Virus record (IMG/VR): IMGVR_UViG_3300024235_000284
DNA from: an uncultured virus (IMG/VR IMGVR_UViG_3300024235_000284)
Taxonomy: Duplodnaviria > Heunggongvirae > Uroviricota > Caudoviricetes
Strand: one strand, 5' to 3'
Length of the DNA stretch: 64,000 nucleotides
In this document: positions 1 to 64,000 of the stretch, one piece after another
Layout of the letters: each line of letters starts with the position of its first letter
How positions within the stretch are numbered: position 1 is the first letter of the stretch
Notes under the pieces: generated by a model
Told to the model about the DNA's origin: nothing
Databases searched by the model: none
Seen by the model: the letters and a program-made list of their open reading frames with translations, nothing else
Made by a program: the position numbers and the translations under genes

Positions 1-409
1 CTCCTTGCAAATGCTCCTTGCTCACCACATGTCCCAGACCCTCGTAATCGCTGATCTGACCAGTTTGTTTCCAGTGTTCGATCAAACCCACCGGAATGGC
101 GCTCAACGTGCCCGCGTCAACTGGCAAGCTTGCCACTTCATTGTCATTCACGAACAATTTGTAAGTTCCGTCACCATACGCGGTGCTCCAGCAGTAGAAT
201 GTATATCCAGTCTCTTCGTCTTGTACCTCGGCGATGTAGCTGCGAGGCAGCGGAGTGTTTTCCGGGTTGGCAGCATGCTGTTTCTCGAACGCTTGCCAGT
301 TGTCGCACAATGGACCCCAATGTGAGTCCGGAACCACGTAACATGGGTCACCAATCCAAAAATCGGCGCGAGCGTTGATAACTGTGTCCTGTAATTTATC
401 GTAATTCAT
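1..409 (-). CDS. Conserved phage protein, DUF4241-like (runs off window edge)
   Basis: Not in ORF track. Manual translation MNYDKLQDTVINARADFWIGDPCYVV...STAYGDGTY...VDAGTL. ATG lies 6 nt below a TATAAT. Confidence 0.7.
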   Translation of the reverse strand, partial: MNYDKLQDTVINARADFWIGDPCYVVPDSHWGPLCDNWQAFEKQHAANPENTPLPRSYIAEVQDEETGYTFYCWSTAYGDGTYKLFVNDNEVASLPVDAGTLSAIPVGLIEHWKQTGQISDYEGLGHVVSKEHLQG

Positions 410-415
410 AACATG

Positions 416-444
416 ATTATATGATGTTTCAATTGAATGCGCAA
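416..444 (-). promoter_or_regulatory. Early sigma70-type promoter
   Basis: TTGCGC-17nt-TATAAT, 6 nt before ATG at 409. Confidence 0.8.
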
Positions 445-445
445 C

Positions 446-523
446 TTATCTCCTTGTCTCCATGATCACCAGCATCAAGAAAATCATGCACATCATGATG
501 GTGAACAGTCCGGTGATGGTCAT
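446..523 (-). CDS. Small membrane peptide (25 aa)
   Basis: MTITGLFTIMMCMIFLMLVIMETRR; fills the gap; ATGA overlap with the upstream gene. Confidence 0.45.
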   Translation of the reverse strand: MTITGLFTIMMCMIFLMLVIMETRR

Positions 524-831
524 CCGTATGGATCCAGTTTGGAGTTGGGTATCAACTCCCAGCTTTTGGCATGTGTCTTGGGACTCATCACGTGTCCCAA
601 TCGTTTGAGCCACGTGAGCGCCAGAGTGTAATCCTGTTTCTCAAGCAGCTCGTTCACCATGCTGTACGATTCATCACACAGATCAACCTGGTAATACACC
701 GCGTGTCTTTGCCGATTAGCATCCGCTCTGATCATTCGATGCATGATGTCTTGTGTGGTGGTGTCCTCTTTCAGTGTCATGCTCTCGATGCCATGACAAT
801 CGGCCACTCCTATGTAAGTTTTCAGTCCCAT
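520..831 (-). CDS. Hypothetical protein
   Basis: ORF in tightly packed minus-strand early cluster. Confidence 0.7.
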   Translation of the reverse strand: MGLKTYIGVADCHGIESMTLKEDTTTQDIMHRMIRADANRQRHAVYYQVDLCDESYSMVNELLEKQDYTLALTWLKRLGHVMSPKTHAKSWELIPNSKLDPYG

Positions 832-1088
832 TTGTATCCTATGTCTAGAGTTCTACCGAAAAAATCCAGATGACTCAACGCACGCTTGACATGCTCTTTA
901 AGATCCATGTCTCTGCTGTCCAGTGCGAACTCTTGCAGATCTCTAAGATATGCATAGCTGTTGTAATATGCTTCTCGTACTTTGCCGCTGCGTAACTGTT
1001 CTTCGGCTCGTTGAGCAACGGCCGCTTCCACATCCTCGGCGTCAAGATCCTGGTCTAAAGTTGTTCCGTCTAGATCTGTCTGGCTCAT
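822..1088 (-). CDS. Hypothetical protein
   Basis: Packed minus-strand ORF with overlaps. Confidence 0.7.
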   Translation of the reverse strand: MSQTDLDGTTLDQDLDAEDVEAAVAQRAEEQLRSGKVREAYYNSYAYLRDLQEFALDSRDMDLKEHVKRALSHLDFFGRTLDIGYKWD

Positions 1089-1378
1089 GACAATCCGTGT
1101 ATGTATTGTTCGTTGGCAAGTGTCAATGCATCCACCACTTTTGGTTTGTCCACTTCACGTACTGGTGAACCATCAATTGCTCCTAGATCTGAATTGTATT
1201 TGCTCCGGTTCACATGAGCCAGCACCGCTTTGAATGCTGATTGCACCTCTTGCATGAACTCCGGACTGGCCATTTCTGGTATGTGCTCGATTATGTCGTT
1301 CGGATCATAAACGTTGAGCACGTCTAGAATGGTTTTGAAATCTTGGTCGGTTAGACCGGTTTTTGAGCATCTCATCAT
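1085..1378 (-). CDS. Hypothetical protein
   Basis: Packed minus-strand ORF. Confidence 0.7.
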   Translation of the reverse strand: MMRCSKTGLTDQDFKTILDVLNVYDPNDIIEHIPEMASPEFMQEVQSAFKAVLAHVNRSKYNSDLGAIDGSPVREVDKPKVVDALTLANEQYIHGLS

Positions 1379-1483
1379 AATTGTTCCTTGTGTTTGAGTT
1401 TCCGATGAATGGTTTTGGATCGGACCGCCATGGGTCTTGACCTGGTGAATAAAATTGGTTTTCTAATCTTGTGCATGTTTATA

Positions 1484-1735
1484 TTATAGTGTGTTTTCCG
1501 ATGACGCGCAACTAACTTGTTCAATCAATCTCATGCGCTCGTCACTGACATTCATCAGATGATCGCGAAACGAGCTCCTGCCGCAGCTTGCTGCGTCTAG
1601 TATCTGTTGCAACAGCTCATCCCGGGTGAGGCTGTTGGGATTGTTGACTAGATATCTGGTCACACCCTCGATCCTGCTGAACATGCGTTCAACTTCGATG
1701 CTAGGGTATTCGGCTGGTTCGTTTCCATGGTCCAT
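1484..1735 (-). CDS. Hypothetical protein
   Basis: ORF with AAGGA upstream. Confidence 0.65.
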   Translation of the reverse strand: MDHGNEPAEYPSIEVERMFSRIEGVTRYLVNNPNSLTRDELLQQILDAASCGRSSFRDHLMNVSDERMRLIEQVSCASSENTL

Positions 1736-1751
1736 ATTTTGATTCCTTTTG

Positions 1752-1928
1752 TTAATATTGCAAGTTTTCTAATTGATCCTGGCGCTCTGGAGTGTCTGGT
1801 GGGCACATGTTGCAGTCTTCTGCTTGTTCCTTTAGTTCTAAAAATTTATCCATCATCTTGAGTCCGTAGATTCCAAGATTCTGGTGCATGTGCGTTTCAA
1901 GTTGTTCCCATATGTTTTCGTCGTTCAT
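1752..1928 (-). CDS. Hypothetical protein (leaderless start)
   Basis: MNDENIWEQL...; ATG 6 nt below TATAAT. Confidence 0.65.
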   Translation of the reverse strand: MNDENIWEQLETHMHQNLGIYGLKMMDKFLELKEQAEDCNMCPPDTPERQDQLENLQY

Positions 1929-1934
1929 AACATG

Positions 1935-1963
1935 ATTATATGATATTAACATTGCATGCGCAA
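1935..1963 (-). promoter_or_regulatory. Early sigma70-type promoter
   Basis: TTGCGC-17-TATAAT. Confidence 0.8.
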
Positions 1964-1964
1964 C

Positions 1965-2255
1965 TTATATTGTGTTGGTTTTCTGTTGTAGCAGCGAGGG
2001 AGAGGCAATCTGCACCGCTGGAGAATTGATACTGTCATACAATCGATGCTTGTTGATCAGTGCTCGGTACATCACCCGGGCCTGCTGCACTCGTTTCAAG
2101 TTGGTCCGGATTGTTTGCTGCTCGGTCTTGTTGCGAGGAGCGTCAATCTGATGATTGTTGATGTTGTCCAGCAATCTGAATGCTCCCTCGAGCTGACTCA
2201 ATTTGATTGACAGATCAGATTCTAGATAACCATTGTGATGTTTGTCTGTTTGCAT
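1965..2255 (-). CDS. Hypothetical protein
   Basis: ORF downstream of TTGCAC-17-TATACT. Confidence 0.7.
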   Translation of the reverse strand: MQTDKHHNGYLESDLSIKLSQLEGAFRLLDNINNHQIDAPRNKTEQQTIRTNLKRVQQARVMYRALINKHRLYDSINSPAVQIASPSLLQQKTNTI

Positions 2256-2297
2256 GTCATTAGTATACCATCAGACACGCAAATGTGCAACTGATGA

Positions 2298-2474
2298 TCA
2301 CTTGCGGAAAATCCAGTTGTCCACATGATAGAATATGTTGGCTCCAACACATTGAAATGCAACCACACTCAACCACACTGGCCATTGCATGTACTCACCA
2401 AAAAACCACATGCAGGGATAACAAACCACAAAACCAGCCTGCCATCTCAAGTTGTACTTAATGTATCTCTTCAC
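2298..2474 (-). CDS. Small membrane protein
   Basis: GTG start overlapping the upstream stop; two hydrophobic segments. Confidence 0.55.
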   Translation of the reverse strand: MKRYIKYNLRWQAGFVVCYPCMWFFGEYMQWPVWLSVVAFQCVGANIFYHVDNWIFRK

Positions 2475-2656
2475 TTGTAACGTCTCACACCCCACCACAC
2501 TCTTCTCAACAATCTGCCCAGCTTGACAACGCAGCTCCAATCACCTGCTTGTCGACACAGCTTGATTTGTTTCTCCGTGTCTTTGTATTTGCGACTGGTG
2601 TGTTTGCGTTGCATGTATGTCAATATCCATGGTGGTTTTCTGTCTTTACGATTCAT
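2471..2656 (-). CDS. Basic hypothetical protein
   Basis: Packed ORF. Confidence 0.55.
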   Translation of the reverse strand: MNRKDRKPPWILTYMQRKHTSRKYKDTEKQIKLCRQAGDWSCVVKLGRLLRRVWWGVRRYK

Positions 2657-3086
2657 TCCACAAATTATTTATGGCCGACATGCTGTTGTTTTTGTTGAGT
2701 GTCCAGAACTGGTACAAACATTTACCAGCATGTGGGTAGTCATGAGCGGCTTGATACAGATACACGCCAGACATGTCGATGTCCAGGTGCTTGTGTGGAT
2801 CATGCAACTTGGTCACCATCAACTCGAACTCTTTGTGTTGGTGTTCATCATGCAACAAAATGTGTATGCCCGGTTTGTGTTGCAACATGCCCCCCATCAA
2901 TCGTTTGCAATAGTCAACATCATGTCTCAATGGTGCCATCTTGACAGTTTGTATGTCACAGTCAATGTCACCAACTCCGCACATCACCAGATGTGTCGCG
3001 CAGTGGTCATGAAATTTGTTGAGTTTTGCTCGGAACAGACTCTCGGTGCTGTTATGAAACAGATGTTTTGTCGTCTCGTGAGACAT
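2646..3086 (-). CDS. Hypothetical protein
   Basis: Packed ORF. Confidence 0.65.
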   Translation of the reverse strand: MSHETTKHLFHNSTESLFRAKLNKFHDHCATHLVMCGVGDIDCDIQTVKMAPLRHDVDYCKRLMGGMLQHKPGIHILLHDEHQHKEFELMVTKLHDPHKHLDIDMSGVYLYQAAHDYPHAGKCLYQFWTLNKNNSMSAINNLWNES

Positions 3087-3663
3087 TCTTGTTGGTGATG
3101 TTGTTTATCGTGTGTCTCAAACGTCTTCTGCGTCTTTGTAATGATGCGATCTCTCCGGTCAATTTGTTGATCTCTGTTTTCAAATACCTTTTGTTTTTCA
3201 TGCGTTTATATTTACGAGTTGGTTTTAATATTTCAACGGTTCTGTTGTCATGCTGATTGTACAGTATGTACCATTGATTGTAACAATTGTCACGTGACCA
3301 TCTTTCGAATCTACTGGAGAACGATTTGTCCCATATACTTGTGTGTTCATCTGCGTAGCTGTACTGTGTGGCTATCCACACGCGCAATTCATTCATGTGG
3401 CGGCGATGTTTGGTCACCTGATACATTTTGTCCCACAATGGTACATCTTGATTCCGCTCTGGACCATGCGCCGGTGTGTGTTGCTTGATGTAATTGTACA
3501 AATACTCAATCTCCGGGGTGGTCAAACCTTGCAAGGTCTCCATCTTGACATAAGCGATGTCACATTGCTCTCGATTCTGTGGATGTGGGAGATCATGATC
3601 CAACCGGATCATCAAACCTCTGTCATAATCAAACATTGAACCATCACTCAATTGTCTGTACAT
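3052..3663 (-). CDS. Hypothetical protein
   Basis: 203 aa; ATG 6 nt below TATAAT. Confidence 0.75.
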   Translation of the reverse strand: MYRQLSDGSMFDYDRGLMIRLDHDLPHPQNREQCDIAYVKMETLQGLTTPEIEYLYNYIKQHTPAHGPERNQDVPLWDKMYQVTKHRRHMNELRVWIATQYSYADEHTSIWDKSFSSRFERWSRDNCYNQWYILYNQHDNRTVEILKPTRKYKRMKNKRYLKTEINKLTGEIASLQRRRRRLRHTINNITNKNVSRDDKTSVS

Positions 3664-3669
3664 TTGTAT

Positions 3670-3698
3670 ATTATAACATGTTACGATGAACAGTACAA
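3670..3698 (-). promoter_or_regulatory. Early sigma70-type promoter
   Basis: TTGTAC-17-TATAAT. Confidence 0.7.
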
Positions 3699-3859
3699 CT
3701 AATATTTCGCGATCCAGATCACAACAAACATTATGACCATGCTGATCAACATGAGATCTGTGGTGTTGTGCCTGTGTTTCTCTCGTTTTGGTTCGTGTTT
3801 GTTTGAAGGAAATCTCCCATGGTTGCCCATGCCGTCATAATCCATATCGTCGTGTTGTT

Positions 3860-4216
3860 TCATGTTGAGTGGTGTTTGATTTGTCTGGCCAGTTGAAGCA
3901 GAATCTTGTCTGCATCCAGGTGAGCTCGTTCACGCATCAGTTCATCCAGCGTGGAGGGTGCGTCAACTCTCACACCATGTGATTGTAACGTGGTTACCAC
4001 GTTGATGTACTGTGCTCTTGCCTGTCTCCATTTGTCAGGATCCTTGATCATGGATCTCATGATCCTTTTCTTGATGGTCTCGTCACTCAAAAATATTTTG
4101 GCGGTTCTAATTTTTGCAGCAGTGGTCTCCAACTTTGTGATAGCAGATGTGTCAATTTCTGCTTTGATGTCAGTTGTGACAACTGTGGCTAACAATAGTA
4201 TCATGTGTTTTCTCAT
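3860..4216 (-). CDS. Hypothetical exported protein
   Basis: MRKHMILLLATVVTTDIKA signal-like N-terminus. Confidence 0.6.
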   Translation of the reverse strand: MRKHMILLLATVVTTDIKAEIDTSAITKLETTAAKIRTAKIFLSDETIKKRIMRSMIKDPDKWRQARAQYINVVTTLQSHGVRVDAPSTLDELMRERAHLDADKILLQLARQIKHHST

Positions 4217-4409
4217 GAGTCTTGTCTCTCCTTTGATTGTTGTTCGATGTGTTTGTTGAAATGATGTCTCCACGTGCATACACCGATGATACACATGATT
4301 ATCGTGGTTGTTATGATGTAAATCATGGTTTATTGTTGTTCAGTCATGTGCAACACAGCTATTATCAAACACAACACGAAAAACCCACCACACCAGATGA
4401 TCATCTGCA

Positions 4410-4778
4410 TCATGCGGTGGTTTTCAGTTGACTCATGTTGCTGAATCTGTGGTTGTATCTGGTACGCTTGAACACCCTGCATGCGGTTCCGAACTCCGGT
4501 TCCTGTTGCACGATTTTCATCAACACCGTGATCTCTTCATGATTGACCCAGCCCAGCACCGTGTCGTCGTTGTCACCTTGAAGAGGCACTGGTGCGTCAT
4601 GTCCATCTTGAAACAACGCAAATTCATACGTGTCATGAGTGGGGCCATCGCCGTAACAACTGTCACCATAAATCACACTGACAGTGTACCCGTTGATGTC
4701 GATCGTGGCGGCATGTTTGCCTGCCCGGAACGGGTCCGGTTTGAAGTTTAAATCAGCAAATGTTTTGTGTTGTGTCAT
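4410..4778 (-). CDS. Conserved phage hypothetical protein
   Basis: GYTVSVIYG..YG...YEFA...VLGW pattern; ATG 6 nt below TATAAT. Confidence 0.75.
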   Translation of the reverse strand: MTQHKTFADLNFKPDPFRAGKHAATIDINGYTVSVIYGDSCYGDGPTHDTYEFALFQDGHDAPVPLQGDNDDTVLGWVNHEEITVLMKIVQQEPEFGTACRVFKRTRYNHRFSNMSQLKTTA

Positions 4779-4784
4779 GTTGTT

Positions 4785-4813
4785 ATTATAGTGCGTGTTA
4801 ACTTTTGGGGCAA
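4785..4813 (-). promoter_or_regulatory. Early sigma70-type promoter
   Basis: TTGCCC-17-TATAAT. Confidence 0.75.
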
Positions 4814-5043
4814 CTTTGATTTTGATAATACATCAAAGCGCGCTTCCAGTAAGCTTCATAAGCCGCGCTGTCATAACCATATCCAGCATCCCACACCAGT
4901 GTCATGTACTCTTGATAATCCTGCTCCAGTTGTGCGTTGGTCAACATGTCTTGAATCTGACAATTGTATCGTTCGCGTTGATCATCAGATTTAGCAAAAT
5001 GCTCCTCCCATGCATCATCCACTTGTTGTGTGCTGCTATACAT
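4798..5043 (-). CDS. Hypothetical protein
   Basis: Packed ORF. Confidence 0.6.
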   Translation of the reverse strand: MYSSTQQVDDAWEEHFAKSDDQRERYNCQIQDMLTNAQLEQDYQEYMTLVWDAGYGYDSAAYEAYWKRALMYYQNQSCPKS

Positions 5044-5130
5044 TGTTAATGAGCAACATCACAACAATCAACAAACACAATGGCAATATCAACCATCTCC
5101 AGATGCACATTATCAAATGATCTGTAATTC

Positions 5131-5493
5131 TCATGCGCGATTTGTCTGCTCGTGTGTTATGGGATGGTTGATGAATTGTATCAGATCAGCGGCTAGCCAG
5201 CTGCTCTTACCACCCAGATTCCATTCTGTGATATCCTCGACGTCGAGGCCATCCTCTCCATGATACGTCTTGCATTGCTTGTAATCATATATGGCGGTCA
5301 CTCCCTTGAATTCTCCATCATGCATGTGTTCCACATGCCACTCAGCACTTGTTTTGTATTCATCTGTTCTGATGACTGGATCACCAAACATGTTGACAAG
5401 GTGCTTGTAGGTGCATGTTAGATAGCCCATGTTACCACTGCCTACAATGTGTTTGCTAGGTTTGGCCAGGCTGGTGTATGTTTTGTGTGTCAT
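5131..5493 (-). CDS. Conserved phage hypothetical protein
   Basis: FGDP...KTSAEW...IYDYK...EWNLGG pattern; GGAG upstream. Confidence 0.75.
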   Translation of the reverse strand: MTHKTYTSLAKPSKHIVGSGNMGYLTCTYKHLVNMFGDPVIRTDEYKTSAEWHVEHMHDGEFKGVTAIYDYKQCKTYHGEDGLDVEDITEWNLGGKSSWLAADLIQFINHPITHEQTNRA

Positions 5494-5513
5494 GCTGTTG
5501 TCTCCAGGTTATG

Positions 5514-5744
5514 TCACCATTTGGTGATGCTGGTGTCGTTCACATGCTCAAGCTTGCGATCCGCGGAATCCGCCAGTTCATCAAACCAGCGGATCATCAA
5601 CACGTCTGATGGATCTTTCACCGGTCGCTCACGTAATGTGTCCGCTTTGCGACGAGCATCTGCACCTAGCTCATGTATTGATTCTAATGCCTGAAACCGG
5701 CTCACTTTCCCCACCGGTAGATTGAGTATATCGTTAAATGTCAT
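5514..5744 (-). CDS. Hypothetical protein
   Basis: ATG 6 nt below TATAAT. Confidence 0.7.
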   Translation of the reverse strand: MTFNDILNLPVGKVSRFQALESIHELGADARRKADTLRERPVKDPSDVLMIRWFDELADSADRKLEHVNDTSITKW

Positions 5745-5750
5745 ATCATG

Positions 5751-5779
5751 ATTATATGCACATGTGACAAGATGCGCAA
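5751..5779 (-). promoter_or_regulatory. Early sigma70-type promoter
   Basis: TTGCGC-17-TATAAT. Confidence 0.8.
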
Positions 5780-5780
5780 C

Positions 5781-6083
5781 TTACAATTCAGTTGGTTCTT
5801 GTTGCAGCACCATGTATTGTGCCAGGCAATTTTCAATCCATTCGTTGAATGACAATCCTTGCTCATGAGCATGTTGCATGTATTTGAACAGCTCAACATC
5901 ATCAAACTCAAGCTCCACAGTTTCATATTTGACTCGCTTGATCATAAATGAATTGTCATTCTGCTCGACGAACTTGACAGTGTCACCCTCGCTCCAACCA
6001 AGCCGAGTCAGCACGTCCTCCGGGATGCTGAAAAACAATTCACCGTTCTCATCTTCTTTTATATCTAATTTGTTTGTTTTCAT
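5781..6083 (-). CDS. AbrB/MazE/SpoVT-family DNA-binding protein
   Basis: FFSIPEDVLTRLGWSEGDTVKF motif; start moved to 6083 because the ORF-track start lies inside the tRNA. Confidence 0.75.
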   Translation of the reverse strand: MKTNKLDIKEDENGELFFSIPEDVLTRLGWSEGDTVKFVEQNDNSFMIKRVKYETVELEFDDVELFKYMQHAHEQGLSFNEWIENCLAQYMVLQQEPTEL

Positions 6084-6089
6084 GTAAAT

Positions 6090-6165
6090 TGGAGCCACCT
6101 GTCGGGATCGAACCGACGACCACCTGATTACAAATCAGGTGCTCTACCAGCTGAGCTAAGATGGC
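6090..6165 (-). tRNA. trnT: tRNA-Thr(UGU)
   Basis: GCCATCTTAGCTCAGCTGGTAGAGCACCTGATTTGTAATCAGGTGGTCGTCGGTTCGATCCCGACAGGTGGCTCCA; full cloverleaf, encoded CCA. Confidence 0.97.
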
Positions 6166-6199
6166 GAAATTAGTTATCATATTGTTTGCTCATGATTGT

Positions 6200-6228
6200 A
6201 TTATAGTATATTTCGGGGTTGTTATCAA
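6200..6228 (-). promoter_or_regulatory. Promoter upstream of tRNA-Thr
   Basis: TTGATA-17-TATAAT. Confidence 0.7.
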
Positions 6229-6413
6229 CTTATGTTCCACGTGGTAGCCTTCAATGGTAATGAGATGGCAGCGAAATTCAATTGACATGAGTCCATTTGA
6301 TTGAGTTTCTCTTTGTTTTTTTCTAGATAGGCTTTCATCTTGGTCTCTGACTTGAAGTTGACCAGATCTCGTTTGCCTTGATGTTTGAACACTATGTTAT
6401 ATTTGTATTTCAT
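6225..6413 (-). CDS. Hypothetical protein
   Basis: ATGA overlap with the neighbour. Confidence 0.6.
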   Translation of the reverse strand: MKYKYNIVFKHQGKRDLVNFKSETKMKAYLEKNKEKLNQMDSCQLNFAAISLPLKATTWNIS

Positions 6414-6685
6414 TTTGTTTTGTCTCTCTTTCTCTTGAGCAATCCTGGATTGTGTTTATATTTGTCCAGGTATGGTCGATACGAATCTGTAACCATGTGC
6501 ACCTTGAGGGAGTTTAAATATTCCTGCTTGTCACTCCACACTTTGTTGTTGGTGTCCAACCAGGCGCTAAGAAGCATAGCTTTGTTGTATAATGGGTAAA
6601 CCAACCAGCCAGTGAGGTTGTATCTTAACAACATTGACAACATGTCTCCTGTGTGATACAACAGTCTGGACAGTAGAGTTCTCAT
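6410..6685 (-). CDS. Hypothetical protein
   Basis: ORF immediately after tRNA. Confidence 0.6.
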   Translation of the reverse strand: MRTLLSRLLYHTGDMLSMLLRYNLTGWLVYPLYNKAMLLSAWLDTNNKVWSDKQEYLNSLKVHMVTDSYRPYLDKYKHNPGLLKRKRDKTK

Positions 6686-6689
6686 CAGA

Positions 6690-6766
<77 letters not shown>

Positions 6767-6819
6767 TTTGAATAAATATGTGCATGATACATCACGTTAC
6801 AATACCTCAAATATTCGCT

Positions 6820-7074
6820 CTAGCTTGTCTGACTGTGGCAATCGTGGTCATCTTCTGACCATTCTGGTGGCAACTCAACAGTCTCATCTGATTTGTGTAC
6901 CGGTTCTGGAAACCAGGTTTCTAAATCCTCTGTGAACAAATCATCGACTGTGTGTGGATGGTACCCGACCTGCACCAGCAATCCTTTGAACATATTTACA
7001 ACCTTGTTGATGTGTTCGGCATCGTTTTCCGCGGTGAAAGTACCACCACTGTATGGTTCAATAGTTATTTTCAT
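6820..7074 (-). CDS. Hypothetical protein
   Basis: ORF. Confidence 0.65.
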   Translation of the reverse strand: MKITIEPYSGGTFTAENDAEHINKVVNMFKGLLVQVGYHPHTVDDLFTEDLETWFPEPVHKSDETVELPPEWSEDDHDCHSQTS

Positions 7075-7297
7075 GTTATATGGTTGTGTTGTGTGTGCAT
7101 GTCATTTTTCCGCCACGCTCAACATGTGCAGCAATTTTTGTAGATTGTCTTGATTCGCGTCAAGTGTCAATTTTGCTATCGCTAATTTCAATTGTCTTGC
7201 TACTGCAGCTTGCCGAGTCTCTATATCTCGTGTGTGTTGTTGATGTGTGATATCTTTCAATCTGGTTATATCTTCTTGGTGCATGTTGTTTGTGGTG

Positions 7298-7528
7298 TTA
7301 AAATGTATCGTCTTGTAGTAACTTGTCTGCAACTTTCAACTCCTGAATTAATTTGATGTGACTATATTTGTTTAGAGTCTGAAAACCTATCAACACATTC
7401 AACAACTCATCTTCTGTTGGTTGATGCTCTGCCGGGTGGTCTCCAATCATGTAAATTAAAAGCTCCGCCACAGTGTCTGTTTGATCTTTCAACTCCTGGA
7501 CTCGTTTGATTGTTTCGATGTGTTTCAT
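7298..7528 (-). CDS. Hypothetical protein
   Basis: ORF. Confidence 0.6.
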   Translation of the reverse strand: MKHIETIKRVQELKDQTDTVAELLIYMIGDHPAEHQPTEDELLNVLIGFQTLNKYSHIKLIQELKVADKLLQDDTF

Positions 7529-7555
7529 AACGTAATTGTAATGTGTTATGTTGAT

Positions 7556-7825
7556 TCAGGCAACTCCAAAGTCATCACAAAGTTTATCAAACCATTCAAC
7601 TTCGTATGACAATCTAGCTTCATTGGATTTGTTGTTCAGATGCCACACCAGACTGGTCAGTTGATCGCTCACCTGTTGCATCAACTCCATGCTGTCCGGA
7701 TCTCCGGAGTCGGCATCAGATATTATTTGCCCCCACACATCACTACCAAACCAGCGATCCATCAACCGAGCAGCCTCTATACCCTCATCACTCATCAACC
7801 AGGACGTATCTAAACGTGGTGCCAT
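7556..7825 (-). CDS. Hypothetical protein
   Basis: ORF. Confidence 0.65.
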   Translation of the reverse strand: MAPRLDTSWLMSDEGIEAARLMDRWFGSDVWGQIISDADSGDPDSMELMQQVSDQLTSLVWHLNNKSNEARLSYEVEWFDKLCDDFGVA

Positions 7826-7941
7826 TCATGGCTAGACCTCTGTTGAGTGTGTGAGCTTCATGTTCAGTCAATTGTGTCTCGCGTTCTGGTAACACTGGTT
7901 TTGGTTTGCTCCAGTCTATCAATTTGTACGTTTTTGGTTGT

Positions 7942-8193
7942 CTAACTATCTCTGTGTTCATCGTAATGCCCTTTGCGGATCAACAGCTTCAGATCACCCA
8001 CGAGTCTGATCTGATGTTGCAACACGAAATCCTCGTCATAACGCATCCAGCCTTCGCTTTCCGCCACGACACGCTTGTGTCTCAGTCCTTCTAAATATTT
8101 GTTCAACAGCTCATGAGCATGGGCTGTGCCTGCTGTGAATCCGCGGTCGTAACCACGTTCTTCAGCTATTTGTTCGATCATCTCATCATGCAT
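7942..8193 (-). CDS. Hypothetical protein
   Basis: ORF. Confidence 0.6.
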   Translation of the reverse strand: MHDEMIEQIAEERGYDRGFTAGTAHAHELLNKYLEGLRHKRVVAESEGWMRYDEDFVLQHQIRLVGDLKLLIRKGHYDEHRDS

Positions 8194-8256
8194 GTGTTTA
8201 TCGGTGTCTCAAAATTGTGTTGTATGTCGCTTAAATGTTGCTGGAGGAGTTGGTTC

Positions 8257-8619
8257 TCATTGTGTGATTGGAAGTGGTGTGATCCAACCAGCACCACCAT
8301 GCAATTCAGCAGTGTCAGCGGGTTGTTGAAACTCCCCTAGATCCAACAACTCCACTATCTTGTCCGCTTGTTTGCTCTTGAGAGGCAATCGTTCTCCATT
8401 GACCCACACTTGATATGGCATGGTGCCATTGATGTTGAACGGAGCCGGCAGGCTGTTGACCTGAATGCCCGGTTGAGCCGCTTGTAGTCGTCCGAACGGA
8501 TTGAATGATGTTGGTGTCTGTCGCGCCATCTCCGGTTGCTCTGTCTCGTGATGTTGTGTGATGCTCACGATCAAAAACACAAGCACCCCACAATTGATTA
8601 GAAATAGTATTCTGTTCAT
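8257..8619 (-). CDS. Membrane-anchored hypothetical protein
   Basis: N-terminal hydrophobic helix. Confidence 0.65.
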   Translation of the reverse strand: MNRILFLINCGVLVFLIVSITQHHETEQPEMARQTPTSFNPFGRLQAAQPGIQVNSLPAPFNINGTMPYQVWVNGERLPLKSKQADKIVELLDLGEFQQPADTAELHGGAGWITPLPITQ

Positions 8620-8628
8620 AGCGTGTAT

Positions 8629-8883
8629 TTATGTATTATTCTTAAACTCTTCACTTGTCAATTGTCCCACTGGTGTCTCGAATATTTTTTTGGCATGATC
8701 CAACACGGTGAACATGTGATGCCAGTACCAACTGTCCTCGGTGCTGCTGTCAGCATTGATCTGTTCAGCGTACAACTGTCTGAACGATTCTTGCCGATCC
8801 TCAATTGCCGCGACCACTTGTGAGTCAATCGGGAGTGGGTGCCATCTTGGTTTACTCATCTTCTTGAAAATATATGTCGTCAA
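8629..8883 (-). CDS. Hypothetical protein
   Basis: ORF; start uncertain. Confidence 0.55.
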   Translation of the reverse strand: MTTYIFKKMSKPRWHPLPIDSQVVAAIEDRQESFRQLYAEQINADSSTEDSWYWHHMFTVLDHAKKIFETPVGQLTSEEFKNNT

Positions 8884-9091
8884 AACACACCAGTTGTCTC
8901 ACCGGCATGTCTTTTGATTTCATTGTCCATCCTCCTGCAGGTGGTTTGTCGCCAGGCATGCCAACGAATGGTCGGTCGTACGCTACTGCGGTCCCTACTT
9001 CAACTGGTTGATCGTTGTGGTGATATCGAAACTGTTGTGCTTCTTCAAAATCATCTACCACATAGATGTCTGTTGATTTGTAACTCATCAC
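8852..9091 (-). CDS. Hypothetical protein
   Basis: ORF. Confidence 0.55.
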   Translation of the reverse strand: MMSYKSTDIYVVDDFEEAQQFRYHHNDQPVEVGTAVAYDRPFVGMPGDKPPAGGWTMKSKDMPVRQLVCFDDIYFQEDE

Positions 9092-9306
9092 CTGTCTAAC
9101 AACTTGTAAAGTCGTTCAATTTGTGTGGTTATCAACATCAAGACCACCAACATTCCTACTGTGTTTATAATAATTGTCATCATTTTAATACTTTCTGTTC
9201 CAATAATTATATATTATGTGAACCACCATTGCAACTACCATCACATGAAAAATCCAGAAAAATGGATCATGTTTGGATCGTTCGAATATATCCACAATGA
9301 ACTCAA

Positions 9307-9504
9307 TCATGACTTGTCTGGTCCCCAGAAACCACACACGCATGGCTTGTTGTCTTGTTGATTGGCACCGGCTTTGTATCCCTTGTCATAAGCTTCAGTC
9401 TTGAGCTTGAGAATGTATTTGTTTAATGCATTCCATAGATCATCATCAGATAGCTGAGAGTCACTGCTCTTCACAAAATCCTTAAATTCCTCATCTGTCA
9501 TCAT
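9307..9504 (-). CDS. Hypothetical protein
   Basis: ATGA overlap. Confidence 0.55.
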   Translation of the reverse strand: MMTDEEFKDFVKSSDSQLSDDDLWNALNKYILKLKTEAYDKGYKAGANQQDNKPCVCGFWGPDKS

Positions 9505-9663
9505 TTAACGCTCTTCTCAATTGCTACCAATGTATTGATAAATTTAATTGCAGATTGTACCCGATGGCGATTTGGTAGTTGCCCCCAGCTTATTCTGCTT
9601 TGTGACTCTTCTAATATCGACTGCACCGTGTGCAGCATGTCTAGTTTGTCTTGTTGTGTCATA

Positions 9664-9885
9664 TCAAATATGAGCTGTGTTGACCGCACCAGCTTTCTTG
9701 GTGGCACTGCGTCCATGACGACCCGGCTGATATCCTTTCCAGTTGCTATATGTTGCGGCATCCATCACTTGAATGCGTCCAGCGGTCTTGTGATCGTATA
9801 TCATCACGCCTCGATAAGGCACAACTTCTGGTTTCACCTTGGGTGGAAGCTTGCCTAGTATGTCATCAATTAATTTATTGCTCAT
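9664..9885 (-). CDS. Hypothetical protein
   Basis: ATG 6 nt below TACAAT of TTGCGT-17-TACAAT. Confidence 0.65.
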   Translation of the reverse strand: MSNKLIDDILGKLPPKVKPEVVPYRGVMIYDHKTAGRIQVMDAATYSNWKGYQPGRHGRSATKKAGAVNTAHI

Positions 9886-9923
9886 ACGTGTATTGTATGA
9901 AACAACACATGAACACGCAACTT

Positions 9924-10103
9924 TTATTGTTGTTCTTTGAGCTTGTTTGTCTCGTTAACTATTTGAGACTCAAATAGTTTAATAATATCCTCTTGTCGCT
10001 TAGTTCTTGGTTCCGGGAATCGATCTTTAAACACCTCCAGATTGTCAAACAGCACTACAATTTTAGTCCAAGTCTTTTGCGCGGGTGGATTCAACTTTTT
10101 CAT
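9924..10103 (-). CDS. Hypothetical protein
   Basis: MKKLNPPAQK...; start chosen from a late-promoter-like TAAGTA motif. Confidence 0.55.
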   Translation of the reverse strand: MKKLNPPAQKTWTKIVVLFDNLEVFKDRFPEPRTKRQEDIIKLFESQIVNETNKLKEQQ

Positions 10104-10149
10104 ATACTTACTTATGTGCACCACGAATAGACACATAAGTAAATATATG
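10101..10149. promoter_or_regulatory. Divergent late-type promoter pair forming a 17-bp inverted repeat
   Basis: CATATACTTACTTATGT (10101-10117) vs ACATAAGTAAATATATG (10133-10149); 16/17 complementary, each ending on an ATG. Confidence 0.6.
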
Positions 10150-10824
10150 GCGATATCATTAGACACTAGCGCAAGCGCGTACATACAGAAAACCTCAGGA
10201 GGGGACCTGCAATTCACCTTGACCGGGTTCAACAATCTACCCTCACCCACATCATATTCAGACACAAAAAGTTATCTTAGCTTTGCATGCGAATTTGTGT
10301 ATCCTAGTGGCATCTCCGGTGACACGATAGAAAGTATAGAGGTGTATTTCAAGTGGAACAATATCACGGTGACTGGTGATGGTGACATTGTGGCGTTGCT
10401 CCAGTTCTCTCGGCTTGATGAGTTAACTTTTGACGATGGTAATGTATACGGAAAAATTAATAACGATGACTATGATATTTATGCCTATCATGCCGGCATC
10501 GACGCAGATGATTGGACCGGTGGACATTATCTAGATTGGCGCAACGCAACACAAATGTCACAAGGTCGATTTCATCCTCACTCCGGGGGTTCACCAACCG
10601 GTTCGATTGATTTGGTGTTTAAAGATGATAGTTACACGGTGGTTGAACAATGGGACAACTGGGATGGTGGATTGGTACTGACAAGAACCAATGGACCAGG
10701 TGGTGGAGCTCTGAACACTGGATCCAATTTCACGTACAGTGGCCTGTCGACCTCCGGCGGGTCAGGAGGAGCATCAGGTGATCCACACATCAATACATTT
10801 GGTGGTGACAATTACACTCTCTGA
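10147..10824 (+). CDS. Probable virion protein with C-terminal GDPH (VWD N-terminal) tag
   Basis: MAISLDTS...; Gly/Ser linker, then SGDPHINTFGGDNYTL-stop. Confidence 0.75.
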   Translation: MAISLDTSASAYIQKTSGGDLQFTLTGFNNLPSPTSYSDTKSYLSFACEFVYPSGISGDTIESIEVYFKWNNITVTGDGDIVALLQFSRLDELTFDDGNVYGKINNDDYDIYAYHAGIDADDWTGGHYLDWRNATQMSQGRFHPHSGGSPTGSIDLVFKDDSYTVVEQWDNWDGGLVLTRTNGPGGGALNTGSNFTYSGLSTSGGSGGASGDPHINTFGGDNYTL

Positions 10825-10826
10825 AG

Positions 10827-11468
10827 ATGCAAAACCGGTTTTTTTGCATGTTTGACACGCTTGACGTGATGAGCAACCGGCTGGTGGTCAACGTGCAAAC
10901 CAAAACCAACATACCACAAGCCATCGCTGAGAATTTATGTGCCAACCTGACACATGAACAACGGGTCAAACATGCCAGTCGGCCCAGCAGCGACTACATG
11001 GAACTGGTGTGGGTCAAACTACATGGGATCTTCCAATGCACCATCAACATCGAGACTGGTGAGATCCTGTTCGGTAATGGTACCAAGTACGCACCAGACC
11101 AGACCATATCCATGAAGGAACATCAATTCAACCATCCACAACATGGAGCAAGGTGGAATCTGTTGAGCGAGTGTGACACATGGGACATGAATTATCACAA
11201 CCGAGGCCCAATCAAACTGATGAGCAAGAATATACACATCAACAACACAACACAAATGCCACAGGATCGTCAACAATATTACGCACGATCTTCAATCAAT
11301 CATCAAATCGTCTGCACCATATTACGACATCCACATGTCACCATACACACGTGTAGTCGTAAATGTGATCTGAGAGTGGATGTGGCGTGTGACTGGCGCA
11401 ACTCCGCCGGTGCGTTGGTTGCTGAATCAGACGATAATGTCCGAGACAACTTAACACATGTCAAATAA
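10827..11468 (+). CDS. Candidate free-standing remainder of a VWD-like domain
   Basis: Begins 2 nt after the GDPH-tag gene; NRFFCMFD...RLVVNVQT reads like the strands following the GDPH hairpin. Confidence 0.5.
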   Translation: MQNRFFCMFDTLDVMSNRLVVNVQTKTNIPQAIAENLCANLTHEQRVKHASRPSSDYMELVWVKLHGIFQCTINIETGEILFGNGTKYAPDQTISMKEHQFNHPQHGARWNLLSECDTWDMNYHNRGPIKLMSKNIHINNTTQMPQDRQQYYARSSINHQIVCTILRHPHVTIHTCSRKCDLRVDVACDWRNSAGALVAESDDNVRDNLTHVK

Positions 11469-11997
11469 AACTAGCTTAGGTTATATACATGTCCCAAGAA
11501 CCGGTGGATGGAGCTTGAGATCATCAATATGTGGAGACAAGACGCATCGTATAAAATATCTTGGCCACGCGCCTAACTCTAGAGATACACAAGACAAATA
11601 CACAACAGTCGCATGTGTGAGACATCCGTATGATCGTTTCATCAGCATGTACAAACATCGATTAGCACATTATGTTGATGACAGCAAATGGAAAATTCAA
11701 CACTATATCGACAACATGTCACGTGGTGAGTGGAAAGGGTACAATAATCATTGGTTTAAACATAACCCTCCGGACATTTTGATGAGATACACACATTTGC
11801 AAAGTGATTGGGAGAAATTAAATCGCTTGTTCGATCTGAATTTATCATCACTACCACATTTGCATGACACTAGCACGGTACAATACTCTGAACCGTCTCC
11901 AGAGCAAAAGGCGAACATATTACATATGATTAGATCCGATATAAAATATTATGAACAAATAATACTCAAAGAGTGTACTTACATCCATCAAATGTAG
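11458..11997 (+). CDS. Sulfotransferase family protein (Sulfotransfer_2-like)
   Basis: YIHVPRTGGWSL (5'-PSB loop) and VRHPYDRFISMY (3'-PB) motifs. Confidence 0.85.
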   Translation: MSNKTSLGYIHVPRTGGWSLRSSICGDKTHRIKYLGHAPNSRDTQDKYTTVACVRHPYDRFISMYKHRLAHYVDDSKWKIQHYIDNMSRGEWKGYNNHWFKHNPPDILMRYTHLQSDWEKLNRLFDLNLSSLPHLHDTSTVQYSEPSPEQKANILHMIRSDIKYYEQIILKECTYIHQM

Positions 11998-12700
11998 TCA
12001 CGTGTGGATCACCAGTACATCCGCTGGTAGTGGCCATGCTTTGTAACGGGTTGCTGACCACACCATATTCACTAAAGCCACTGTATGTGCTCCCGTCATC
12101 TGATATTAACGCTCGACCAGCAGTACCAGATGGAGCGTTGTAGATGCCGACAGCTCCTGCGGACCGGCGGTTGCCTCCGGTTGGGCTGATCGCGTTTGTT
12201 CCGACCCAAGCTTCGCCTGGGGCAATGGTATCCGATGAGGTAAAATAAACAATTTTCACCCCAGCTTCTTTATCGACCCGTATTCCATGCCTCCACCAAT
12301 TGTTTTCATAACAATCCGAATCGGACCAAACCGGGACACTACCTCCCGTTGCATCCGGTGCGTAAATTGCTCCACCGTCATCATAACCAAGCATGTCATC
12401 TGTATCATCAGTGATGCCATTATGAGCAAGATCCCACTCTATCTTCAAATCATTATTATTATCAAGTGTGAACTGTGGGCCCAGTGTGATCTCCATACCC
12501 TGTAAATGGTCGTTAGTGTTCATCGTACAACTAGCGTAACCGCTCGGATAGTTAGAGGGATAAGTAAACTCTAGTTTGATTCGAACTCTGAAATAACTCG
12601 CGTTTGTTACGCTCTCGTTAATTCCAGAAGCACCATCAAGATGCAAATATAATTTATTGTTACAATTTGTTAAATATACATCACTGTATGTTCTCGCCAT
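11966..12700 (-). CDS. Probable virion protein with C-terminal GDPH (VWD N-terminal) tag
   Basis: Ends CTGDPHVTTFDGCKYTL-stop; TATAAGTA 5 nt before ATG. Confidence 0.75.
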   Translation of the reverse strand: MARTYSDVYLTNCNNKLYLHLDGASGINESVTNASYFRVRIKLEFTYPSNYPSGYASCTMNTNDHLQGMEITLGPQFTLDNNNDLKIEWDLAHNGITDDTDDMLGYDDGGAIYAPDATGGSVPVWSDSDCYENNWWRHGIRVDKEAGVKIVYFTSSDTIAPGEAWVGTNAISPTGGNRRSAGAVGIYNAPSGTAGRALISDDGSTYSGFSEYGVVSNPLQSMATTSGCTGDPHVTTFDGCKYTL

Positions 12701-12738
12701 ATAGGTACTTATACAAACTCAAGTGTTTATACAATTAA

Positions 12739-12915
12739 TCAGTCCATTTTAACATATCGCTTTTCAGATCGATTCATAAGCAACGCACGATTGAGCGTGT
12801 GTGCTTCATATTCAGTTAAAATTGTCTTGCGTACATGTTTGTATTTGTTCCAACCAGCATGCCATTCGACTAGTTCATATGTGTGTTCAGGTGTGTTATC
12901 AGGTCCTCTCATCAT
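12739..12915 (-). CDS. Small hypothetical protein (58 aa)
   Basis: MMRGPDNTPEHTYELVEWH...; downstream of TTGATT-17-TATAAT. Confidence 0.55.
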   Translation of the reverse strand: MMRGPDNTPEHTYELVEWHAGWNKYKHVRKTILTEYEAHTLNRALLMNRSEKRYVKMD

Positions 12916-12949
12916 TATATTATAACGACCAAGTCACAGGTAATCAACC

Positions 12950-13537
12950 TCATTTTTTCCACCAGAAATCGTTAGCCAGTAACCAATACTTACGATCATA
13001 CCAATAAAGCAGTCTATGGTTGTTGTGTCTCAATGCGTAAAACCAACCATGTTTCACACTGTACATAAACTCTCTATCGTCACCAAACAACCACACCCAT
13101 TTCAAATCTTCACGGTATAACCACCCCTCGAAGTTCAGTGTGTGTTGAGATGTGGTAGAGTATGTCCAACCATGGTCTTCATGAGCTCTCCACTGGTAAT
13201 CATTATGTATAGTTTGTGGTTCTGACTTGACAATTGGTGTAGAATCATTCCTTTCTGGCACCTTGAATGTTGGTAGTGTGTCTTGTATGTGTTCGCCCTG
13301 CATGTCATCTATTTTTTGTTGTTTCATCTCTTCCATAATCTTCATGGTTTTCATGGTGGCGTCTCTCCAGCTGTGACACATGATCATGTGTCGACTAACG
13401 TCCAACGGCTCACTAGTGTTCACAGTCACACAATAATCACAACCACACAAAAAATCTTTGATTTGTACTATAGTACCAGCATGTGTAGCGACCCCCAACA
13501 TCAAACATACACCAACACATTTACATATAATACTCAT
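12950..13537 (-). CDS. Exported protein with Trp/Tyr-rich GW-repeat C-terminal domain
   Basis: Signal-like N-terminus; HGWTY, GWLYREDLKWVW, FMYSVKHGWFY, LLYWYDRKYW. Confidence 0.7.
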   Translation of the reverse strand: MSIICKCVGVCLMLGVATHAGTIVQIKDFLCGCDYCVTVNTSEPLDVSRHMIMCHSWRDATMKTMKIMEEMKQQKIDDMQGEHIQDTLPTFKVPERNDSTPIVKSEPQTIHNDYQWRAHEDHGWTYSTTSQHTLNFEGWLYREDLKWVWLFGDDREFMYSVKHGWFYALRHNNHRLLYWYDRKYWLLANDFWWKK

Positions 13538-13562
13538 GTCTTACAATTATTTAATCTAACAC

Positions 13563-13591
13563 AAAAAAACCCACCGGATTTCGCCGGTGAG
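13563..13591 (-). terminator. Intrinsic terminator-like hairpin
   Basis: CTCACCGG-CGAAAT-CCGGTGGG followed by T7 on the minus strand. Confidence 0.65.
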
Positions 13592-13679
13592 CCACTCGAC
13601 TGACTAGTGTCAGAGGGTGTAATTCATACTGTAAAGTATATATAAGTATATAAGGTACTCTATATACTTAAATATATAT

Positions 13680-15596
13680 ATGTCAGGTGAGATAACCATA
13701 GCGTCACAGTTTGTGACTGGAGGACCAGTGGGTGTGGGACCGCTGGTGGATATCACCTATCAACCAGCATTGGATGACAATGACAGTTATGTGGGTCGTA
13801 GCATAACAACATACATGAGTGGATGTTGCGTAACACAGACTGTATCACAAGAACAATATATATTGGATCAAGCAGAGTACGATAGAATACTTGCTTCCCG
13901 GCGCGTGGTGATTCCAATCAATTCAACCCCGGGGATAATCAACAGCGAATGTGGTCAGTTGAGTTTTGATTTGAAATCCCGATGGTTCTCAACTATAAGT
14001 GACGGGTCAGACGTGATGCTTGAGGGTGATGCTGTCAGTGATGATGTGACACTCACAACTGAAACCGGACAACCACTAGCAACTGAAAATGATGTGGTGT
14101 TGCAGATACAAGGTGGGGCGGTGGATGCGCTTTTCGTTTTGCAGACTGAAGATGATGAGGTATTGCAGTTCGAGAGCGCCACCCGCGCGCGTATCAGCGT
14201 GTTCAAACATATCAACGGGCTGAAAAAAATATCCAATCCATACACTGACGACTGGTACAACAACAATCATCCACCAGCTGATGAATACGGATTTTACACA
14301 TCCAACACAACAGTAACCATCCCGGACATCGAGCCTGGAGAGTACATCATGGAGTCAGTAACCACCATACCGGGTACCAATTTTACCAGTGTTAAAACCT
14401 GGTCATTCCCAGTGATCATAACTGAGTGTGATCGTGGGGTCAACATAACCAGTGAGTGTGATGGTGTGGGTGTGAGTCTGGGTGTTGATTGCATGCGTTC
14501 GACAAGCAGTCGAGGGATTGGTGACAATTGGGTGGTGCGAGTGTACCAGGGTGATGAGTATCAGTATGTGAGTCGTGAGGTTGAACAAGAGCAGGTGGAG
14601 ATTGTTGGCACGTGTCTCAAGACGGAGACATTAGATTGTATTGAATTTGAAGATGGTGTGCCCATAATATTGGAAGGGTACGCCCGGGTGATTGAGTATG
14701 GTGGCACGGATGCCGCGCGGTTGGAATGCCTGCTGGTGGAGGCTGGTGGTGTGGTCACTGGAGAGACTATTGATCACCAGGCGGACAATCAGATTGTAGA
14801 TTGTTTGCAGCATGTGGTGCAACAACAAGTGGTGTTGACGAATTGCATACAAACACACACATGCGAGTCGTTGCAAACCCACACCGGGGAATGCATACAA
14901 TTTGAAGGTTATGCAAAACATGTCGATTGTGTGGATGTTGTGTCAGATGACCAAACTGAGCTGCTGGATCAAACAATATATCCCATTGTCACAGAGTCTG
15001 GACATGCTGTTATGATGGAGGATGGTGAGACCATGCTGGAGAAACAAGGGCGTTATGATGTTCTGAGATTCGAAACAGAGGATGGTCGTGGTCTGTTCAC
15101 AGAAACTGAATTTGCGCTGGAACGTGAGACACATGAAGAACTGCTCACCACCGAGCAATCCCGACCATTGGACATATCAAAGCATGTGAATACACCAGGC
15201 ATGTACCATCCAGACCATGTGTCCGCGTTGGAAGAGCAATCACGTGAACTGGTGCTCACTACCAGCGTGTCAGCATTGAGTTCCGCTTTTATCTCTCTGC
15301 CATCTCCAGCGGAATACTACATACAAGTTGATGTGTATGATCAACTTGGAATACCAGTGACAACTGACACTGTGGATGGACTGTATGTACCTTCATGTGA
15401 TGGTATCGAGACTGAGTCAGCCACATTGATTGAGTCAGAGGATAATATGGTGATACAGCTGGAATTAACTGATGTTGTGTATTTTGATGGAGTGTGCTTG
15501 TCATTGGAGAGTGACATGAATGACTGTCTGCTCACGGAACAAAGTGTTCCAATCGAACCAGAGGGATTTTACCCAAATTGGTTGCTAAGAGCATAA
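13680..15596 (+). CDS. Acidic virion structural protein with repeated (L/I)xTE(D/T/S)G motifs
   Basis: TAAATA before ATG; many LTTETG/LQTEDD/IEFEDG/IVTESG/FETEDG repeats. Confidence 0.7.
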   Translation: MSGEITIASQFVTGGPVGVGPLVDITYQPALDDNDSYVGRSITTYMSGCCVTQTVSQEQYILDQAEYDRILASRRVVIPINSTPGIINSECGQLSFDLKSRWFSTISDGSDVMLEGDAVSDDVTLTTETGQPLATENDVVLQIQGGAVDALFVLQTEDDEVLQFESATRARISVFKHINGLKKISNPYTDDWYNNNHPPADEYGFYTSNTTVTIPDIEPGEYIMESVTTIPGTNFTSVKTWSFPVIITECDRGVNITSECDGVGVSLGVDCMRSTSSRGIGDNWVVRVYQGDEYQYVSREVEQEQVEIVGTCLKTETLDCIEFEDGVPIILEGYARVIEYGGTDAARLECLLVEAGGVVTGETIDHQADNQIVDCLQHVVQQQVVLTNCIQTHTCESLQTHTGECIQFEGYAKHVDCVDVVSDDQTELLDQTIYPIVTESGHAVMMEDGETMLEKQGRYDVLRFETEDGRGLFTETEFALERETHEELLTTEQSRPLDISKHVNTPGMYHPDHVSALEEQSRELVLTTSVSALSSAFISLPSPAEYYIQVDVYDQLGIPVTTDTVDGLYVPSCDGIETESATLIESEDNMVIQLELTDVVYFDGVCLSLESDMNDCLLTEQSVPIEPEGFYPNWLLRA

Positions 15597-15604
15597 ATAT
15601 TTAC

Positions 15605-17092
15605 ATGACAAAAATTAGCGATTTAGACAACTTACCAGGATCTCTGGCTGGTAATGCGATCTTGCCTGGGGTACAATCAGGCACCACATATGGCATAACA
15701 GCGGATCAGATAAAAACATATGTGGAAACCGGTGGAGGCAGCTCAGCCGGTAGTGGTGTCACCATGTTCGGTGGAGGCACCGCGGCCCCGATCATCACCC
15801 GGGACCTGGTTTATGGGGTGCCACAATCAATATCAATTGTCAGCGGAGGAGACGGTTACGACAATGCCAATGGTACTGTGTTGTGTTGTGGTCATGTTGA
15901 GGGTTCAGGATTGACGTATGGCACCACAGGTCCTGGAGGAGATGTGAACTACAATGCGGCAGAGTATCTAGCGAGAGGTTTGCATGTGAAGGTCACTGTA
16001 ACCAATGGAGAGGTGGTGGATGCTAAGATAGTTAATCCAGGTCAAATGTTTAGAGTGGGTGATCAGTTGGACATCACGTTGCAGAAAAGCGTGTATAGTA
16101 ATGGTGGTACAACAACAGCTGGGGGCAACTTCACCCCGGCGAAGATTAGAATCGATGTGGTCGAGCCATTCATGGACGGTTTTATCACTAACAATCACTC
16201 CGCGTTAGGAGGCACCGCCCCCAATGTGCTCAAAGGAGGTGTCGGATATGGAGCAGCCTTGGCCTCCGGAAGTTCTTTCTCCAGAAAAAATCCAAACAAA
16301 TCAGGGGTGAGTCCAACCTACTCATCCGGGGAATATTTCCCCATGGAGATGGATTGGACGGCGCCTTTGTTCATGGCACACACTCAATCTGCGCAGACAG
16401 AGGGTGACATTGCCCCCACCGCCACCGGTCAGAGCACTCATGATTTCGCAGGCTTTGATCATGCATATGTAGGTCATCGACCCTTCGCAGGACATGTTAA
16501 TGCTACTCAGACAACCAGCCATCAGGTTCACACGTTCAATCTTGCGGTGCCAGGAGTGTGGGCCATAGTGTACCAAACAAAATCCTCTTCGTCGCCATTC
16601 ACCAACGATGGTAACATGTACAAATCTGAATCCTCGAGCGCATTCGAGGATCAATGGCAAACTGTTGATCGTATGTTACCAGAGTACACCGCTGGTCAAT
16701 TGAGAGTCAATGGGGCATTTGCCACCGGCAATGGAGTAGAACACGGCTCACCGGACAGTGTAATCGAAAGAGGCGAGTTACACGTGATCGTGAACCCGGC
16801 ATTGGACATCCCCAGCAGCCAGATCCAGTCAGCAGTGTCAACCGCGATAAAGACAAAAGCCACCATCAATGGAGTTAGTTACAATGGTGTGTACAATCCT
16901 GCAGGAAGCAACACAACACGTGAGGTGGACAGCACCACCACATCATTTGCAGTAAACACGTATCAGCAACACCGGACTCGGGATACCGGGCATAATAATG
17001 CTAACGTAGATCATACTTGGAATCAATACCAACAATGCAGCTTTTACTTCGTGAACGTATTTGATTTGTTAGGCAACACGTCCACAAGTTGA
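15605..17092 (+). CDS. Tail fibre/baseplate-associated structural protein
   Basis: MTKISDL N-terminus; SIVSGGDGY and IVNPGQMFRVGD beta-repeats; ATAAATA 5 nt before ATG. Confidence 0.7.
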   Translation: MTKISDLDNLPGSLAGNAILPGVQSGTTYGITADQIKTYVETGGGSSAGSGVTMFGGGTAAPIITRDLVYGVPQSISIVSGGDGYDNANGTVLCCGHVEGSGLTYGTTGPGGDVNYNAAEYLARGLHVKVTVTNGEVVDAKIVNPGQMFRVGDQLDITLQKSVYSNGGTTTAGGNFTPAKIRIDVVEPFMDGFITNNHSALGGTAPNVLKGGVGYGAALASGSSFSRKNPNKSGVSPTYSSGEYFPMEMDWTAPLFMAHTQSAQTEGDIAPTATGQSTHDFAGFDHAYVGHRPFAGHVNATQTTSHQVHTFNLAVPGVWAIVYQTKSSSSPFTNDGNMYKSESSSAFEDQWQTVDRMLPEYTAGQLRVNGAFATGNGVEHGSPDSVIERGELHVIVNPALDIPSSQIQSAVSTAIKTKATINGVSYNGVYNPAGSNTTREVDSTTTSFAVNTYQQHRTRDTGHNNANVDHTWNQYQQCSFYFVNVFDLLGNTSTS

Positions 17093-17565
17093 ACAATCTC
17101 ATGACTGAACCAGTACACTTTAGCGAGTTATTGGACAACACTTGTGTCACGCTGAGCTCGACTGTGGATCCAGCGGAACCGATCGCCATGAGCGAGTTCT
17201 ATGGCATGGCGTGTCTCACACAGACTTTCACTGGAGCGGCACCCACAGCGAGCCCGCAGCTAGAGCAGATAGAGGTGGAACTTGACATGATATCATATTA
17301 TGATTCAGCCACCAGCAGCATCACCTTACGACCAGTTGATGTGAATCAGAATCTAGAAAGATTCACTGGTAATTTCACCTGGGGATTTGAACTGATCTCT
17401 CCAACAGGTAACACGATCGCCTCCGCAGAGATGTTGACAGATGACAATAATTATCAATCATTGTCCAATCCAGATGCTGGTATATACACAGTGATGTCAA
17501 TCGTGTACTATAATCGCTCGCGAGTGTTTTACGAGGTTAGTTTCAACTCGGTCACGATCACTTAA
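17089..17565 (+). CDS. Hypothetical structural-module protein
   Basis: Follows the fibre-like gene; start may be ATG 17101. Confidence 0.6.
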   Translation: MNNLMTEPVHFSELLDNTCVTLSSTVDPAEPIAMSEFYGMACLTQTFTGAAPTASPQLEQIEVELDMISYYDSATSSITLRPVDVNQNLERFTGNFTWGFELISPTGNTIASAEMLTDDNNYQSLSNPDAGIYTVMSIVYYNRSRVFYEVSFNSVTIT

Positions 17566-17833
17566 ATACTGATGTTAAAATGTGATTGAGTCTAGGGAGC
17601 GTGAGTTCAGGTTGCGCGGTTCCTGCCGGTTGCTCTATCTCGCCATGGTTCAATCCGGGCCCATATGTGTCACTCAAAAGTGTTTGCACGCCAGTAGCGT
17701 GACTAACTCCGAATCAATGCAAGCACCACCGATTCAACGGCAAGCGACTGACAATACATTGAACTCTTTTTGGCTGATCAGGCCCGGTTGTTCCTTAGGA
17801 TCAGAACGAAGAGGGTTAACCTAGGTTAAAAAA

Positions 17834-17907
17834 AACATCGGATGTTGTGGAACACGACGTGGATATAATAATAGTGGGTCCCGCGAGTTGTGACAACATC
17901 CGATGTT
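17834..17907. repeat. 15-bp perfect inverted repeat with palindromic arms
   Basis: AACATCGGATGTTGT (17834-17848) / ACAACATCCGATGTT (17893-17907); T-run follows on the minus strand. Confidence 0.9.
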
Positions 17908-18107
17908 CAAATTAAGTGAGGTTAACTTGGGCAGTTAAACGATGATTCCCCTCTCGTTAGAGATTAGGTTAACCTCAAGGAGGCGCCCGCTACGCAGTTA
18001 CCATCCTATAAAATGATTGGGAGAGATTACTCTTCAGCCTTCTCTCAACACGTCTCTAGTTACCACCAGAATGTCTCTGCAACTTGATAGCCGATTAAGC
18101 CGCTCGT

Positions 18108-18323
18108 AATCACTTGATCGTTGAGCCTCTACTATGGAGATCTTGTTCGCACTACGCTCCTAGATTCGTTGTTATGCGACTAAGGAAGGCCTTGGATTTT
18201 ACTCCTCACCTCCAGGAGACATACCTATAGTTCTAAGTATAGGGTTGGCAGACGTGTACCACATGGCGAGTTGTTAGCTCGATAGACTGTCCGTCAGCCT
18301 AGCCTCAATCACTTGATCGTTGA
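18108..18323. repeat. 17-bp direct repeat
   Basis: AATCACTTGATCGTTGA at 18108-18124 and 18307-18323. Confidence 0.9.
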
Positions 18324-18423
18324 CCCCTTGCCGCAGCAAGGACATGTGTGCCAGTGTCACTAAGGTTGTGACTTCTACTGGCGTCCAGTTTCTTTTCCGT
18401 CGAAAAGAAAACTATAAATTGAA

Positions 18424-18457
18424 ATGTAAAAGAACGATGGCTGACTCATCAGCCGTT
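18424..18457 (-). promoter_or_regulatory. boxB-like hairpin plus boxA-like element
   Basis: GGCTGA-TGAG-TCAGCC hairpin then GTTCTTTTACAT at the transcript 5' end. Confidence 0.5.
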
Positions 18458-18465
18458 ATATTTAT

Positions 18466-18494
18466 ATTATAGTGACTATCATCACTGTTGGCAA
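18466..18494 (-). promoter_or_regulatory. Sigma70-type promoter driving the non-coding region
   Basis: TTGCCA-17-TATAAT with no start codon at the usual +6 position. Confidence 0.8.
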
Positions 18495-18497
18495 CTT

Positions 18498-18650
18498 TTA
18501 TTTTTCTGTGTCCGGAAGAATCACCTGACTCATGCTGGTCAGTATCTGTTCCAGTTTCAGTACATTGTCGATCAATTGATCGACAGATACCTCCATGGCA
18601 CGCAACCGACTTTCGAGCTCGATTATCTTGCTAGTCACCTCGTCGCTCAT
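18498..18650 (-). CDS. Small coiled-coil protein (50 aa)
   Basis: MSDEVTSKIIELESRLRAMEVSVDQL...; ATGA overlap. Confidence 0.55.
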   Translation of the reverse strand: MSDEVTSKIIELESRLRAMEVSVDQLIDNVLKLEQILTSMSQVILPDTEK

Positions 18651-18979
18651 CTTCTTCCGATTGATCTGTATCGGCGTGGTGTTTGAGAATATGGTTTTCT
18701 CTTCCGCCGTTTCTGATTCTTACGGTGGTGCTCTATCAAGATGGCTAACTCTTCCATCTCCATGTTTTTCTTGGTGACTATACGAGGCTCTTCACCTCGA
18801 GTGTCAACAACCTCCACTAGAAAATCATACAACCCGGAAGCAGCTTGCCCGACATTGCCACCGGTGACAGTGATCTTGTAACCGCTGCTCAGCTCTCCGG
18901 TGGCGATGCACCCAGTGTTAGGTGCATCCATGGCGTGAAAACATAAGTTAGAAAATGAGTTGATTGTGTTACTCTTCAT
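18647..18979 (-). CDS. Hypothetical protein
   Basis: Packed ORF. Confidence 0.65.
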   Translation of the reverse strand: MKSNTINSFSNLCFHAMDAPNTGCIATGELSSGYKITVTGGNVGQAASGLYDFLVEVVDTRGEEPRIVTKKNMEMEELAILIEHHRKNQKRRKRKPYSQTPRRYRSIGRR

Positions 18980-19190
18980 ATAATTTGGTTAGTAGTTTTA
19001 TTATTTTCTCAATACATTGTAGTTCTCTGTTCATACGATCTGTTTCATTTAATCGTGCGAAGAACAACGCTGAATCGACATTGAGGTGAATATTTTCCAT
19101 GAGCTGCAACGCATGGTGGTTGTGTTCCGCTTCTTCAACTAGTGATTGATATGCAGCACTATCAAGAAATTGTGACAATTGATCTATCAT
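18969..19190 (-). CDS. Hypothetical protein
   Basis: Packed ORF. Confidence 0.6.
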   Translation of the reverse strand: MIDQLSQFLDSAAYQSLVEEAEHNHHALQLMENIHLNVDSALFFARLNETDRMNRELQCIEKIIKLLTKLYEE

Positions 19191-19375
19191 CTTGCTATGA
19201 CCACGAAACTCTGCATCACAAATTCAATCAATTGATAACCAACGAACATCAGTGCCGCGGAGATCATGGTGATTCGAACTGCTTTGGGTGTTAGAAAAAA
19301 ACCACCGATTATCATGCAACTCGCGATGAAAATTGCAAAACAAACGGCGGCGTTACCTATTTCTATTGGATTCAT
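19187..19375 (-). CDS. Small membrane protein
   Basis: Two hydrophobic helices; ATG 6 nt below TATAAT. Confidence 0.65.
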   Translation of the reverse strand: MNPIEIGNAAVCFAIFIASCMIIGGFFLTPKAVRITMISAALMFVGYQLIEFVMQSFVVIAR

Positions 19376-19381
19376 AATGTT

Positions 19382-19410
19382 ATTATAGTGTGTTGTGTAA
19401 CATCAGGCAA
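19382..19410 (-). promoter_or_regulatory. Early sigma70-type promoter
   Basis: TTGCCT-17-TATAAT. Confidence 0.75.
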
Positions 19411-20347
19411 CTATCAGATTGTTCAACTCGTTGAGCACTCGGCGCTTTTTGTTCACCTGCATGCCACTCAAGTTGCCTAGAAATCTATTGCCAGTGTTGG
19501 TGTTTTTCTTGACACTGTGATGGTCTAGATACTCTGTCACTGCATTGAACATGTCATAGTGTGTTTTGCCTTGATTGCCCATGCCTTCTTCAAACAAGCT
19601 CACCAGCTCATCAACTCTGTTCTTGAGTCGGGTCTTGCTGCGTTCAGTTTGTTCTTTCTTTTGTTTTTTATCCAGCTCCTTAAAGTTCAAGAAAAACTTC
19701 TTAGCAAATTTCGCCGCTTGTGAGGTCGTCATTTTAACACCTTCTAATTTCATCATGTTGGTACGAAACCGGTTGCTCTCTGTGATTGATTCTGAGAAAG
19801 CTTGAGCTGCTAATTCTAAATTCTCCTCCCACTTTGGAGTGTGCTTGATGCCAATACCATTCTTGCGACTTTGGGCGTTAAGTGATGCCATCATGTTGTT
19901 ACAAATGACTCGGTTGTTGTATGAGAAGTAGCTGTTGCGTTGCATACCATTGTGATACACAAGCATGATCACCCGCCTCTGAAACTTGTCATCTCGGACT
20001 GTGAATTCATCTCCTAACCTGGCGCTCACCCAATTAGCTTTACCGTGTGACACCACCCCGGCGCTCTCATACACAGCGTCACATTTCTGCACGATTGAAT
20101 CAAATGGTTCAAACATGTTCTTGTTGTCAACAATTGTGTATCTAGGACCACATGTGCCGAGCACAAATTTATTGTCCTCTCGTCTCAAAAGATATCTGTT
20201 TTTCACCACCTCACCTTCAGGGGTGTGGATTGGTACTTTCTCTACATCATAATTGAGTTCGGCTCGCTCGAGAACGTTATCTAAATTATCCTCTCCGGTC
20301 AAATCAACACCGGCTCGTTCGTCTAAACTTGTTAATTTACTTATCAT
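19403..20347 (-). CDS. DUF932 / TIGR03299-type phage-plasmid protein
   Basis: LNYDVEKVPI, VLGTCGPRYTIVDN, YESAG, RVICNN, IKHT, MFNAVTEYLDH. Confidence 0.85.
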   Translation of the reverse strand: MISKLTSLDERAGVDLTGEDNLDNVLERAELNYDVEKVPIHTPEGEVVKNRYLLRREDNKFVLGTCGPRYTIVDNKNMFEPFDSIVQKCDAVYESAGVVSHGKANWVSARLGDEFTVRDDKFQRRVIMLVYHNGMQRNSYFSYNNRVICNNMMASLNAQSRKNGIGIKHTPKWEENLELAAQAFSESITESNRFRTNMMKLEGVKMTTSQAAKFAKKFFLNFKELDKKQKKEQTERSKTRLKNRVDELVSLFEEGMGNQGKTHYDMFNAVTEYLDHHSVKKNTNTGNRFLGNLSGMQVNKKRRVLNELNNLIVA

Positions 20348-20387
20348 TCTATTATTATCGTATATTTTATGTTGTTGTGCAACTTAT

Positions 20388-20627
20388 TTATTTTTCAAAC
20401 CATAGATCATATGGTTGATATCTGGTCGTACAGTAACCTTCACTCACCCCGGATGTGGTCGTGTCGCTGCACATCCATCCAATTTTCTTGAGCCTTTTTG
20501 TGATGTCTATCAAGTACTTGTCCGGGTGGGTGGCGATGAAAAAATCTCCATCAGTTGAGGCTCCATCCATGATGTTGTTGGTGTACTCCTCTAGAATGCT
20601 TCGAACCAGATCGGTTTTGTCACTCAC
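20388..20627 (-). CDS. Hypothetical protein
   Basis: ORF. Confidence 0.6.
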   Translation of the reverse strand: MSDKTDLVRSILEEYTNNIMDGASTDGDFFIATHPDKYLIDITKRLKKIGWMCSDTTTSGVSEGYCTTRYQPYDLWFEK

Positions 20628-20779
20628 ACTCGGTCACTACAAACTCGTTGTCAATCACATTGACAATCGCGCCATCTGGATGATCAAAACTTAATTCGAA
20701 TTGTTGCATCACCTCTTCTATCGTGATTTCATCAAGTTCAACATCGAATTCAATATTAGCTTTTACTTTGTATTTCATA

Positions 20780-21457
20780 TCAGTTGTATTGATCTATTAA
20801 ATTGTTCAGTGCAACCTCCACAAACTCACGCTGCTTCATGTTGCTATTGATCAAAGCTTGCTTCAACGGTGATTTTAGATCCAGATTCACGATCAACGAA
20901 AAATATCGATCCGGTGTGGTGCTCAACTGTTTGCGCTTCAGACCTTTGAACAGGCTCTCATCCACTTCCAACTCGTCTATCACCTTGGTGCTTGTGTCAG
21001 TCAGCTTGGTGTATGCCCAACCTCTCTTACCATCACGTGACACTTCCAAACCAAATCGTTCTGCTGCGATCTTGAAATGTTTGTTATGATATTGACCACC
21101 ACTACAATCACGTGTCTCCTCGATAGTGGCATTCCACAGATGTGCCATCTCATGTAACAAAGTCTCCAACAAACCTAATGGGCCTCTGCTCAGGTACTCT
21201 GCGCTAAGATTGATCTCCGGAACCGTTTCACCTGCCAGTCGGTCAGTCCAAAATCCATTGCCAAACCAGCCATATGCATTCCGGCGGCCACTCTCTTGTA
21301 TGGTGATCACCACCTTGGGTAGTTTGTTGTCTGCGAACACCTGATTAAACACATCAAATGCTCGATAGAGCTCATTGTAGAGTTGTTGGCTTCTCACGGC
21401 TGGGCTCGAGATATAACGCCCGGTTTTCTTGTCTCTATATTTATTTTTCGTTGTCAT
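20780..21457 (-). CDS. SprT-like zinc metalloprotease
   Basis: TLLHEMAH (HExxH), YHNKHFK, FDVFNQVFADNKLP. Confidence 0.85.
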   Translation of the reverse strand: MTTKNKYRDKKTGRYISSPAVRSQQLYNELYRAFDVFNQVFADNKLPKVVITIQESGRRNAYGWFGNGFWTDRLAGETVPEINLSAEYLSRGPLGLLETLLHEMAHLWNATIEETRDCSGGQYHNKHFKIAAERFGLEVSRDGKRGWAYTKLTDTSTKVIDELEVDESLFKGLKRKQLSTTPDRYFSLIVNLDLKSPLKQALINSNMKQREFVEVALNNLIDQYN

Positions 21458-21463
21458 ATGTAT

Positions 21464-21492
21464 ATTGTATGTTGTTTCTCTTTGATGCGCAA
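21464..21492 (-). promoter_or_regulatory. Early sigma70-type promoter
   Basis: TTGCGC-17-TACAAT, 6 nt to ATG. Confidence 0.75.
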
Positions 21493-21495
21493 CTA

Positions 21496-21777
21496 TTAAA
21501 AATCCCAGTCAAAACCATCATGATAAAATAGATTCAACTTGCCGTCCCTCTTTTTATGCTCACTAGTGTAGTGCTTGGCGGTACCCACTCGGAAATCTGT
21601 CGCGCGATTCATTTGTTTGTCCCGGTGTTTCTCGCGCTTTGCATTCACTTTGGGATCATGATTATAATTGCCATGTCGCCAGTCCTGATTAGCACAACCG
21701 GGCAACAGTATCATGATCATGAGTGTTATTTTTTTGATATCCATCCTACAGGTTTGCTCTCGTTGAATCCAAGACAT
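21496..21777 (-). CDS. Small lipoprotein-like protein (start probably internal)
   Basis: ILLPGC lipobox-like sequence. Confidence 0.5.
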   Translation of the reverse strand: MSWIQREQTCRMDIKKITLMIMILLPGCANQDWRHGNYNHDPKVNAKREKHRDKQMNRATDFRVGTAKHYTSEHKKRDGKLNLFYHDGFDWDF

Positions 21778-21956
21778 GGGTATATTCTACCATTGGCACT
21801 TGTTGTAGCAGTGTATGTTGCATGACCGTCATTTTCTTTTGTTAATTCTATCACAGTGCCTATGTGGTAACTCCCGGCGAACTTAAATTTGACTGTGTCC
21901 CCAATTTTGAATCTGTGTCGTTTTGGTATGAGTCTCTTTTTTCTCACCGGGTTCAA
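21726..21956 (-). CDS. Small SH3/KOW-like protein
   Basis: FKIGDTVKF...GTVIE. Confidence 0.55.
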   Translation of the reverse strand: MNPVRKKRLIPKRHRFKIGDTVKFKFAGSYHIGTVIELTKENDGHATYTATTSANGRIYPCLGFNESKPVGWISKK

Positions 21957-22204
21957 TCTCGAAGTTTATCAAGCATGCGGGTGATGATGTGTATGCTTCT
22001 GCGTGAGGTGTCTATGTCCGTGTTGTCTATCAAATCGTCAAACCTGTACATACTGTCTTGTGTTGTTGGTTTGCCTTCAGCTAACCACAAACGTTCTTCA
22101 GCCAATGCTAGCACATTCTTGAGTGCCACCATGTTCACATCTGTTCGTATCTCGTCCATCTCCGGATTACCGAAGGGGTATTTCAAGTCATTCACTATGT
22201 TCAT
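21953..22204 (-). CDS. Hypothetical protein
   Basis: Packed ORF. Confidence 0.6.
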   Translation of the reverse strand: MNIVNDLKYPFGNPEMDEIRTDVNMVALKNVLALAEERLWLAEGKPTTQDSMYRFDDLIDNTDIDTSRRSIHIITRMLDKLRD

Positions 22205-22469
22205 CTTTGAATTTCTTTCTGTATCTGTTGTTCTTTTTGTTTTTGGTTATATATTGTTCAGCCAGTTTTATTCTTGTTTGTAAATTCTTGCCGGTTGGCC
22301 ACTTCATATGCTTGAGATAATAGCTATCCAGACCGGTGCTCAACATGCTAACGTACTCAAGCTTGTCATTTCTAGTTGCCATGAACAATGTGATTCCATC
22401 ACTGAAATGCACAGAGTATTCCGGGTTTTTTTTGGTACCACCATTCAATAGACTGCTGATTGGTTTCAT
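22188..22469 (-). CDS. Hypothetical protein
   Basis: Packed ORF. Confidence 0.6.
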   Translation of the reverse strand: MKPISSLLNGGTKKNPEYSVHFSDGITLFMATRNDKLEYVSMLSTGLDSYYLKHMKWPTGKNLQTRIKLAEQYITKNKKNNRYRKKFKDEHSE

Positions 22470-22643
22470 ATAATGAAGCTGATCACAAATGCGACAGTCT
22501 TACAGCATTTCAATTCCGGTAAGCTAACAAATTCGTAAAATTGATTCCACTTATCCTTACTGAATAACCACTTCCTAGCATTCACATATATAGTTATAGG
22601 TTTGAGTAATATTGTTGTCATGTTATATATTTTATGTTGTGTG

Positions 22644-23150
22644 TTATGATTGCGCAACTTGTTTCTCCCATGGGAAAACAACCCAACAATCTTGTGGTAC
22701 TTGTTTATAAAAATATGTAGGCACATGTGCGGTACAGGGTTTTGTGTACAATGCCAGTGTTCTCACCTTGCAATTGAAAGTGTCTTGGATCATTGATTCT
22801 GCCCGATTGAATGTATTGCCCTTGTCAGATATATCATCAACAATTAAAACATTGTCTCCATTGGAGATGTCAGAGCAATTAACTGGTAACTGTTGATATA
22901 CATTTATATCACCACCAAACTCAATACCACCTTCAGACATCTGATAGCTGGCTATTCCAATGCTGTACACTTTTCGTATACCCAGCATATTTGCTATGAT
23001 GGTGGCCGGGACTAAACCCCCTCTGGCCAGACCGATAATATGTGTAGGGTGATCTGTGTCTAACTTCCGGGACAGGTCCAAGCATGCTCTACTCACATGC
23101 TTCCACTTGCAAATTTCTCTATCAGTCTTCCAGTTGCGAATCCAACTCAT
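22644..23150 (-). CDS. Type I phosphoribosyltransferase (xanthine/guanine PRT-like)
   Basis: IIGLARGGLVPA, VLIVDDISDKGNT, WVVFPWE. Confidence 0.92.
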   Translation of the reverse strand: MSWIRNWKTDREICKWKHVSRACLDLSRKLDTDHPTHIIGLARGGLVPATIIANMLGIRKVYSIGIASYQMSEGGIEFGGDINVYQQLPVNCSDISNGDNVLIVDDISDKGNTFNRAESMIQDTFNCKVRTLALYTKPCTAHVPTYFYKQVPQDCWVVFPWEKQVAQS

Positions 23151-23299
23151 CGTTCAGATTATCCAATGCTTCGAGAGCATCTGTTAATGATGTTAATATG
23201 TCGTCTCCTGGCTCTCCAAAATCGTCTAATGTGCATTCTATTTTTTTGGTTATGTCTTCTAAATTTGTTATCAGTTTGGAGATCTGTTTAGGCATAAAT

Positions 23300-23515
23300 T
23301 TACTTATGCTCCTGATCCTCCATATTAGTAAACAATTCCAATTGATCCTCATTGTACGTGCCATCATTCAACGTGACTGTTGTGTTCACGATATTATCAT
23401 ATAACGTATCAGCTATCAATTGTTGACCAGATTCACTGTCAAAATTTAACTGTGGTCTGTTCTTGCTCAGATCACTTAACGTTTGTTTTATCAGTTTGTA
23501 TATGTCGTCTTTCAT
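23300..23515 (-). CDS. Hypothetical protein
   Basis: Packed ORF. Confidence 0.55.
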   Translation of the reverse strand: MKDDIYKLIKQTLSDLSKNRPQLNFDSESGQQLIADTLYDNIVNTTVTLNDGTYNEDQLELFTNMEDQEHK

Positions 23516-24462
23516 TATTTTGTCTGTGCTGCGAATTGCACGGTGTTGTTGATCAAATTGTAACTAGCATGAGCACCTCGTCCGGTCTTCTCGACTCTCT
23601 TCATGGCGATCAAATCCCGCACCCTGCTATATGTTTTGTTGTAATTAAACTCTAACGCTCCGGACAATTCTGATATGTTGAGCCCCGGGTTGTTTGTGAT
23701 GCTATCAATCAACGCGTCATAGTCTTGTTGTTTGCGATCCTCCTTGCTTGGAGCTTTGGCTGGTTCCTCCTCACGTACAACCGTCGCATCAAAATCATAA
23801 CCGTTACGACCGATGATACATTCCAGTTCGTTCAGCGGACCAAACCGGTTTTTCTCAAAATACACCACACGAGCACCCTCATCATCAACATCAGACACGC
23901 GATCGATCTTGACATTGGCGTCAACAGTATGAGGCACAATGGTACCGCCCTTGAGGTCACCACTCTTGGTCAAGTGCATGATGAACACCACAGTACACTC
24001 AGTAGTCTTGGCATGCTGAGTTATTCTTTGCACCGCGTACTTCTCAAGAGCACGTGAGTTGAGTTTCTTCTTGCAAGTCAATGCTTGAAATGAATCAACA
24101 ACCAATAAGTCAAGCTCATCCATGTACTCACAGATGGTGTCTATATCGGTCTCGTTAGCAATTGAAACATCAGTAGCTTCGATACGATTCGCGGTGTAAG
24201 CGAGCTGATATATGCTCTCTTCACCACTGAAGTAACCAACCTTGTAACCATTCTTGGTCAATCCGTTGAGCACTTGCAACATGAAAGTAGTCTTACCACA
24301 ACCTGCCTTAGCAGTCAATGTCATAGCACTACCAGGAAGAATACCTTCGTCAAACAACACATCAATTTTATTGATGCCACTCTTGAGTCGGCGATTGAAA
24401 ATGTCAGGAATTTGAATCTCTGACACCTTGGTTAGTTTAGTTGTATTTAAATTAAGTTCCAT
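23515..24462 (-). CDS. radA: RadA/Sms-like RecA-fold ATPase with probable C-terminal HTH
   Basis: Walker A AKAGCGKTT, SGEES, Walker B VVDSFQ, HLTKSG, KNRFG signature. Confidence 0.8.
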   Translation of the reverse strand: MELNLNTTKLTKVSEIQIPDIFNRRLKSGINKIDVLFDEGILPGSAMTLTAKAGCGKTTFMLQVLNGLTKNGYKVGYFSGEESIYQLAYTANRIEATDVSIANETDIDTICEYMDELDLLVVDSFQALTCKKKLNSRALEKYAVQRITQHAKTTECTVVFIMHLTKSGDLKGGTIVPHTVDANVKIDRVSDVDDEGARVVYFEKNRFGPLNELECIIGRNGYDFDATVVREEEPAKAPSKEDRKQQDYDALIDSITNNPGLNISELSGALEFNYNKTYSRVRDLIAMKRVEKTGRGAHASYNLINNTVQFAAQTK

Positions 24463-24484
24463 TTGATTTATTTGTTATACGTTG

Positions 24485-24513
24485 ATTATAGTCACTCTCT
24501 GTTGATTGCGCAA
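24485..24513 (-). promoter_or_regulatory. Early sigma70-type promoter
   Basis: TTGCGC-17-TATAAT. Confidence 0.8.
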
Positions 24514-24514
24514 C

Positions 24515-24838
24515 TTATTCTCTATCCAATCCCGCAGGAATGTCACCCATTATAGCGTTGATGATGTCATTCTCGTCCGCCCGGGTGACCTTGATGCCCC
24601 TGTCACGTAACTCAGCACAAGCAGCATGATATAGGTCGATCTGCTCGCTTGTTAGACCGAAGTCTCTAGGATTGGTGTTCCAGTTGATGTCGTCATAATT
24701 GCTGAACCACTCCGTAGAGTGGTTGTTACGTGGTTTGCTACCTTTGCCCATACAATTATTATCATATATTTTTGGTTGGTTGGCAACTATTGTTTCGTTG
24801 GTTTTGATTAATCTTACCAACCAACTCTTGTTCTTCAA
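24515..24838 (-). CDS. Hypothetical protein (likely start at internal MGKGSKPR)
   Basis: MGKGSKPRN...FSNYDDINW phage-type motif. Confidence 0.55.
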   Translation of the reverse strand: MKNKSWLVRLIKTNETIVANQPKIYDNNCMGKGSKPRNNHSTEWFSNYDDINWNTNPRDFGLTSEQIDLYHAACAELRDRGIKVTRADENDIINAIMGDIPAGLDRE

Positions 24839-24974
24839 ATGCTTTCTGCACAGCAGATCTCAACCTCGTGATCAATTCTGGTTGATGTGTTTGTATCCAG
24901 TCCATTAACAGCTGATTGGTGTAATATTCAACAAGATCATTTGTTGTGAGATTAATAGTATGTTTGTTGTCCAT
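24762..24974 (-). CDS. Hypothetical protein
   Basis: ORF. Confidence 0.55.
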   Translation of the reverse strand: MDNKHTINLTTNDLVEYYTNQLLMDWIQTHQPELITRLRSAVQKAFEEQELVGKINQNQRNNSCQPTKNI

Positions 24975-24994
24975 TTTCTATAAATAATTAAGCG

Positions 24995-25366
24995 ATGAAT
25001 GAATTTAAGCAATACTACATCAAGTTGATGAACGAGATGTCCTTTGGAGAGGACCGGATTGATCGAGCCACCAAAAAATCCATCATGGACACACTCAACA
25101 ATGCGCGGCACTTACGAGACATGCCTCCGACTGATCCTGAGAAATTGAAATTGCAGGTGCAAACCATGCAGCAAAATTTACGACGCAGCTGGGACAGCAT
25201 TGGTGACAAGAGATCGTATTTGAAACAGGACATAAACAAAAAATTCAAAGAGCTGGAGCATCTGCTGAGCACACAACACGTTGACAACAACTCTGAGTCA
25301 GTCCGGCAGCTCGCAGACAGTGTGGTGACACTATTGACAGACATACATCAATTGTTGGTTGGTTGA
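24995..25366 (+). CDS. Late protein, possibly head-internal
   Basis: TATAAATA upstream; MNEFKQYY..LMNE N-terminus. Confidence 0.7.
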   Translation: MNEFKQYYIKLMNEMSFGEDRIDRATKKSIMDTLNNARHLRDMPPTDPEKLKLQVQTMQQNLRRSWDSIGDKRSYLKQDINKKFKELEHLLSTQHVDNNSESVRQLADSVVTLLTDIHQLLVG

Positions 25367-25674
25367 TGAATCTGGTCATTGACGGTAACTTGTCTTACAC
25401 ACCTAGTGAGATATCATGTTTCCGGGATGTCACGTTGTATAGCACAATATGGGGAGATTTTAGTGTGCTTGTTGAGATTGAACGTGAGTTTCGAGATCAT
25501 GTGTGGTATCATTTGAAATCACATGGAGCATATGATTATGTACAGGCTATAGTTTCTGTTGACCGTGAGCCCGGTTATCGTATAGGTGATCGACCCGGAT
25601 GCAATTTAATGGTTAACAAGATAACATGTGAGAATGTGTCTAACATAATCACTTGTTTGTATCAGTTTGGCTGA
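25363..25674 (+). CDS. Hypothetical protein, degenerate HAD-like
   Basis: NLVIDGNL N-terminus. Confidence 0.6.
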   Translation: MMNLVIDGNLSYTPSEISCFRDVTLYSTIWGDFSVLVEIEREFRDHVWYHLKSHGAYDYVQAIVSVDREPGYRIGDRPGCNLMVNKITCENVSNIITCLYQFG

Positions 25675-26167
25675 TGCGTGGATCATTCTCTTTGACAGTT
25701 GAGATATCCTCTCGAGAACGTTTAACTTTGTTCATAAACTCACGATGTCTTCTCAATCTGGCCTCAGCTGCATTGGCGCGCTCCCAAGCTAACACCACCG
25801 CTTCATCCTTGATCGGGCTTTGATCACCATACAACACTCTCTTTTCGTTTTGTTTTAACACATGCATAGGGGTCTCATCAACTGGTTGGTTGTAGTGTTT
25901 AGCTAATGCTAATCTGGCTGTCTCTTTCTCATCTTCAGTCATCAATTTGTGTTTGACACTGTTGATGGCATTCACCGGATCGGTCTTGTCAGAGGTGGTT
26001 GCTGAGAGCTTGTAATAATAAAATGGACCAGCATCAACGCGCTTTAGACCAGCATGTGTCACATGGCTAGGTTCGCTCAAGCTGTTGATCAACGACCGGA
26101 AAATGTTTTCACCACTCAAACCGGAGGTGATCATCAATGTGGATATTGTGAGTAATGCTCTTTTCAT
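25649..26167 (-). CDS. Exported hypothetical protein
   Basis: Signal-peptide-like N-terminus. Confidence 0.7.
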   Translation of the reverse strand: MKRALLTISTLMITSGLSGENIFRSLINSLSEPSHVTHAGLKRVDAGPFYYYKLSATTSDKTDPVNAINSVKHKLMTEDEKETARLALAKHYNQPVDETPMHVLKQNEKRVLYGDQSPIKDEAVVLAWERANAAEARLRRHREFMNKVKRSREDISTVKENDPRISQTDTNK

Positions 26168-26169
26168 GA

Positions 26170-26613
26170 CTAGTCTTTCTTTCTGATACCAGGTAAAACC
26201 TCTAGCGTGTCAAGCTTGCCCATGGCTCGTTCATAGCGCTTTTCAAAATCAATAATTTTATGAGCTCTGCTTGCTGATTGTAGGTTCTCTGCTTGCACTC
26301 GAGCCACATCAGCTTCAGCTTGTAATGCTCGATCTCGGGCGGTCAACACATCAAACTCATCAACACTCTGACCAAACACTATTGTCTCTCGTGTCACGTA
26401 TCGACTGCTTTCACGTCTCTTGTTGTTACGCTCCAGCTCACGATCACGGGCTTGTTGATTAGCCTCTGTCACTTTGTCTCGTTGCTCGAGAATTTTCTCA
26501 GCAGCCTTGCCTTCGGCGTAGGACCCGGTGTGTGGATTGTACACTATGGTTTTAGACTTACACCCCCCTGATAATAATATTACTAATATAGATGCTATTT
26601 TGATTTTATTCAT
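26170..26613 (-). CDS. Lipoprotein, coiled-coil
   Basis: ILLSGGC lipobox. Confidence 0.7.
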   Translation of the reverse strand: MNKIKIASILVILLSGGCKSKTIVYNPHTGSYAEGKAAEKILEQRDKVTEANQQARDRELERNNKRRESSRYVTRETIVFGQSVDEFDVLTARDRALQAEADVARVQAENLQSASRAHKIIDFEKRYERAMGKLDTLEVLPGIRKKD

Positions 26614-26801
26614 AATAATTAATTTGTTGTTCTATTTAAGTATATGTCAATTTTCTCAAAGCGCAACTTTTGTAGATCTTGATCCACTAGATAATTGTGA
26701 TGCTCCATGATAACATGGTATGTTACAATGGTGAGTAAACTGACTGCAGTTAAACTTAATAGTGTTAATATTGTTGCTTGTGCTTTGTTGTTCATGTTCT
26801 A

Positions 26802-26830
26802 ATTATAGCTGATCAGAACAGCATGCGCAA
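26802..26830 (-). promoter_or_regulatory. Early sigma70-type promoter
   Basis: TTGCGC-17-TATAAT, 6 nt to ATG 26795. Confidence 0.75.
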
Positions 26831-26840
26831 CTATTAAAAT

Positions 26841-27065
26841 TTAATCAAACTCAAACACATCAACATCAACCTCTTCTTCAGAAGATGTGTTATCGTACAT
26901 CACGTCACTACACTCTCTAGAACCAACACGTAACACGTTGTTCAGGAGATCATGCTCTTCACCAGTCAGATACAACTTGCCAGTGTCTTGACCGTTGATC
27001 AACACAGTAGCGTGTATGCTACCAGTGGGTGATCTTCCGGTCACATCTAGTGATATGGTCTGCAT
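26841..27065 (-). CDS. Hypothetical protein
   Basis: ORF. Confidence 0.6.
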   Translation of the reverse strand: MQTISLDVTGRSPTGSIHATVLINGQDTGKLYLTGEEHDLLNNVLRVGSRECSDVMYDNTSSEEEVDVDVFEFD

Positions 27066-27068
27066 TTG

Positions 27069-27398
27069 TTATGCAGTCTCTTTGGCTTTGGAAGCAGACT
27101 TCTTTTTAGTCTTCTCCGCCACCTTCTCTTCTGCTGGTGCAGACTCCTCTGCTTCCGCAGGTGGATTTTGAGCCGCTTCAAAAGCGCTCTCGATTTGTGC
27201 TAACTTCTCTTCATCCGCTTCAGTCACAATTTTTGTGGCATCTCGAAGAGCCACTTGCTGAATAACCGTGATAGTTTGATTCAACGTGATGCTGTTCAAA
27301 ATGTTGTTGGCGACAAAATTGACAAGCTCATTTTGCTTGGCTTCGTCGAGCGCGTTAATTGGAGATTCTGCAGACTCAGTTTTTTCTGTTTTACTCAT
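27069..27398 (-). CDS. Hypothetical protein with Ala/Glu/Lys-rich tail
   Basis: ORF. Confidence 0.7.
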   Translation of the reverse strand: MSKTEKTESAESPINALDEAKQNELVNFVANNILNSITLNQTITVIQQVALRDATKIVTEADEEKLAQIESAFEAAQNPPAEAEESAPAEEKVAEKTKKKSASKAKETA

Positions 27399-27435
27399 AT
27401 GTAATATATATTGTATTGGTTAAAATTTTCAACGG

Positions 27436-27621
27436 CTATTCGTCAGTTTCTATGTCTGGAGAGACTAGATAGTCACCTATGCTCTTGCTCAGCTCGCGAG
27501 CAGCTTCCACGATAGCAGCCTTTTTCTCCGGGTCGTCTTCATACAAGCTCTGTTCATATACATCTAACACGAAATCATGAGTGATTTCATATTGTACTTC
27601 GGCTTGCGTGTATTCATTCAT
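27436..27621 (-). CDS. Hypothetical protein
   Basis: Overlap-coupled ORF. Confidence 0.6.
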   Translation of the reverse strand: MNEYTQAEVQYEITHDFVLDVYEQSLYEDDPEKKAAIVEAARELSKSIGDYLVSPDIETDE

Positions 27622-28171
27622 TGCTAGCGATCAACTGTAATTTGTTTTGTTGTGTGTCAATTTCGGAATTGATCTTTGTGATTCTTATGTCTAGTATAGA
27701 TACTTCACTCTCCAATTGCAACCTCTTTTGTTGTACTTTTAATGTATCAACATGTGTGTCAGCGATGTTCTCGATGTTGGTTATCTTGTCGCCAAGTTGG
27801 TTTCGATCGATAGCTTCTAGCTTTGCAAGTTGCAATTTCAAAGTTTTTTCTTTTGTCAGATACTTGAGCATGCTGTCATTCACACTGCTTCGTTCACGTT
27901 GCAAGTCATCGCGATCCTTCTCCAACCGAGACAACACACGTGCCTGTTCGGTCACTTTGAGATCATGATCTAGTTGTGTCACTCTGTCCCGATCCTCCGC
28001 CTTGACTTGTGCGAATAGCGCGTCAGTGTCGCTTGTGTTGTTCGACTTTAGTGCTCGATGTGCTGAATTGTACGCGGTTCGAGCATGATCTGTGACAGTG
28101 CTCATACAACCAATGTTGAACGTGCTAGCAACAGCCAGTAATGAATAGATATATAGTTTTTTCTTGTTCAT
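27614..28171 (-). CDS. Lipoprotein, long coiled-coil
   Basis: FNIGC lipobox-like; heptad pattern. Confidence 0.7.
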   Translation of the reverse strand: MNKKKLYIYSLLAVASTFNIGCMSTVTDHARTAYNSAHRALKSNNTSDTDALFAQVKAEDRDRVTQLDHDLKVTEQARVLSRLEKDRDDLQRERSSVNDSMLKYLTKEKTLKLQLAKLEAIDRNQLGDKITNIENIADTHVDTLKVQQKRLQLESEVSILDIRITKINSEIDTQQNKLQLIASNE

Positions 28172-28236
28172 GATGATGTGGTGTTTATTGTTTGTGTACA
28201 GTTATTATCTACACATATGCATGAAACGGCAACTTC

Positions 28237-28797
28237 TTATCGATATTTGCTCATGTCAATGCCTTGAGCTAGGGCTTTGGCTCGTGCGAATCCGGTGAGC
28301 TTGTCCGGGTCAGGCGCCACTCTGGCTGGTTCGTCCGCATGTTGCTCTGGATCTCCTTCGGTTTCTGCTTTTTTGATCAAATCGTGCATCTTCTTTTTCG
28401 CTTGTTTCTCGATGTTACGATAACGTTCTGCGGTCATGGGGGCTTTACCTGTGGTGTATTTTCCGATGGCGTTGAAGTATTTCTTCATGTCATCTAGATT
28501 GTACTCGTCTCCAGGCATGCGTTCTTCAAGCTCGGCTAGTTTCTGTATGGACCATTCTGAAAATTCTTTTTTGCTCAATGGTTCACCTTCTTCTTGTGCA
28601 GCTGACCAGTATGATATGACCTCATCTGCCGCGTGTATCAATGCCAATGTCTTACGGTTTTTAGTTTCTCTAAACTCAGAGCTATCATCATCCTCTTGTT
28701 GTATGTTCACTTGACGCTTGATCCCGGTCATCTTTTCATATGGACTGCTGAAGTATGCTTCTTTCAGTATTTTATCTATTGCGTCATCAAAGCTCAT
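28237..28797 (-). CDS. Late protein, possibly head-internal
   Basis: ATAAATA 5 nt before ATG; MSFDDAIDKILKE N-terminus. Confidence 0.7.
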   Translation of the reverse strand: MSFDDAIDKILKEAYFSSPYEKMTGIKRQVNIQQEDDDSSEFRETKNRKTLALIHAADEVISYWSAAQEEGEPLSKKEFSEWSIQKLAELEERMPGDEYNLDDMKKYFNAIGKYTTGKAPMTAERYRNIEKQAKKKMHDLIKKAETEGDPEQHADEPARVAPDPDKLTGFARAKALAQGIDMSKYR

Positions 28798-28922
28798 GTA
28801 GTTATTTATTTACTAACAAGGGATTATCTCGTGTTAAAATTCATTATGTGTTGATTTTTCGTGGGTGAGAGTACCGTTTTGATGTAACAATCGGTTCATT
28901 TTAAACTTGTCTCTGTACATTT

Positions 28923-29732
28923 CTAGGATTTGTTTATATTTTGTTGTATGCTTTTGTATATATTACCCTTCAGTTTATAGCTCCTATCACAATCTTTACA
29001 CACACTCAATATGTTTCTGTTATTATTAAAGTGTTGTTCTCTGTACATGTTTAATTTCTCGTTGTGATTAACATACTCGTGTATCGATTGATCCATTACA
29101 TTTGACATTACAATCTGCTCTTCCCAATCATCACAACACAGATTATAATCACCATTCCAGTTTATAAACATTTTTTGAAATAGAAAAGCACACGGGTGGT
29201 CTATGGATATAGGTTTGTTTTTTGTTTTTAAAAAACCACCTCGGTTACTAAATTTAGTGTTTATACTATTATTACACTCCACATAATTAACACCTTTATC
29301 GGGTTTGAATAATACTTGTACATTTTTATATCGGTTATATTTTTCAACCTGATGTTTATAATATGTTTCATCATCTACATAGACATCTAGATATATTTTC
29401 CAAAACTTATGTATATAGTCTTCATATAGATGCATTTTTTTACCGTTCGTGTACATGTAACATCTATATTTGGCGTCATCGGTTAATAATATATCTAATA
29501 TATTGTTAAAATTATTTGTTAAAGTTGGTTCGCCTCTACCGGTGATTGATACCAGTTTATCATAATTGCAATCATTCAAATGCTCTCTTATTTTATTACA
29601 TGTTTCAATACTCATGTGTAAATTTCTATTCGGGTACCCGGATGATCGTGGACAAAAACTGCATTTGAGGTTGCATAATTCTGTAGGATTGATTTCGATC
29701 CTCTGCATGTATTTTAAATAATCAATAATCAT
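28923..29732 (-). CDS. Radical SAM protein with SPASM/twitch domain
   Basis: CNLKCSFC; C-terminal PC...INWNGDYNLCC...CKDC. Confidence 0.92.
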   Translation of the reverse strand: MIIDYLKYMQRIEINPTELCNLKCSFCPRSSGYPNRNLHMSIETCNKIREHLNDCNYDKLVSITGRGEPTLTNNFNNILDILLTDDAKYRCYMYTNGKKMHLYEDYIHKFWKIYLDVYVDDETYYKHQVEKYNRYKNVQVLFKPDKGVNYVECNNSINTKFSNRGGFLKTKNKPISIDHPCAFLFQKMFINWNGDYNLCCDDWEEQIVMSNVMDQSIHEYVNHNEKLNMYREQHFNNNRNILSVCKDCDRSYKLKGNIYKSIQQNINKS

Positions 29733-29734
29733 AA

Positions 29735-30367
29735 TTATCTAAAGCAACTTAATGTAGATAGATCTATACCATAATCGCTCGACTGGCCGCTATCTATATT
29801 ATTTGGTTGTGTTTTATAAAATTGTTCAACACCCCTGACAGCCTCTTCCGGAGTCATATACATATGCCACCCTATCGCCGGTACTGTTTTATTATCTATA
29901 TCATTATAGTATATACTGGACCTACCGTCATACCGGGATCGTATCAACCAATCTCTTGTATGTTTATCATTTGTTAGTATCATACCCCCACGTCCAATTG
30001 AAAGGATTTTTTTACTATGAAACGATACACAATACAGAGTATCATTATATTCCTTATACATACATTCAGTGAATCGTTGTGCAGAATCAATCACCGGTAA
30101 TGGAGCTAATCTATATGTACCTGACCAATTTAAATCAATAAAATCTATACCAAAACCCGCATGCAGAGCTTGCATTGGTACAGATATGTATGTGCGTTTA
30201 GGTATTTCAATAATATTACTCTCGGGAACATTACCAGTATACCTACAATACATCATGCTCAAAAACAATGCATTTGTACAGCTATCAACTGCAACTCCAT
30301 ATTTACTACCAGCGTATTCAGCAATTATGCTTTCAAAATACTCAACATTATCCCACAAAGTTTTCAT
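29735..30367 (-). CDS. DegT/DnrJ/EryC1/StrS sugar aminotransferase (short form)
   Basis: AVDSCTNALFL, IDSAQ, SFHSKKILSIGRGG. Confidence 0.88.
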   Translation of the reverse strand: MKTLWDNVEYFESIIAEYAGSKYGVAVDSCTNALFLSMMYCRYTGNVPESNIIEIPKRTYISVPMQALHAGFGIDFIDLNWSGTYRLAPLPVIDSAQRFTECMYKEYNDTLYCVSFHSKKILSIGRGGMILTNDKHTRDWLIRSRYDGRSSIYYNDIDNKTVPAIGWHMYMTPEEAVRGVEQFYKTQPNNIDSGQSSDYGIDLSTLSCFR

Positions 30368-31253
30368 ATATTTTACGTGTACCAGTAATAAAGTCCGTTT
30401 TTGGTTTCCAACCTAATAGCTTTTCTGCTTTTGCACAACAAACATTCTTACCAGTATAATCACCCCCACGTTCATTAATGTGCACGATATTTAAATCAAT
30501 AGACAACAGCTCTTGTACTCTTTGTGCAACATCTAAAACACTTATATCCTCACAACCGTCTAGATTTATAATCTGGTTACGTGCACTGCGTTCCAATGCC
30601 ATACAATTACCCATACCATGGTCATCAACATATAAAAACCTCCTACTATTAGAACCATCACCTACAATTGTTAATGATTTGGTCTTTATGGCGTCTGATA
30701 AAAACTTATAGAAAACGGCAGATGGGTGTGAATTTATACCGTATGCGATGCCATAACGTAATATAGTATAATCTAGCCCTTTCATTTGATGATAATTAAG
30801 TATCAGAGATTCGCTCGATATCTTTGTTGTTGTGTATATATGCTTACTATTTTGTATCAATAGGCTCGTATCTTCATCTACGGAATGTACGTCACAAGTG
30901 CTGTACACCCATACTGAGCTGGAAAATATAATATGGGATATACCTAAACAATCCATCGCGTCTAGTACATTCATTAAACCTATGATATTTGTATTTGCTG
31001 CACATCTTGGTATTTTTATATTCTCCTCATGTGTGTGTATCGCTGCTAACATAAAAACACTATCAATATCATATTTACCTAGTGCACATAATATTGATTC
31101 ATAATTTCGCACGTCGGCATATATATATTTCGCTTCAGCTACGCTAGGTGGCTGTATGTCTATTATTATAACTTTATGCCCATTAGCTAACAACTGTTTT
31201 GCTGTACTTGTACCAATAAAACCACTACCACCGACAATTGCTACATTACTCAT
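30348..31253 (-). CDS. NAD-dependent sugar epimerase/dehydratase
   Basis: GGSGFIG, FSSS, YTTTK, LRYGIAYG. Confidence 0.92.
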   Translation of the reverse strand: MSNVAIVGGSGFIGTSTAKQLLANGHKVIIIDIQPPSVAEAKYIYADVRNYESILCALGKYDIDSVFMLAAIHTHEENIKIPRCAANTNIIGLMNVLDAMDCLGISHIIFSSSVWVYSTCDVHSVDEDTSLLIQNSKHIYTTTKISSESLILNYHQMKGLDYTILRYGIAYGINSHPSAVFYKFLSDAIKTKSLTIVGDGSNSRRFLYVDDHGMGNCMALERSARNQIINLDGCEDISVLDVAQRVQELLSIDLNIVHINERGGDYTGKNVCCAKAEKLLGWKPKTDFITGTRKIYENFVG

Positions 31254-32188
31254 AATATAGATTGGTTATTATAAAAAGCACGCGCTCTATTTAATACACT
31301 ATTATCAATTGTTTTCATGTATGATATACAATCTTCAATGGTTTGTTCAAATGTATATTGTAATTCTACTCCGATTGATTTTAATAACTCGTCGTGTGTT
31401 TGCGCTACTATATTTGTGTTGAGCTCTTCCCCAACTCTCATAGGTATGTGTTTAATTTTTGATTCACTCTTTAACAATTTTATAATTAAATTTGCAACTG
31501 CGTTACAACTTACAGCATGGCCCGTTCCTACATCATATATTTTATCAATTTTACCCATTCCTTTACGTGTTGATGTGATAGCTATATTTGCAATATCTCG
31601 TACATCGATAATATCGACAGTCTGTTCCCCGGTACCATATATCTCTATATCTAAATTGAGCATCGCTTGACATATTGCCATTGGTATAAATTTCCTCACC
31701 GGATACAAATGCTGGCGCGGCCCTGTAGCATTCATCCATCTTAGTATGGTTATATCCATATTATGAATATTCTTGTACATCTTAGCAAAATTTTCTGCTG
31801 TAATTTTTGATATGGTGTATGTATTTTCCCAATAACTAGAAAATATAGGTTTCGTGGGGTGAAATACTCTATTTACATTGTAATCCAAGCATGATTGAAG
31901 CACGTTAAATGCACCTTTGATATTTGTATCAATGGCGCGTTCAGTTTGAAAAACAAGCTCATGAGTACCGAGAACTCCTGCGCAGTCATAAACCTCTTCA
32001 CATCCTTTGATGTATCTATCTAGCGACGTCTTGTGACATATATCACCATCAACATACATAACATTATCATTATGATCAACCTCTGGTTTTGATTTGTCAA
32101 AAACAATAACTTCATTATCCTCTTTAGATAATATATCAACAATATGACTACCGATAAATCCTGAACCACCTGTAACTAATATCTTCAC
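31250..32188 (-). CDS. NAD-dependent sugar epimerase/dehydratase
   Basis: TGGSGFIG, YTISK, LRWMNATGP. Confidence 0.92.
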   Translation of the reverse strand: MKILVTGGSGFIGSHIVDILSKEDNEVIVFDKSKPEVDHNDNVMYVDGDICHKTSLDRYIKGCEEVYDCAGVLGTHELVFQTERAIDTNIKGAFNVLQSCLDYNVNRVFHPTKPIFSSYWENTYTISKITAENFAKMYKNIHNMDITILRWMNATGPRQHLYPVRKFIPMAICQAMLNLDIEIYGTGEQTVDIIDVRDIANIAITSTRKGMGKIDKIYDVGTGHAVSCNAVANLIIKLLKSESKIKHIPMRVGEELNTNIVAQTHDELLKSIGVELQYTFEQTIEDCISYMKTIDNSVLNRARAFYNNQSIL

Positions 32189-32197
32189 TACAATACT

Positions 32198-32249
32198 ATT
32201 ATATAGTATCGGAATATCAATTGCAATACAAACTTTAATATATTATAAT
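32198..32249. promoter_or_regulatory. Divergent promoter pair sharing one palindromic -35
   Basis: ATTATA(32198-32203)-17-TTGCAA(32221-32226)-17-TATAAT(32244-32249). Confidence 0.75.
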
Positions 32250-32256
32250 ATATGTT

Positions 32257-33075
32257 ATGAAGGACATTTCACAATCAGATATACAAAATAATATACCTTT
32301 GGTGTCACGTGCAGAAAATTGGTTGGTTGAACCTATGTTCATCGCCGGGCCTTGCACAGTAGAAAATATTGATCAACTACAACAAACAGCCAAAGCGCTA
32401 AAGGCATCCGGTATAAAATATATGCGCGCGGGAGCCTATAAGCCAATGACATTTCCGTATAGGAATAATGTCGCGTATGAGTTAAGGGAGCACGGATTGA
32501 GTCTATTAAAATCAGTGAAGGAAGAATATGAAATTAAAATTGTTACTGAAGTTGTAGATTTGAGAACCACGGAAAGTGTAGCTCAAGTTGCGGATATAAT
32601 TCAAATCGGTACGAGGAACATGTACAATTACCCGTTACTTGAAACTGTGGCTCAATTTGAACAACCTATATTACTCAAAAGACACTTTGGTGCTAGTTTG
32701 AGGGACTGGCTGGGAGCCGCCGAGTATATATTAAAAAATGGTAATGATCGTGTTATATTATGTGAGAGAGGTGTTGTAGCTCCACACACACATGAAACTA
32801 CATCTAGATTTATTGCTGATATACAAGCAATACCGGCAGTCAAAATGTACACAAATCTACCTGTAATAATAGATCCATCACATGCAACATTTAATAGAAA
32901 TTTAGTACCATCAATTACATATGCAGGAATGGCAGCCGGTGCTGATGGATTTATAATAGAAGCGCACCCAACTCCTGAAATAGCGGCAGTAGATCCTTTA
33001 AATGCAATCCCGCTCAATAAGCTAAAAGATGTTGTGGATAAATCTAAACGTATAAGTAAAATAATAAATGAGTGA
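32257..33075 (+). CDS. DAHP synthase I-beta / KdsA-family PEP aldolase with variant substrate motif
   Basis: IAGPCTVE, RAGAYKPMT, QIGTRNM, LCERG, IDPSH, IIEAH. Confidence 0.85.
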   Translation: MKDISQSDIQNNIPLVSRAENWLVEPMFIAGPCTVENIDQLQQTAKALKASGIKYMRAGAYKPMTFPYRNNVAYELREHGLSLLKSVKEEYEIKIVTEVVDLRTTESVAQVADIIQIGTRNMYNYPLLETVAQFEQPILLKRHFGASLRDWLGAAEYILKNGNDRVILCERGVVAPHTHETTSRFIADIQAIPAVKMYTNLPVIIDPSHATFNRNLVPSITYAGMAAGADGFIIEAHPTPEIAAVDPLNAIPLNKLKDVVDKSKRISKIINE

Positions 33076-33898
33076 TGAATTAACGATTACATGCAATTGT
33101 GATGAGAGGTATTTGGACCATTTGATACCCTTAATTAAATCGATCAACAAAAACACTAGCAACACAAGATTGTATATAAGACTAGTGAATGTAAAAGATG
33201 ATACACTGGTCAGAGAAATAATAAATACAAAATCAGAAATAATACATGATAGCAAACCCTTATCTACTAAACGATGCTTACTGACCGGAGATCAAATGTT
33301 AAATGCACCTATATTTGAGAAGAAAAAACACCACCCATTACTATTAAGTGAACAAGCATGTTATTGCAGTAATATAAAATACAATACCATCAACAACCTA
33401 CTCGAACGAGGTGATCAACATATATTGCAAATGGATGTAGATGCAATCGTCAGGAGAGATTTAAATAATTTAATTGGACTCATAAAAAAATATGATATTG
33501 TCATACGTAAAGACATACCCAATTACGGTAGTTTGGTTAAAAATTATAGATCAAAATCAGAACTAGGGGGCGTTACATACAGGCAGGGTGTTATCGGGAT
33601 TAATAACACACTAACAGTAAGAAAACTCTTCCGAGAGGTAGAGGATTTAGTGATGGAGGACATGAAGAACTGGGATGCAGATCAGATTAATTTTCAGAGA
33701 GTGTTTGAATCCATGCAACAGGATATTAAGTTTTACAACTTGCCTGTCACGTATAGGGACACTTGTCATGATTTTGCGGGTGGTGATCAAACCGGTGGTG
33801 AATTAAATGCTGGTTCGCACATTTGGTCCGGTTCGTATAAAGCTAAATTCACTCAAGATAGGTATTTACGTGAAAAGAAAAGGTATGCATCACTGTAA
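33068..33898 (+). CDS. GT-A fold glycosyltransferase (nucleotide-diphospho-sugar transferase-like)
   Basis: LQMDVDAIV DxD motif; WDADQ. Confidence 0.7.
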   Translation: MSDELTITCNCDERYLDHLIPLIKSINKNTSNTRLYIRLVNVKDDTLVREIINTKSEIIHDSKPLSTKRCLLTGDQMLNAPIFEKKKHHPLLLSEQACYCSNIKYNTINNLLERGDQHILQMDVDAIVRRDLNNLIGLIKKYDIVIRKDIPNYGSLVKNYRSKSELGGVTYRQGVIGINNTLTVRKLFREVEDLVMEDMKNWDADQINFQRVFESMQQDIKFYNLPVTYRDTCHDFAGGDQTGGELNAGSHIWSGSYKAKFTQDRYLREKKRYASL

Positions 33899-34599
33899 TG
33901 AAGCAAGAAATACATATATGCTATTTAATAAATGATAAATTTTTAGATCTTACTCTCAACTCTATAAAATATATAAAACTTTTTTTTCAATCTAAAAACC
34001 ATAAATTAAAATTTCATATTATAGGTATAAATGATTTTGAAGTACCTGCCGGCATTAATTTTATAAAGTCAAATTGCACACATTTGCCGATACTACATCA
34101 ACGTGTATACATTCCACACATGCTGGGCGTTGATAGGGTTATATTTATCGATAGCGATACTGTAACAACAACATGCATATCTAAATTATGGGATGTCGAT
34201 CTTAACGGTAATATAATTGGGGCTGTACAACACTACGTCTCGAAAACAATAGGATCTATGATAGATTATTGGTCTTTCGATTTTTCTCCATATATACATT
34301 ATAAAGACAAACCATATTTCAATTGTGGTGTCATGGTTATAGATTGTAAAGAGTGGATTGCTAACAAAGTCGCGGAAAAATGTTTACAAGAGTTCAAAAT
34401 ATATGAAAATACTATCAGACGTGGATGGGATGAACCTGGGTTTAATATTGTACTCATGAATAATTGGAAGAGTTTAGATAGTCGTTGGAACGATTATCCA
34501 GACAAAGGCGCAAAATACAAAAAGACATACATAACACACTACTACGGGCAAGTTTATAAAGGTAAGAATGACCATAATATGTTTATGGTACAGAAATGA
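33898..34599 (+). CDS. Glycosyltransferase family 8
   Basis: RVIFIDSD, YFNCGVMVID, LDSRWN, ITHYYG. Confidence 0.9.
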   Translation: MKQEIHICYLINDKFLDLTLNSIKYIKLFFQSKNHKLKFHIIGINDFEVPAGINFIKSNCTHLPILHQRVYIPHMLGVDRVIFIDSDTVTTTCISKLWDVDLNGNIIGAVQHYVSKTIGSMIDYWSFDFSPYIHYKDKPYFNCGVMVIDCKEWIANKVAEKCLQEFKIYENTIRRGWDEPGFNIVLMNNWKSLDSRWNDYPDKGAKYKKTYITHYYGQVYKGKNDHNMFMVQK

Positions 34600-35180
34600 T
34601 GAGATTGGTTATTGTTGGTAACGGTGCTAGTGTGCTCTGTAATAAGAATGGTAAATTTATCGATGAATGTGATCATGTAATACGTATTAATAAATGGCCA
34701 GGAAAAGGATATGAGGAGTATATTGGCAAGAAGCGAGATATATACTGTTCTTGGAATGGTAGATATAATAGGTGTAATGTAGATTTCTTGTCAACATTTA
34801 ATGAGTTTTGGGTAATGGAAAATAAAAATGACTTTAATACATATAATGTGAGTGTTGAAGTATTACAATATCTGCATCAGAAACAAACACATTACTTGAG
34901 TGAAATAGATATAGTAAACCTAAAGAATGAGATAAATTATGATGGACCGGCGATGCCGTCTACTGGTTTCTGTGCGATATACAAATGCTTAGAATTGTAT
35001 TCTAACGCAGATATATATATTACCGGATTCGATAGCTATATTAAGAGTGGTTGGTTTTGGGATGTATCTGGACCGCGCGCGGCTGCTGCAGCAGGAGGTG
35101 GTAGAGAAGGCCATCCATTCCTTAAGGAATATTCATGTCTTAAAAAATATATCAAATCCGGTAAAATTAAACAATTATAA
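34596..35180 (+). CDS. GT29-like sialyltransferase
   Basis: IVGNG...GKFIDECDHVIRIN (L motif), PSTG (S motif), ITGFD, HPFLKE. Confidence 0.8.
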   Translation: MMRLVIVGNGASVLCNKNGKFIDECDHVIRINKWPGKGYEEYIGKKRDIYCSWNGRYNRCNVDFLSTFNEFWVMENKNDFNTYNVSVEVLQYLHQKQTHYLSEIDIVNLKNEINYDGPAMPSTGFCAIYKCLELYSNADIYITGFDSYIKSGWFWDVSGPRAAAAAGGGREGHPFLKEYSCLKKYIKSGKIKQL

Positions 35181-35840
35181 ACAAGTTAACTTCATGTAAT
35201 GATTTGCCATCTCAAGATCAGCGATTGTGTGTATATCTAGACCCGTCTCTTCAACTTCAACTATAAAGACGTTGTTACCTACCCTTTTACCTTGCCGTAC
35301 TATACTGCTTCGAGTCGCGCAACATACCCCGGTTTTTTCTTCTATAACGTATGATCTTTCTTGTCTACTAGAATAATTTTCCCAGTATAATTTCTTTTGA
35401 TCGCTAGTCCATATATTTTTATACAATCTTTTACCAACAAAGACGGATTCAAGTGATGGTTTGTCTTTAAGCTTTTGTATACATGTATCTATCCACTCTA
35501 CCTCCCGGAAAGGTTGACAGCAGTCCAAATACAAAACGATGTCATAAACATTGTGATTAGCATCTAACCATTTTAATGCATGCTGTAATCCAGACTCAGT
35601 AGTGGATCTATCTTGTGATATTTCTTTAGGTCTTACAAACGGGACTAATGCCTTTTCTTGTTTTGATATTTCTTTTATTGTATCACAATCAGTAGAAACC
35701 ACAACATCATCAATCATTTTGGATTTTTTAGCCTGTCTAATTGTATGTGCAATGAGCGGAATTCCATTTAATTTAGAAACATTTTTACCAGGAAGGCCCT
35801 TAGAGCCACCTCTTGCTAGTATAATACAAACAACACTCAT
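35175..35840 (-). CDS. Acylneuraminate/ulosonate cytidylyltransferase (NeuA-like)
   Basis: IILARGGSKGLPGKN, VVSTD, PFVRP, LDIHTIAD. Confidence 0.92.
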   Translation of the reverse strand: MSVVCIILARGGSKGLPGKNVSKLNGIPLIAHTIRQAKKSKMIDDVVVSTDCDTIKEISKQEKALVPFVRPKEISQDRSTTESGLQHALKWLDANHNVYDIVLYLDCCQPFREVEWIDTCIQKLKDKPSLESVFVGKRLYKNIWTSDQKKLYWENYSSRQERSYVIEEKTGVCCATRSSIVRQGKRVGNNVFIVEVEETGLDIHTIADLEMANHYMKLTCL

Positions 35841-36511
35841 CTAACATTCCACCAATCTTCTAAAGTATTCATTTTATTACTTAACAACTTTTTATAGCCT
35901 ACCAATTCCTCACCTCTTGTATCTTCATCTTGCTTACATATATAATTCACTAGAAGCGTTCTCCTATCACCAGTGCACGGATGCATCATCCCATGCCATT
36001 GTTTTTTATCATGTTTAGATCGAGGGTAGAAAAAATAACCACAGTTGTCTGTGAAAGGTAGTTTGTGTACAATTTGTAATTGTTCGTTATATATCTCAGT
36101 ACCAACGTTTTGCTGACATGTTCTATCCGGTAGAAATACCTGCATCGTAAATAATTTTGACTTTCTATCAAGATGTGGTTTGAGATTGAACCCCGCTTTA
36201 TCGATAGTCAGGTCAACTCTAACATAACTATGTTTAAACTTTTCAGCTCCTACCCTTTCTCCTATTTTTTCGAGTAATTGTATTGTCTGGCTATCCAGTA
36301 ATTTATTCACAATTTTTGCAACATATGAATATTTTTTTGCATTTTTTTTGGTGAATCTAAAAACATCTCTATTACTATCTGTTACCAACCGGGAGTTAAA
36401 TTCAGTTAATTCAACATTATGTAAAAATTCTAGAGTGTTTGTATCAAACACATCATGTATTTCCCAAAATGGCCACGGGTCAGAATGATATATATTATCA
36501 TCTAAATTCAT
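35837..36511 (-). CDS. 2OG-Fe(II) oxygenase
   Basis: PHLD, WHG, RRTLLVNY. Confidence 0.8.
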   Translation of the reverse strand: MNLDDNIYHSDPWPFWEIHDVFDTNTLEFLHNVELTEFNSRLVTDSNRDVFRFTKKNAKKYSYVAKIVNKLLDSQTIQLLEKIGERVGAEKFKHSYVRVDLTIDKAGFNLKPHLDRKSKLFTMQVFLPDRTCQQNVGTEIYNEQLQIVHKLPFTDNCGYFFYPRSKHDKKQWHGMMHPCTGDRRTLLVNYICKQDEDTRGEELVGYKKLLSNKMNTLEDWWNVR

Positions 36512-37365
36512 AATACCTCCTTAAACCTCAAAAATGAACTCTTACCGTTCATTGTACCGTCAATATTGCATTCATCACAAGGTGAGTGATTGCGATCATA
36601 ATTACTTAAACTCTTTCTATATTTGTTTAATTCAGCTGACAGCCAGATATCTTCAATCTTGTCATTATTTACATTTAATTTGATATTCCCTCTTCTTCTC
36701 CAGTCCTGGCAACACAATAATATATCACCATTCCAATCGATCATAAGCTTATAAAACGGCAGATAGCAACCTCTTTTTAATGGGGTTTTAGGCTTCTTTA
36801 TAGTCTTGACTGCCCCGGCCCGGTTATTTAAAGTCAATCCATAGTCCTTGTCTGGACCAAAATAATGATGTCGCAGGCAGTACATCTGTTCTGGAATACC
36901 ATGTAACATTTTATTATAAACATCTATCTGATATTCACCGTCATATAAATCTATTTCAATTCTATCTACACCCACACTATATAGTTTAATAGCTAATTCT
37001 CTTGTTAACTTATCTCCATTTGTGATGAGTTGTAGTCTCTCGATATCTATATTGTTACGTTTAATTGTTTGTACCAGCTTTAATATGTTGTTATGTAGTA
37101 ACGGTTCACCAAACCCTGAGAAGGTAACACGTCCGGTGTATTTCATTTCTTCTAGACTACATGCAATACTTTCTGCAGTTTTAATATCCATGTGTAAGTT
37201 TCTATTTGGGTATATATTTTTGTCATGTCTAGGGCAAAAGACACATGTTCTATTGCATAATTCAACCGGATTGATTTCAATTCTTTTAAGAGTTGTTTGT
37301 AATGTTGATACACTGTCCAGAGACTTCAACCGATCGTTGTTGATTGGGTCAATATATTTCTTCAT
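36508..37365 (-). CDS. Radical SAM protein with SPASM/twitch domain (paralog of 28923-29732)
   Basis: RIEINPVELCNRTCVFCPR, GFGEP, LLCCQDW, CDEC. Confidence 0.92.
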   Translation of the reverse strand: MKKYIDPINNDRLKSLDSVSTLQTTLKRIEINPVELCNRTCVFCPRHDKNIYPNRNLHMDIKTAESIACSLEEMKYTGRVTFSGFGEPLLHNNILKLVQTIKRNNIDIERLQLITNGDKLTRELAIKLYSVGVDRIEIDLYDGEYQIDVYNKMLHGIPEQMYCLRHHYFGPDKDYGLTLNNRAGAVKTIKKPKTPLKRGCYLPFYKLMIDWNGDILLCCQDWRRRGNIKLNVNNDKIEDIWLSAELNKYRKSLSNYDRNHSPCDECNIDGTMNGKSSFLRFKEVL

Positions 37366-38272
37366 ATTGCGCTACCGGTTGCGTTGTTATTATGCACCAA
37401 TTGTCGTCTCTAACCTTAAAAAACCATTCCGTTTGCATCTTTTTAATAGTCTCTTGTGGTATTTTGACGTATACAAAATTAGTATTAGTTGTATCATATA
37501 TATGATAGCCTCTATCATTATATATATCAAATAAATGTTTTGTGCCTTGCTTTATTCTATCTACTGATTGCTGTACCTCTGAATAATTGTCTAACAATTT
37601 AGATACTATCTGAATACCAATATTAGTTACTGGAGAAGTCGGTCGGTACTGCATGAAATTGTTTACATTTGTTTTATGTGTTAATAATAGACCAATTCTG
37701 TATCCAGCTAGACCCCACGCTTTGCTGAAAGATCTAGCGATTGCAATATTTTCTATTTTATCAATTAATGGTAATGCTGTGATACCACTAAATTCATAGT
37801 AAGCTTCATCAACTAATACAAAATCATGTAATCTTGATAACTCTACAATCTCATTAATAGTTAAAATATCTCCAGTTGGATTGTTTGGGTTACAAATATA
37901 TAGTAACGTTTTAGTGTTATTATGTGTCTTGTACAAATCACCATAATGACAAGCACCTTTATATGTGTCATTATAGTACATAATTTTTTTATAGCCTGTA
38001 AAATACTCAAACACATGTTTAAGAGCTCCGTCGCATCCATTAGTTAAAATTATATTATCGGCATTTGTATCTAAAAAATCTGAGAGTTTATAATAAAGCT
38101 TGTTATAATCAGGATATATGAATGTGGCCTTACTATCTATATTATCAACAATATCACATACATATTCATTGTAAATTATATCAGTATTTTCATTTCGGTG
38201 GAATTTTTTTAAGTGTTTATTTTTATCTAAATACGATATACTTTCATCTAGTTGCTTCCACCCCGGTCTCAT
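37349..38272 (-). CDS. PLP-dependent class I/II aminotransferase (HisC-like)
   Basis: CNPNNPTG, VDEAY, RSFSKAWGLAGYRIG. Confidence 0.9.
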   Translation of the reverse strand: MRPGWKQLDESISYLDKNKHLKKFHRNENTDIIYNEYVCDIVDNIDSKATFIYPDYNKLYYKLSDFLDTNADNIILTNGCDGALKHVFEYFTGYKKIMYYNDTYKGACHYGDLYKTHNNTKTLLYICNPNNPTGDILTINEIVELSRLHDFVLVDEAYYEFSGITALPLIDKIENIAIARSFSKAWGLAGYRIGLLLTHKTNVNNFMQYRPTSPVTNIGIQIVSKLLDNYSEVQQSVDRIKQGTKHLFDIYNDRGYHIYDTTNTNFVYVKIPQETIKKMQTEWFFKVRDDNWCIITTQPVAQYEEIY

Positions 38273-38754
38273 TTATATATTTTTCTCCACTGTCTAGTAA
38301 TTTTATCAGCGTTTATATTCATTACCAAGCAATCGTATTTTGGTAACATAACATTAGAAATCGTTTCCTCTGTTGTATCCGTCTTAACATATATTAGTTT
38401 GGTCAGTGGTTTAATGAAGGCGTCAACTTCTGTACCTTTAGTACTTCTCAACGGACATCTAATGATGATAATTTTTGTGGGTTCGTAGTCAAGTAGTTTG
38501 TCATATATATATTGTGACAGTGAACCTAAACCTTGTGTTGGTACTACAATGTAATCAAATTTACTTTTTTTAATATACGGTAGCATTACATCATCACTAG
38601 AAACAGTAAACACATCATTGAAGGTAGTGTTTATCTTCTTTTTAGATCGAATTTTAACGAGCATTGTATGATTGTGGTATAAACTTATATTTGTATCTGT
38701 TGTTTCGTCTCTATGATATTGCTCAAATTTCGTTTTAAATATATGTAATTTCAT
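38269..38754 (-). CDS. Hypothetical protein
   Basis: Coupled ORF in island. Confidence 0.65.
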   Translation of the reverse strand: MKLHIFKTKFEQYHRDETTDTNISLYHNHTMLVKIRSKKKINTTFNDVFTVSSDDVMLPYIKKSKFDYIVVPTQGLGSLSQYIYDKLLDYEPTKIIIIRCPLRSTKGTEVDAFIKPLTKLIYVKTDTTEETISNVMLPKYDCLVMNINADKITRQWRKIYK

Positions 38755-39367
38755 TATGTATCTCCATATTATATAGTATTTGTTTCTCTATTTTCCAATC
38801 ATTGTCCTGTTTGTTTCTATGGTACCGAATTCTTCTTCTCCTACCGAATCTCTCGATTCCTTCAGGTCTCCATGTTAGTGGTTTTAATGATGTTTCAAAA
38901 TACAATCCGGTCTGATAGCTATCAAAACCTATGATATGTATTTCACAATCTGGATATAGATTCTTTGCAAGCAAAATACTCGTTACACCGATAGACAGTT
39001 TCTTCTCTGCCGGTACGTTATTATCTAATGACAATCTCGTATGTGTCTCTTTATCAATGGTTGTAATATTAGCTGTAATATCTTCGATCTGCAATGAGTT
39101 ATGGTTTGTTGACCCGGTACCGTGACAGATTAACCACAAGTCATTATACATATTCAACTCTTCGCAATTGTTATTTTTTAGCTCCGTATATTTATTTTCA
39201 TTGCTTAGATATGGTTGGCAATGTATGTCATACCTACTACCGACATATTTTTCATAACCTCTTACTTTACACCGATTACATCTCAATACTTTATCAAATG
39301 TATCAATGTATGAGCCATTTTCCCTATCTAAAATTGATTCACTATTACCTACTATACATATTTTCAT
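38735..39367 (-). CDS. GT29-like sialyltransferase
   Basis: IVGNS...NGSYIDTFDKVLRCN, LSIG, IIGFD. Confidence 0.78.
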   Translation of the reverse strand: MKICIVGNSESILDRENGSYIDTFDKVLRCNRCKVRGYEKYVGSRYDIHCQPYLSNENKYTELKNNNCEELNMYNDLWLICHGTGSTNHNSLQIEDITANITTIDKETHTRLSLDNNVPAEKKLSIGVTSILLAKNLYPDCEIHIIGFDSYQTGLYFETSLKPLTWRPEGIERFGRRRRIRYHRNKQDNDWKIEKQILYNMEIHNEITYI

Positions 39368-40017
39368 ATATTGATACGATTTAACGTTCCGTCTTTTAAA
39401 TACTTATTAATTAAAATTCTTTCTAGGTGGTATGGGTTTTGATCTCTGTGATATTTAATTCTCAACCTCTTTACATTGTTTTTCCACTCCGGTAAATCCA
39501 TACTAGTATTAATTTTACGTAACCTGTTATGTTCAGGATCATTACTCTTTTTAACATCTCTATACTGCCCAGTTTTACAGCCATCAAACCCAGTAATATA
39601 TATTGTATGTCCCTCAAATTGTTCAATCGCCATTTCGATGCCAACCAACCCAGTAGATATCTCAGTATTACCATACATTGTATCGACACCCCATTCATTA
39701 TAGTTTATCTTTTTTGCTAAATTAGCTTCTTGTTCTGGGGTGTACCATATTGTAGGTATATTATATAATTTGTATAGCGGGTTTTTTTGACGTAACCAGA
39801 AAACGTTAAATTGTTTATAATATTCAATATCTCGTACTTCTCTTTCTAAACACCATAGGTATGGTGAACAATATATATCTAGTTTTGATCCAACCCATTG
39901 TTCATAACCTTCTGTTATGCAGTGATTGAATCTTACAACATGGTCACAATTATCAATAAAATCACCATGCCTATGCTCTAAAACATCTTCACCGTTACCT
40001 ATAATACAAATATTCAT
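39364..40017 (-). CDS. GT29-like sialyltransferase
   Basis: IIGNG...HGDFIDNCDHVVRFN, ISTG, ITGFD. Confidence 0.8.
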   Translation of the reverse strand: MNICIIGNGEDVLEHRHGDFIDNCDHVVRFNHCITEGYEQWVGSKLDIYCSPYLWCLEREVRDIEYYKQFNVFWLRQKNPLYKLYNIPTIWYTPEQEANLAKKINYNEWGVDTMYGNTEISTGLVGIEMAIEQFEGHTIYITGFDGCKTGQYRDVKKSNDPEHNRLRKINTSMDLPEWKNNVKRLRIKYHRDQNPYHLERILINKYLKDGTLNRINI

Positions 40018-40018
40018 A

Positions 40019-40648
40019 CTAAAGATGAACTAACCAAACATCATCCGGATGTACAGTATGCTCCTTAAATATTTCTGTTACCGCGCGGTTTACACCAGGC
40101 CAACTAGAGTCATGACCTAACATAACACCTGTATTTTTTATTTTAGGAAGCCAGCATAATATATCACGCTTGCAATTAAAATATGAATGATCTGCGTCTA
40201 TAAATACAAAATCTAAGCTGCCGTCCGGTATATACTTGGCTGCTATGTGTGTTTGTGTTCTATATATGTTAACTCTATCTCTACAATTCTTTACTCTATT
40301 AGAGAATATTCGATAGTTTTCTTCATGTTCTTTTTTCCATTTTAGTCTCTGTGTGTAGTAGTTCTCATTACTGTTGTAAGTACGTTCCACTATATCATCT
40401 ATCTCATCCTGTGTTTGTTGATTTATACCTCCTATACTACTCAATTTATGTGAATTACTCATGGTTATAGTTATTTCTGAAATCTCATTTAATCTCGGTA
40501 CTCTCCAAGTGTCTACTGCAATCATTCTCAAATCATGTACCTCTTCCAATAGATAACAAGTAGTGTCTCCGCGCCTCACACCAAGCTCAGCACCTAGTTT
40601 AAAGTTATTACTAACAACTACGTGTTTTATAAACTCATACCTAGTCAT
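40019..40648 (-). CDS. Class I SAM methyltransferase (Methyltransf_24-like)
   Basis: AELGVRRG, AVDTW, LDFVFIDADHSY, GHD. Confidence 0.88.
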   Translation of the reverse strand: MTRYEFIKHVVVSNNFKLGAELGVRRGDTTCYLLEEVHDLRMIAVDTWRVPRLNEISEITITMSNSHKLSSIGGINQQTQDEIDDIVERTYNSNENYYTQRLKWKKEHEENYRIFSNRVKNCRDRVNIYRTQTHIAAKYIPDGSLDFVFIDADHSYFNCKRDILCWLPKIKNTGVMLGHDSSWPGVNRAVTEIFKEHTVHPDDVWLVHL

Positions 40649-41777
40649 TGAAATAATTCTCTAATTGGCCTTGCCTTCTAATATCTAATGTTAAGCAGTG
40701 ATGTGCTCCATTAAATAACCTGCAGTGTCTCATCTGGCACGGGATTGCATCTATATTATATTTTTTGAATGTTTGATTCATAGACTTAACCATCTCCGGG
40801 TGACATATTATGGTGTTATGATCAATAGATAATATATTAGCGTATATTTTTGTGCTTGTTAACTTGGTATAAATTTCACGTCTATTACGCTCTCTAGTAG
40901 CATTAGGCACTATTATCATATCCCACTTTTGTAATTCCGGGGGCAATTTGCTTATGATCTCTGGAATAGTTATCATTAGTAACCCTGGGCGAATTGGTAA
41001 TATTGCAGAATCCATATGATTATCTGCGATGTCAATCTCCCATATTGTATACTCTGGTCCTAATACACCTTTAAGCCATTGTACTCCTAGTCGACTATTT
41101 TCATCTGATGCATTGAACAGTATATGTTTACCTAATCTATGACAATTAGCTGCATCAAACATCATCTCTATACCACAATTCATATAATTATCATCGATTG
41201 ATCTCTGATTCTCATAATACTCCAAACTCTCTGGATCGTTATTGTTTGATATTCTAGACAAATCGAATGATTTATCTAACATTAATGGTTTCGGTGCTTG
41301 TATCCACTTGGCTCCTCGTTTAAAATAATCTAAAAATATGTGTCTCAAGTAATCATTTTCAAAATATCTATATCTCAACACTGGTGGTGTTTCTATGATT
41401 CTATCACCTACAATTAACGTCAAATCTCTAACAGTCAGCGCAGGGTGGTTTTTACTTTCCCATAAATTTGTTTTGACTGTCGATATTTTTTGTGGTTGTT
41501 TAGGTCTCTTGACGGTTATATTATGTGACAATAATAATTGTACAAAATTTTCTATGTCTTCCTCATGTTCATTCACATGCTTGTCGGTTATATAATTAGA
41601 CAGCTCGTATTTCTGTTCAGACCAACTCTTGCTAGTCCATTTAGAACCATATATATTGTCATGGAAGAACAACTTGAAAGCAAAATCTAACCTAGGCAAA
41701 TCACCCGGGACACCTTTACCTACTATGACTTCTTCTAGAGGATCAAAACCATTATGACTACAAACAGGTGATTTCAT
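40641..41777 (-). CDS. Amidinotransferase (glycine/inosamine-phosphate type)
   Basis: SHNGFDPLEEVIVG, RD, MFDAAN, HMDS, GAHHCLTLD. Confidence 0.9.
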   Translation of the reverse strand: MKSPVCSHNGFDPLEEVIVGKGVPGDLPRLDFAFKLFFHDNIYGSKWTSKSWSEQKYELSNYITDKHVNEHEEDIENFVQLLLSHNITVKRPKQPQKISTVKTNLWESKNHPALTVRDLTLIVGDRIIETPPVLRYRYFENDYLRHIFLDYFKRGAKWIQAPKPLMLDKSFDLSRISNNNDPESLEYYENQRSIDDNYMNCGIEMMFDAANCHRLGKHILFNASDENSRLGVQWLKGVLGPEYTIWEIDIADNHMDSAILPIRPGLLMITIPEIISKLPPELQKWDMIIVPNATRERNRREIYTKLTSTKIYANILSIDHNTIICHPEMVKSMNQTFKKYNIDAIPCQMRHCRLFNGAHHCLTLDIRRQGQLENYFND

Positions 41778-42607
41778 TTATAATAACCGTATTTTTTAAA
41801 TAAATTAGTAAGCGTGTCTCCAATGATACTATCATAATAATTATCTCCTACAAATTCACTTGGGTGAAATTGTACAATCACAACATTATCTTCTACCTTT
41901 TTTGATATTTTACGTATTTGCGCGCTAGTTGACTGCTTATATATATCTTTTAATTGATGTATGCATGATATATCCCAATTCCATCTCGGTTCTCTTAGTA
42001 CATGTAAATTTTTATATGTCTCATTCCTCCGGAGATCATCAAAGGCATCTTCATCATCCCAAGTTTCTGTTAAATATTTGTTAATATGTTTTAGTATATT
42101 ACGTGTAGATTCATTATTTCTCAAAAAAATAACACCTGTGTTTGTTTGCCTAAATTTTTCAGAGTACGGAACTTCTTTCCTACCAGTTGATAGACATGTA
42201 TGTGATATATCTGGATATAATTTACTATGTGAATGTCTAGGATATGTCGTCAAACAAATATCATACTCCGTGGTTTCGATCGGTGCATCCACCTTCTTGA
42301 CCTGAAATGAATCAGTATCGAAAAACCATATTAATTCATCGGGTTCACATGCACGTTGCATTACATCAAGCAAGCATTTATACTTACTAAATTTGTGACC
42401 TTGGTTTGGATATTCAATTTTCATATCACAATTGTCATTGAGTCTAAATGAATCAATCCCCATGTGACTAAAGTTAAAGTTAGCGGCATTAATTATAGAG
42501 CACTCAGGTATATTCATTGACAGCCAATTTTCAATTTGAATCATAACTTCTGTCCTATACGGTTCTGGATATTTGCCTGGACCAATAAAACACATAACAT
42601 ACTTCAT
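41774..42607 (-). CDS. Putative GT-A glycosyltransferase
   Basis: WFFDTD, NTGVIFLRN, DDE, QFHP. Confidence 0.65.
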   Translation of the reverse strand: MKYVMCFIGPGKYPEPYRTEVMIQIENWLSMNIPECSIINAANFNFSHMGIDSFRLNDNCDMKIEYPNQGHKFSKYKCLLDVMQRACEPDELIWFFDTDSFQVKKVDAPIETTEYDICLTTYPRHSHSKLYPDISHTCLSTGRKEVPYSEKFRQTNTGVIFLRNNESTRNILKHINKYLTETWDDEDAFDDLRRNETYKNLHVLREPRWNWDISCIHQLKDIYKQSTSAQIRKISKKVEDNVVIVQFHPSEFVGDNYYDSIIGDTLTNLFKKYGYYK

Positions 42608-43125
42608 ATAATAGACTTATCAATGTTAATTAAATGTTGCAACATTTTGTCAATATCACATCTGCATAACACAATAGCATCGCTTTCCTCCCACCATTCA
42701 ATTAAACGTGGTGTAGAACTACCATTGAATTGTAATCGTTGTGCTGCAACATCATATATCTCTTGTAATGTCGGTTTTACGGAGACCAGAATATTAAAAT
42801 GTAGTGGACTTATTACCATATTTTTATTTTGATGTATCAAAAAAATCTTATTTTTAATATTTGGATTTATTTTAATTGCATCTAATATATTTTTAGTACG
42901 TGAAGCCGCATGCAATTTATTATAATACCGGTTAGAGTATTTTTTTCCATGTACAATCTCTAAATGCTCCTGCTTGCTATCCTTTAAGATATTTGGGTAC
43001 TGGTTTTCTTCCGGGCGGACCGAGCAACAGATTGTGTCAATATCAACTAATGAATCTGGATACTTCATCGCCCATGTTGTTTTGCCTGTCCCGGGTGGCA
43101 TTCCAATTGCATCTAATGTTATCAA
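42604..43125 (-). CDS. P-loop kinase-like protein
   Basis: MPPGTGKTT, VDID. Confidence 0.7.
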   Translation of the reverse strand: MITLDAIGMPPGTGKTTWAMKYPDSLVDIDTICCSVRPEENQYPNILKDSKQEHLEIVHGKKYSNRYYNKLHAASRTKNILDAIKINPNIKNKIFLIHQNKNMVISPLHFNILVSVKPTLQEIYDVAAQRLQFNGSSTPRLIEWWEESDAIVLCRCDIDKMLQHLINIDKSII

Positions 43126-43745
43126 TGATGTATTTCTCGTATTAATATGAAAGGCTCAGCCATCCGGACACCTGCATTTATCCCCGCCGCTTGTAGTTTG
43201 ATCATTATACTCTCCCGGCAACGAGGATGTGGGTACACTCGAACTTGATCATCATAACACTCCATACTCTCAACTTTTGCATTTGCCTGTTGCTCGTTTA
43301 TCACATTATAATAATTCGGTGTAAAATTTATTGCACTACCAGAATTATATACAAATAACTTTTCTGGTGGAATATCGCCATATCTACATACTGTCATTGT
43401 TGCATCAAATGTTGCTCTATGGTCTTGATTTGTATCATTTTGTGGACATGTATACACAATGTTAGGTTTAATTTTTTTATATATTATTTCTAGTGGTTTG
43501 ATTATATCACGATTTAAGTTATCCAGATACTCATCAACGAGATTTAAAAAATGTAAATGTTGAAACCCTAGTATTGACTTTACATCTTCCGCCTGTTCAA
43601 TTTGTGTTTCTGGTGAATTATCTTCTCGGAAAGATAAAATACAAACATGTACAATATCACCAGCCTTTACATGTTTTGCTATTGTGGCTCCGAGACCCAT
43701 ACATTCATCATCCGCATGTGGTGCGATGACTAATACATTACTCAT
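43122..43745 (-). CDS. PIG-L/LmbE family deacetylase
   Basis: VIAPHADDE, NQDH, YDDQ, AEPF. Confidence 0.9.
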   Translation of the reverse strand: MSNVLVIAPHADDECMGLGATIAKHVKAGDIVHVCILSFREDNSPETQIEQAEDVKSILGFQHLHFLNLVDEYLDNLNRDIIKPLEIIYKKIKPNIVYTCPQNDTNQDHRATFDATMTVCRYGDIPPEKLFVYNSGSAINFTPNYYNVINEQQANAKVESMECYDDQVRVYPHPRCRESIMIKLQAAGINAGVRMAEPFILIREIHH

Positions 43746-43748
43746 ATT

Positions 43749-45593
43749 TTATTTGAAGAATAGTTGCTTGATACGTTCCATTTCCCTTGTTAATAACGTT
43801 TTATCATCTTCAGTGATAATACGCGGAACGCCCGGTAGTTCTGTAATTCTCGGCTTTCGGTAATCCTTTGTTAACTTATTTATATTATAATAAGTAATAT
43901 CACTAATGTTATTATAAACACAGCATGTAATTGTATGTGAGCCGTTTGCAATTGTATTGTTCTTATAAACACATATATTAGACAGATCCGGATTGAATCC
44001 CTCATGCTGAAATGACTCAATCAATGGCTTGAATCTTGCTTCAAAACTACCAGGTTTACATCCTGGTAACATCTCGTAATATTTTATACCATAGTCATTT
44101 TTACCATAATATTGTTCAATCGCTAGATATTTTATCGCATATGTTACAAACCCCCAGTGTAACAGATACCCGGCCTCGTATGGTAAGAAGTTGATAGACT
44201 CACTTAAATCACTTGTTTCGTTTACTGGAAATTGTGTGTATTTTAATATGTCTAGTAAATTGTTAATATTACTTTTTTCGGCATTTATATTTTGATCAAC
44301 ATTTTCTTCCCATACAGTTCTTGGTGAGTTATCTCTATCCTGTAAAATATCGTCAAACTCACACATATCCTGTGGTTGGTCTTTTTGTAGGACCACAGTG
44401 TATTGTGTACCTTTACTACGGACTTCTATTTCATAAAATAATACTCCGTCATTCCCGGCATCGCAATCACCGCAAGACTCGCCTCGTTTTTTGTATCTCG
44501 CTTGAACAACTTCCCCTTCCGGGTACTTATCGATCAACATTGAGACAATTTCCGGGGGGATTTCTTCTGGTGGTATATGTAAATAATAATGCACTTCTGT
44601 CGATTTAGCTGGCTTCCACCATTCTCTAGAATGAATCACATATTTAGGTGCAGGTAAAATTAACGGGTGCCAATAATTACAAATATCTAATAAGTTATTC
44701 ATTTTGGATAGATCTTGTTCTGCTTCTGTTGGTATTTCGTTAACCAGGCCTAAAACTACATCGATCTCCTCAATCTCCTCTTCTTTTTCTGTATTGAATA
44801 TTTCCTCAGTAACAGTATCATCTTGTGATTGTCGCTGATCATATGTTTCATTAGAAACGATTGTACGTTCTTCCATGAGTGTTGCATGAGCTAATTCAAC
44901 GTGTTTGTTAATTTTAGATAACCATATATCACGACAAATTGTCGCTTCAGTTTCAGTTATATCATCATCAATCAATGAGCTTACATCGATTCTACATTCG
45001 AATAATAATATACAATCTAGTATACGTACATCATGCTCTAGGAAAATATTAAAAACATCCAACAATGTTTTGTCTCCCCGTGGGCTTTTAATTATGCGTG
45101 GTAGTTCGTTGACTGGTAGATCCTGTCCTCTATTTTGTAGTTGCTTAAAACAACAGCAAATAGCCTTTGCACGTTCCTTGTCATTTAAATTTATTTGACC
45201 GGAAGCCAGTATATTATCCACATTATCAACAACAGTTATAGTCGCTGTATATATTGTGTTGTTATACAAAGCACTATCCTCACCACCCAATGTTAGCAGT
45301 ACACTGGGTGTTGGTGGGTCGTCATCTTGCGGGTTTAAATGATTCAAAACATTTAAATTGGTTATATAGATTTGTTTTATGTCATTATAATTGAGCTGTA
45401 ACCAATCATCAGTAACTATATCCCACAACACTATGTCACAATCGTCATGTGGCTCCGGTCTAGTAAGTTTATCTGTCAATATATGGTCAGCCTGTGTTAC
45501 TACACCATAATATATATCATTACTTGATGTGTCCGTGTATGTTACACCTACATATACATGTTTAGTGAGTAGGTCTATTTCTTGTATATTCAT
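43749..45593 (-). CDS. Large hypothetical protein of the tail-fibre module
   Basis: Long ORF; start set at MNIQEID just after the upstream stop. Confidence 0.7.
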   Translation of the reverse strand: MNIQEIDLLTKHVYVGVTYTDTSSNDIYYGVVTQADHILTDKLTRPEPHDDCDIVLWDIVTDDWLQLNYNDIKQIYITNLNVLNHLNPQDDDPPTPSVLLTLGGEDSALYNNTIYTATITVVDNVDNILASGQINLNDKERAKAICCCFKQLQNRGQDLPVNELPRIIKSPRGDKTLLDVFNIFLEHDVRILDCILLFECRIDVSSLIDDDITETEATICRDIWLSKINKHVELAHATLMEERTIVSNETYDQRQSQDDTVTEEIFNTEKEEEIEEIDVVLGLVNEIPTEAEQDLSKMNNLLDICNYWHPLILPAPKYVIHSREWWKPAKSTEVHYYLHIPPEEIPPEIVSMLIDKYPEGEVVQARYKKRGESCGDCDAGNDGVLFYEIEVRSKGTQYTVVLQKDQPQDMCEFDDILQDRDNSPRTVWEENVDQNINAEKSNINNLLDILKYTQFPVNETSDLSESINFLPYEAGYLLHWGFVTYAIKYLAIEQYYGKNDYGIKYYEMLPGCKPGSFEARFKPLIESFQHEGFNPDLSNICVYKNNTIANGSHTITCCVYNNISDITYYNINKLTKDYRKPRITELPGVPRIITEDDKTLLTREMERIKQLFFK

Positions 45594-45597
45594 TAAA

Positions 45598-46257
45598 TTA
45601 AGAGTTTCTAAAAATATTATTATATGTATTGCTATTTGTGCCGCCAGCTGCACCACCCGCTACATTGACAGTTGTTTGGATCCGGTGGTCTTCCATTCGA
45701 TCTCTAGGTAACGATCCTGAACCTAGATTCGAACAGGAACCGTCGCCTGCATGTACGTTGTATGTACCACTGTTCAGTCCTGTCCATTGAAAGATAGGAT
45801 TATCAGTCTGACTTGTATATGAACTACCTCCATCGATCGACACGAAATATTGTTTGCTACTACTTGCAGCTGGTGAACCGTCATTAATACTGTCGCTAGC
45901 TTGTAGAAAGTTTACAGATTCTGTATGAAACTCAACATTGATTTTACCATCAATTACATTGTTAGCATTACTAGTACCGTCATAACCACTATTTATCGTT
46001 TCCGGGGATGTTGATAAGTTTATTTTAGTACAACTAGCGCCTCTAGACTGAACCAAGGAGTATCCATCTGAACCACCTCCTTCATCGATCATAGGAATAG
46101 AAGCGTTTGTCCAGAACCAATCTTGCAACGCTTTCAAACTGCTGTTGGAATTATTGGAAGGGGTAGAACCATCGTTGTAATTTTTAACGGAATTCAATTC
46201 ACTAATTTTGGTTTCCATCTTCCACCCCATGTGTCCAGCTTCTTTTGCGTTACTCAT
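45598..46257 (-). CDS. Probable structural protein (Ser/Asn/Gly-rich)
   Basis: TAAATA upstream; follows tail fibre; TKISELN motif. Confidence 0.7.
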   Translation of the reverse strand: MSNAKEAGHMGWKMETKISELNSVKNYNDGSTPSNNSNSSLKALQDWFWTNASIPMIDEGGGSDGYSLVQSRGASCTKINLSTSPETINSGYDGTSNANNVIDGKINVEFHTESVNFLQASDSINDGSPAASSSKQYFVSIDGGSSYTSQTDNPIFQWTGLNSGTYNVHAGDGSCSNLGSGSLPRDRMEDHRIQTTVNVAGGAAGGTNSNTYNNIFRNS

Positions 46258-46261
46258 GTGT

Positions 46262-49200
46262 TTATTTAAGCTGTGATTCTAGTTGTTCCACCCGGGTGGT
46301 TAATGTTTTTACTGCTTCTATCAATACTGCTGTTATGTTCTCATATCTAACCGCCAGGTGCTCACCATCCGGCGCTTGCTTGATCACTTCTGGTAGATGT
46401 TCATCAATCTCTTGAGCAATCACACCAACTTGCGTGCCTGTCGTCACCCCGGGGTACATCTTCTTGGCTTTGTCGTTGTATTTGAACCTCACACCTCTCA
46501 TGTTGTTAACGATGCTCAACGCGTCATGTATCGTCTTCACATCAGTCTTCAATCTCTCATCAGACGCACTGTAAAATGCTGTCACATCTCCCGCGACGCG
46601 TACTTCATTGTTCGCCATGGAAATAACTCCCGTTCCAACTCCTAACCCGGCAAATTGAACATTGTCTGTGGTGCCTATGTTCAAGGTGTCTCGTGTCGTG
46701 CTGGTGGGTGTCGCGGTGCTGATGGATTCGATGTGACCATTACCATCATAAGTCAATCCGGAGATGAACTTGTTGCTACCAAAACTTGGAGCGGTGATGG
46801 TTTTTGTTGGATGCACGTATGGAGTAACCGTGTCGGTTGTGAAAGATTTAATGTGACCGTTGCTATCTGTATCCACACCATTTATGAACACATTTGCGTC
46901 CCCCATGTTAGTTGGTGGGGTGATGTCTTTTGTCGGATGTGTGTATGATATAGTTATACTATTGTTTCCCTCTGTCACAGACACATCACCGAAACCACTC
47001 AACGTCGCTGCCAATGGACCAGCCTCTCCACCAATCAACACTTTGCCTTTGGCCGCCTCTCCGGTCATGTTTGGCAAGGTGTATCCGAGACTGATGCCGT
47101 TGTCGGTGTTCGTCACAGCCAGCACACCATTCCGGTTTGAGCTAGCTTGTCCGGCTATGGTCGCTGCCAATGGACCAGACGGGCCACCAATCAACACTTT
47201 GCCTTTGGCTGTCTCTCCGGTCATGCCTGGCAAGGTGTATCCGAGACTGATGGTACCATCACCGGATGTGACTGTTAGAGCCCCATTCCGGTTGGTGTCC
47301 GCTTGACCGGTGATGTTCGCGATCACCGGGCCGCTTGTGCCACCAATTAACAAACTACCATTGGTTGTCATGGGGCGACTGATCAATGATTTGTCTGTTG
47401 TTGCGGTGTTACTATCAGAATCAGCACCGGATATTATGACTGAGTGTTCTTTAAAATTGCTCACCCCGGTGCCTCCGTTACTAACCGGTAAATCTGCTAA
47501 ATCTGTGTCTGTTAGATCCACGTTCAATGTCAACTCCCCTCCGGATCGGGTTTGTTTGTATGGCACCCCACCTCGGAAATAATTGGTATCTGCAGCTGTG
47601 GCGTCTATCTGATACGCAGTTCCAGATGCATCAGTCAATCCCACCCCGGGGGTTATTTTATGTTGTATTTTGATTGAGTTGTCTGGTCCTAGTGGTGGTA
47701 AATTGCCGATTTCTGGCAGACTAGGTCTGCCAGTGGTTATGATCTCAATACCCGGGCCAGGATCCACTGTCTCAACTGTTGGTCCATCGTCTCCTCCCAA
47801 CATGATGTTCCCGAAATTCCCGGTCATGCTCATGCCGGTGAGCTTTTTAACACCAGATTGTTGAGTTACAACCACCGCTTTGTCATTGAATGTTGCGGTG
47901 TTCGTGCCACCACTGCTCACCGGCAATGGATCTTTGAGCACAGCCACATGTCCGCTGCTATCTCCCCACAGCAGATCCCCGGATTCTAGTGACAATGTCT
48001 TGAGTCTGTTGTCACCGTCAGTAATCAGAAGGCCATGTGGTGTCAAACCTATATCGTCTGGGAACTCGAGCGAATTCCCAATCTTAACTCGTTGCAAATA
48101 CACATCACCATGTGCACTCAAACCAGAGGCAAAGGTTCCCCAGCCTCCCACGGTCAGGTTGCCGGTTATACCTGTGTCTCCACCAACAGTCAAGTCATCA
48201 CCAACAGTCAAGTCATCACCAACAGTCAAGTCATCACCAACCACAAGATCATCTTGAAACCAACCATCACTCGCGCTCAATTCCGGGACCCACAATCGAT
48301 TCACGTGTGGATTGTACAACAAATCTCCGGTGGCGTGATCCGTGAACAATAATCTTCCAGCGTCTTGATCACGTGTGGAGTCTCTAGCGACTGGATCATG
48401 TACAAACGTGATACCATACCACTTGTCTGTACCTGTGGTGCCTCCGGTTTCGGTGGTATCTCCCACATCCTTCACCCAGGCATGCTTGGAGGACTCTGCG
48501 TTTCCATGCAATCGAACGGCTTTGCTCCATGTGGCGTTGCCATCATGTGATGTGTTCATGGTGAGCCCGGAATGATCAATTGTCAGTATGCTACGTTCTG
48601 ACAACGTCTCGTTGGTGCTCTCTTCATCCCGATAAAATGTGGCTTGCACTCCAGGTGTTGTGTCAGCGTCACCCACTATTTCAAACACTTTTTTACCTTT
48701 GTTGTGCACCTCAAAGTGTGTCAGGTTCGAGTTCCCCGGGCTTGCTGAGTACATCTTGAGCAAATTGTTATTCGAATCGACAGCGGATTTGAACTCCACA
48801 CCTCTATTGGAACCTGGATTGGTCTCGAAGAACAATTGATGCCCACCGGCTCCAGAGGTATTCAAAGGTTTGGGTGAGAATCTCCACAACCCATACTCTG
48901 AATCGTTACTGTCCTTGATGTTGATGGTGCTTCCAGCGTTTCGATCACCACTAAAATTGACAAGATTGTTATTGTACCAGCTTGTAACGATTGTCTGACC
49001 ATTGGCTTGAGTACCAGAGCTAAACACAGTGCTGAACAAGTCATTCTCGTCAAACTTGGCGCTCACAGCACTGACCTTACTGTCTATCACATTGTATAGA
49101 TGTGAAACCTGTTGCTTATCATAATACACATCTGACAAGTCGATTGAATTTATAGCTTTGATCGTGCCATAGTCACCAAAACTCAAATTGGACACAACTT

Positions 49201-51601
49201 GCAGATTATGTTCGTCATTTTCTGCATGCCACTTTGTCGAGTCTTTGGGTGCTCCGTCCAGTCCAGCCAAATCGAGCTTGACGGTACCAGCTGGTCGACC
49301 CATGGTCCACGTGCTAACATCTCCGGTGGTGTTTTGTAAATAGTGATTTTGTAGTTGATTGTCAAAAGCTGCAACTTTGCCGGTGGATCCTGTGTCTAAT
49401 CCCAACACATTCTCGACAAGCGTGCTTCCGGATTTGACCACACTGGTTGGATTGTCGGTGTCACTCGGTTTGCTCCCTCCACTGCCCATGGTGTTGGCTT
49501 TAGCGTAACGATTGTCTAGATCTTTGCTCCGTATACCAACCACGTGACCCTCTTTGTTCATCGCAACCCCGGCGATAACATAACCTTTGTCATGGAATTT
49601 ATCTGGAGAATAACTCTCACTGCTACCAGTACCAACTGGCATGAGTTTTCCAAAAATTGTCGGTAAAGCAGAATCACCAGCATATATCGTGCTGTATGTT
49701 GTGTTTTTGTCACCCAATCCAACATCATTGAATGTGTCTATATATGGGTGCAACTCACCACCAACCGGCACGCCATCAACCTCCTCAGTGACTAGTGTTG
49801 CTTCATTATTGTAACCAAGATCAAACATGTTTTGACCTACTGGTAAGTGTCTCATGGTCAATCGATTGGCACCACTATTGTCACTCTTCACACCGTACGA
49901 GTGTATGGATCCGTGATCGATGGTCAAACTTTCCACCTTGTCTCCGGCAATGGTGATGTTCTCGCGTGGGTCTGTGGTGGTGGCTTTCGGTGTAAGTACA
50001 TCATTGTCTGTTCCCCACGACCCAAATCTACTGAACCACTTCAATCTAACAGCCTCATTACCTGACAAGCTTGGTGGTGCAAAAGTGTTGGTTATCTTTA
50101 GTGGTGTGGTGTCTGTTGACACAACTTTTATATAATCCTGTCCTTCTGAATGATCTGTACCTCCGAACAACACACTACCATCACGCTCACTTGCTGTGGT
50201 TGAGCGCACATTGACTGTCTCCAATCCTGTGCTGCTGCCCATCATTATGTATTGACTAGCCAGACTGGTGCTTGTGAGTGTGTCTGTCTCGTCTGAATCA
50301 CCAACCTTTCCGGTGGTGTGCACAATGGCCCCTGCTTTGAATGAACCGACTCCAGTACCACCACTACCCACGTTGATGCTAGTTCCTCCACCTCCACCAC
50401 CAACGATGTTAAGCCCTGCAAATGTGGGTGTTGATTTTGTGTCTAGACTCTGATTGATTTTGTAAGCATTGTACGGAGCACCAACACCTGGTGCACCACC
50501 ATCAGATCGGACTTGATCAGCCGCATCATCATACACCATTAACCCAGACTCGAACATCAAATGAGCGTAACCCTTGTAACCCTCACCGGCTCCAGCTGAT
50601 GGTCTCAAGCTGTGCATGACCAAAGGTTTTGCTAGATGATCGTTCTGCCCGGAACGATTGCCTACAAAATTGTCTCCATTCTCACCATATTTAAATGGTG
50701 ACCACTTGGTATCGTTTAGCAATTCTGACACACTAGTGTCCCATGTATCAGTGCTGCTAGTACCACGACCTGTGTAATTGTTACCTTGTTCCCAATTTTT
50801 GTAATACACTGGCGGTCTGATATCAATTGTGCCCCAAAACTTCGCGCCATTTGATTCTTGTGTGCCTCCACCAGCAGCAATTTTTCCTGCACTCAAATAA
50901 TTAGCGTGTGTTAGATATATACCGGTTCCTTCCACAGTCTGTGCCACATTGTGACCCACACGATTGTTGTTACCATCCATGGTAACATTGAAGTCTATAC
51001 TCTTGTCTTCAAAGTGTGTGTACTGTATGTCATTGAATATCACCTTATTGTTGTCAATAGTGAGCGTTCCATCCTGTTGACTACCCTTGAATTCAATATG
51101 ACCGTCACTGTAGATGGTGATAGCATCACCGATGTTTATGTTACCACCGTTAGTGTTCTCTATCTTGAGCTCCCCGGTTCCTTCATGAGTGATTTTCGCG
51201 TCAACACGATCAGCACTCCCGGTAAAGATCAGGTCAAAATATGTTGTCACTGGACCGTTCGCTGGATGAAACCATTTACCCTCAAACGGTGTGAGGTTGC
51301 TGTTACCTGCCAGTGTTTTAGCCAACCCGTACACATTGACGTCTAAAAACTGTGCACCTTCTCCTATGATTGGATCCTGCTCCGGGGTGCTGTTGTAGTT
51401 GATCTCATGATCTGTGAACCACAAGTGCTCATCACGTGTGTTGGGGACCGAGTATCCACCAGGTGTGGTACCATCACCAACAAACAATCGTTTGGTGTCT
51501 AGCACCCATCCCGGTTCTCCGGAGGCTAAAATTGTTTTTTTGCGATCATCATCATTGCCTCGCCGGAATAAGAGTTTAGTTATCGTGGTTGTAGTGGCCA
51601 T
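46262..51601 (-). CDS. Long tail fibre with Mtd-like N-terminus and C-terminal intramolecular chaperone (peptidase S74)
   Basis: FRRG...LASGEPGWVLDTKRLFVGDG; LPVSxGGT repeats; SDERLKTDV...GVIAQEI...VRYENITAVLIEAVK; TATAAATA upstream. Confidence 0.92.
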   Translation of the reverse strand: MATTTTITKLLFRRGNDDDRKKTILASGEPGWVLDTKRLFVGDGTTPGGYSVPNTRDEHLWFTDHEINYNSTPEQDPIIGEGAQFLDVNVYGLAKTLAGNSNLTPFEGKWFHPANGPVTTYFDLIFTGSADRVDAKITHEGTGELKIENTNGGNINIGDAITIYSDGHIEFKGSQQDGTLTIDNNKVIFNDIQYTHFEDKSIDFNVTMDGNNNRVGHNVAQTVEGTGIYLTHANYLSAGKIAAGGGTQESNGAKFWGTIDIRPPVYYKNWEQGNNYTGRGTSSTDTWDTSVSELLNDTKWSPFKYGENGDNFVGNRSGQNDHLAKPLVMHSLRPSAGAGEGYKGYAHLMFESGLMVYDDAADQVRSDGGAPGVGAPYNAYKINQSLDTKSTPTFAGLNIVGGGGGGTSINVGSGGTGVGSFKAGAIVHTTGKVGDSDETDTLTSTSLASQYIMMGSSTGLETVNVRSTTASERDGSVLFGGTDHSEGQDYIKVVSTDTTPLKITNTFAPPSLSGNEAVRLKWFSRFGSWGTDNDVLTPKATTTDPRENITIAGDKVESLTIDHGSIHSYGVKSDNSGANRLTMRHLPVGQNMFDLGYNNEATLVTEEVDGVPVGGELHPYIDTFNDVGLGDKNTTYSTIYAGDSALPTIFGKLMPVGTGSSESYSPDKFHDKGYVIAGVAMNKEGHVVGIRSKDLDNRYAKANTMGSGGSKPSDTDNPTSVVKSGSTLVENVLGLDTGSTGKVAAFDNQLQNHYLQNTTGDVSTWTMGRPAGTVKLDLAGLDGAPKDSTKWHAENDEHNLQVVSNLSFGDYGTIKAINSIDLSDVYYDKQQVSHLYNVIDSKVSAVSAKFDENDLFSTVFSSGTQANGQTIVTSWYNNNLVNFSGDRNAGSTINIKDSNDSEYGLWRFSPKPLNTSGAGGHQLFFETNPGSNRGVEFKSAVDSNNNLLKMYSASPGNSNLTHFEVHNKGKKVFEIVGDADTTPGVQATFYRDEESTNETLSERSILTIDHSGLTMNTSHDGNATWSKAVRLHGNAESSKHAWVKDVGDTTETGGTTGTDKWYGITFVHDPVARDSTRDQDAGRLLFTDHATGDLLYNPHVNRLWVPELSASDGWFQDDLVVGDDLTVGDDLTVGDDLTVGGDTGITGNLTVGGWGTFASGLSAHGDVYLQRVKIGNSLEFPDDIGLTPHGLLITDGDNRLKTLSLESGDLLWGDSSGHVAVLKDPLPVSSGGTNTATFNDKAVVVTQQSGVKKLTGMSMTGNFGNIMLGGDDGPTVETVDPGPGIEIITTGRPSLPEIGNLPPLGPDNSIKIQHKITPGVGLTDASGTAYQIDATAADTNYFRGGVPYKQTRSGGELTLNVDLTDTDLADLPVSNGGTGVSNFKEHSVIISGADSDSNTATTDKSLISRPMTTNGSLLIGGTSGPVIANITGQADTNRNGALTVTSGDGTISLGYTLPGMTGETAKGKVLIGGPSGPLAATIAGQASSNRNGVLAVTNTDNGISLGYTLPNMTGEAAKGKVLIGGEAGPLAATLSGFGDVSVTEGNNSITISYTHPTKDITPPTNMGDANVFINGVDTDSNGHIKSFTTDTVTPYVHPTKTITAPSFGSNKFISGLTYDGNGHIESISTATPTSTTRDTLNIGTTDNVQFAGLGVGTGVISMANNEVRVAGDVTAFYSASDERLKTDVKTIHDALSIVNNMRGVRFKYNDKAKKMYPGVTTGTQVGVIAQEIDEHLPEVIKQAPDGEHLAVRYENITAVLIEAVKTLTTRVEQLESQLK
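47000..47310 (-). repeat. 156-bp (52-aa) tandem duplication in tail fibre
   Basis: GQAxxNRNG...ISLGYTLPxMTGExAKGKVLIGG twice; matching DNA at 47007 and 47163. Confidence 0.85.
48181..48240 (-). repeat. 18-bp tandem repeat (DDLTVG x3)
   Basis: CACCAACAGTCAAGTCAT repeated in frame. Confidence 0.9.
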
Positions 51602-51676
51602 ATTGTACTAGATTATTTATACAGTGTTATTCATTTTCCAATGGCTTTTTCATGTGTTTGTTGTTATTATATAGAT

Positions 51677-52045
51677 ATGACGGTTAGAAAAACAAACAAA
51701 CTTAAATGTATCGTGACTGGTCGAGAGTTGATCGCGACCTCTGAATATTATCAGCGCAAGGTGGATAAAGCCGGGGATGAGGATGAGCTGCACAGAACGT
51801 ATATCTGTCGAGAGGCTAAGAATTTAATAAAGCAAGGTGCGAATGTCGATCGCGTGCGCGAGTTGCTCAATGTAGATATCAGCAATGTTGGGGATGTATC
51901 AGAGGAGATTTTTCAATCAGTGATACGGGAGGACAAGACTACTAGAGTGAGACGCATCAACAACATTGTCACTACGAGTAGCATGATAAATTACAAAACT
52001 GATGATGATGTGAAGAATTACATAAATACCATTATACATGAATAA
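51677..52045 (+). CDS. Hypothetical protein
   Basis: MTVRKTNKLKCIVTG...; ATG 6 nt below TATTAT. Confidence 0.7.
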   Translation: MTVRKTNKLKCIVTGRELIATSEYYQRKVDKAGDEDELHRTYICREAKNLIKQGANVDRVRELLNVDISNVGDVSEEIFQSVIREDKTTRVRRINNIVTTSSMINYKTDDDVKNYINTIIHE

Positions 52046-52280
52046 CAAACATTACACAGTGAGACCGGATGGACAAGGCGTATATGTGATTGTGGACATG
52101 TCCACTGGTAGTATGGTCAACAGATTCAATTTACCGGGGCAGTTAATCAACGGACCGATAGTGTCCGGTGATTCATGCTCAATAGTCACACAAACTGGGT
52201 CCACACGAACAGGTTACGTTATGCGATTGCCAACCGGGAACATTGTCAACAGATTCTCCGCTGGTTCGTCAGGTATGTGA
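52038..52280 (+). CDS. Hypothetical protein
   Basis: Coupled ORF; internal repeat TGxxVNRF. Confidence 0.7.
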   Translation: MNNKHYTVRPDGQGVYVIVDMSTGSMVNRFNLPGQLINGPIVSGDSCSIVTQTGSTRTGYVMRLPTGNIVNRFSAGSSGM

Positions 52281-52298
52281 CTATTGTTTGATAAATAA

Positions 52299-52739
52299 TT
52301 GTACATGAGTACAAAAGATCACAACGAACGCCTAGAAGTTATAGAGAAGACACTCTTAAACGAGTTAGATACTATCAAACGGGAAATTGATGATTTGTAT
52401 GAAACTGTCTATAAAGGTAATGGCAAACCATCATTAGTCACTCGAGTCAGTGGCGTGGAAAGCAAGCTCCGCGGGTTACGCGAACAAATGGACGAAAAAA
52501 TTGCTCATCTTTCAAGGGAGAACAGTCTCAAGTTCGATTCACTGCATCAAAAAATTGAGAGCAAGTTCGGGAGACTAGAAGGCTGGATTGACACCAAATT
52601 CACCGGGGTGGAGAATCTAATGAAAAGCATGGCTGAGGTTGACAAGGTGTCGAGATCCGGTCAATGGCAACTCAAAGCGGCTGCGATTACTGGGGTTATG
52701 GCACTAGTGGGTACATTAATAGCGTATTTCGTAAACTAA
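52299..52739 (+). CDS. Coiled-coil protein with C-terminal TM helix (lysis-associated candidate)
   Basis: ATAAATA upstream; YKGNGKPSL; hydrophobic C-terminus. Confidence 0.65.
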   Translation: MYMSTKDHNERLEVIEKTLLNELDTIKREIDDLYETVYKGNGKPSLVTRVSGVESKLRGLREQMDEKIAHLSRENSLKFDSLHQKIESKFGRLEGWIDTKFTGVENLMKSMAEVDKVSRSGQWQLKAAAITGVMALVGTLIAYFVN

Positions 52740-52777
52740 TACTTGATATCATTGTGAGTGTATGTTATCATTAGTAT

Positions 52778-53269
52778 ATGCACGAAAATTTAATGAGCTT
52801 AGCGGAACAGTCGGTGGATCCGACACTATATACGTCAAACGAAATCTGCACCGGTCCCATGTTGTTGTTTGGGGAAAAAATTAAACACGCATTAGATCAT
52901 GCTCGTATTAATATAAAGAGTCAATTCGAACCAACACGTATCAGAGTTGGAGATAACTTTTTTTACGGGGTAACACTTGAACCAAACCGGAAGTTCAAGG
53001 AGGTTGTTAACAAAATAACTTCAGTGCCAATGCAACATGAAAATGTTGTTGAAATGTACAAAAAACGATTGGAATTATATAATTTGAGTTGTGATAATTG
53101 TTGGGCTCATCTATCTGAAAATGTTTTCCCCCTAGATGTCGAAACTATCCCGGAAATATCTATAAATAGTCCTTACATGAACTCACACAATATGTTTGAA
53201 CAAGATGAATCCATGCCCTGGTTCACCCAACACATGCAACCCAAACTATTCATCATAACAAACAGATGA
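52778..53269 (+). CDS. Hypothetical protein
   Basis: TTGATA-17-TATCAT, 6 nt to ATG. Confidence 0.7.
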   Translation: MHENLMSLAEQSVDPTLYTSNEICTGPMLLFGEKIKHALDHARINIKSQFEPTRIRVGDNFFYGVTLEPNRKFKEVVNKITSVPMQHENVVEMYKKRLELYNLSCDNCWAHLSENVFPLDVETIPEISINSPYMNSHNMFEQDESMPWFTQHMQPKLFIITNR

Positions 53270-55725
53270 ACGTAACAAAACGTGATGGCAGACCTGCTAA
53301 ATTTGATGAACGTAAAATTAAAGCATGTGTAGACCGTAGTTGTGTTGATGTGAATGGTGATCCGATCTCTGATGTGGATGCAGATGCTGTCATGTTCAAC
53401 GCTAAAATTAAATTGTTTGACGGTATAAAAACCAGCGAGATTGATGATAGTTTGGTCAAGAGTGCTAGATCCATGATCGAGCAAGAACCAAATTATCGGT
53501 ATGTTGCATCACAGTTATTGTTGAACACAATATACAAGGAGGTGTTTGGAGACGGAGTTGACAGTGATGCGTTCGAGTTGCAATACCGATCGTCATTCAT
53601 CGTCAACCTGAAAAAATTGATCAAAGCCGGGATTGTGAACAAGGAGTTAGCCAAGTTTGATTTAAATTCATTGAGCAAGTGTCTCAAACTGGATCGGGAT
53701 CGTAATTTTGTGTACATGGGATTACAGACAATATACGATAGATACTTACATCATATCGATGGTAACAAGATGGAGACTCCACAGGGCTTCTGGATGCGTG
53801 TGGCCATGGGCTTAGCGATCAAAGAACCAAGAGACCGGGAGAAATGGGTTTTAAAATATTACAATCTATTGAGCAGTTTTGATTACATGTGCAGCACACC
53901 AACATTGTTCAACAGTGGTGGTACATTCAATCAGTTGAGTAGTTGCTTCTTGAGTACATTCGAGGATAGTATTGTTGGAATATTCGATGGTCTGTTACAG
54001 GAGGCTTTGAAAAATAAATATTCTGGTGGGTTGGGAATGGATTTGACCAACTTCAGAGCAACCAATAGTTACATCAAGGGTACCAATGGAGAGACACAGG
54101 GAGCTGTTTATTTCTGGAAGCTTTACGGTGACATGTTGACTGCGGTGAATCAAGGGGGAAAGCGTAGGGGAGCCGGGTGTGCGTATCTCGAGACCTGGCA
54201 TGCGGATATAGAGGATTTCATACAGTTGAGAAAAAACACTGGAGATGATCGCAAGAGAACTCATGACATGAACACTGCACACTGGATACCGGATTTGTTT
54301 TTCAAATGTGTTGTGGAAGACAAGCCGTGGTACTTGTTCACAACAAATGAAGTTCCGGAATTGCATGATTTATACGGCAAGGAGTTTGAGAAAAAATATT
54401 ACGAGTATGTCAAACAAGGACAACGCGGTGAATTGAGAGTTTTCAGAGAGATTAATGCCAAGGATCTATGGAAAAAAATGCTCCGAAGTTTGTTCGAGAC
54501 TGGGCACCCTTGGATAACGTTCAAAGATCCTTGTAACATTCGGAGCCCTCAACAACACGCAGGAGTGATACACAGCAGCAATTTATGCACTGAGATCACA
54601 CTGAACACCAAAGCAACCACTTACAATAAAAACAGTAGAAGTGTCAAACAATACGGAGAAACTGCAGTCTGTAATCTGGGTAGTATAAATCTAGCTAACC
54701 ATGTTATGTTGAATGATACTGGTGATTATGTTATTGATCACGACAAGTTGAAAAACACAATCGATATAGGAAGCAGGATGCTGGATAATGTGATTGATAT
54801 CAACTTCTACCCAACTGAAGAAGCCAAGAGAAGCAACACATCTCATCGTCCAGTGGGGATGGGAAGCATGGGGTGGCATGACATGTTTTACAAAATGGGT
54901 GTCACGTTTGATAGTGATCAAGCGGTGAGGATCAGTGGTCAATTGTATGAATACATCTCATATCACACCATCTCCTCTAGCAACAAGCTAGCCAAAGAAC
55001 GTGGCGCGTATCCAACATACGAAGGGAGCGCGTGGAGCAAGGGTGAGTTTCCGATGGACACATATAGAACTTTGATGAGCACTCGAAAAGAACGAGCCAT
55101 TGGATCAACTAGAGGGGATCTGGACTGGAAGTTGTTAAAATCGCAGGTGGCTAAACATGGTATGAGAAACAGTAACACCATGGCGATAGCACCCACTGCC
55201 ACAATCAGTAGCATCGTGGGATGTAGCCCCAGTATAGAACCATATTACAGTGTGTTGTATGTTTACAGTACGTTGAGTGGTGAGTTCACCATGGTCAACG
55301 AGCATTTCGTCAATGACATGAAAGAGTTAGGAGCGTGGAATCAAGAGATGATCAATGAGATTAAACGGACCGATGGTGACTTGTCACATATCAATCTGAT
55401 CGATATACCACAACACATTAAAGACAAATACAAGACCAGTTTTCAACAAGACCAATTCAAAATGATTGAATGTGCCGCGGCACGGCAGCGATGGATAGAT
55501 CAAGCGCAGAGCCTCAATTTATACAACAATCAAACAAGTTTAAAATATCTGAATGATCTGTACATGCATGCATGGAATCATGGACTGAAAACGACATATT
55601 ATCTACGTAATCAAGCGGCCAGTAAGATAGAAAAGAGCACGGTGATTAATAATCCGGCGGAACCAGAAAATATAACCGCATGCAGTTTGAACAGTGCTCC
55701 CGGTGAGTGTGAGTCATGTCAATAA
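53266..55725 (+). CDS. nrdA: Ribonucleotide reductase class I alpha subunit with ATP cone
   Basis: VTKRDG cone, TPTLFN, LSSC, SNLCTEI, AIAPTA, KTTYYLR, CESCQ. Confidence 0.97.
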   Translation: MNVTKRDGRPAKFDERKIKACVDRSCVDVNGDPISDVDADAVMFNAKIKLFDGIKTSEIDDSLVKSARSMIEQEPNYRYVASQLLLNTIYKEVFGDGVDSDAFELQYRSSFIVNLKKLIKAGIVNKELAKFDLNSLSKCLKLDRDRNFVYMGLQTIYDRYLHHIDGNKMETPQGFWMRVAMGLAIKEPRDREKWVLKYYNLLSSFDYMCSTPTLFNSGGTFNQLSSCFLSTFEDSIVGIFDGLLQEALKNKYSGGLGMDLTNFRATNSYIKGTNGETQGAVYFWKLYGDMLTAVNQGGKRRGAGCAYLETWHADIEDFIQLRKNTGDDRKRTHDMNTAHWIPDLFFKCVVEDKPWYLFTTNEVPELHDLYGKEFEKKYYEYVKQGQRGELRVFREINAKDLWKKMLRSLFETGHPWITFKDPCNIRSPQQHAGVIHSSNLCTEITLNTKATTYNKNSRSVKQYGETAVCNLGSINLANHVMLNDTGDYVIDHDKLKNTIDIGSRMLDNVIDINFYPTEEAKRSNTSHRPVGMGSMGWHDMFYKMGVTFDSDQAVRISGQLYEYISYHTISSSNKLAKERGAYPTYEGSAWSKGEFPMDTYRTLMSTRKERAIGSTRGDLDWKLLKSQVAKHGMRNSNTMAIAPTATISSIVGCSPSIEPYYSVLYVYSTLSGEFTMVNEHFVNDMKELGAWNQEMINEIKRTDGDLSHINLIDIPQHIKDKYKTSFQQDQFKMIECAAARQRWIDQAQSLNLYNNQTSLKYLNDLYMHAWNHGLKTTYYLRNQAASKIEKSTVINNPAEPENITACSLNSAPGECESCQ

Positions 55726-55788
55726 TTATGAATAACTATTGTCATGATCTTGGTATTTCTCTCGATTGTAATTGCTAAATATAGTTGA

Positions 55789-56796
55789 ATGAGTCAAAAC
55801 ACTGAATGTATTTTAGGTAAAGACACCGCTGGTGTGAATCAGATCTTACCACACAAAAACAAATGGGCTTGGGACCTGTACAAGCTTGGTAAAAACAACA
55901 ACTGGACTCCGGAAGAAGTACCCATGGTAAAGGATGTACAGAACTGGAAGAAGGGTGATGTAATTACTGATAATGAACGCTTGTTGATCAAGAGATGTTT
56001 GGGCTTTTTTGCCGGTAGTGAGAGCCTGGTTGGTAACAATCTGTTCACCATGTTCAGATATGTGACTGATCCTGAATGCCGGCAGTTCATGAGCCGGCAG
56101 ATGTATGAAGAATGTTTGCACAATGACACGATCGTGTACATATGTGACAGTCTAGATCTAGACATAAACGAGGTATACAAAGCATACGAAACTGTCCCTA
56201 GCATCAAAGCTAAGGATGATTTCCTCATGAAAGTGACCAGCGATTTGACCACCAATCCGGTGGACAGCCAGACACCAGCTGGAGTGCGTGAGATCATCAA
56301 AGCAGCATTCATCTACTGGATTATATGTGAAGGTACATTCTTTTTTAGCGGTTTTGCTATGTTGTTGGCATTGTCTGAAAAAATCCCCGGAATTGCCGAA
56401 CAGATACAATACACCTTGCGTGACGAGAGTATACATATCAAATTTGGTACCATGCTGCTGAACAAAATACGTGAGGAGCATCCGGATGTGTGGGATGAAT
56501 CGCTTGATCAAGAGCTCACCGGGTATCTGAAACAAGCCGTGGAGCTAGAAATCACATACGCCAATGATGTACTACCATCCGGTATTCTCGGATTGAATGC
56601 GGATATGTTTGTGGATTATATGCAACATATAGCCAATCGCAGACTCGATGGTCTGGGCATGTCTTTTCGCTATGAGAAGGATGTGAACCCGTTCCCATGG
56701 TTGAGTGAGGTTATTGATCTGACCAAACAAAAGAACTTTTTTGAGACGAAGGTGACAGAATACCAAAATTCCGGAGCGTTGGATGATGATTTCTAA
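55789..56796 (+). CDS. nrdB: Ribonucleotide reductase beta subunit, class Ic-like
   Basis: GFFAGSESLVGNN, EECLH, EG.FFFSGF, RDESIH, KNFFETKVTEY. Confidence 0.95.
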   Translation: MSQNTECILGKDTAGVNQILPHKNKWAWDLYKLGKNNNWTPEEVPMVKDVQNWKKGDVITDNERLLIKRCLGFFAGSESLVGNNLFTMFRYVTDPECRQFMSRQMYEECLHNDTIVYICDSLDLDINEVYKAYETVPSIKAKDDFLMKVTSDLTTNPVDSQTPAGVREIIKAAFIYWIICEGTFFFSGFAMLLALSEKIPGIAEQIQYTLRDESIHIKFGTMLLNKIREEHPDVWDESLDQELTGYLKQAVELEITYANDVLPSGILGLNADMFVDYMQHIANRRLDGLGMSFRYEKDVNPFPWLSEVIDLTKQKNFFETKVTEYQNSGALDDDF

Positions 56797-56810
56797 TACG
56801 CGTGAGATTG

Positions 56811-57323
56811 TTACAGATCCACATCAATTATCATGTCATTAGTGACAATGTCTTGTGCTCGTTGCTTGCCATGCCACCTACCGCATTCCACAACTCGACC
56901 ATCTAGATCCTTGTAGTGTTGGAAAAAATTTCTAGTCATATCTAGAAACAGTGTGTCCACATCGTTCATGGTGCAGCACTTACCGTAACGATTTGTAGGT
57001 ACACACAATATCTTGTAGTCTTTCACACCATCATCGGTCATGTTCAATGAACCCAACACGACACACTCCACCAGTGTGCCTCTGTCAATTGGGTTGGAAC
57101 TGTATATTATCACATCTAATGCATCACCATCCGCAGCTAATGTGTTGGGAATGAACCCGTAGTTACCAGGATAAACCATGGCGCTATGCAACATACGATC
57201 AAGTCTGAACACCCCTAGATGAGGATCATACTCGTATTTTGCTGATGTGCCTTTGGGTATCTCCACGATGACGTTGACAACCTCCGGAGAGTTCATATTA
57301 GTTGGTATTTTGTACAAATCCAT
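56811..57323 (-). CDS. ppa: Inorganic pyrophosphatase family I
   Basis: EIPKG, KYEYD, YPGNYGFIP, DGDALD, DYKI, FFQHYK. Confidence 0.95.
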   Translation of the reverse strand: MDLYKIPTNMNSPEVVNVIVEIPKGTSAKYEYDPHLGVFRLDRMLHSAMVYPGNYGFIPNTLAADGDALDVIIYSSNPIDRGTLVECVVLGSLNMTDDGVKDYKILCVPTNRYGKCCTMNDVDTLFLDMTRNFFQHYKDLDGRVVECGRWHGKQRAQDIVTNDMIIDVDL

Positions 57324-57341
57324 TTGTGTTATTTATTAAAT

Positions 57342-58157
57342 ATGTGTGTGGATCTCAAGAGAAAAATATTAATATGTGGACTGCCGGGTTCCGGTAAAAC
57401 GACGCTGGCGGAAAAGCTAGTCCCAATACTCAACGCTGTGTGGTTTAACGCGGATGCTATACGACAAGAAATACACAAAGACCTAGGCTTCACAGCAGAG
57501 GACCGCTTGGAACATGCCAGGAGACTAGGCAAACTGAGCGACTGGGCCAGCATGGGTGGAAATTATGTTGTGGCTGATTTTGTGTGTCCTACTGCGGAGA
57601 CACGAGAGGCTTTTGATGCTCACTGGGTCATCTGGGTGGACAGAATACAAGAGGGTAGATACGAAGACACCAACAAGTTGTTCCAGCCACCAACAGATGC
57701 AGATGTGGTGCTCAAAGATGGTTCACCGGATGAATGGTGTAATCAAGTGATGGAATGTATCAACAAATCAGAGCAATGGGATAATCAAGCACCCACCGCA
57801 CTTCTGATAGGTAGGTATCAGCCGTTTCATGTGGGTCATAAAACTCTTGTGGCGGAGGCGGTCAGACGCACTGGTCAATGCTGCATAGCGTTGCGAGACG
57901 TTGGAGGTATGGATGATAATAATCCATATGACTTTGAAAAGGTCAAAGCAGAGATATACGCTGCATGTGCTGAATTCGGTGACAAGATCAAAGTGATCGA
58001 GATACCCAACATAATGGATGTTTTTTACGGGCGAGGTGTTGGATATAACATCGAGCAGCTTGAGCTGAGCAAAGAGTTACAAGAAGTGAGTGCCACTAAG
58101 ATTCGAGCTGGTGAGATTGGACAGGATGGAAAACCAACTGGAAAACGACCAGAATAA
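57342..58157 (+). CDS. cysC: Adenylylsulfate kinase-like domain fused to HxGH nucleotidyltransferase
   Basis: GLPGSGKTT, NADAIR, DLGFTAEDR; C-terminal GRYQPFHVGH...GRGVGY...SATKIR. Confidence 0.8.
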   Translation: MCVDLKRKILICGLPGSGKTTLAEKLVPILNAVWFNADAIRQEIHKDLGFTAEDRLEHARRLGKLSDWASMGGNYVVADFVCPTAETREAFDAHWVIWVDRIQEGRYEDTNKLFQPPTDADVVLKDGSPDEWCNQVMECINKSEQWDNQAPTALLIGRYQPFHVGHKTLVAEAVRRTGQCCIALRDVGGMDDNNPYDFEKVKAEIYAACAEFGDKIKVIEIPNIMDVFYGRGVGYNIEQLELSKELQEVSATKIRAGEIGQDGKPTGKRPE

Positions 58158-58168
58158 TAAATATTACC

Positions 58169-58378
58169 ATGAATGAACATCTATTTCAAATGTTGAAGTG
58201 TTCTGCAGAAGCAGACAAATCAAAAGCTGAATTGTCGTTGAAGATTTTGAGCGACAGTTGTGTTGGTATTGGAGATCATAGCACCAAAGATCTATGGGAC
58301 AATGCCGAGGAGGCCTTGGCGTTGCTCGAGAATGCCACAAGTAGATTGGAGTTGTTGGAAAAGTTAGATGCAAACTGA
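58169..58378 (+). CDS. Conserved phage hypothetical protein
   Basis: VGIGDHS motif; ATAAATA upstream. Confidence 0.7.
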   Translation: MNEHLFQMLKCSAEADKSKAELSLKILSDSCVGIGDHSTKDLWDNAEEALALLENATSRLELLEKLDAN

Positions 58379-58742
58379 AAAGAAAAACACTATGTTCTGT
58401 GACATTGACGGGACATTGTTCAAATATCGTAAATTTGAGACATACAAAACGTCTGATCCAGAGTTGCTGGATGGTGTGAAAGAGAAGATGGATCAATGGA
58501 AATCAGATGGACATATGATCATACTGACCACCGCGCGCCCAGAATATTTGCGAGAGCATACAGTCAAGGAGCTTGAGCTACATGATTTACCGTATGATAG
58601 ACTCATAATGGAGATTGAGCGAGGTCCTAGATACTTAATCAATGACATGGATCCTGGTAAACCTGGAGAACGAGCCATCGGAATCAACTTGATCCGGGAC
58701 CATGGTCTCGGGTCTCATGATTGGTCCGGATTGGAAATGTGA
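58368..58742 (+). CDS. HAD-superfamily phosphatase
   Basis: FCDIDGTL, ILTTAR, LIND. Confidence 0.85.
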   Translation: MQTEKKNTMFCDIDGTLFKYRKFETYKTSDPELLDGVKEKMDQWKSDGHMIILTTARPEYLREHTVKELELHDLPYDRLIMEIERGPRYLINDMDPGKPGERAIGINLIRDHGLGSHDWSGLEM

Positions 58743-59152
58743 TGAGTGTTGGATTCACATGTGGAGCAATGGATCTGTTGCATGCCGGTCACGTCTTGAT
58801 GTTAGCTGACTGTCGGAGCAAATGTGATCACCTGATCGTAGGATTACACACCAACCCGCAGCTTGATCGTCCGGGTAAAAACAAGCCGATACAATCGTTA
58901 ATAGAACGCTACATACAGCTGCAAGGATGTAAATATGTTGATCAGATTATACCGTATGAAACAGAAGCTGATCTTATCGAGATTCTCAAATCAGTACCAA
59001 TTGATGTGAGGTTTGTTGGTGCGGATTGGAAGGATAAACCATACACAGGTCATGAGATAGACAAAATAAACGTACAATACAACACAAGAGATCATGATTA
59101 CAGTAGTTCTGGTTTGAGAACACGAATCGCTCAAGCGCAACAGAATAAGTAA
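58721..59152 (+). CDS. Cytidylyltransferase (TagD/RfaE-II-like)
   Basis: GAMDLLHAGH, KNKPIQSLIER, GADW, YSSSGLR. Confidence 0.9.
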   Translation: MVRIGNVMSVGFTCGAMDLLHAGHVLMLADCRSKCDHLIVGLHTNPQLDRPGKNKPIQSLIERYIQLQGCKYVDQIIPYETEADLIEILKSVPIDVRFVGADWKDKPYTGHEIDKINVQYNTRDHDYSSSGLRTRIAQAQQNK

Positions 59153-59350
59153 TCATGTGAACCATGAAAGTAATGAGCAATTATTAAAACGTTACCAGCG
59201 CGCGTTGAAGCGAATTCAATGGTTGGAACAGGAGGTCATGAGATTGAAAATGATCCTGGAAGGTGTAGATGTGATGAAAAACTCACTTCCCACAAAAAAG
59301 TAGCTTGATTTCTAGCAACAAATTATATATAATAGAGGAACATAACTATT

Positions 59351-60001
59351 ATGAAGACAAAACTAATAATCGCTGCACTTGCATGTGCATTGTCTATCAA
59401 CGCTGCCCAAGCGGACGTACAAAGTTCGCTAGGAGTTAAGCATACCTCTGATTACTATTATCGAGGTGCTCAACTGTCACAAGACGCGTTGCAACTAAAC
59501 GTAGGTGTCAACACCACAATGTCCGGTTTGGATGTATCTGTTGGATACTTGACAAACCAGGCCGCGGATGACACAAACACCGACACACTGTCGCTACAGA
59601 TTGGAAAAACCGTGCTAGATAAAAGATTGAATCTAGTTGCTGGTGTTTACAATATGGACGCTGATGGCTCACCGGATCACACACAAGTATATATAGGCGG
59701 CAGTCTGAATGTATTGTTGAGTCCAACTGTCACGGTTTTTCGTGACACAAGTGACGATCTGTACACATACGAGTTCGGAGTCTATCATGGCTTTGACGTC
59801 GGTGGTGCGGATTTGACTCTTGGAGCAGCAGTAGGCCGTACAGAGTTGACAAGTGTGCTAGACCGTGATTACGGATCGGTCAGTGCTCGTTTGAGCAAAA
59901 CGATTGGTGCTGTGACTCCACATGTACAAGTTGCGTTGGTTGATTCTGACATCACTTCACGTGAAACTGTTGTTTGTCTAGGAGTGGACTTCAAGTTCTA
60001 G
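59351..60001 (+). CDS. Outer-membrane beta-barrel protein (TIGR02001/TorF-like)
   Basis: Signal peptide, SDYYYRG motif, alternating strands, terminal GVDFKF. Confidence 0.75.
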   Translation: MKTKLIIAALACALSINAAQADVQSSLGVKHTSDYYYRGAQLSQDALQLNVGVNTTMSGLDVSVGYLTNQAADDTNTDTLSLQIGKTVLDKRLNLVAGVYNMDADGSPDHTQVYIGGSLNVLLSPTVTVFRDTSDDLYTYEFGVYHGFDVGGADLTLGAAVGRTELTSVLDRDYGSVSARLSKTIGAVTPHVQVALVDSDITSRETVVCLGVDFKF

Positions 60002-60018
60002 TAGCTGGGTATTTTATT

Positions 60019-60252
60019 ATGAAAGAAACACTAGAAACATTCAAAGGTCTCATCTGGGGCGTCACTTCGGTGCTCGTGTCAGCATTAGGCCTGCTGGTTG
60101 TTGCACAAGCCGTATTCGGTGAAGCAGCCAGTGTTAACGTTATTGGTAACCTGCAAGGGATTATCAACGGGTTTGTCGGAGAAGGAGCAAGCCTGGCAGG
60201 GGTGATCACATTACTTCTTGTGGTAGCATTGCTACAGAAGAAGAAAGAGTAA
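60019..60252 (+). CDS. Small two-helix membrane protein
   Basis: MKETLETFKGLIWG...LAGVITLLLVVALL. Confidence 0.7.
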   Translation: MKETLETFKGLIWGVTSVLVSALGLLVVAQAVFGEAASVNVIGNLQGIINGFVGEGASLAGVITLLLVVALLQKKKE

Positions 60253-60277
60253 ATATTAAACAGTTTACCCTGATCTG

Positions 60278-60308
60278 GCTCGAGTTCGTGAGAACTCGAG
60301 CTTTTTTT
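60278..60308 (+). terminator. Intrinsic terminator
   Basis: GCTCGAGTTC-GTGA-GAACTCGAGC + T7. Confidence 0.9.
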
Positions 60309-60330
60309 ATGTTTATATATAAATACTTGC

Positions 60331-60573
60331 ATGATTTTAGAGCCAGAAAAATTAGTTTTAATTGTGATAGGTCTTGTGGTTTCAATAATTACATATTTTA
60401 TAAAAAAGGAGAGTAACAAGCTTCAAAAACTTGGAGATGATGTGCGGAAGTTACAGAACGAGTTGACTAAGAACACATGTAAGGATCAAGAACGTTGGTA
60501 TTGGATAAATAAGCGTATGGAAGATCGGCGTGACGATTGTAAGAAATTATACGACCTGGTCAATAAACGTTAA
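60331..60573 (+). CDS. Small TM plus coiled-coil late protein (holin-like candidate)
   Basis: TATAAATA 5 nt before ATG; N-terminal TM. Confidence 0.65.
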   Translation: MILEPEKLVLIVIGLVVSIITYFIKKESNKLQKLGDDVRKLQNELTKNTCKDQERWYWINKRMEDRRDDCKKLYDLVNKR

Positions 60574-61127
60574 TCGTCCCACCCACTAGCGATCCATTTG
60601 GCAGCAGCCATTGTGGCGCCGAGCACATCATATCTCTCTAGACCTCTGGTCCATTTTTGTTTGTCGAACTGTTGTGCGTTTCGTAACGCATTTTCACCGA
60701 AGTGCTTGTGAAACTTGCTTCCAAAATACGCACCACTGTTCTTCACTAGATCCATTGCGGTTGCTGGTTCCACCTGCCAATAACTTCTAGCAGGACCACC
60801 ACCAACTTGCACTTTGGTTCGATATCCACTCTCAACAGCTCCGGTGTGTCTCAGGTATTTCACTAGTTGTTCATGAGTCTTTCCTTCATCACCCGCGAAG
60901 ATACTAGCAGCAATCTGTATGGCTCGTTCGGCCTCCGGAGGCACGGTGTAATTGCTGTCTATCACTTGTTGAGCTCGCCGCTCTTTGGCTGGATCGTTGC
61001 TAGTCTGATAATTCTTGCTCCAATCATCAACAAATCCGCCATGCAAGCTGCTAGCTGTCATCGCCGCAGCACCCATCATGCTACCCAATCGACCTTCGTT
61101 CACACAATACTGTTTAAATGTCTTCAT
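60570..61127 (-). CDS. Lysozyme-like/transglycosylase domain protein with capsid-targeting-like N-terminus
   Basis: MKTFKQYCVNE; AVESGY...GGPARSYWQVEPATA. Confidence 0.6.
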   Translation of the reverse strand: MKTFKQYCVNEGRLGSMMGAAAMTASSLHGGFVDDWSKNYQTSNDPAKERRAQQVIDSNYTVPPEAERAIQIAASIFAGDEGKTHEQLVKYLRHTGAVESGYRTKVQVGGGPARSYWQVEPATAMDLVKNSGAYFGSKFHKHFGENALRNAQQFDKQKWTRGLERYDVLGATMAAAKWIASGWDD

Positions 61128-61270
61128 TTTGTGGCTTCTAGCTTGTCACCAGCTTTCTTAGCAGCTTTGTATGCTTTGCTACCTTTCTTGGCACTCTTGC
61201 CTCCGCGTTTTTTCTTGGCGTTGATGTTGGCCCACAAGCCTTCAGTGTAGAATTCTTTGAACGTTTTCAT
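61124..61270 (-). CDS. Small basic internal-protein-like peptide (48 aa)
   Basis: Not in ORF track: MKTFKEFYTEGLWANINAKKKRGGKSAKKGSKAYKAAKKAGDKLEATK. Confidence 0.7.
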   Translation of the reverse strand: MKTFKEFYTEGLWANINAKKKRGGKSAKKGSKAYKAAKKAGDKLEATK

Positions 61271-61287
61271 CAGTCACCAGGCCCAGG

Positions 61288-62088
61288 TCAGTCAGTTGGA
61301 TCCGATCGGAATTTAGGTCCACCGTCACCATCAGCATCTGCATCTCCGCTCTTGAGAGCACCGCTCTTGGTGTAGTGTTTGCCTTTAGGTGCTCCACGAG
61401 TTTCGTGTAATGAACCACCTAGATCAGAAAGAGCCATGGCAAGAAAACGCTTGATTTCATATTCATGCTCCGGATCCAATTGATCCTTATACTTGATGAT
61501 CATGCCGGCTAAATCTTCGATTGAATAGCGCTCGAATGTTTCTGGTTGCTCGGTTTGTACTGGTTCAGATTCTGTTATTTCTAATTGGTCTGTTGTCGTG
61601 ACTGCCTCATATTTAGATAGGGCTTGATCCCACATGTAGTTAGTGTCATCCTCATCCTCAATGCCGAGATGGTTCGACAAATCATCGCGGAATCCACCAT
61701 CCTCGATGTAACCTATCAGCGAGTCTCCGTCCGGGAATTCAGGTTGGTTCCGAAAGAATCGGAGGTATTTCTGTTCCAATTCACGCAGTATTTCTTCATG
61801 TTCCTTCTTCCCACGCATTCTATCGAAAGTGTCTGCTGCTTGCATGATTAGTTTGTCCATCGCACCGACTGATTCATTCAAATCAGCCTCACCACCTTGA
61901 TCTAACTCCTTATCAACCTTTTCTTCATAACCTCGACCGCTGCACATCTTTTCCGCTTCAGCGCGGGAGTAACCATCACTCATGTAATCTCTAACACAGT
62001 CATACATCTCTTCCTCCACTATATCGTTACTACCTCTCTTGTTAACATAATTTTCCCATATAAGTTGCGTATCTTTATTTTCACTCAT
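61288..62088 (-). CDS. Acidic late protein, possibly head-internal
   Basis: TAAATA upstream; NKDTQLIWENY N-terminus. Confidence 0.7.
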   Translation of the reverse strand: MSENKDTQLIWENYVNKRGSNDIVEEEMYDCVRDYMSDGYSRAEAEKMCSGRGYEEKVDKELDQGGEADLNESVGAMDKLIMQAADTFDRMRGKKEHEEILRELEQKYLRFFRNQPEFPDGDSLIGYIEDGGFRDDLSNHLGIEDEDDTNYMWDQALSKYEAVTTTDQLEITESEPVQTEQPETFERYSIEDLAGMIIKYKDQLDPEHEYEIKRFLAMALSDLGGSLHETRGAPKGKHYTKSGALKSGDADADGDGGPKFRSDPTD

Positions 62089-62102
62089 ATATTTATTTAG
62101 TC

Positions 62103-63068
62103 ATGTATAACCTATGTTGCATCAGTTTAACACTAAAAAAATCCGGTTCGAATCATCGTGCCATGAGATTCAATCAATTTGAGAAGCATTCTAGGAGTGA
62201 ATCACTTGAGACATTAGGGAGTCGATCGCTAGAAAATCTACAAACCACACTAGACACGATGCGGTTCGCGCGGAAGAGAGGGTGGGGGTATCGTATAAGC
62301 AGCACGTTGTTTCCCTTGTTCAATCTGGATAAGGCTAATGTGTGTCTTGATGATCTTCCAAATGCCACGCTGATTCATGATAAATTTCACGAGATACACT
62401 CTTTTATGTCTGACCAGTCACCTGAAGATTTCCGTATCAGTTTTCATCCAGATCACTTTAACGTGCTGTGTAGTGCCAATGCTGAAGTGGTGAGGAGAAC
62501 CATCAACGAGCTTGACCATCACGCCTGGTTGATGGATAACTTCGCCGGGGTGGATAGCAGAAGCTATTGGTATCCGCTGAACATTCATATGAGTCGTAGT
62601 GCAGGTGACCCGGAAGTTATTGCTAAAGAGTTCATATCCAACTACCAGAAACTCCCGGAACGAGTCCGGGCGCGGTTGGTATTAGAAAATGAAGACAAAG
62701 GCGTATGGACCCCAGACATGTTGTTTGAATTGATTCACCTGGAAACAGGTATACCCATAACATATGACAATCTTCATCACCGGTGTAATCCCGGGCTATG
62801 GGGCATCGAAGAAGCGTTTCGTGTGTGTTGTAGCACCTGGAAAGCTCATGGTGTTAACCCTTTGTTTCACTACAGTGAGGGAGGAGCGAACAACAATCCA
62901 AGAGCACATACAGATTTTGCCACCAGCTCTCCAGTGTTATGGCGATCAGAGTATGACAGTTCGTACACAAGAGACATGCACGTGGATTGGGATATTGAGA
63001 TTAAACAAAAAGATTACGCCATAGATCACATGGTACAAATAGAGGAAAAGTCGCTTCATGCGATATAA
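62103..63068 (+). CDS. uvsE: UV damage endonuclease
   Basis: YRISSTLFP, RISFHPDHFNVL, NIH, RLVLENEDK, YDNLHH, HYSE, RAHTD, IEIKQKD. Confidence 0.93.
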   Translation: MYNLCCISLTLKKSGSNHRAMRFNQFEKHSRSESLETLGSRSLENLQTTLDTMRFARKRGWGYRISSTLFPLFNLDKANVCLDDLPNATLIHDKFHEIHSFMSDQSPEDFRISFHPDHFNVLCSANAEVVRRTINELDHHAWLMDNFAGVDSRSYWYPLNIHMSRSAGDPEVIAKEFISNYQKLPERVRARLVLENEDKGVWTPDMLFELIHLETGIPITYDNLHHRCNPGLWGIEEAFRVCCSTWKAHGVNPLFHYSEGGANNNPRAHTDFATSSPVLWRSEYDSSYTRDMHVDWDIEIKQKDYAIDHMVQIEEKSLHAI

Positions 63069-63077
63069 ATACATTAT

Positions 63078-63797
63078 ATGAAGGATATGGATTCGAAATT
63101 AATATACGAAAGGTTCAACTCACTGATAAATGAACAAAATAATATCACTAGTGACAAGCAAGTAGTGTTGAATGGCCTCGAGCAGATTGGTCGAATGTTA
63201 CCAGATGATCAACATGTTCAATGGAAAATCACCAACGGTAGTTTCAGCGGTTTGTCACCACATGATGCTGTGATTGAATTTGAGAGTGGTGAGAATGACC
63301 CCAAACCAGGTAGCTCACTATTTCAAGGTGTGAAGCCTGGAGATGGATATTACACCATACAGATGTTCGAGAAGTTTCTCAGAGCATGCTGGAATGATGA
63401 GTCAGTCGCCAGAAAGCATGGTATAGAGAATGCCAGTTACTCTGCAGAAGGTACATACAGTAAAAAGTCATTCTGGGTAGCGAATGACACACATTTCAAG
63501 GATGTTATGTCCGGGCAAGAGAGTGAAGTTTTTGATCCTCGAGGTTACCCTACTGCAGAGTACAAAGATGAATACAAACAGTTCTACGAGAACAAATCAC
63601 TGACTGAGATGTATGTAGATCAAGTGTTGAATGGTGGTCCGGTGAAGGATGAGGTGAAGGATTTGACTCCAGATAACTTCAAGTTACAGAAACACTGGCG
63701 TATATCATTATCAGCGAGATCAGAGAAGATATCAAAGGCTGCAGACGCAACATACGATGCGGTGGGCTACGGTAAAGGTCGATATATGGGTGATTGA
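63078..63797 (+). CDS. Late protein, possibly head-internal
   Basis: TATAAATA 6 nt before ATG; DSKLIYERF N-terminus. Confidence 0.7.
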   Translation: MKDMDSKLIYERFNSLINEQNNITSDKQVVLNGLEQIGRMLPDDQHVQWKITNGSFSGLSPHDAVIEFESGENDPKPGSSLFQGVKPGDGYYTIQMFEKFLRACWNDESVARKHGIENASYSAEGTYSKKSFWVANDTHFKDVMSGQESEVFDPRGYPTAEYKDEYKQFYENKSLTEMYVDQVLNGGPVKDEVKDLTPDNFKLQKHWRISLSARSEKISKAADATYDAVGYGKGRYMGD

Positions 63798-63847
63798 TCA
63801 GTAGAGCATTATTGTTTTAATTACATGGTGATATAAATATATATAAC

Positions 63848-64000
63848 ATGTACAACAATACTAAACGTAACAAAAACATATCCCTAGCGAACCTATTCCT
63901 AGGTTATACCTTATCTGTAATCTTCATCATACTGCTGATGTCGAACGTTAACAGCTCTAGAGATTCGGTTGAGATTATCACAAGGGTCGTTGAGGTCAAC
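63848..64000 (+). CDS. Membrane protein, truncated by window end
   Basis: TATAAATA upstream; MYNNTKR...LFLGYTLSVIFIILLM. Confidence 0.55.
   Translation, partial: MYNNTKRNKNISLANLFLGYTLSVIFIILLMSNVNSSRDSVEIITRVVEVN

Follow-up and report, generated by a model that had tools for sequence, protein, structure and literature searches.

Von Willebrand type D (VWD) domains and self-cleavage at the GDPH motif are known mainly from animal proteins of mucus, clotting and signalling, and the autocleaving VWD proteins include FCGBP, the MUC2 C-terminus, MUC5AC, RGM/hemojuvelin, BMPER and SUSD2. Strand-complementation or plug-socket systems are represented by the donor strands of chaperone-usher pili, cohesin-dockerin pairs, SpyTag/SpyCatcher and split GFP, of which SpyTag and split GFP are engineered. 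To our knowledge none of these plug-socket systems contains a VWD domain or an Asp-Pro motif. The inter-alpha-inhibitor heavy chains (ITIH) have the layout carrier, GD/PH, discarded VWD-like sandwich of about 240 residues, and their cleavage is described as coupled to the attachment of the new C-terminus to a sulfated glycan. According to PMC10880436, cleavage of FCGBP needs both the D and the H of GDPH, and the purpose of GDPH cleavage is there still called unknown. Bacterial self-cleavage after the Asp of GDPH is described, in PMC6506597, for the MIIA domain (DUF1521) of the type III effectors NopE1 and VIC_001052.

The locus analysed here is located in a window of 64,000 nucleotides (the whole stretch of DNA that was studied) from an uncultured phage. 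It differs from the GDPH-containing VWD proteins in that the domain would be distributed over two polypeptides from two genes, with the hairpin used as a portable tag, and in its phage setting. Furthermore, the phage parts have no signal peptide, no C8/TIL/E partner domain and no Pfam-level match, and the phage core has one invariant Cys only. The likeness to ITIH concerns layout and size only, with a phage total of 226 aa, and unlike the phage system ITIH is one chain that is made in the animal secretory pathway. While MIIA is described as mostly disordered in the absence of bound calcium, the phage core models as an ordered VWD sandwich. The phage system would work like the plug-socket systems, a short cargo peptide completing or binding one common partner, although the folds are unrelated. 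The features of the locus are collected in Table 1.

Table 1. Positions of the tagged genes, the core gene and the adjacent sulfotransferase gene in the window.
Feature	Position	Strand	Description
Gene A	10147..10824	+	225 aa; beta-rich carrier domain, Gly/Ser linker, C-terminal tag
Tag of gene A	10777..10824	+	GDPHINTFGGDNYTL followed by TGA; degenerate pattern match
Core gene (ORF2)	10827..11468	+	213 aa; ATG 2 nt after the stop codon of gene A
Sulfotransferase gene	11458..11997	+	179 aa; 11-nt overlap with the end of the core gene
Gene B	11966..12700	-	244 aa; convergent with the sulfotransferase gene; not followed by a core gene
Tag of gene B	11966..12013	-	GDPHVTTFDGCKYTL followed by TGA; degenerate pattern match

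Genes A and B end in SGDPHINTFGGDNYTL-TGA and TGDPHVTTFDGCKYTL-TGA, respectively, and both ends have the form GDPHxxTFxGxxYTL-stop. A common end and stop position had been claimed in a first-pass annotation of this DNA, and both open reading frames were found in place. The degenerate DNA pattern of tag and stop had two matches in the 64 kb, namely A and B, compared with a mean of 0.00 in 100 shuffles, and no further DPH..TF.G site was present in the six frames of the 64-kb window. The start of A at 10147 is consistent with the homologs P0001-P0003, which open with MAIS or MAIT. Searches in Pfam, PHROGs, NCBIfam and PADLOC gave no match for gene A, and those in NCBIfam and PADLOC none for gene B. 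Apart from the common end, the two proteins had been regarded as unrelated and without evident similarity. This description is correct for BLASTP, by which the alignment of A and B is limited to the last 53 residues (E 9e-6), but not for profiles, since the hhalign alignment of the A and B families spans 195 columns (prob 98.3, E 2.1e-14). Judged by this profile comparison, A and B are distant paralogs.

Tag and stop are conserved in 3/3 whole-protein homologs of A (49-99% identity) and in 8/8 homologs of B (43-100% identity, one of them identical to B), and all of these 11 proteins share the consensus end GDPHxx(T/M)FxGxxYTL-stop. The homologs were found without use of the motif, and GDPH including its D and H is present in every one of them. 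Of the last 15 alignment columns of the B family, 13 do not vary, compared with a mean column identity of 55%. Synonymous codons were observed at each position of 17 distinct tag DNAs and all three stop codons are in use, which indicates that the peptide, rather than its DNA, is under selection; the search pattern itself partly forces the invariant letters of these 17 sequences. If the stops marked recently broken genes, the tags would be functionless leftovers, and the unusual stop position, though nothing else, would speak for such decay. However, tag and stop persist in 11/11 homologs down to 43% identity and also on carriers that are 25-28% identical to each other, and conservation within the protein is highest in the tag, while the tag codons vary synonymously. 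The conservation pattern of the sequences already contradicts decay, to which we assign next to no probability.

A scan of relatives for more proteins with this end, which had been proposed in the first-pass annotation, did yield more of them, including unrelated carriers. The metagenome scan for tag and stop gave 20 rows on 16 contigs, two of which belong to the window's own phage, and the tagged proteins of at least 60 aa (30 distinct) fell into 7 BLAST clusters after tag trimming. The unrelated carriers on related seawater contigs comprise a 171-aa family, LamG lectin-like proteins and one zincin+LamG protein, and their last 21-22 residues are the sole common part. At the profile level, the 171-aa family was aligned with the B family over the last 21 columns only and with a LamG protein over the last 22 columns only. 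Pfam matches on carriers were obtained for Laminin_G_3 (E 3e-15 and 5e-11) and, in two carriers and below the gathering cut-offs, for zincin peptidase families. As far as can be judged from profiles, the tag is present on at least three mutually unrelated carrier families and on four singletons. The residues before GDPH form a Gly/Ser/Ala linker without an obvious first strand. With regard to the disulfide by which, in the cleaving VWD subgroup, the part ahead of the cut is tied to the domain, a Cys 2-3 residues ahead of the GDPH Gly is found in 6/8 members of the B family and in two tags of contig L007, it is absent from the A, 171-aa and LamG families, and most tags contain no cysteine at all.

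The tag had been likened to the opening hairpin of VWD domains, and this comparison is supported. The tags of three relatives matched positions 2-18 of the 156 positions of the Pfam profile PF00094, with 14.7-16.3 bits (E 0.013-0.038) for these same-region matches, which is under the gathering cut-off of 22.9. With phmmer, the tag of B matched FCGBP at the GDPH motifs with which its VWD domains begin (whole-chain E 1.2e-5). GDPH in the turn, as in the cleaving VWD subgroup, is found in both tags of the window as well as in the 11 homologs. PF00094 describes one continuous domain with its first hairpin, while in the phage this hairpin is encoded at the ends of other genes. The alignment of the core model with FCGBP D10 (8qci_B) opens at residue 4094. 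The motif of D10 is D4080-P4081-H4082 and Q4094 neighbours the Asp, as given in PMC10880436; GDPH and the following 11 residues span 4079-4093, and therefore the core begins at the next residue. On mouse FCGBP, the tag is placed at sequence index 1652-1668 (GDPH at 1656-1659) and the core from 1671 onwards. These placements show that tag and core abut in exact VWD register.

Based on its model, the core is a stand-alone VWD-fold protein without the first hairpin of the domain. The predicted structure has the VWD beta-sandwich fold and is confident without any hairpin, and its match to VWD domains sets in where the first hairpin ends, this hairpin being the part that the tags resemble. The earlier proposal that the core is the missing VWD remainder is supported by the predicted fold, the structural comparison and the start of the match, but not by a Pfam VWD match, which was found in none of 20 core-family members even at E<=10 and in none of A, B and core at E<=1. 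The kinship of core and VWD is based on a single structure prediction from 20 sequences, for which Foldseek gave weak E-values with no match at E<=1e-3 and a TM of about 0.4, and the superposition covers about 125 of the 213 residues. No VWD chain was found when the core-family profile was compared with PDB sequences; a match to IL-17A (E 0.12-0.76, YYNRS patch) and a further PDB row (E 1.1) were rejected as chance level. DUF1521 had no Pfam match in A, B and core (E<=1) or in the 20 core-family members (E<=10), and the core had no match in NCBIfam and PADLOC. The only invariant Cys of the core is C180.

Among 1.84 billion representatives, phmmer found 17 core matches at E<=1e-3, of which 15 are stand-alone proteins of 162-237 aa that are matched from their first 1-10 residues. 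The long multi-stretch matches P0025 (1668 aa) and P0028 (2550 aa), with scattered Pfam matches and no single stretch passing, were taken as repeat or composition noise and left out of the core alignment. Intact full-length VWD fusions in relatives, which the first-pass annotation had named as evidence against a split, were not found in the searches made: fused carrier-core forms are absent from the 17 phmmer representatives and, as weak evidence, from a core-profile search of proteins of 416-2000 aa.

By hmmsearch, one core copy each was detected in the window and on the contigs L001, L002, L007, L010 and L018, and the number of tagged genes per core is three for L007 and two for the window, L001, L002 and L018, which amounts to one core with two or three tagged genes per genome stretch. 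The core is located directly behind a tagged gene in 4/6 contexts (window, L001, L002, L010), with the conserved core N-terminus 0-20 nt past the stop of the tagged gene. In L007 it is flanked by tagged genes and encoded on the other strand, and in L018 it is found at a distance of 2.5 kb; the core must therefore work as a separate chain. If ribosomes read through the stop or shifted at it, A and core would form a single VWD protein of the ordinary kind and the split would be no more than apparent; tagged gene and core do share a frame in L001 and L002, with a single TAA between them. Such recoding is nevertheless very unlikely given that frame and spacing vary (-1 frame and 2-nt gap in the window; another frame, about 20 nt and in-frame stops in L010), that the cores of L007 and L018 are placed as described above, that no slippery heptamer precedes the stop, and that GTG, TTG or ATG starts are present at the conserved core N-terminus. 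In addition, there is nothing downstream of the B-type and other tagged genes to read into, and the contigs from RNA libraries have no indel at the junction.

The tag could also work without the core and be kept, after the gene fission, for another purpose, for instance as a recognition signal (protease, assembly factor, packaging route), with the core as an independent VWD-fold protein. This fits tagged genes in examined stretches without a core, namely short contigs as well as 11 kb of L008 and 12 kb of L016, both incomplete contigs, in which no core was found; it also fits the core never being located directly after B or 171-aa family genes, and the confident core model without the hairpin. 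On the other hand, the tag is exactly the piece that the core is missing, in exact register, both parts occur in 5/6 contigs with at least 9 kb covered or flanks visible beside a cluster-1 type gene, and the invariant, VWD-specific GDPHxxTFxGxxY is hard to explain by an unrelated signal. We regard a core-independent tag as unlikely.

The preferred explanation, which we consider probable, is that tag and core together constitute a naturally split von Willebrand D domain. An ancestral gene of the type carrier, GDPH, VWD would have been broken by a stop codon just past the first hairpin. The hairpin, together with a brief Gly/Ser linker (about 21 residues altogether), would then have become a portable C-terminal tag, and each genome stretch would encode the remaining residues, about 210, once, as a protein of their own. 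The tag, disordered alone, would insert into the core as the missing beta-hairpin and complete the VWD sandwich, by which any tagged protein could be docked on one common socket. In agreement with the first step of this mechanism, the tail of B, when modelled alone, is predicted to be low-confidence or disordered, with a pLDDT below 50 for residues 200-244 except residue 228 in the AF2 model. Binding of tag and core in trans is likely. When the core (alignment of 20 rows) and residues 205-244 of B (alignment of 8 rows) were predicted as a complex, the scores were 0.02, 0.50 and 0.01 in runs without controls, which speaks neither for nor against binding.

Once bound, the Gly-Asp-Pro-His turn would be placed as in FCGBP, RGM or MUC2, with probable self-cleavage between Asp and Pro; by analogy to these proteins, cleavage is to be expected with reasonable probability if binding takes place. 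A 13-residue peptide would thereby stay locked in the core, and the carrier with its new C-terminal Asp would be released or passed on. The carrier would be freed by cleavage because the linker has no first strand and most tags have no cysteine, and a freed carrier is a poor fit with a pure docking role. As modelled, tag and core look like a natural plug-and-socket system that is possibly self-cleaving, and the favoured role is to display or mature accessory proteins of the virion that are lectin-like or proteases. Neither a phage nor a split VWD system was found in the literature searches made, and DPHFII had no match there.

An ITIH-like covalent coupling would go one step further: after docking and Asp-Pro cleavage, the new C-terminal Asp would be transferred as ester or amide to a glycan or protein, for example a sulfated polysaccharide made by phage enzymes, and the core with the 13-residue peptide would be a discarded pro-domain. 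ITIH heavy chains are ester-linked via their C-termini to GalNAc of chondroitin sulfate, and the tag remainder together with the core (13+213 = 226 residues) is near the ITIH size. According to PMC10880436, the GDPH of ITIH3/5/6 lies between strands one and two of what is predicted to be a VWD-like sandwich. The gene at the end of the core gene encodes a carbohydrate-type sulfotransferase (Pfam Sulfotransfer_2, E 5.1e-8; PHROG 3347, galactose-3-O-sulfotransferase, E 1.1e-7; no match in NCBIfam and PADLOC), in L001 and L002 its homologs likewise follow the core gene immediately, and the window also contains an APS-kinase-like gene and a 17-kb sugar-biosynthesis block. For such a transfer, a phage-made sulfated polysaccharide is suggested as the putative target by the location of core and sulfotransferase in one operon. 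Against coupling, the cleaved fragments of FCGBP are held together by disulfides and not by new covalent links, as stated in the title and abstract of PMC8267560, and the sulfotransferase neighbourhood is circumstantial, being observed in 3/6 contexts with one weak, motif-level candidate in L018. Covalent coupling is accordingly judged improbable, and the same small chance is given to a two-part ligation device of the phage, in which any protein with the 21-residue tag would be captured by the VWD core, cut at Asp-Pro and handed via its activated C-terminal Asp to a sulfated glycan or virion protein.

For the split domain, if true, the two halves would be freely mixable, and docking, cleavage and what becomes of the new Asp would be open to direct tests. 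Phages would have a new way to hang interchangeable lectin-like, protease and Ig-like proteins on one adaptor. A natural tag of 15-21 residues with a 24-kDa partner, possibly self-processing, is also a tool candidate for protein engineering. If the sulfotransferase link is real, it would point to sulfated-glycan chemistry in marine phages, and the ligation device, if true, would amount to a microbial version, split and acting in trans, of the reaction that couples inter-alpha-inhibitor heavy chains.

The tag-carrying family is known solely from uncultured seawater contigs, whose lengths go up to 194-224 kb, and is present in RNA libraries; in run X8, parts of the stretch had no RNA-contig cover. 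The viral contigs of IMG/VR gave 0 matches for tag and stop, for B and for the core, and the GTDB species genomes gave 0 for a relaxed tag and stop pattern and for the core. Cultured-phage records contained no DNA match for positions 9000-14000 and no tblastn match for the core.

A hairpin at the start of the core gene, ATGCAAAACCGGTTTTTTTGCAT, was rejected as a candidate element, being not above shuffles (z -1.03) and absent from relatives. Scans of positions 9800-13800 for sigma-70 promoters and terminators gave site numbers not above shuffles. The late-type promoter motifs noticed earlier ahead of both tagged genes are only loosely supported: ATAAGTA is common to A and B, 5-6 nt ahead of the ATG, but with 12 copies in the window against 9.2 expected this heptamer shows no enrichment. 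The A/T-rich motif near the starts, along with a lack of Shine-Dalgarno-like sequences, may point to a host that has no classical ribosome-binding sites. The relatives have a clearer candidate motif, (G)AATAAATA, which is located 5-7 nt ahead of the ATG.

Genes A and B of the window both ended in the same C-terminal tag, GDPHxxTFxGxxYTL followed by the stop codon (see table), as the first-pass annotation had reported: a degenerate pattern of 15 residues plus stop had two sites in the window, both of them in these genes, and the shuffle control gave a mean of 0.00 matches over 100 shuffles. No further DPH..TF.G sites were present in a six-frame scan of the window. Whole-protein searches that were independent of the motif returned three relatives of A (49-99% identity) and eight of B (43-100% identity). 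Judged by the occurrence of the same tag and stop at the same position in all 11 relatives, and by the conserved end of the B family (13 of its final 15 columns invariant versus a mean column identity of 55%), the stops ending the tagged genes are ancient and under selection and not sequencing or decay artefacts. The tag DNAs comprised 17 distinct sequences with synonymous codon differences at every position and with TAA, TAG and TGA all in use; the residues invariant among them were in part imposed by the search pattern.

Features of the window discussed in the text
Feature	Position	Strand	Remark
Gene A	10147-10824	+	C-terminus SGDPHINTFGGDNYTL, then TGA
Core gene	10827-11468	+	213 aa
Gene B	11966-12700	-	C-terminus TGDPHVTTFDGCKYTL, then TGA
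ATAAGTA before A	10135-10141
ATAAGTA before B	12706-12712
Sulfotransferase gene	11458-11997		overlaps the end of the core gene
tRNA-Thr (TGT)	6090-6165	-
tRNA-Met (CAT)	6690-6765	-
Three successive ORFs	13680-17565	+	638, 504 and 158 aa
Sugar-biosynthesis block	~28900-45700		low GC (32-36%)
Tail-fibre-like gene	46262-51601		1,778 aa
APS-kinase-like gene	57324-58157		cytidylyltransferase-like end

A and B had been regarded as unrelated, which did not hold. By BLASTP their alignment was limited to the last 53 residues (E 9e-6), and the profiles of the two families aligned over 195 columns (probability 98.3, E 2.1e-14), by which the two are distant paralogs. The broader point, that unrelated proteins carry the same tag, was borne out by clusters of carriers with only the tail in common. 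A scan of metagenome contigs for the tag plus stop yielded 20 rows on 16 contigs, two of which belonged to the window's own phage; ORFs from the scanned loci and 11 database homologs (P0001-P0011) gave 42 tagged proteins, which reduce to 32 distinct ones. After trimming of the last 22 residues and with two fragments shorter than 60 aa left out, the 30 distinct proteins fell into seven BLAST clusters of 17, 6, 3, 1, 1, 1 and 1 members. At the profile level, a family of 171-aa carriers matched the B family in the last 21 columns alone and a LamG protein in the last 22 alone. From this tail-only sharing and the varied tag DNAs, the tag is on sequence evidence a portable unit some 21 residues long, made up of a small-residue linker and then GDPH(I/V)x(T)F(G/D/N)Gx(K/R/N)YTL. 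Laminin_G_3 was detected in two carriers (Pfam, E 3e-15 and 5e-11). A 575-aa tagged protein of the seawater metagenome locus L008 (6321-8048) combined a zincin-type metallopeptidase signature (HELGH) with a Laminin_G_3 domain, so one bearer of the tag is a likely enzyme; in Pfam, Reprolysin_3 was at its cut-off and Peptidase_M10 just below its cut-off for this protein.

The ORF behind A, termed the core, is by its sequence a real gene. It had no family match in Pfam, PHROG, NCBIfam or PADLOC; tblastn and a family HMM recovered one full-length copy each in the related loci L001, L002, L007, L010 and L018 (35-51% identity), as well as copies in the window's own contigs. Each of these five loci and the window contained one core gene versus two or three tagged genes. 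A phmmer search of 1.84 billion representatives returned 17 proteins at E<=1e-3, of which 15 were stand-alone proteins of 162-237 aa aligned from their first 1-10 residues; the remaining two, long repeat proteins matched in many short stretches and with only sub-threshold noise in Pfam, were set aside. The version in a public protein atlas begins at residue 8, at a later ATG (window 10827-10848); the conserved upstream residues R4, F6 and C7 and homologs beginning M-x-R-x-F-C-M indicate that the core begins at the earlier start. The core starts in L001, L002 and L010 are likely GTG, GTG and TTG, respectively.

The core had been proposed as the missing remainder of a von Willebrand D (VWD) domain, a claim that stood at the level of the predicted model, while no VWD match was obtained from sequence alone in Pfam and PDB sequence profile searches. 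The AlphaFold2 model, based on a 20-sequence alignment, reached a pLDDT of 90.2 and a pTM of 0.86. In Foldseek against the PDB, VWD-containing chains (FCGBP D10, Cypridina luciferase, VWF, MUC5AC, MUC2 and MUC5B) made up 25 of the 36 matches listed, including the top 14, with probabilities of 0.92-1.00 but weak E-values (9e-3 upward, none <=1e-3) and TM of ~0.4. The best match among viral models was an uncharacterised Megaviridae protein (E 2.1e-4). The tags matched positions 2-18 of 156 in the Pfam VWD profile, sub-threshold, and, in FCGBP, the GDPH starts of the VWD domains with a whole-chain E of 1.2e-5. The alignment of the core model to FCGBP D10 begins at residue 4094. In the passages on the motif in the FCGBP study, the motif is numbered D4080, P4081 and H4082, and Q4094 is a hydrogen-bond neighbour of the motif Asp (PMC10880436); by that numbering GDPH and the 11 further tag residues would occupy 4079-4093, and the core would begin at the very next residue. 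In mouse FCGBP, GDPH is located at sequence index 1656-1659, the tag end would be 1670 and the core aligned from 1671, assuming that sequence index equals entry numbering. Given these abutting registers, tag and core together make up, in the predicted model, a single VWD domain divided at one exact point. The VWD fold and the GDPH motif are already known, but not their division between a portable C-terminal tag and a free-standing core.

A conserved read-through or frameshift would fuse the tagged gene and the core into one product. In L001 and L002 the conserved core N-terminus follows directly after the TAA of the tagged gene, in frame and with GTG first; in the window the core ATG lies 2 nt past the TGA of A in the -1 frame, and in L010 the TTG start is ~20 nt downstream in a different frame. 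In L007 the core is on the strand opposite to the tagged genes and between them, and in L018 it is 2.5 kb away. Since frame, spacing and strand vary in this way, conserved recoding is unlikely and the core must, from these arrangements, act as a separate chain. The L007 stretch (1174-3318) comprises three same-strand tagged genes with the core wedged between two; the two upstream ORFs as listed overlap.

As a separate chain, the core could receive the tail as its missing hairpin, upon which the invariant GDPH would cleave and the carrier would be released, kept attached or transferred. Binding of the tag to the core in trans is regarded as rather probable, and GDPH cleavage, if binding is true, is given a comparable, better than even chance. 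The parts of the FCGBP study dealing with cleavage report that it is blocked by D-to-A, D-to-N and H-to-N changes in GDPH, that it stabilises the domain, and that a pre-cut piece can be lost if it is without a disulfide (PMC10880436). In the phage carriers a Gly/Ser/Ala linker precedes GDPH, and most families are without a nearby Cys. The B tail modelled alone was of low confidence, with residues 200-227 and 229-244 below pLDDT 50.

The sulfotransferase gene (Pfam Sulfotransfer_2, E 5.1e-8; PHROG 3347) belongs to the tag/core operon and has the same position relative to the core in L001 and L002, and in L018 a weak motif-level candidate (single-comparison E 0.002) lies 1.5 kb upstream of the core. 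Many sugar-modifying enzymes are encoded in the window, and the phage may, from its gene content, make a sulfated glycan. The low-GC block contains epimerases/dehydratases, two radical-SAM/SPASM proteins, an aminotransferase and a DAHP/KDO8P-synthase-like gene. The C-termini of inter-alpha-inhibitor heavy chains become ester-linked to chondroitin sulfate upon removal of C-terminal pro-domains of 239/244 residues (PMC7170535); the pro-domains of ITIH3/5/6 are predicted to be VWD-like with GDPH (PMC10880436). This parallel, the neighbouring sulfotransferase gene and the sugar genes elsewhere in the window make covalent transfer of the carrier an attractive reading, which is nevertheless considered improbable.

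At tagged and core genes of L002, L007, L008, L016 and L018, (G)AATAAATA preceded the ATG by 5-7 nt, or by 15 nt in the case of L008, and no Shine-Dalgarno-like sequence was present at those start sites; ATAAGTA has the same place before A and B. The motif may be a promoter that yields near-leaderless mRNAs, or else a start-codon context rich in A and T. Contigs of three metatranscriptome runs from three studies covered the A-core junction at >=99% identity without indels, presence in an RNA library being no proof of transcription. Two RNA contigs, from two studies, start at 10157/10158, where DNA contigs run on; this hints weakly at a 5' end close to the start of A. One contig of DNA run X3, 56 nt long and with a shorter side of only 26 nt, joins 11992 to 12685 (4-nt overlap tgta) and skips 692 nt (11993-12684), almost all of B. 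This contig had a depth of 8.5, the contig containing B one of 9.5 and the flanks 17.7-19.5, which hints that B may occur in only about half of the X3 population.

Tag plus stop and core were absent from IMG/VR, from 185,579 species genomes and from cultured-phage records, and no phage VWD or split VWD system was found in literature searches. The DNA of the window had no match in 50,697 phage records. The window looks like a section of a large uncultured marine phage; proteins identical to B occur on contigs of up to 193,724 bp, and a 224,342-bp contig carries a relative of A with 66% identity. Ribonucleotide reductase subunits, a DnaB-like ATPase, UvdE and a DUF932 protein are encoded, together with the two tRNAs. 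The tail-fibre-like protein begins with Mtd_N and ends in Peptidase_S74, an intramolecular chaperone, and its gene adjoins the sugar-biosynthesis block. The three successive ORFs beside the tag/core locus had no family in Pfam and PHROG, and their region is richer in GC, with a strongly positive skew.
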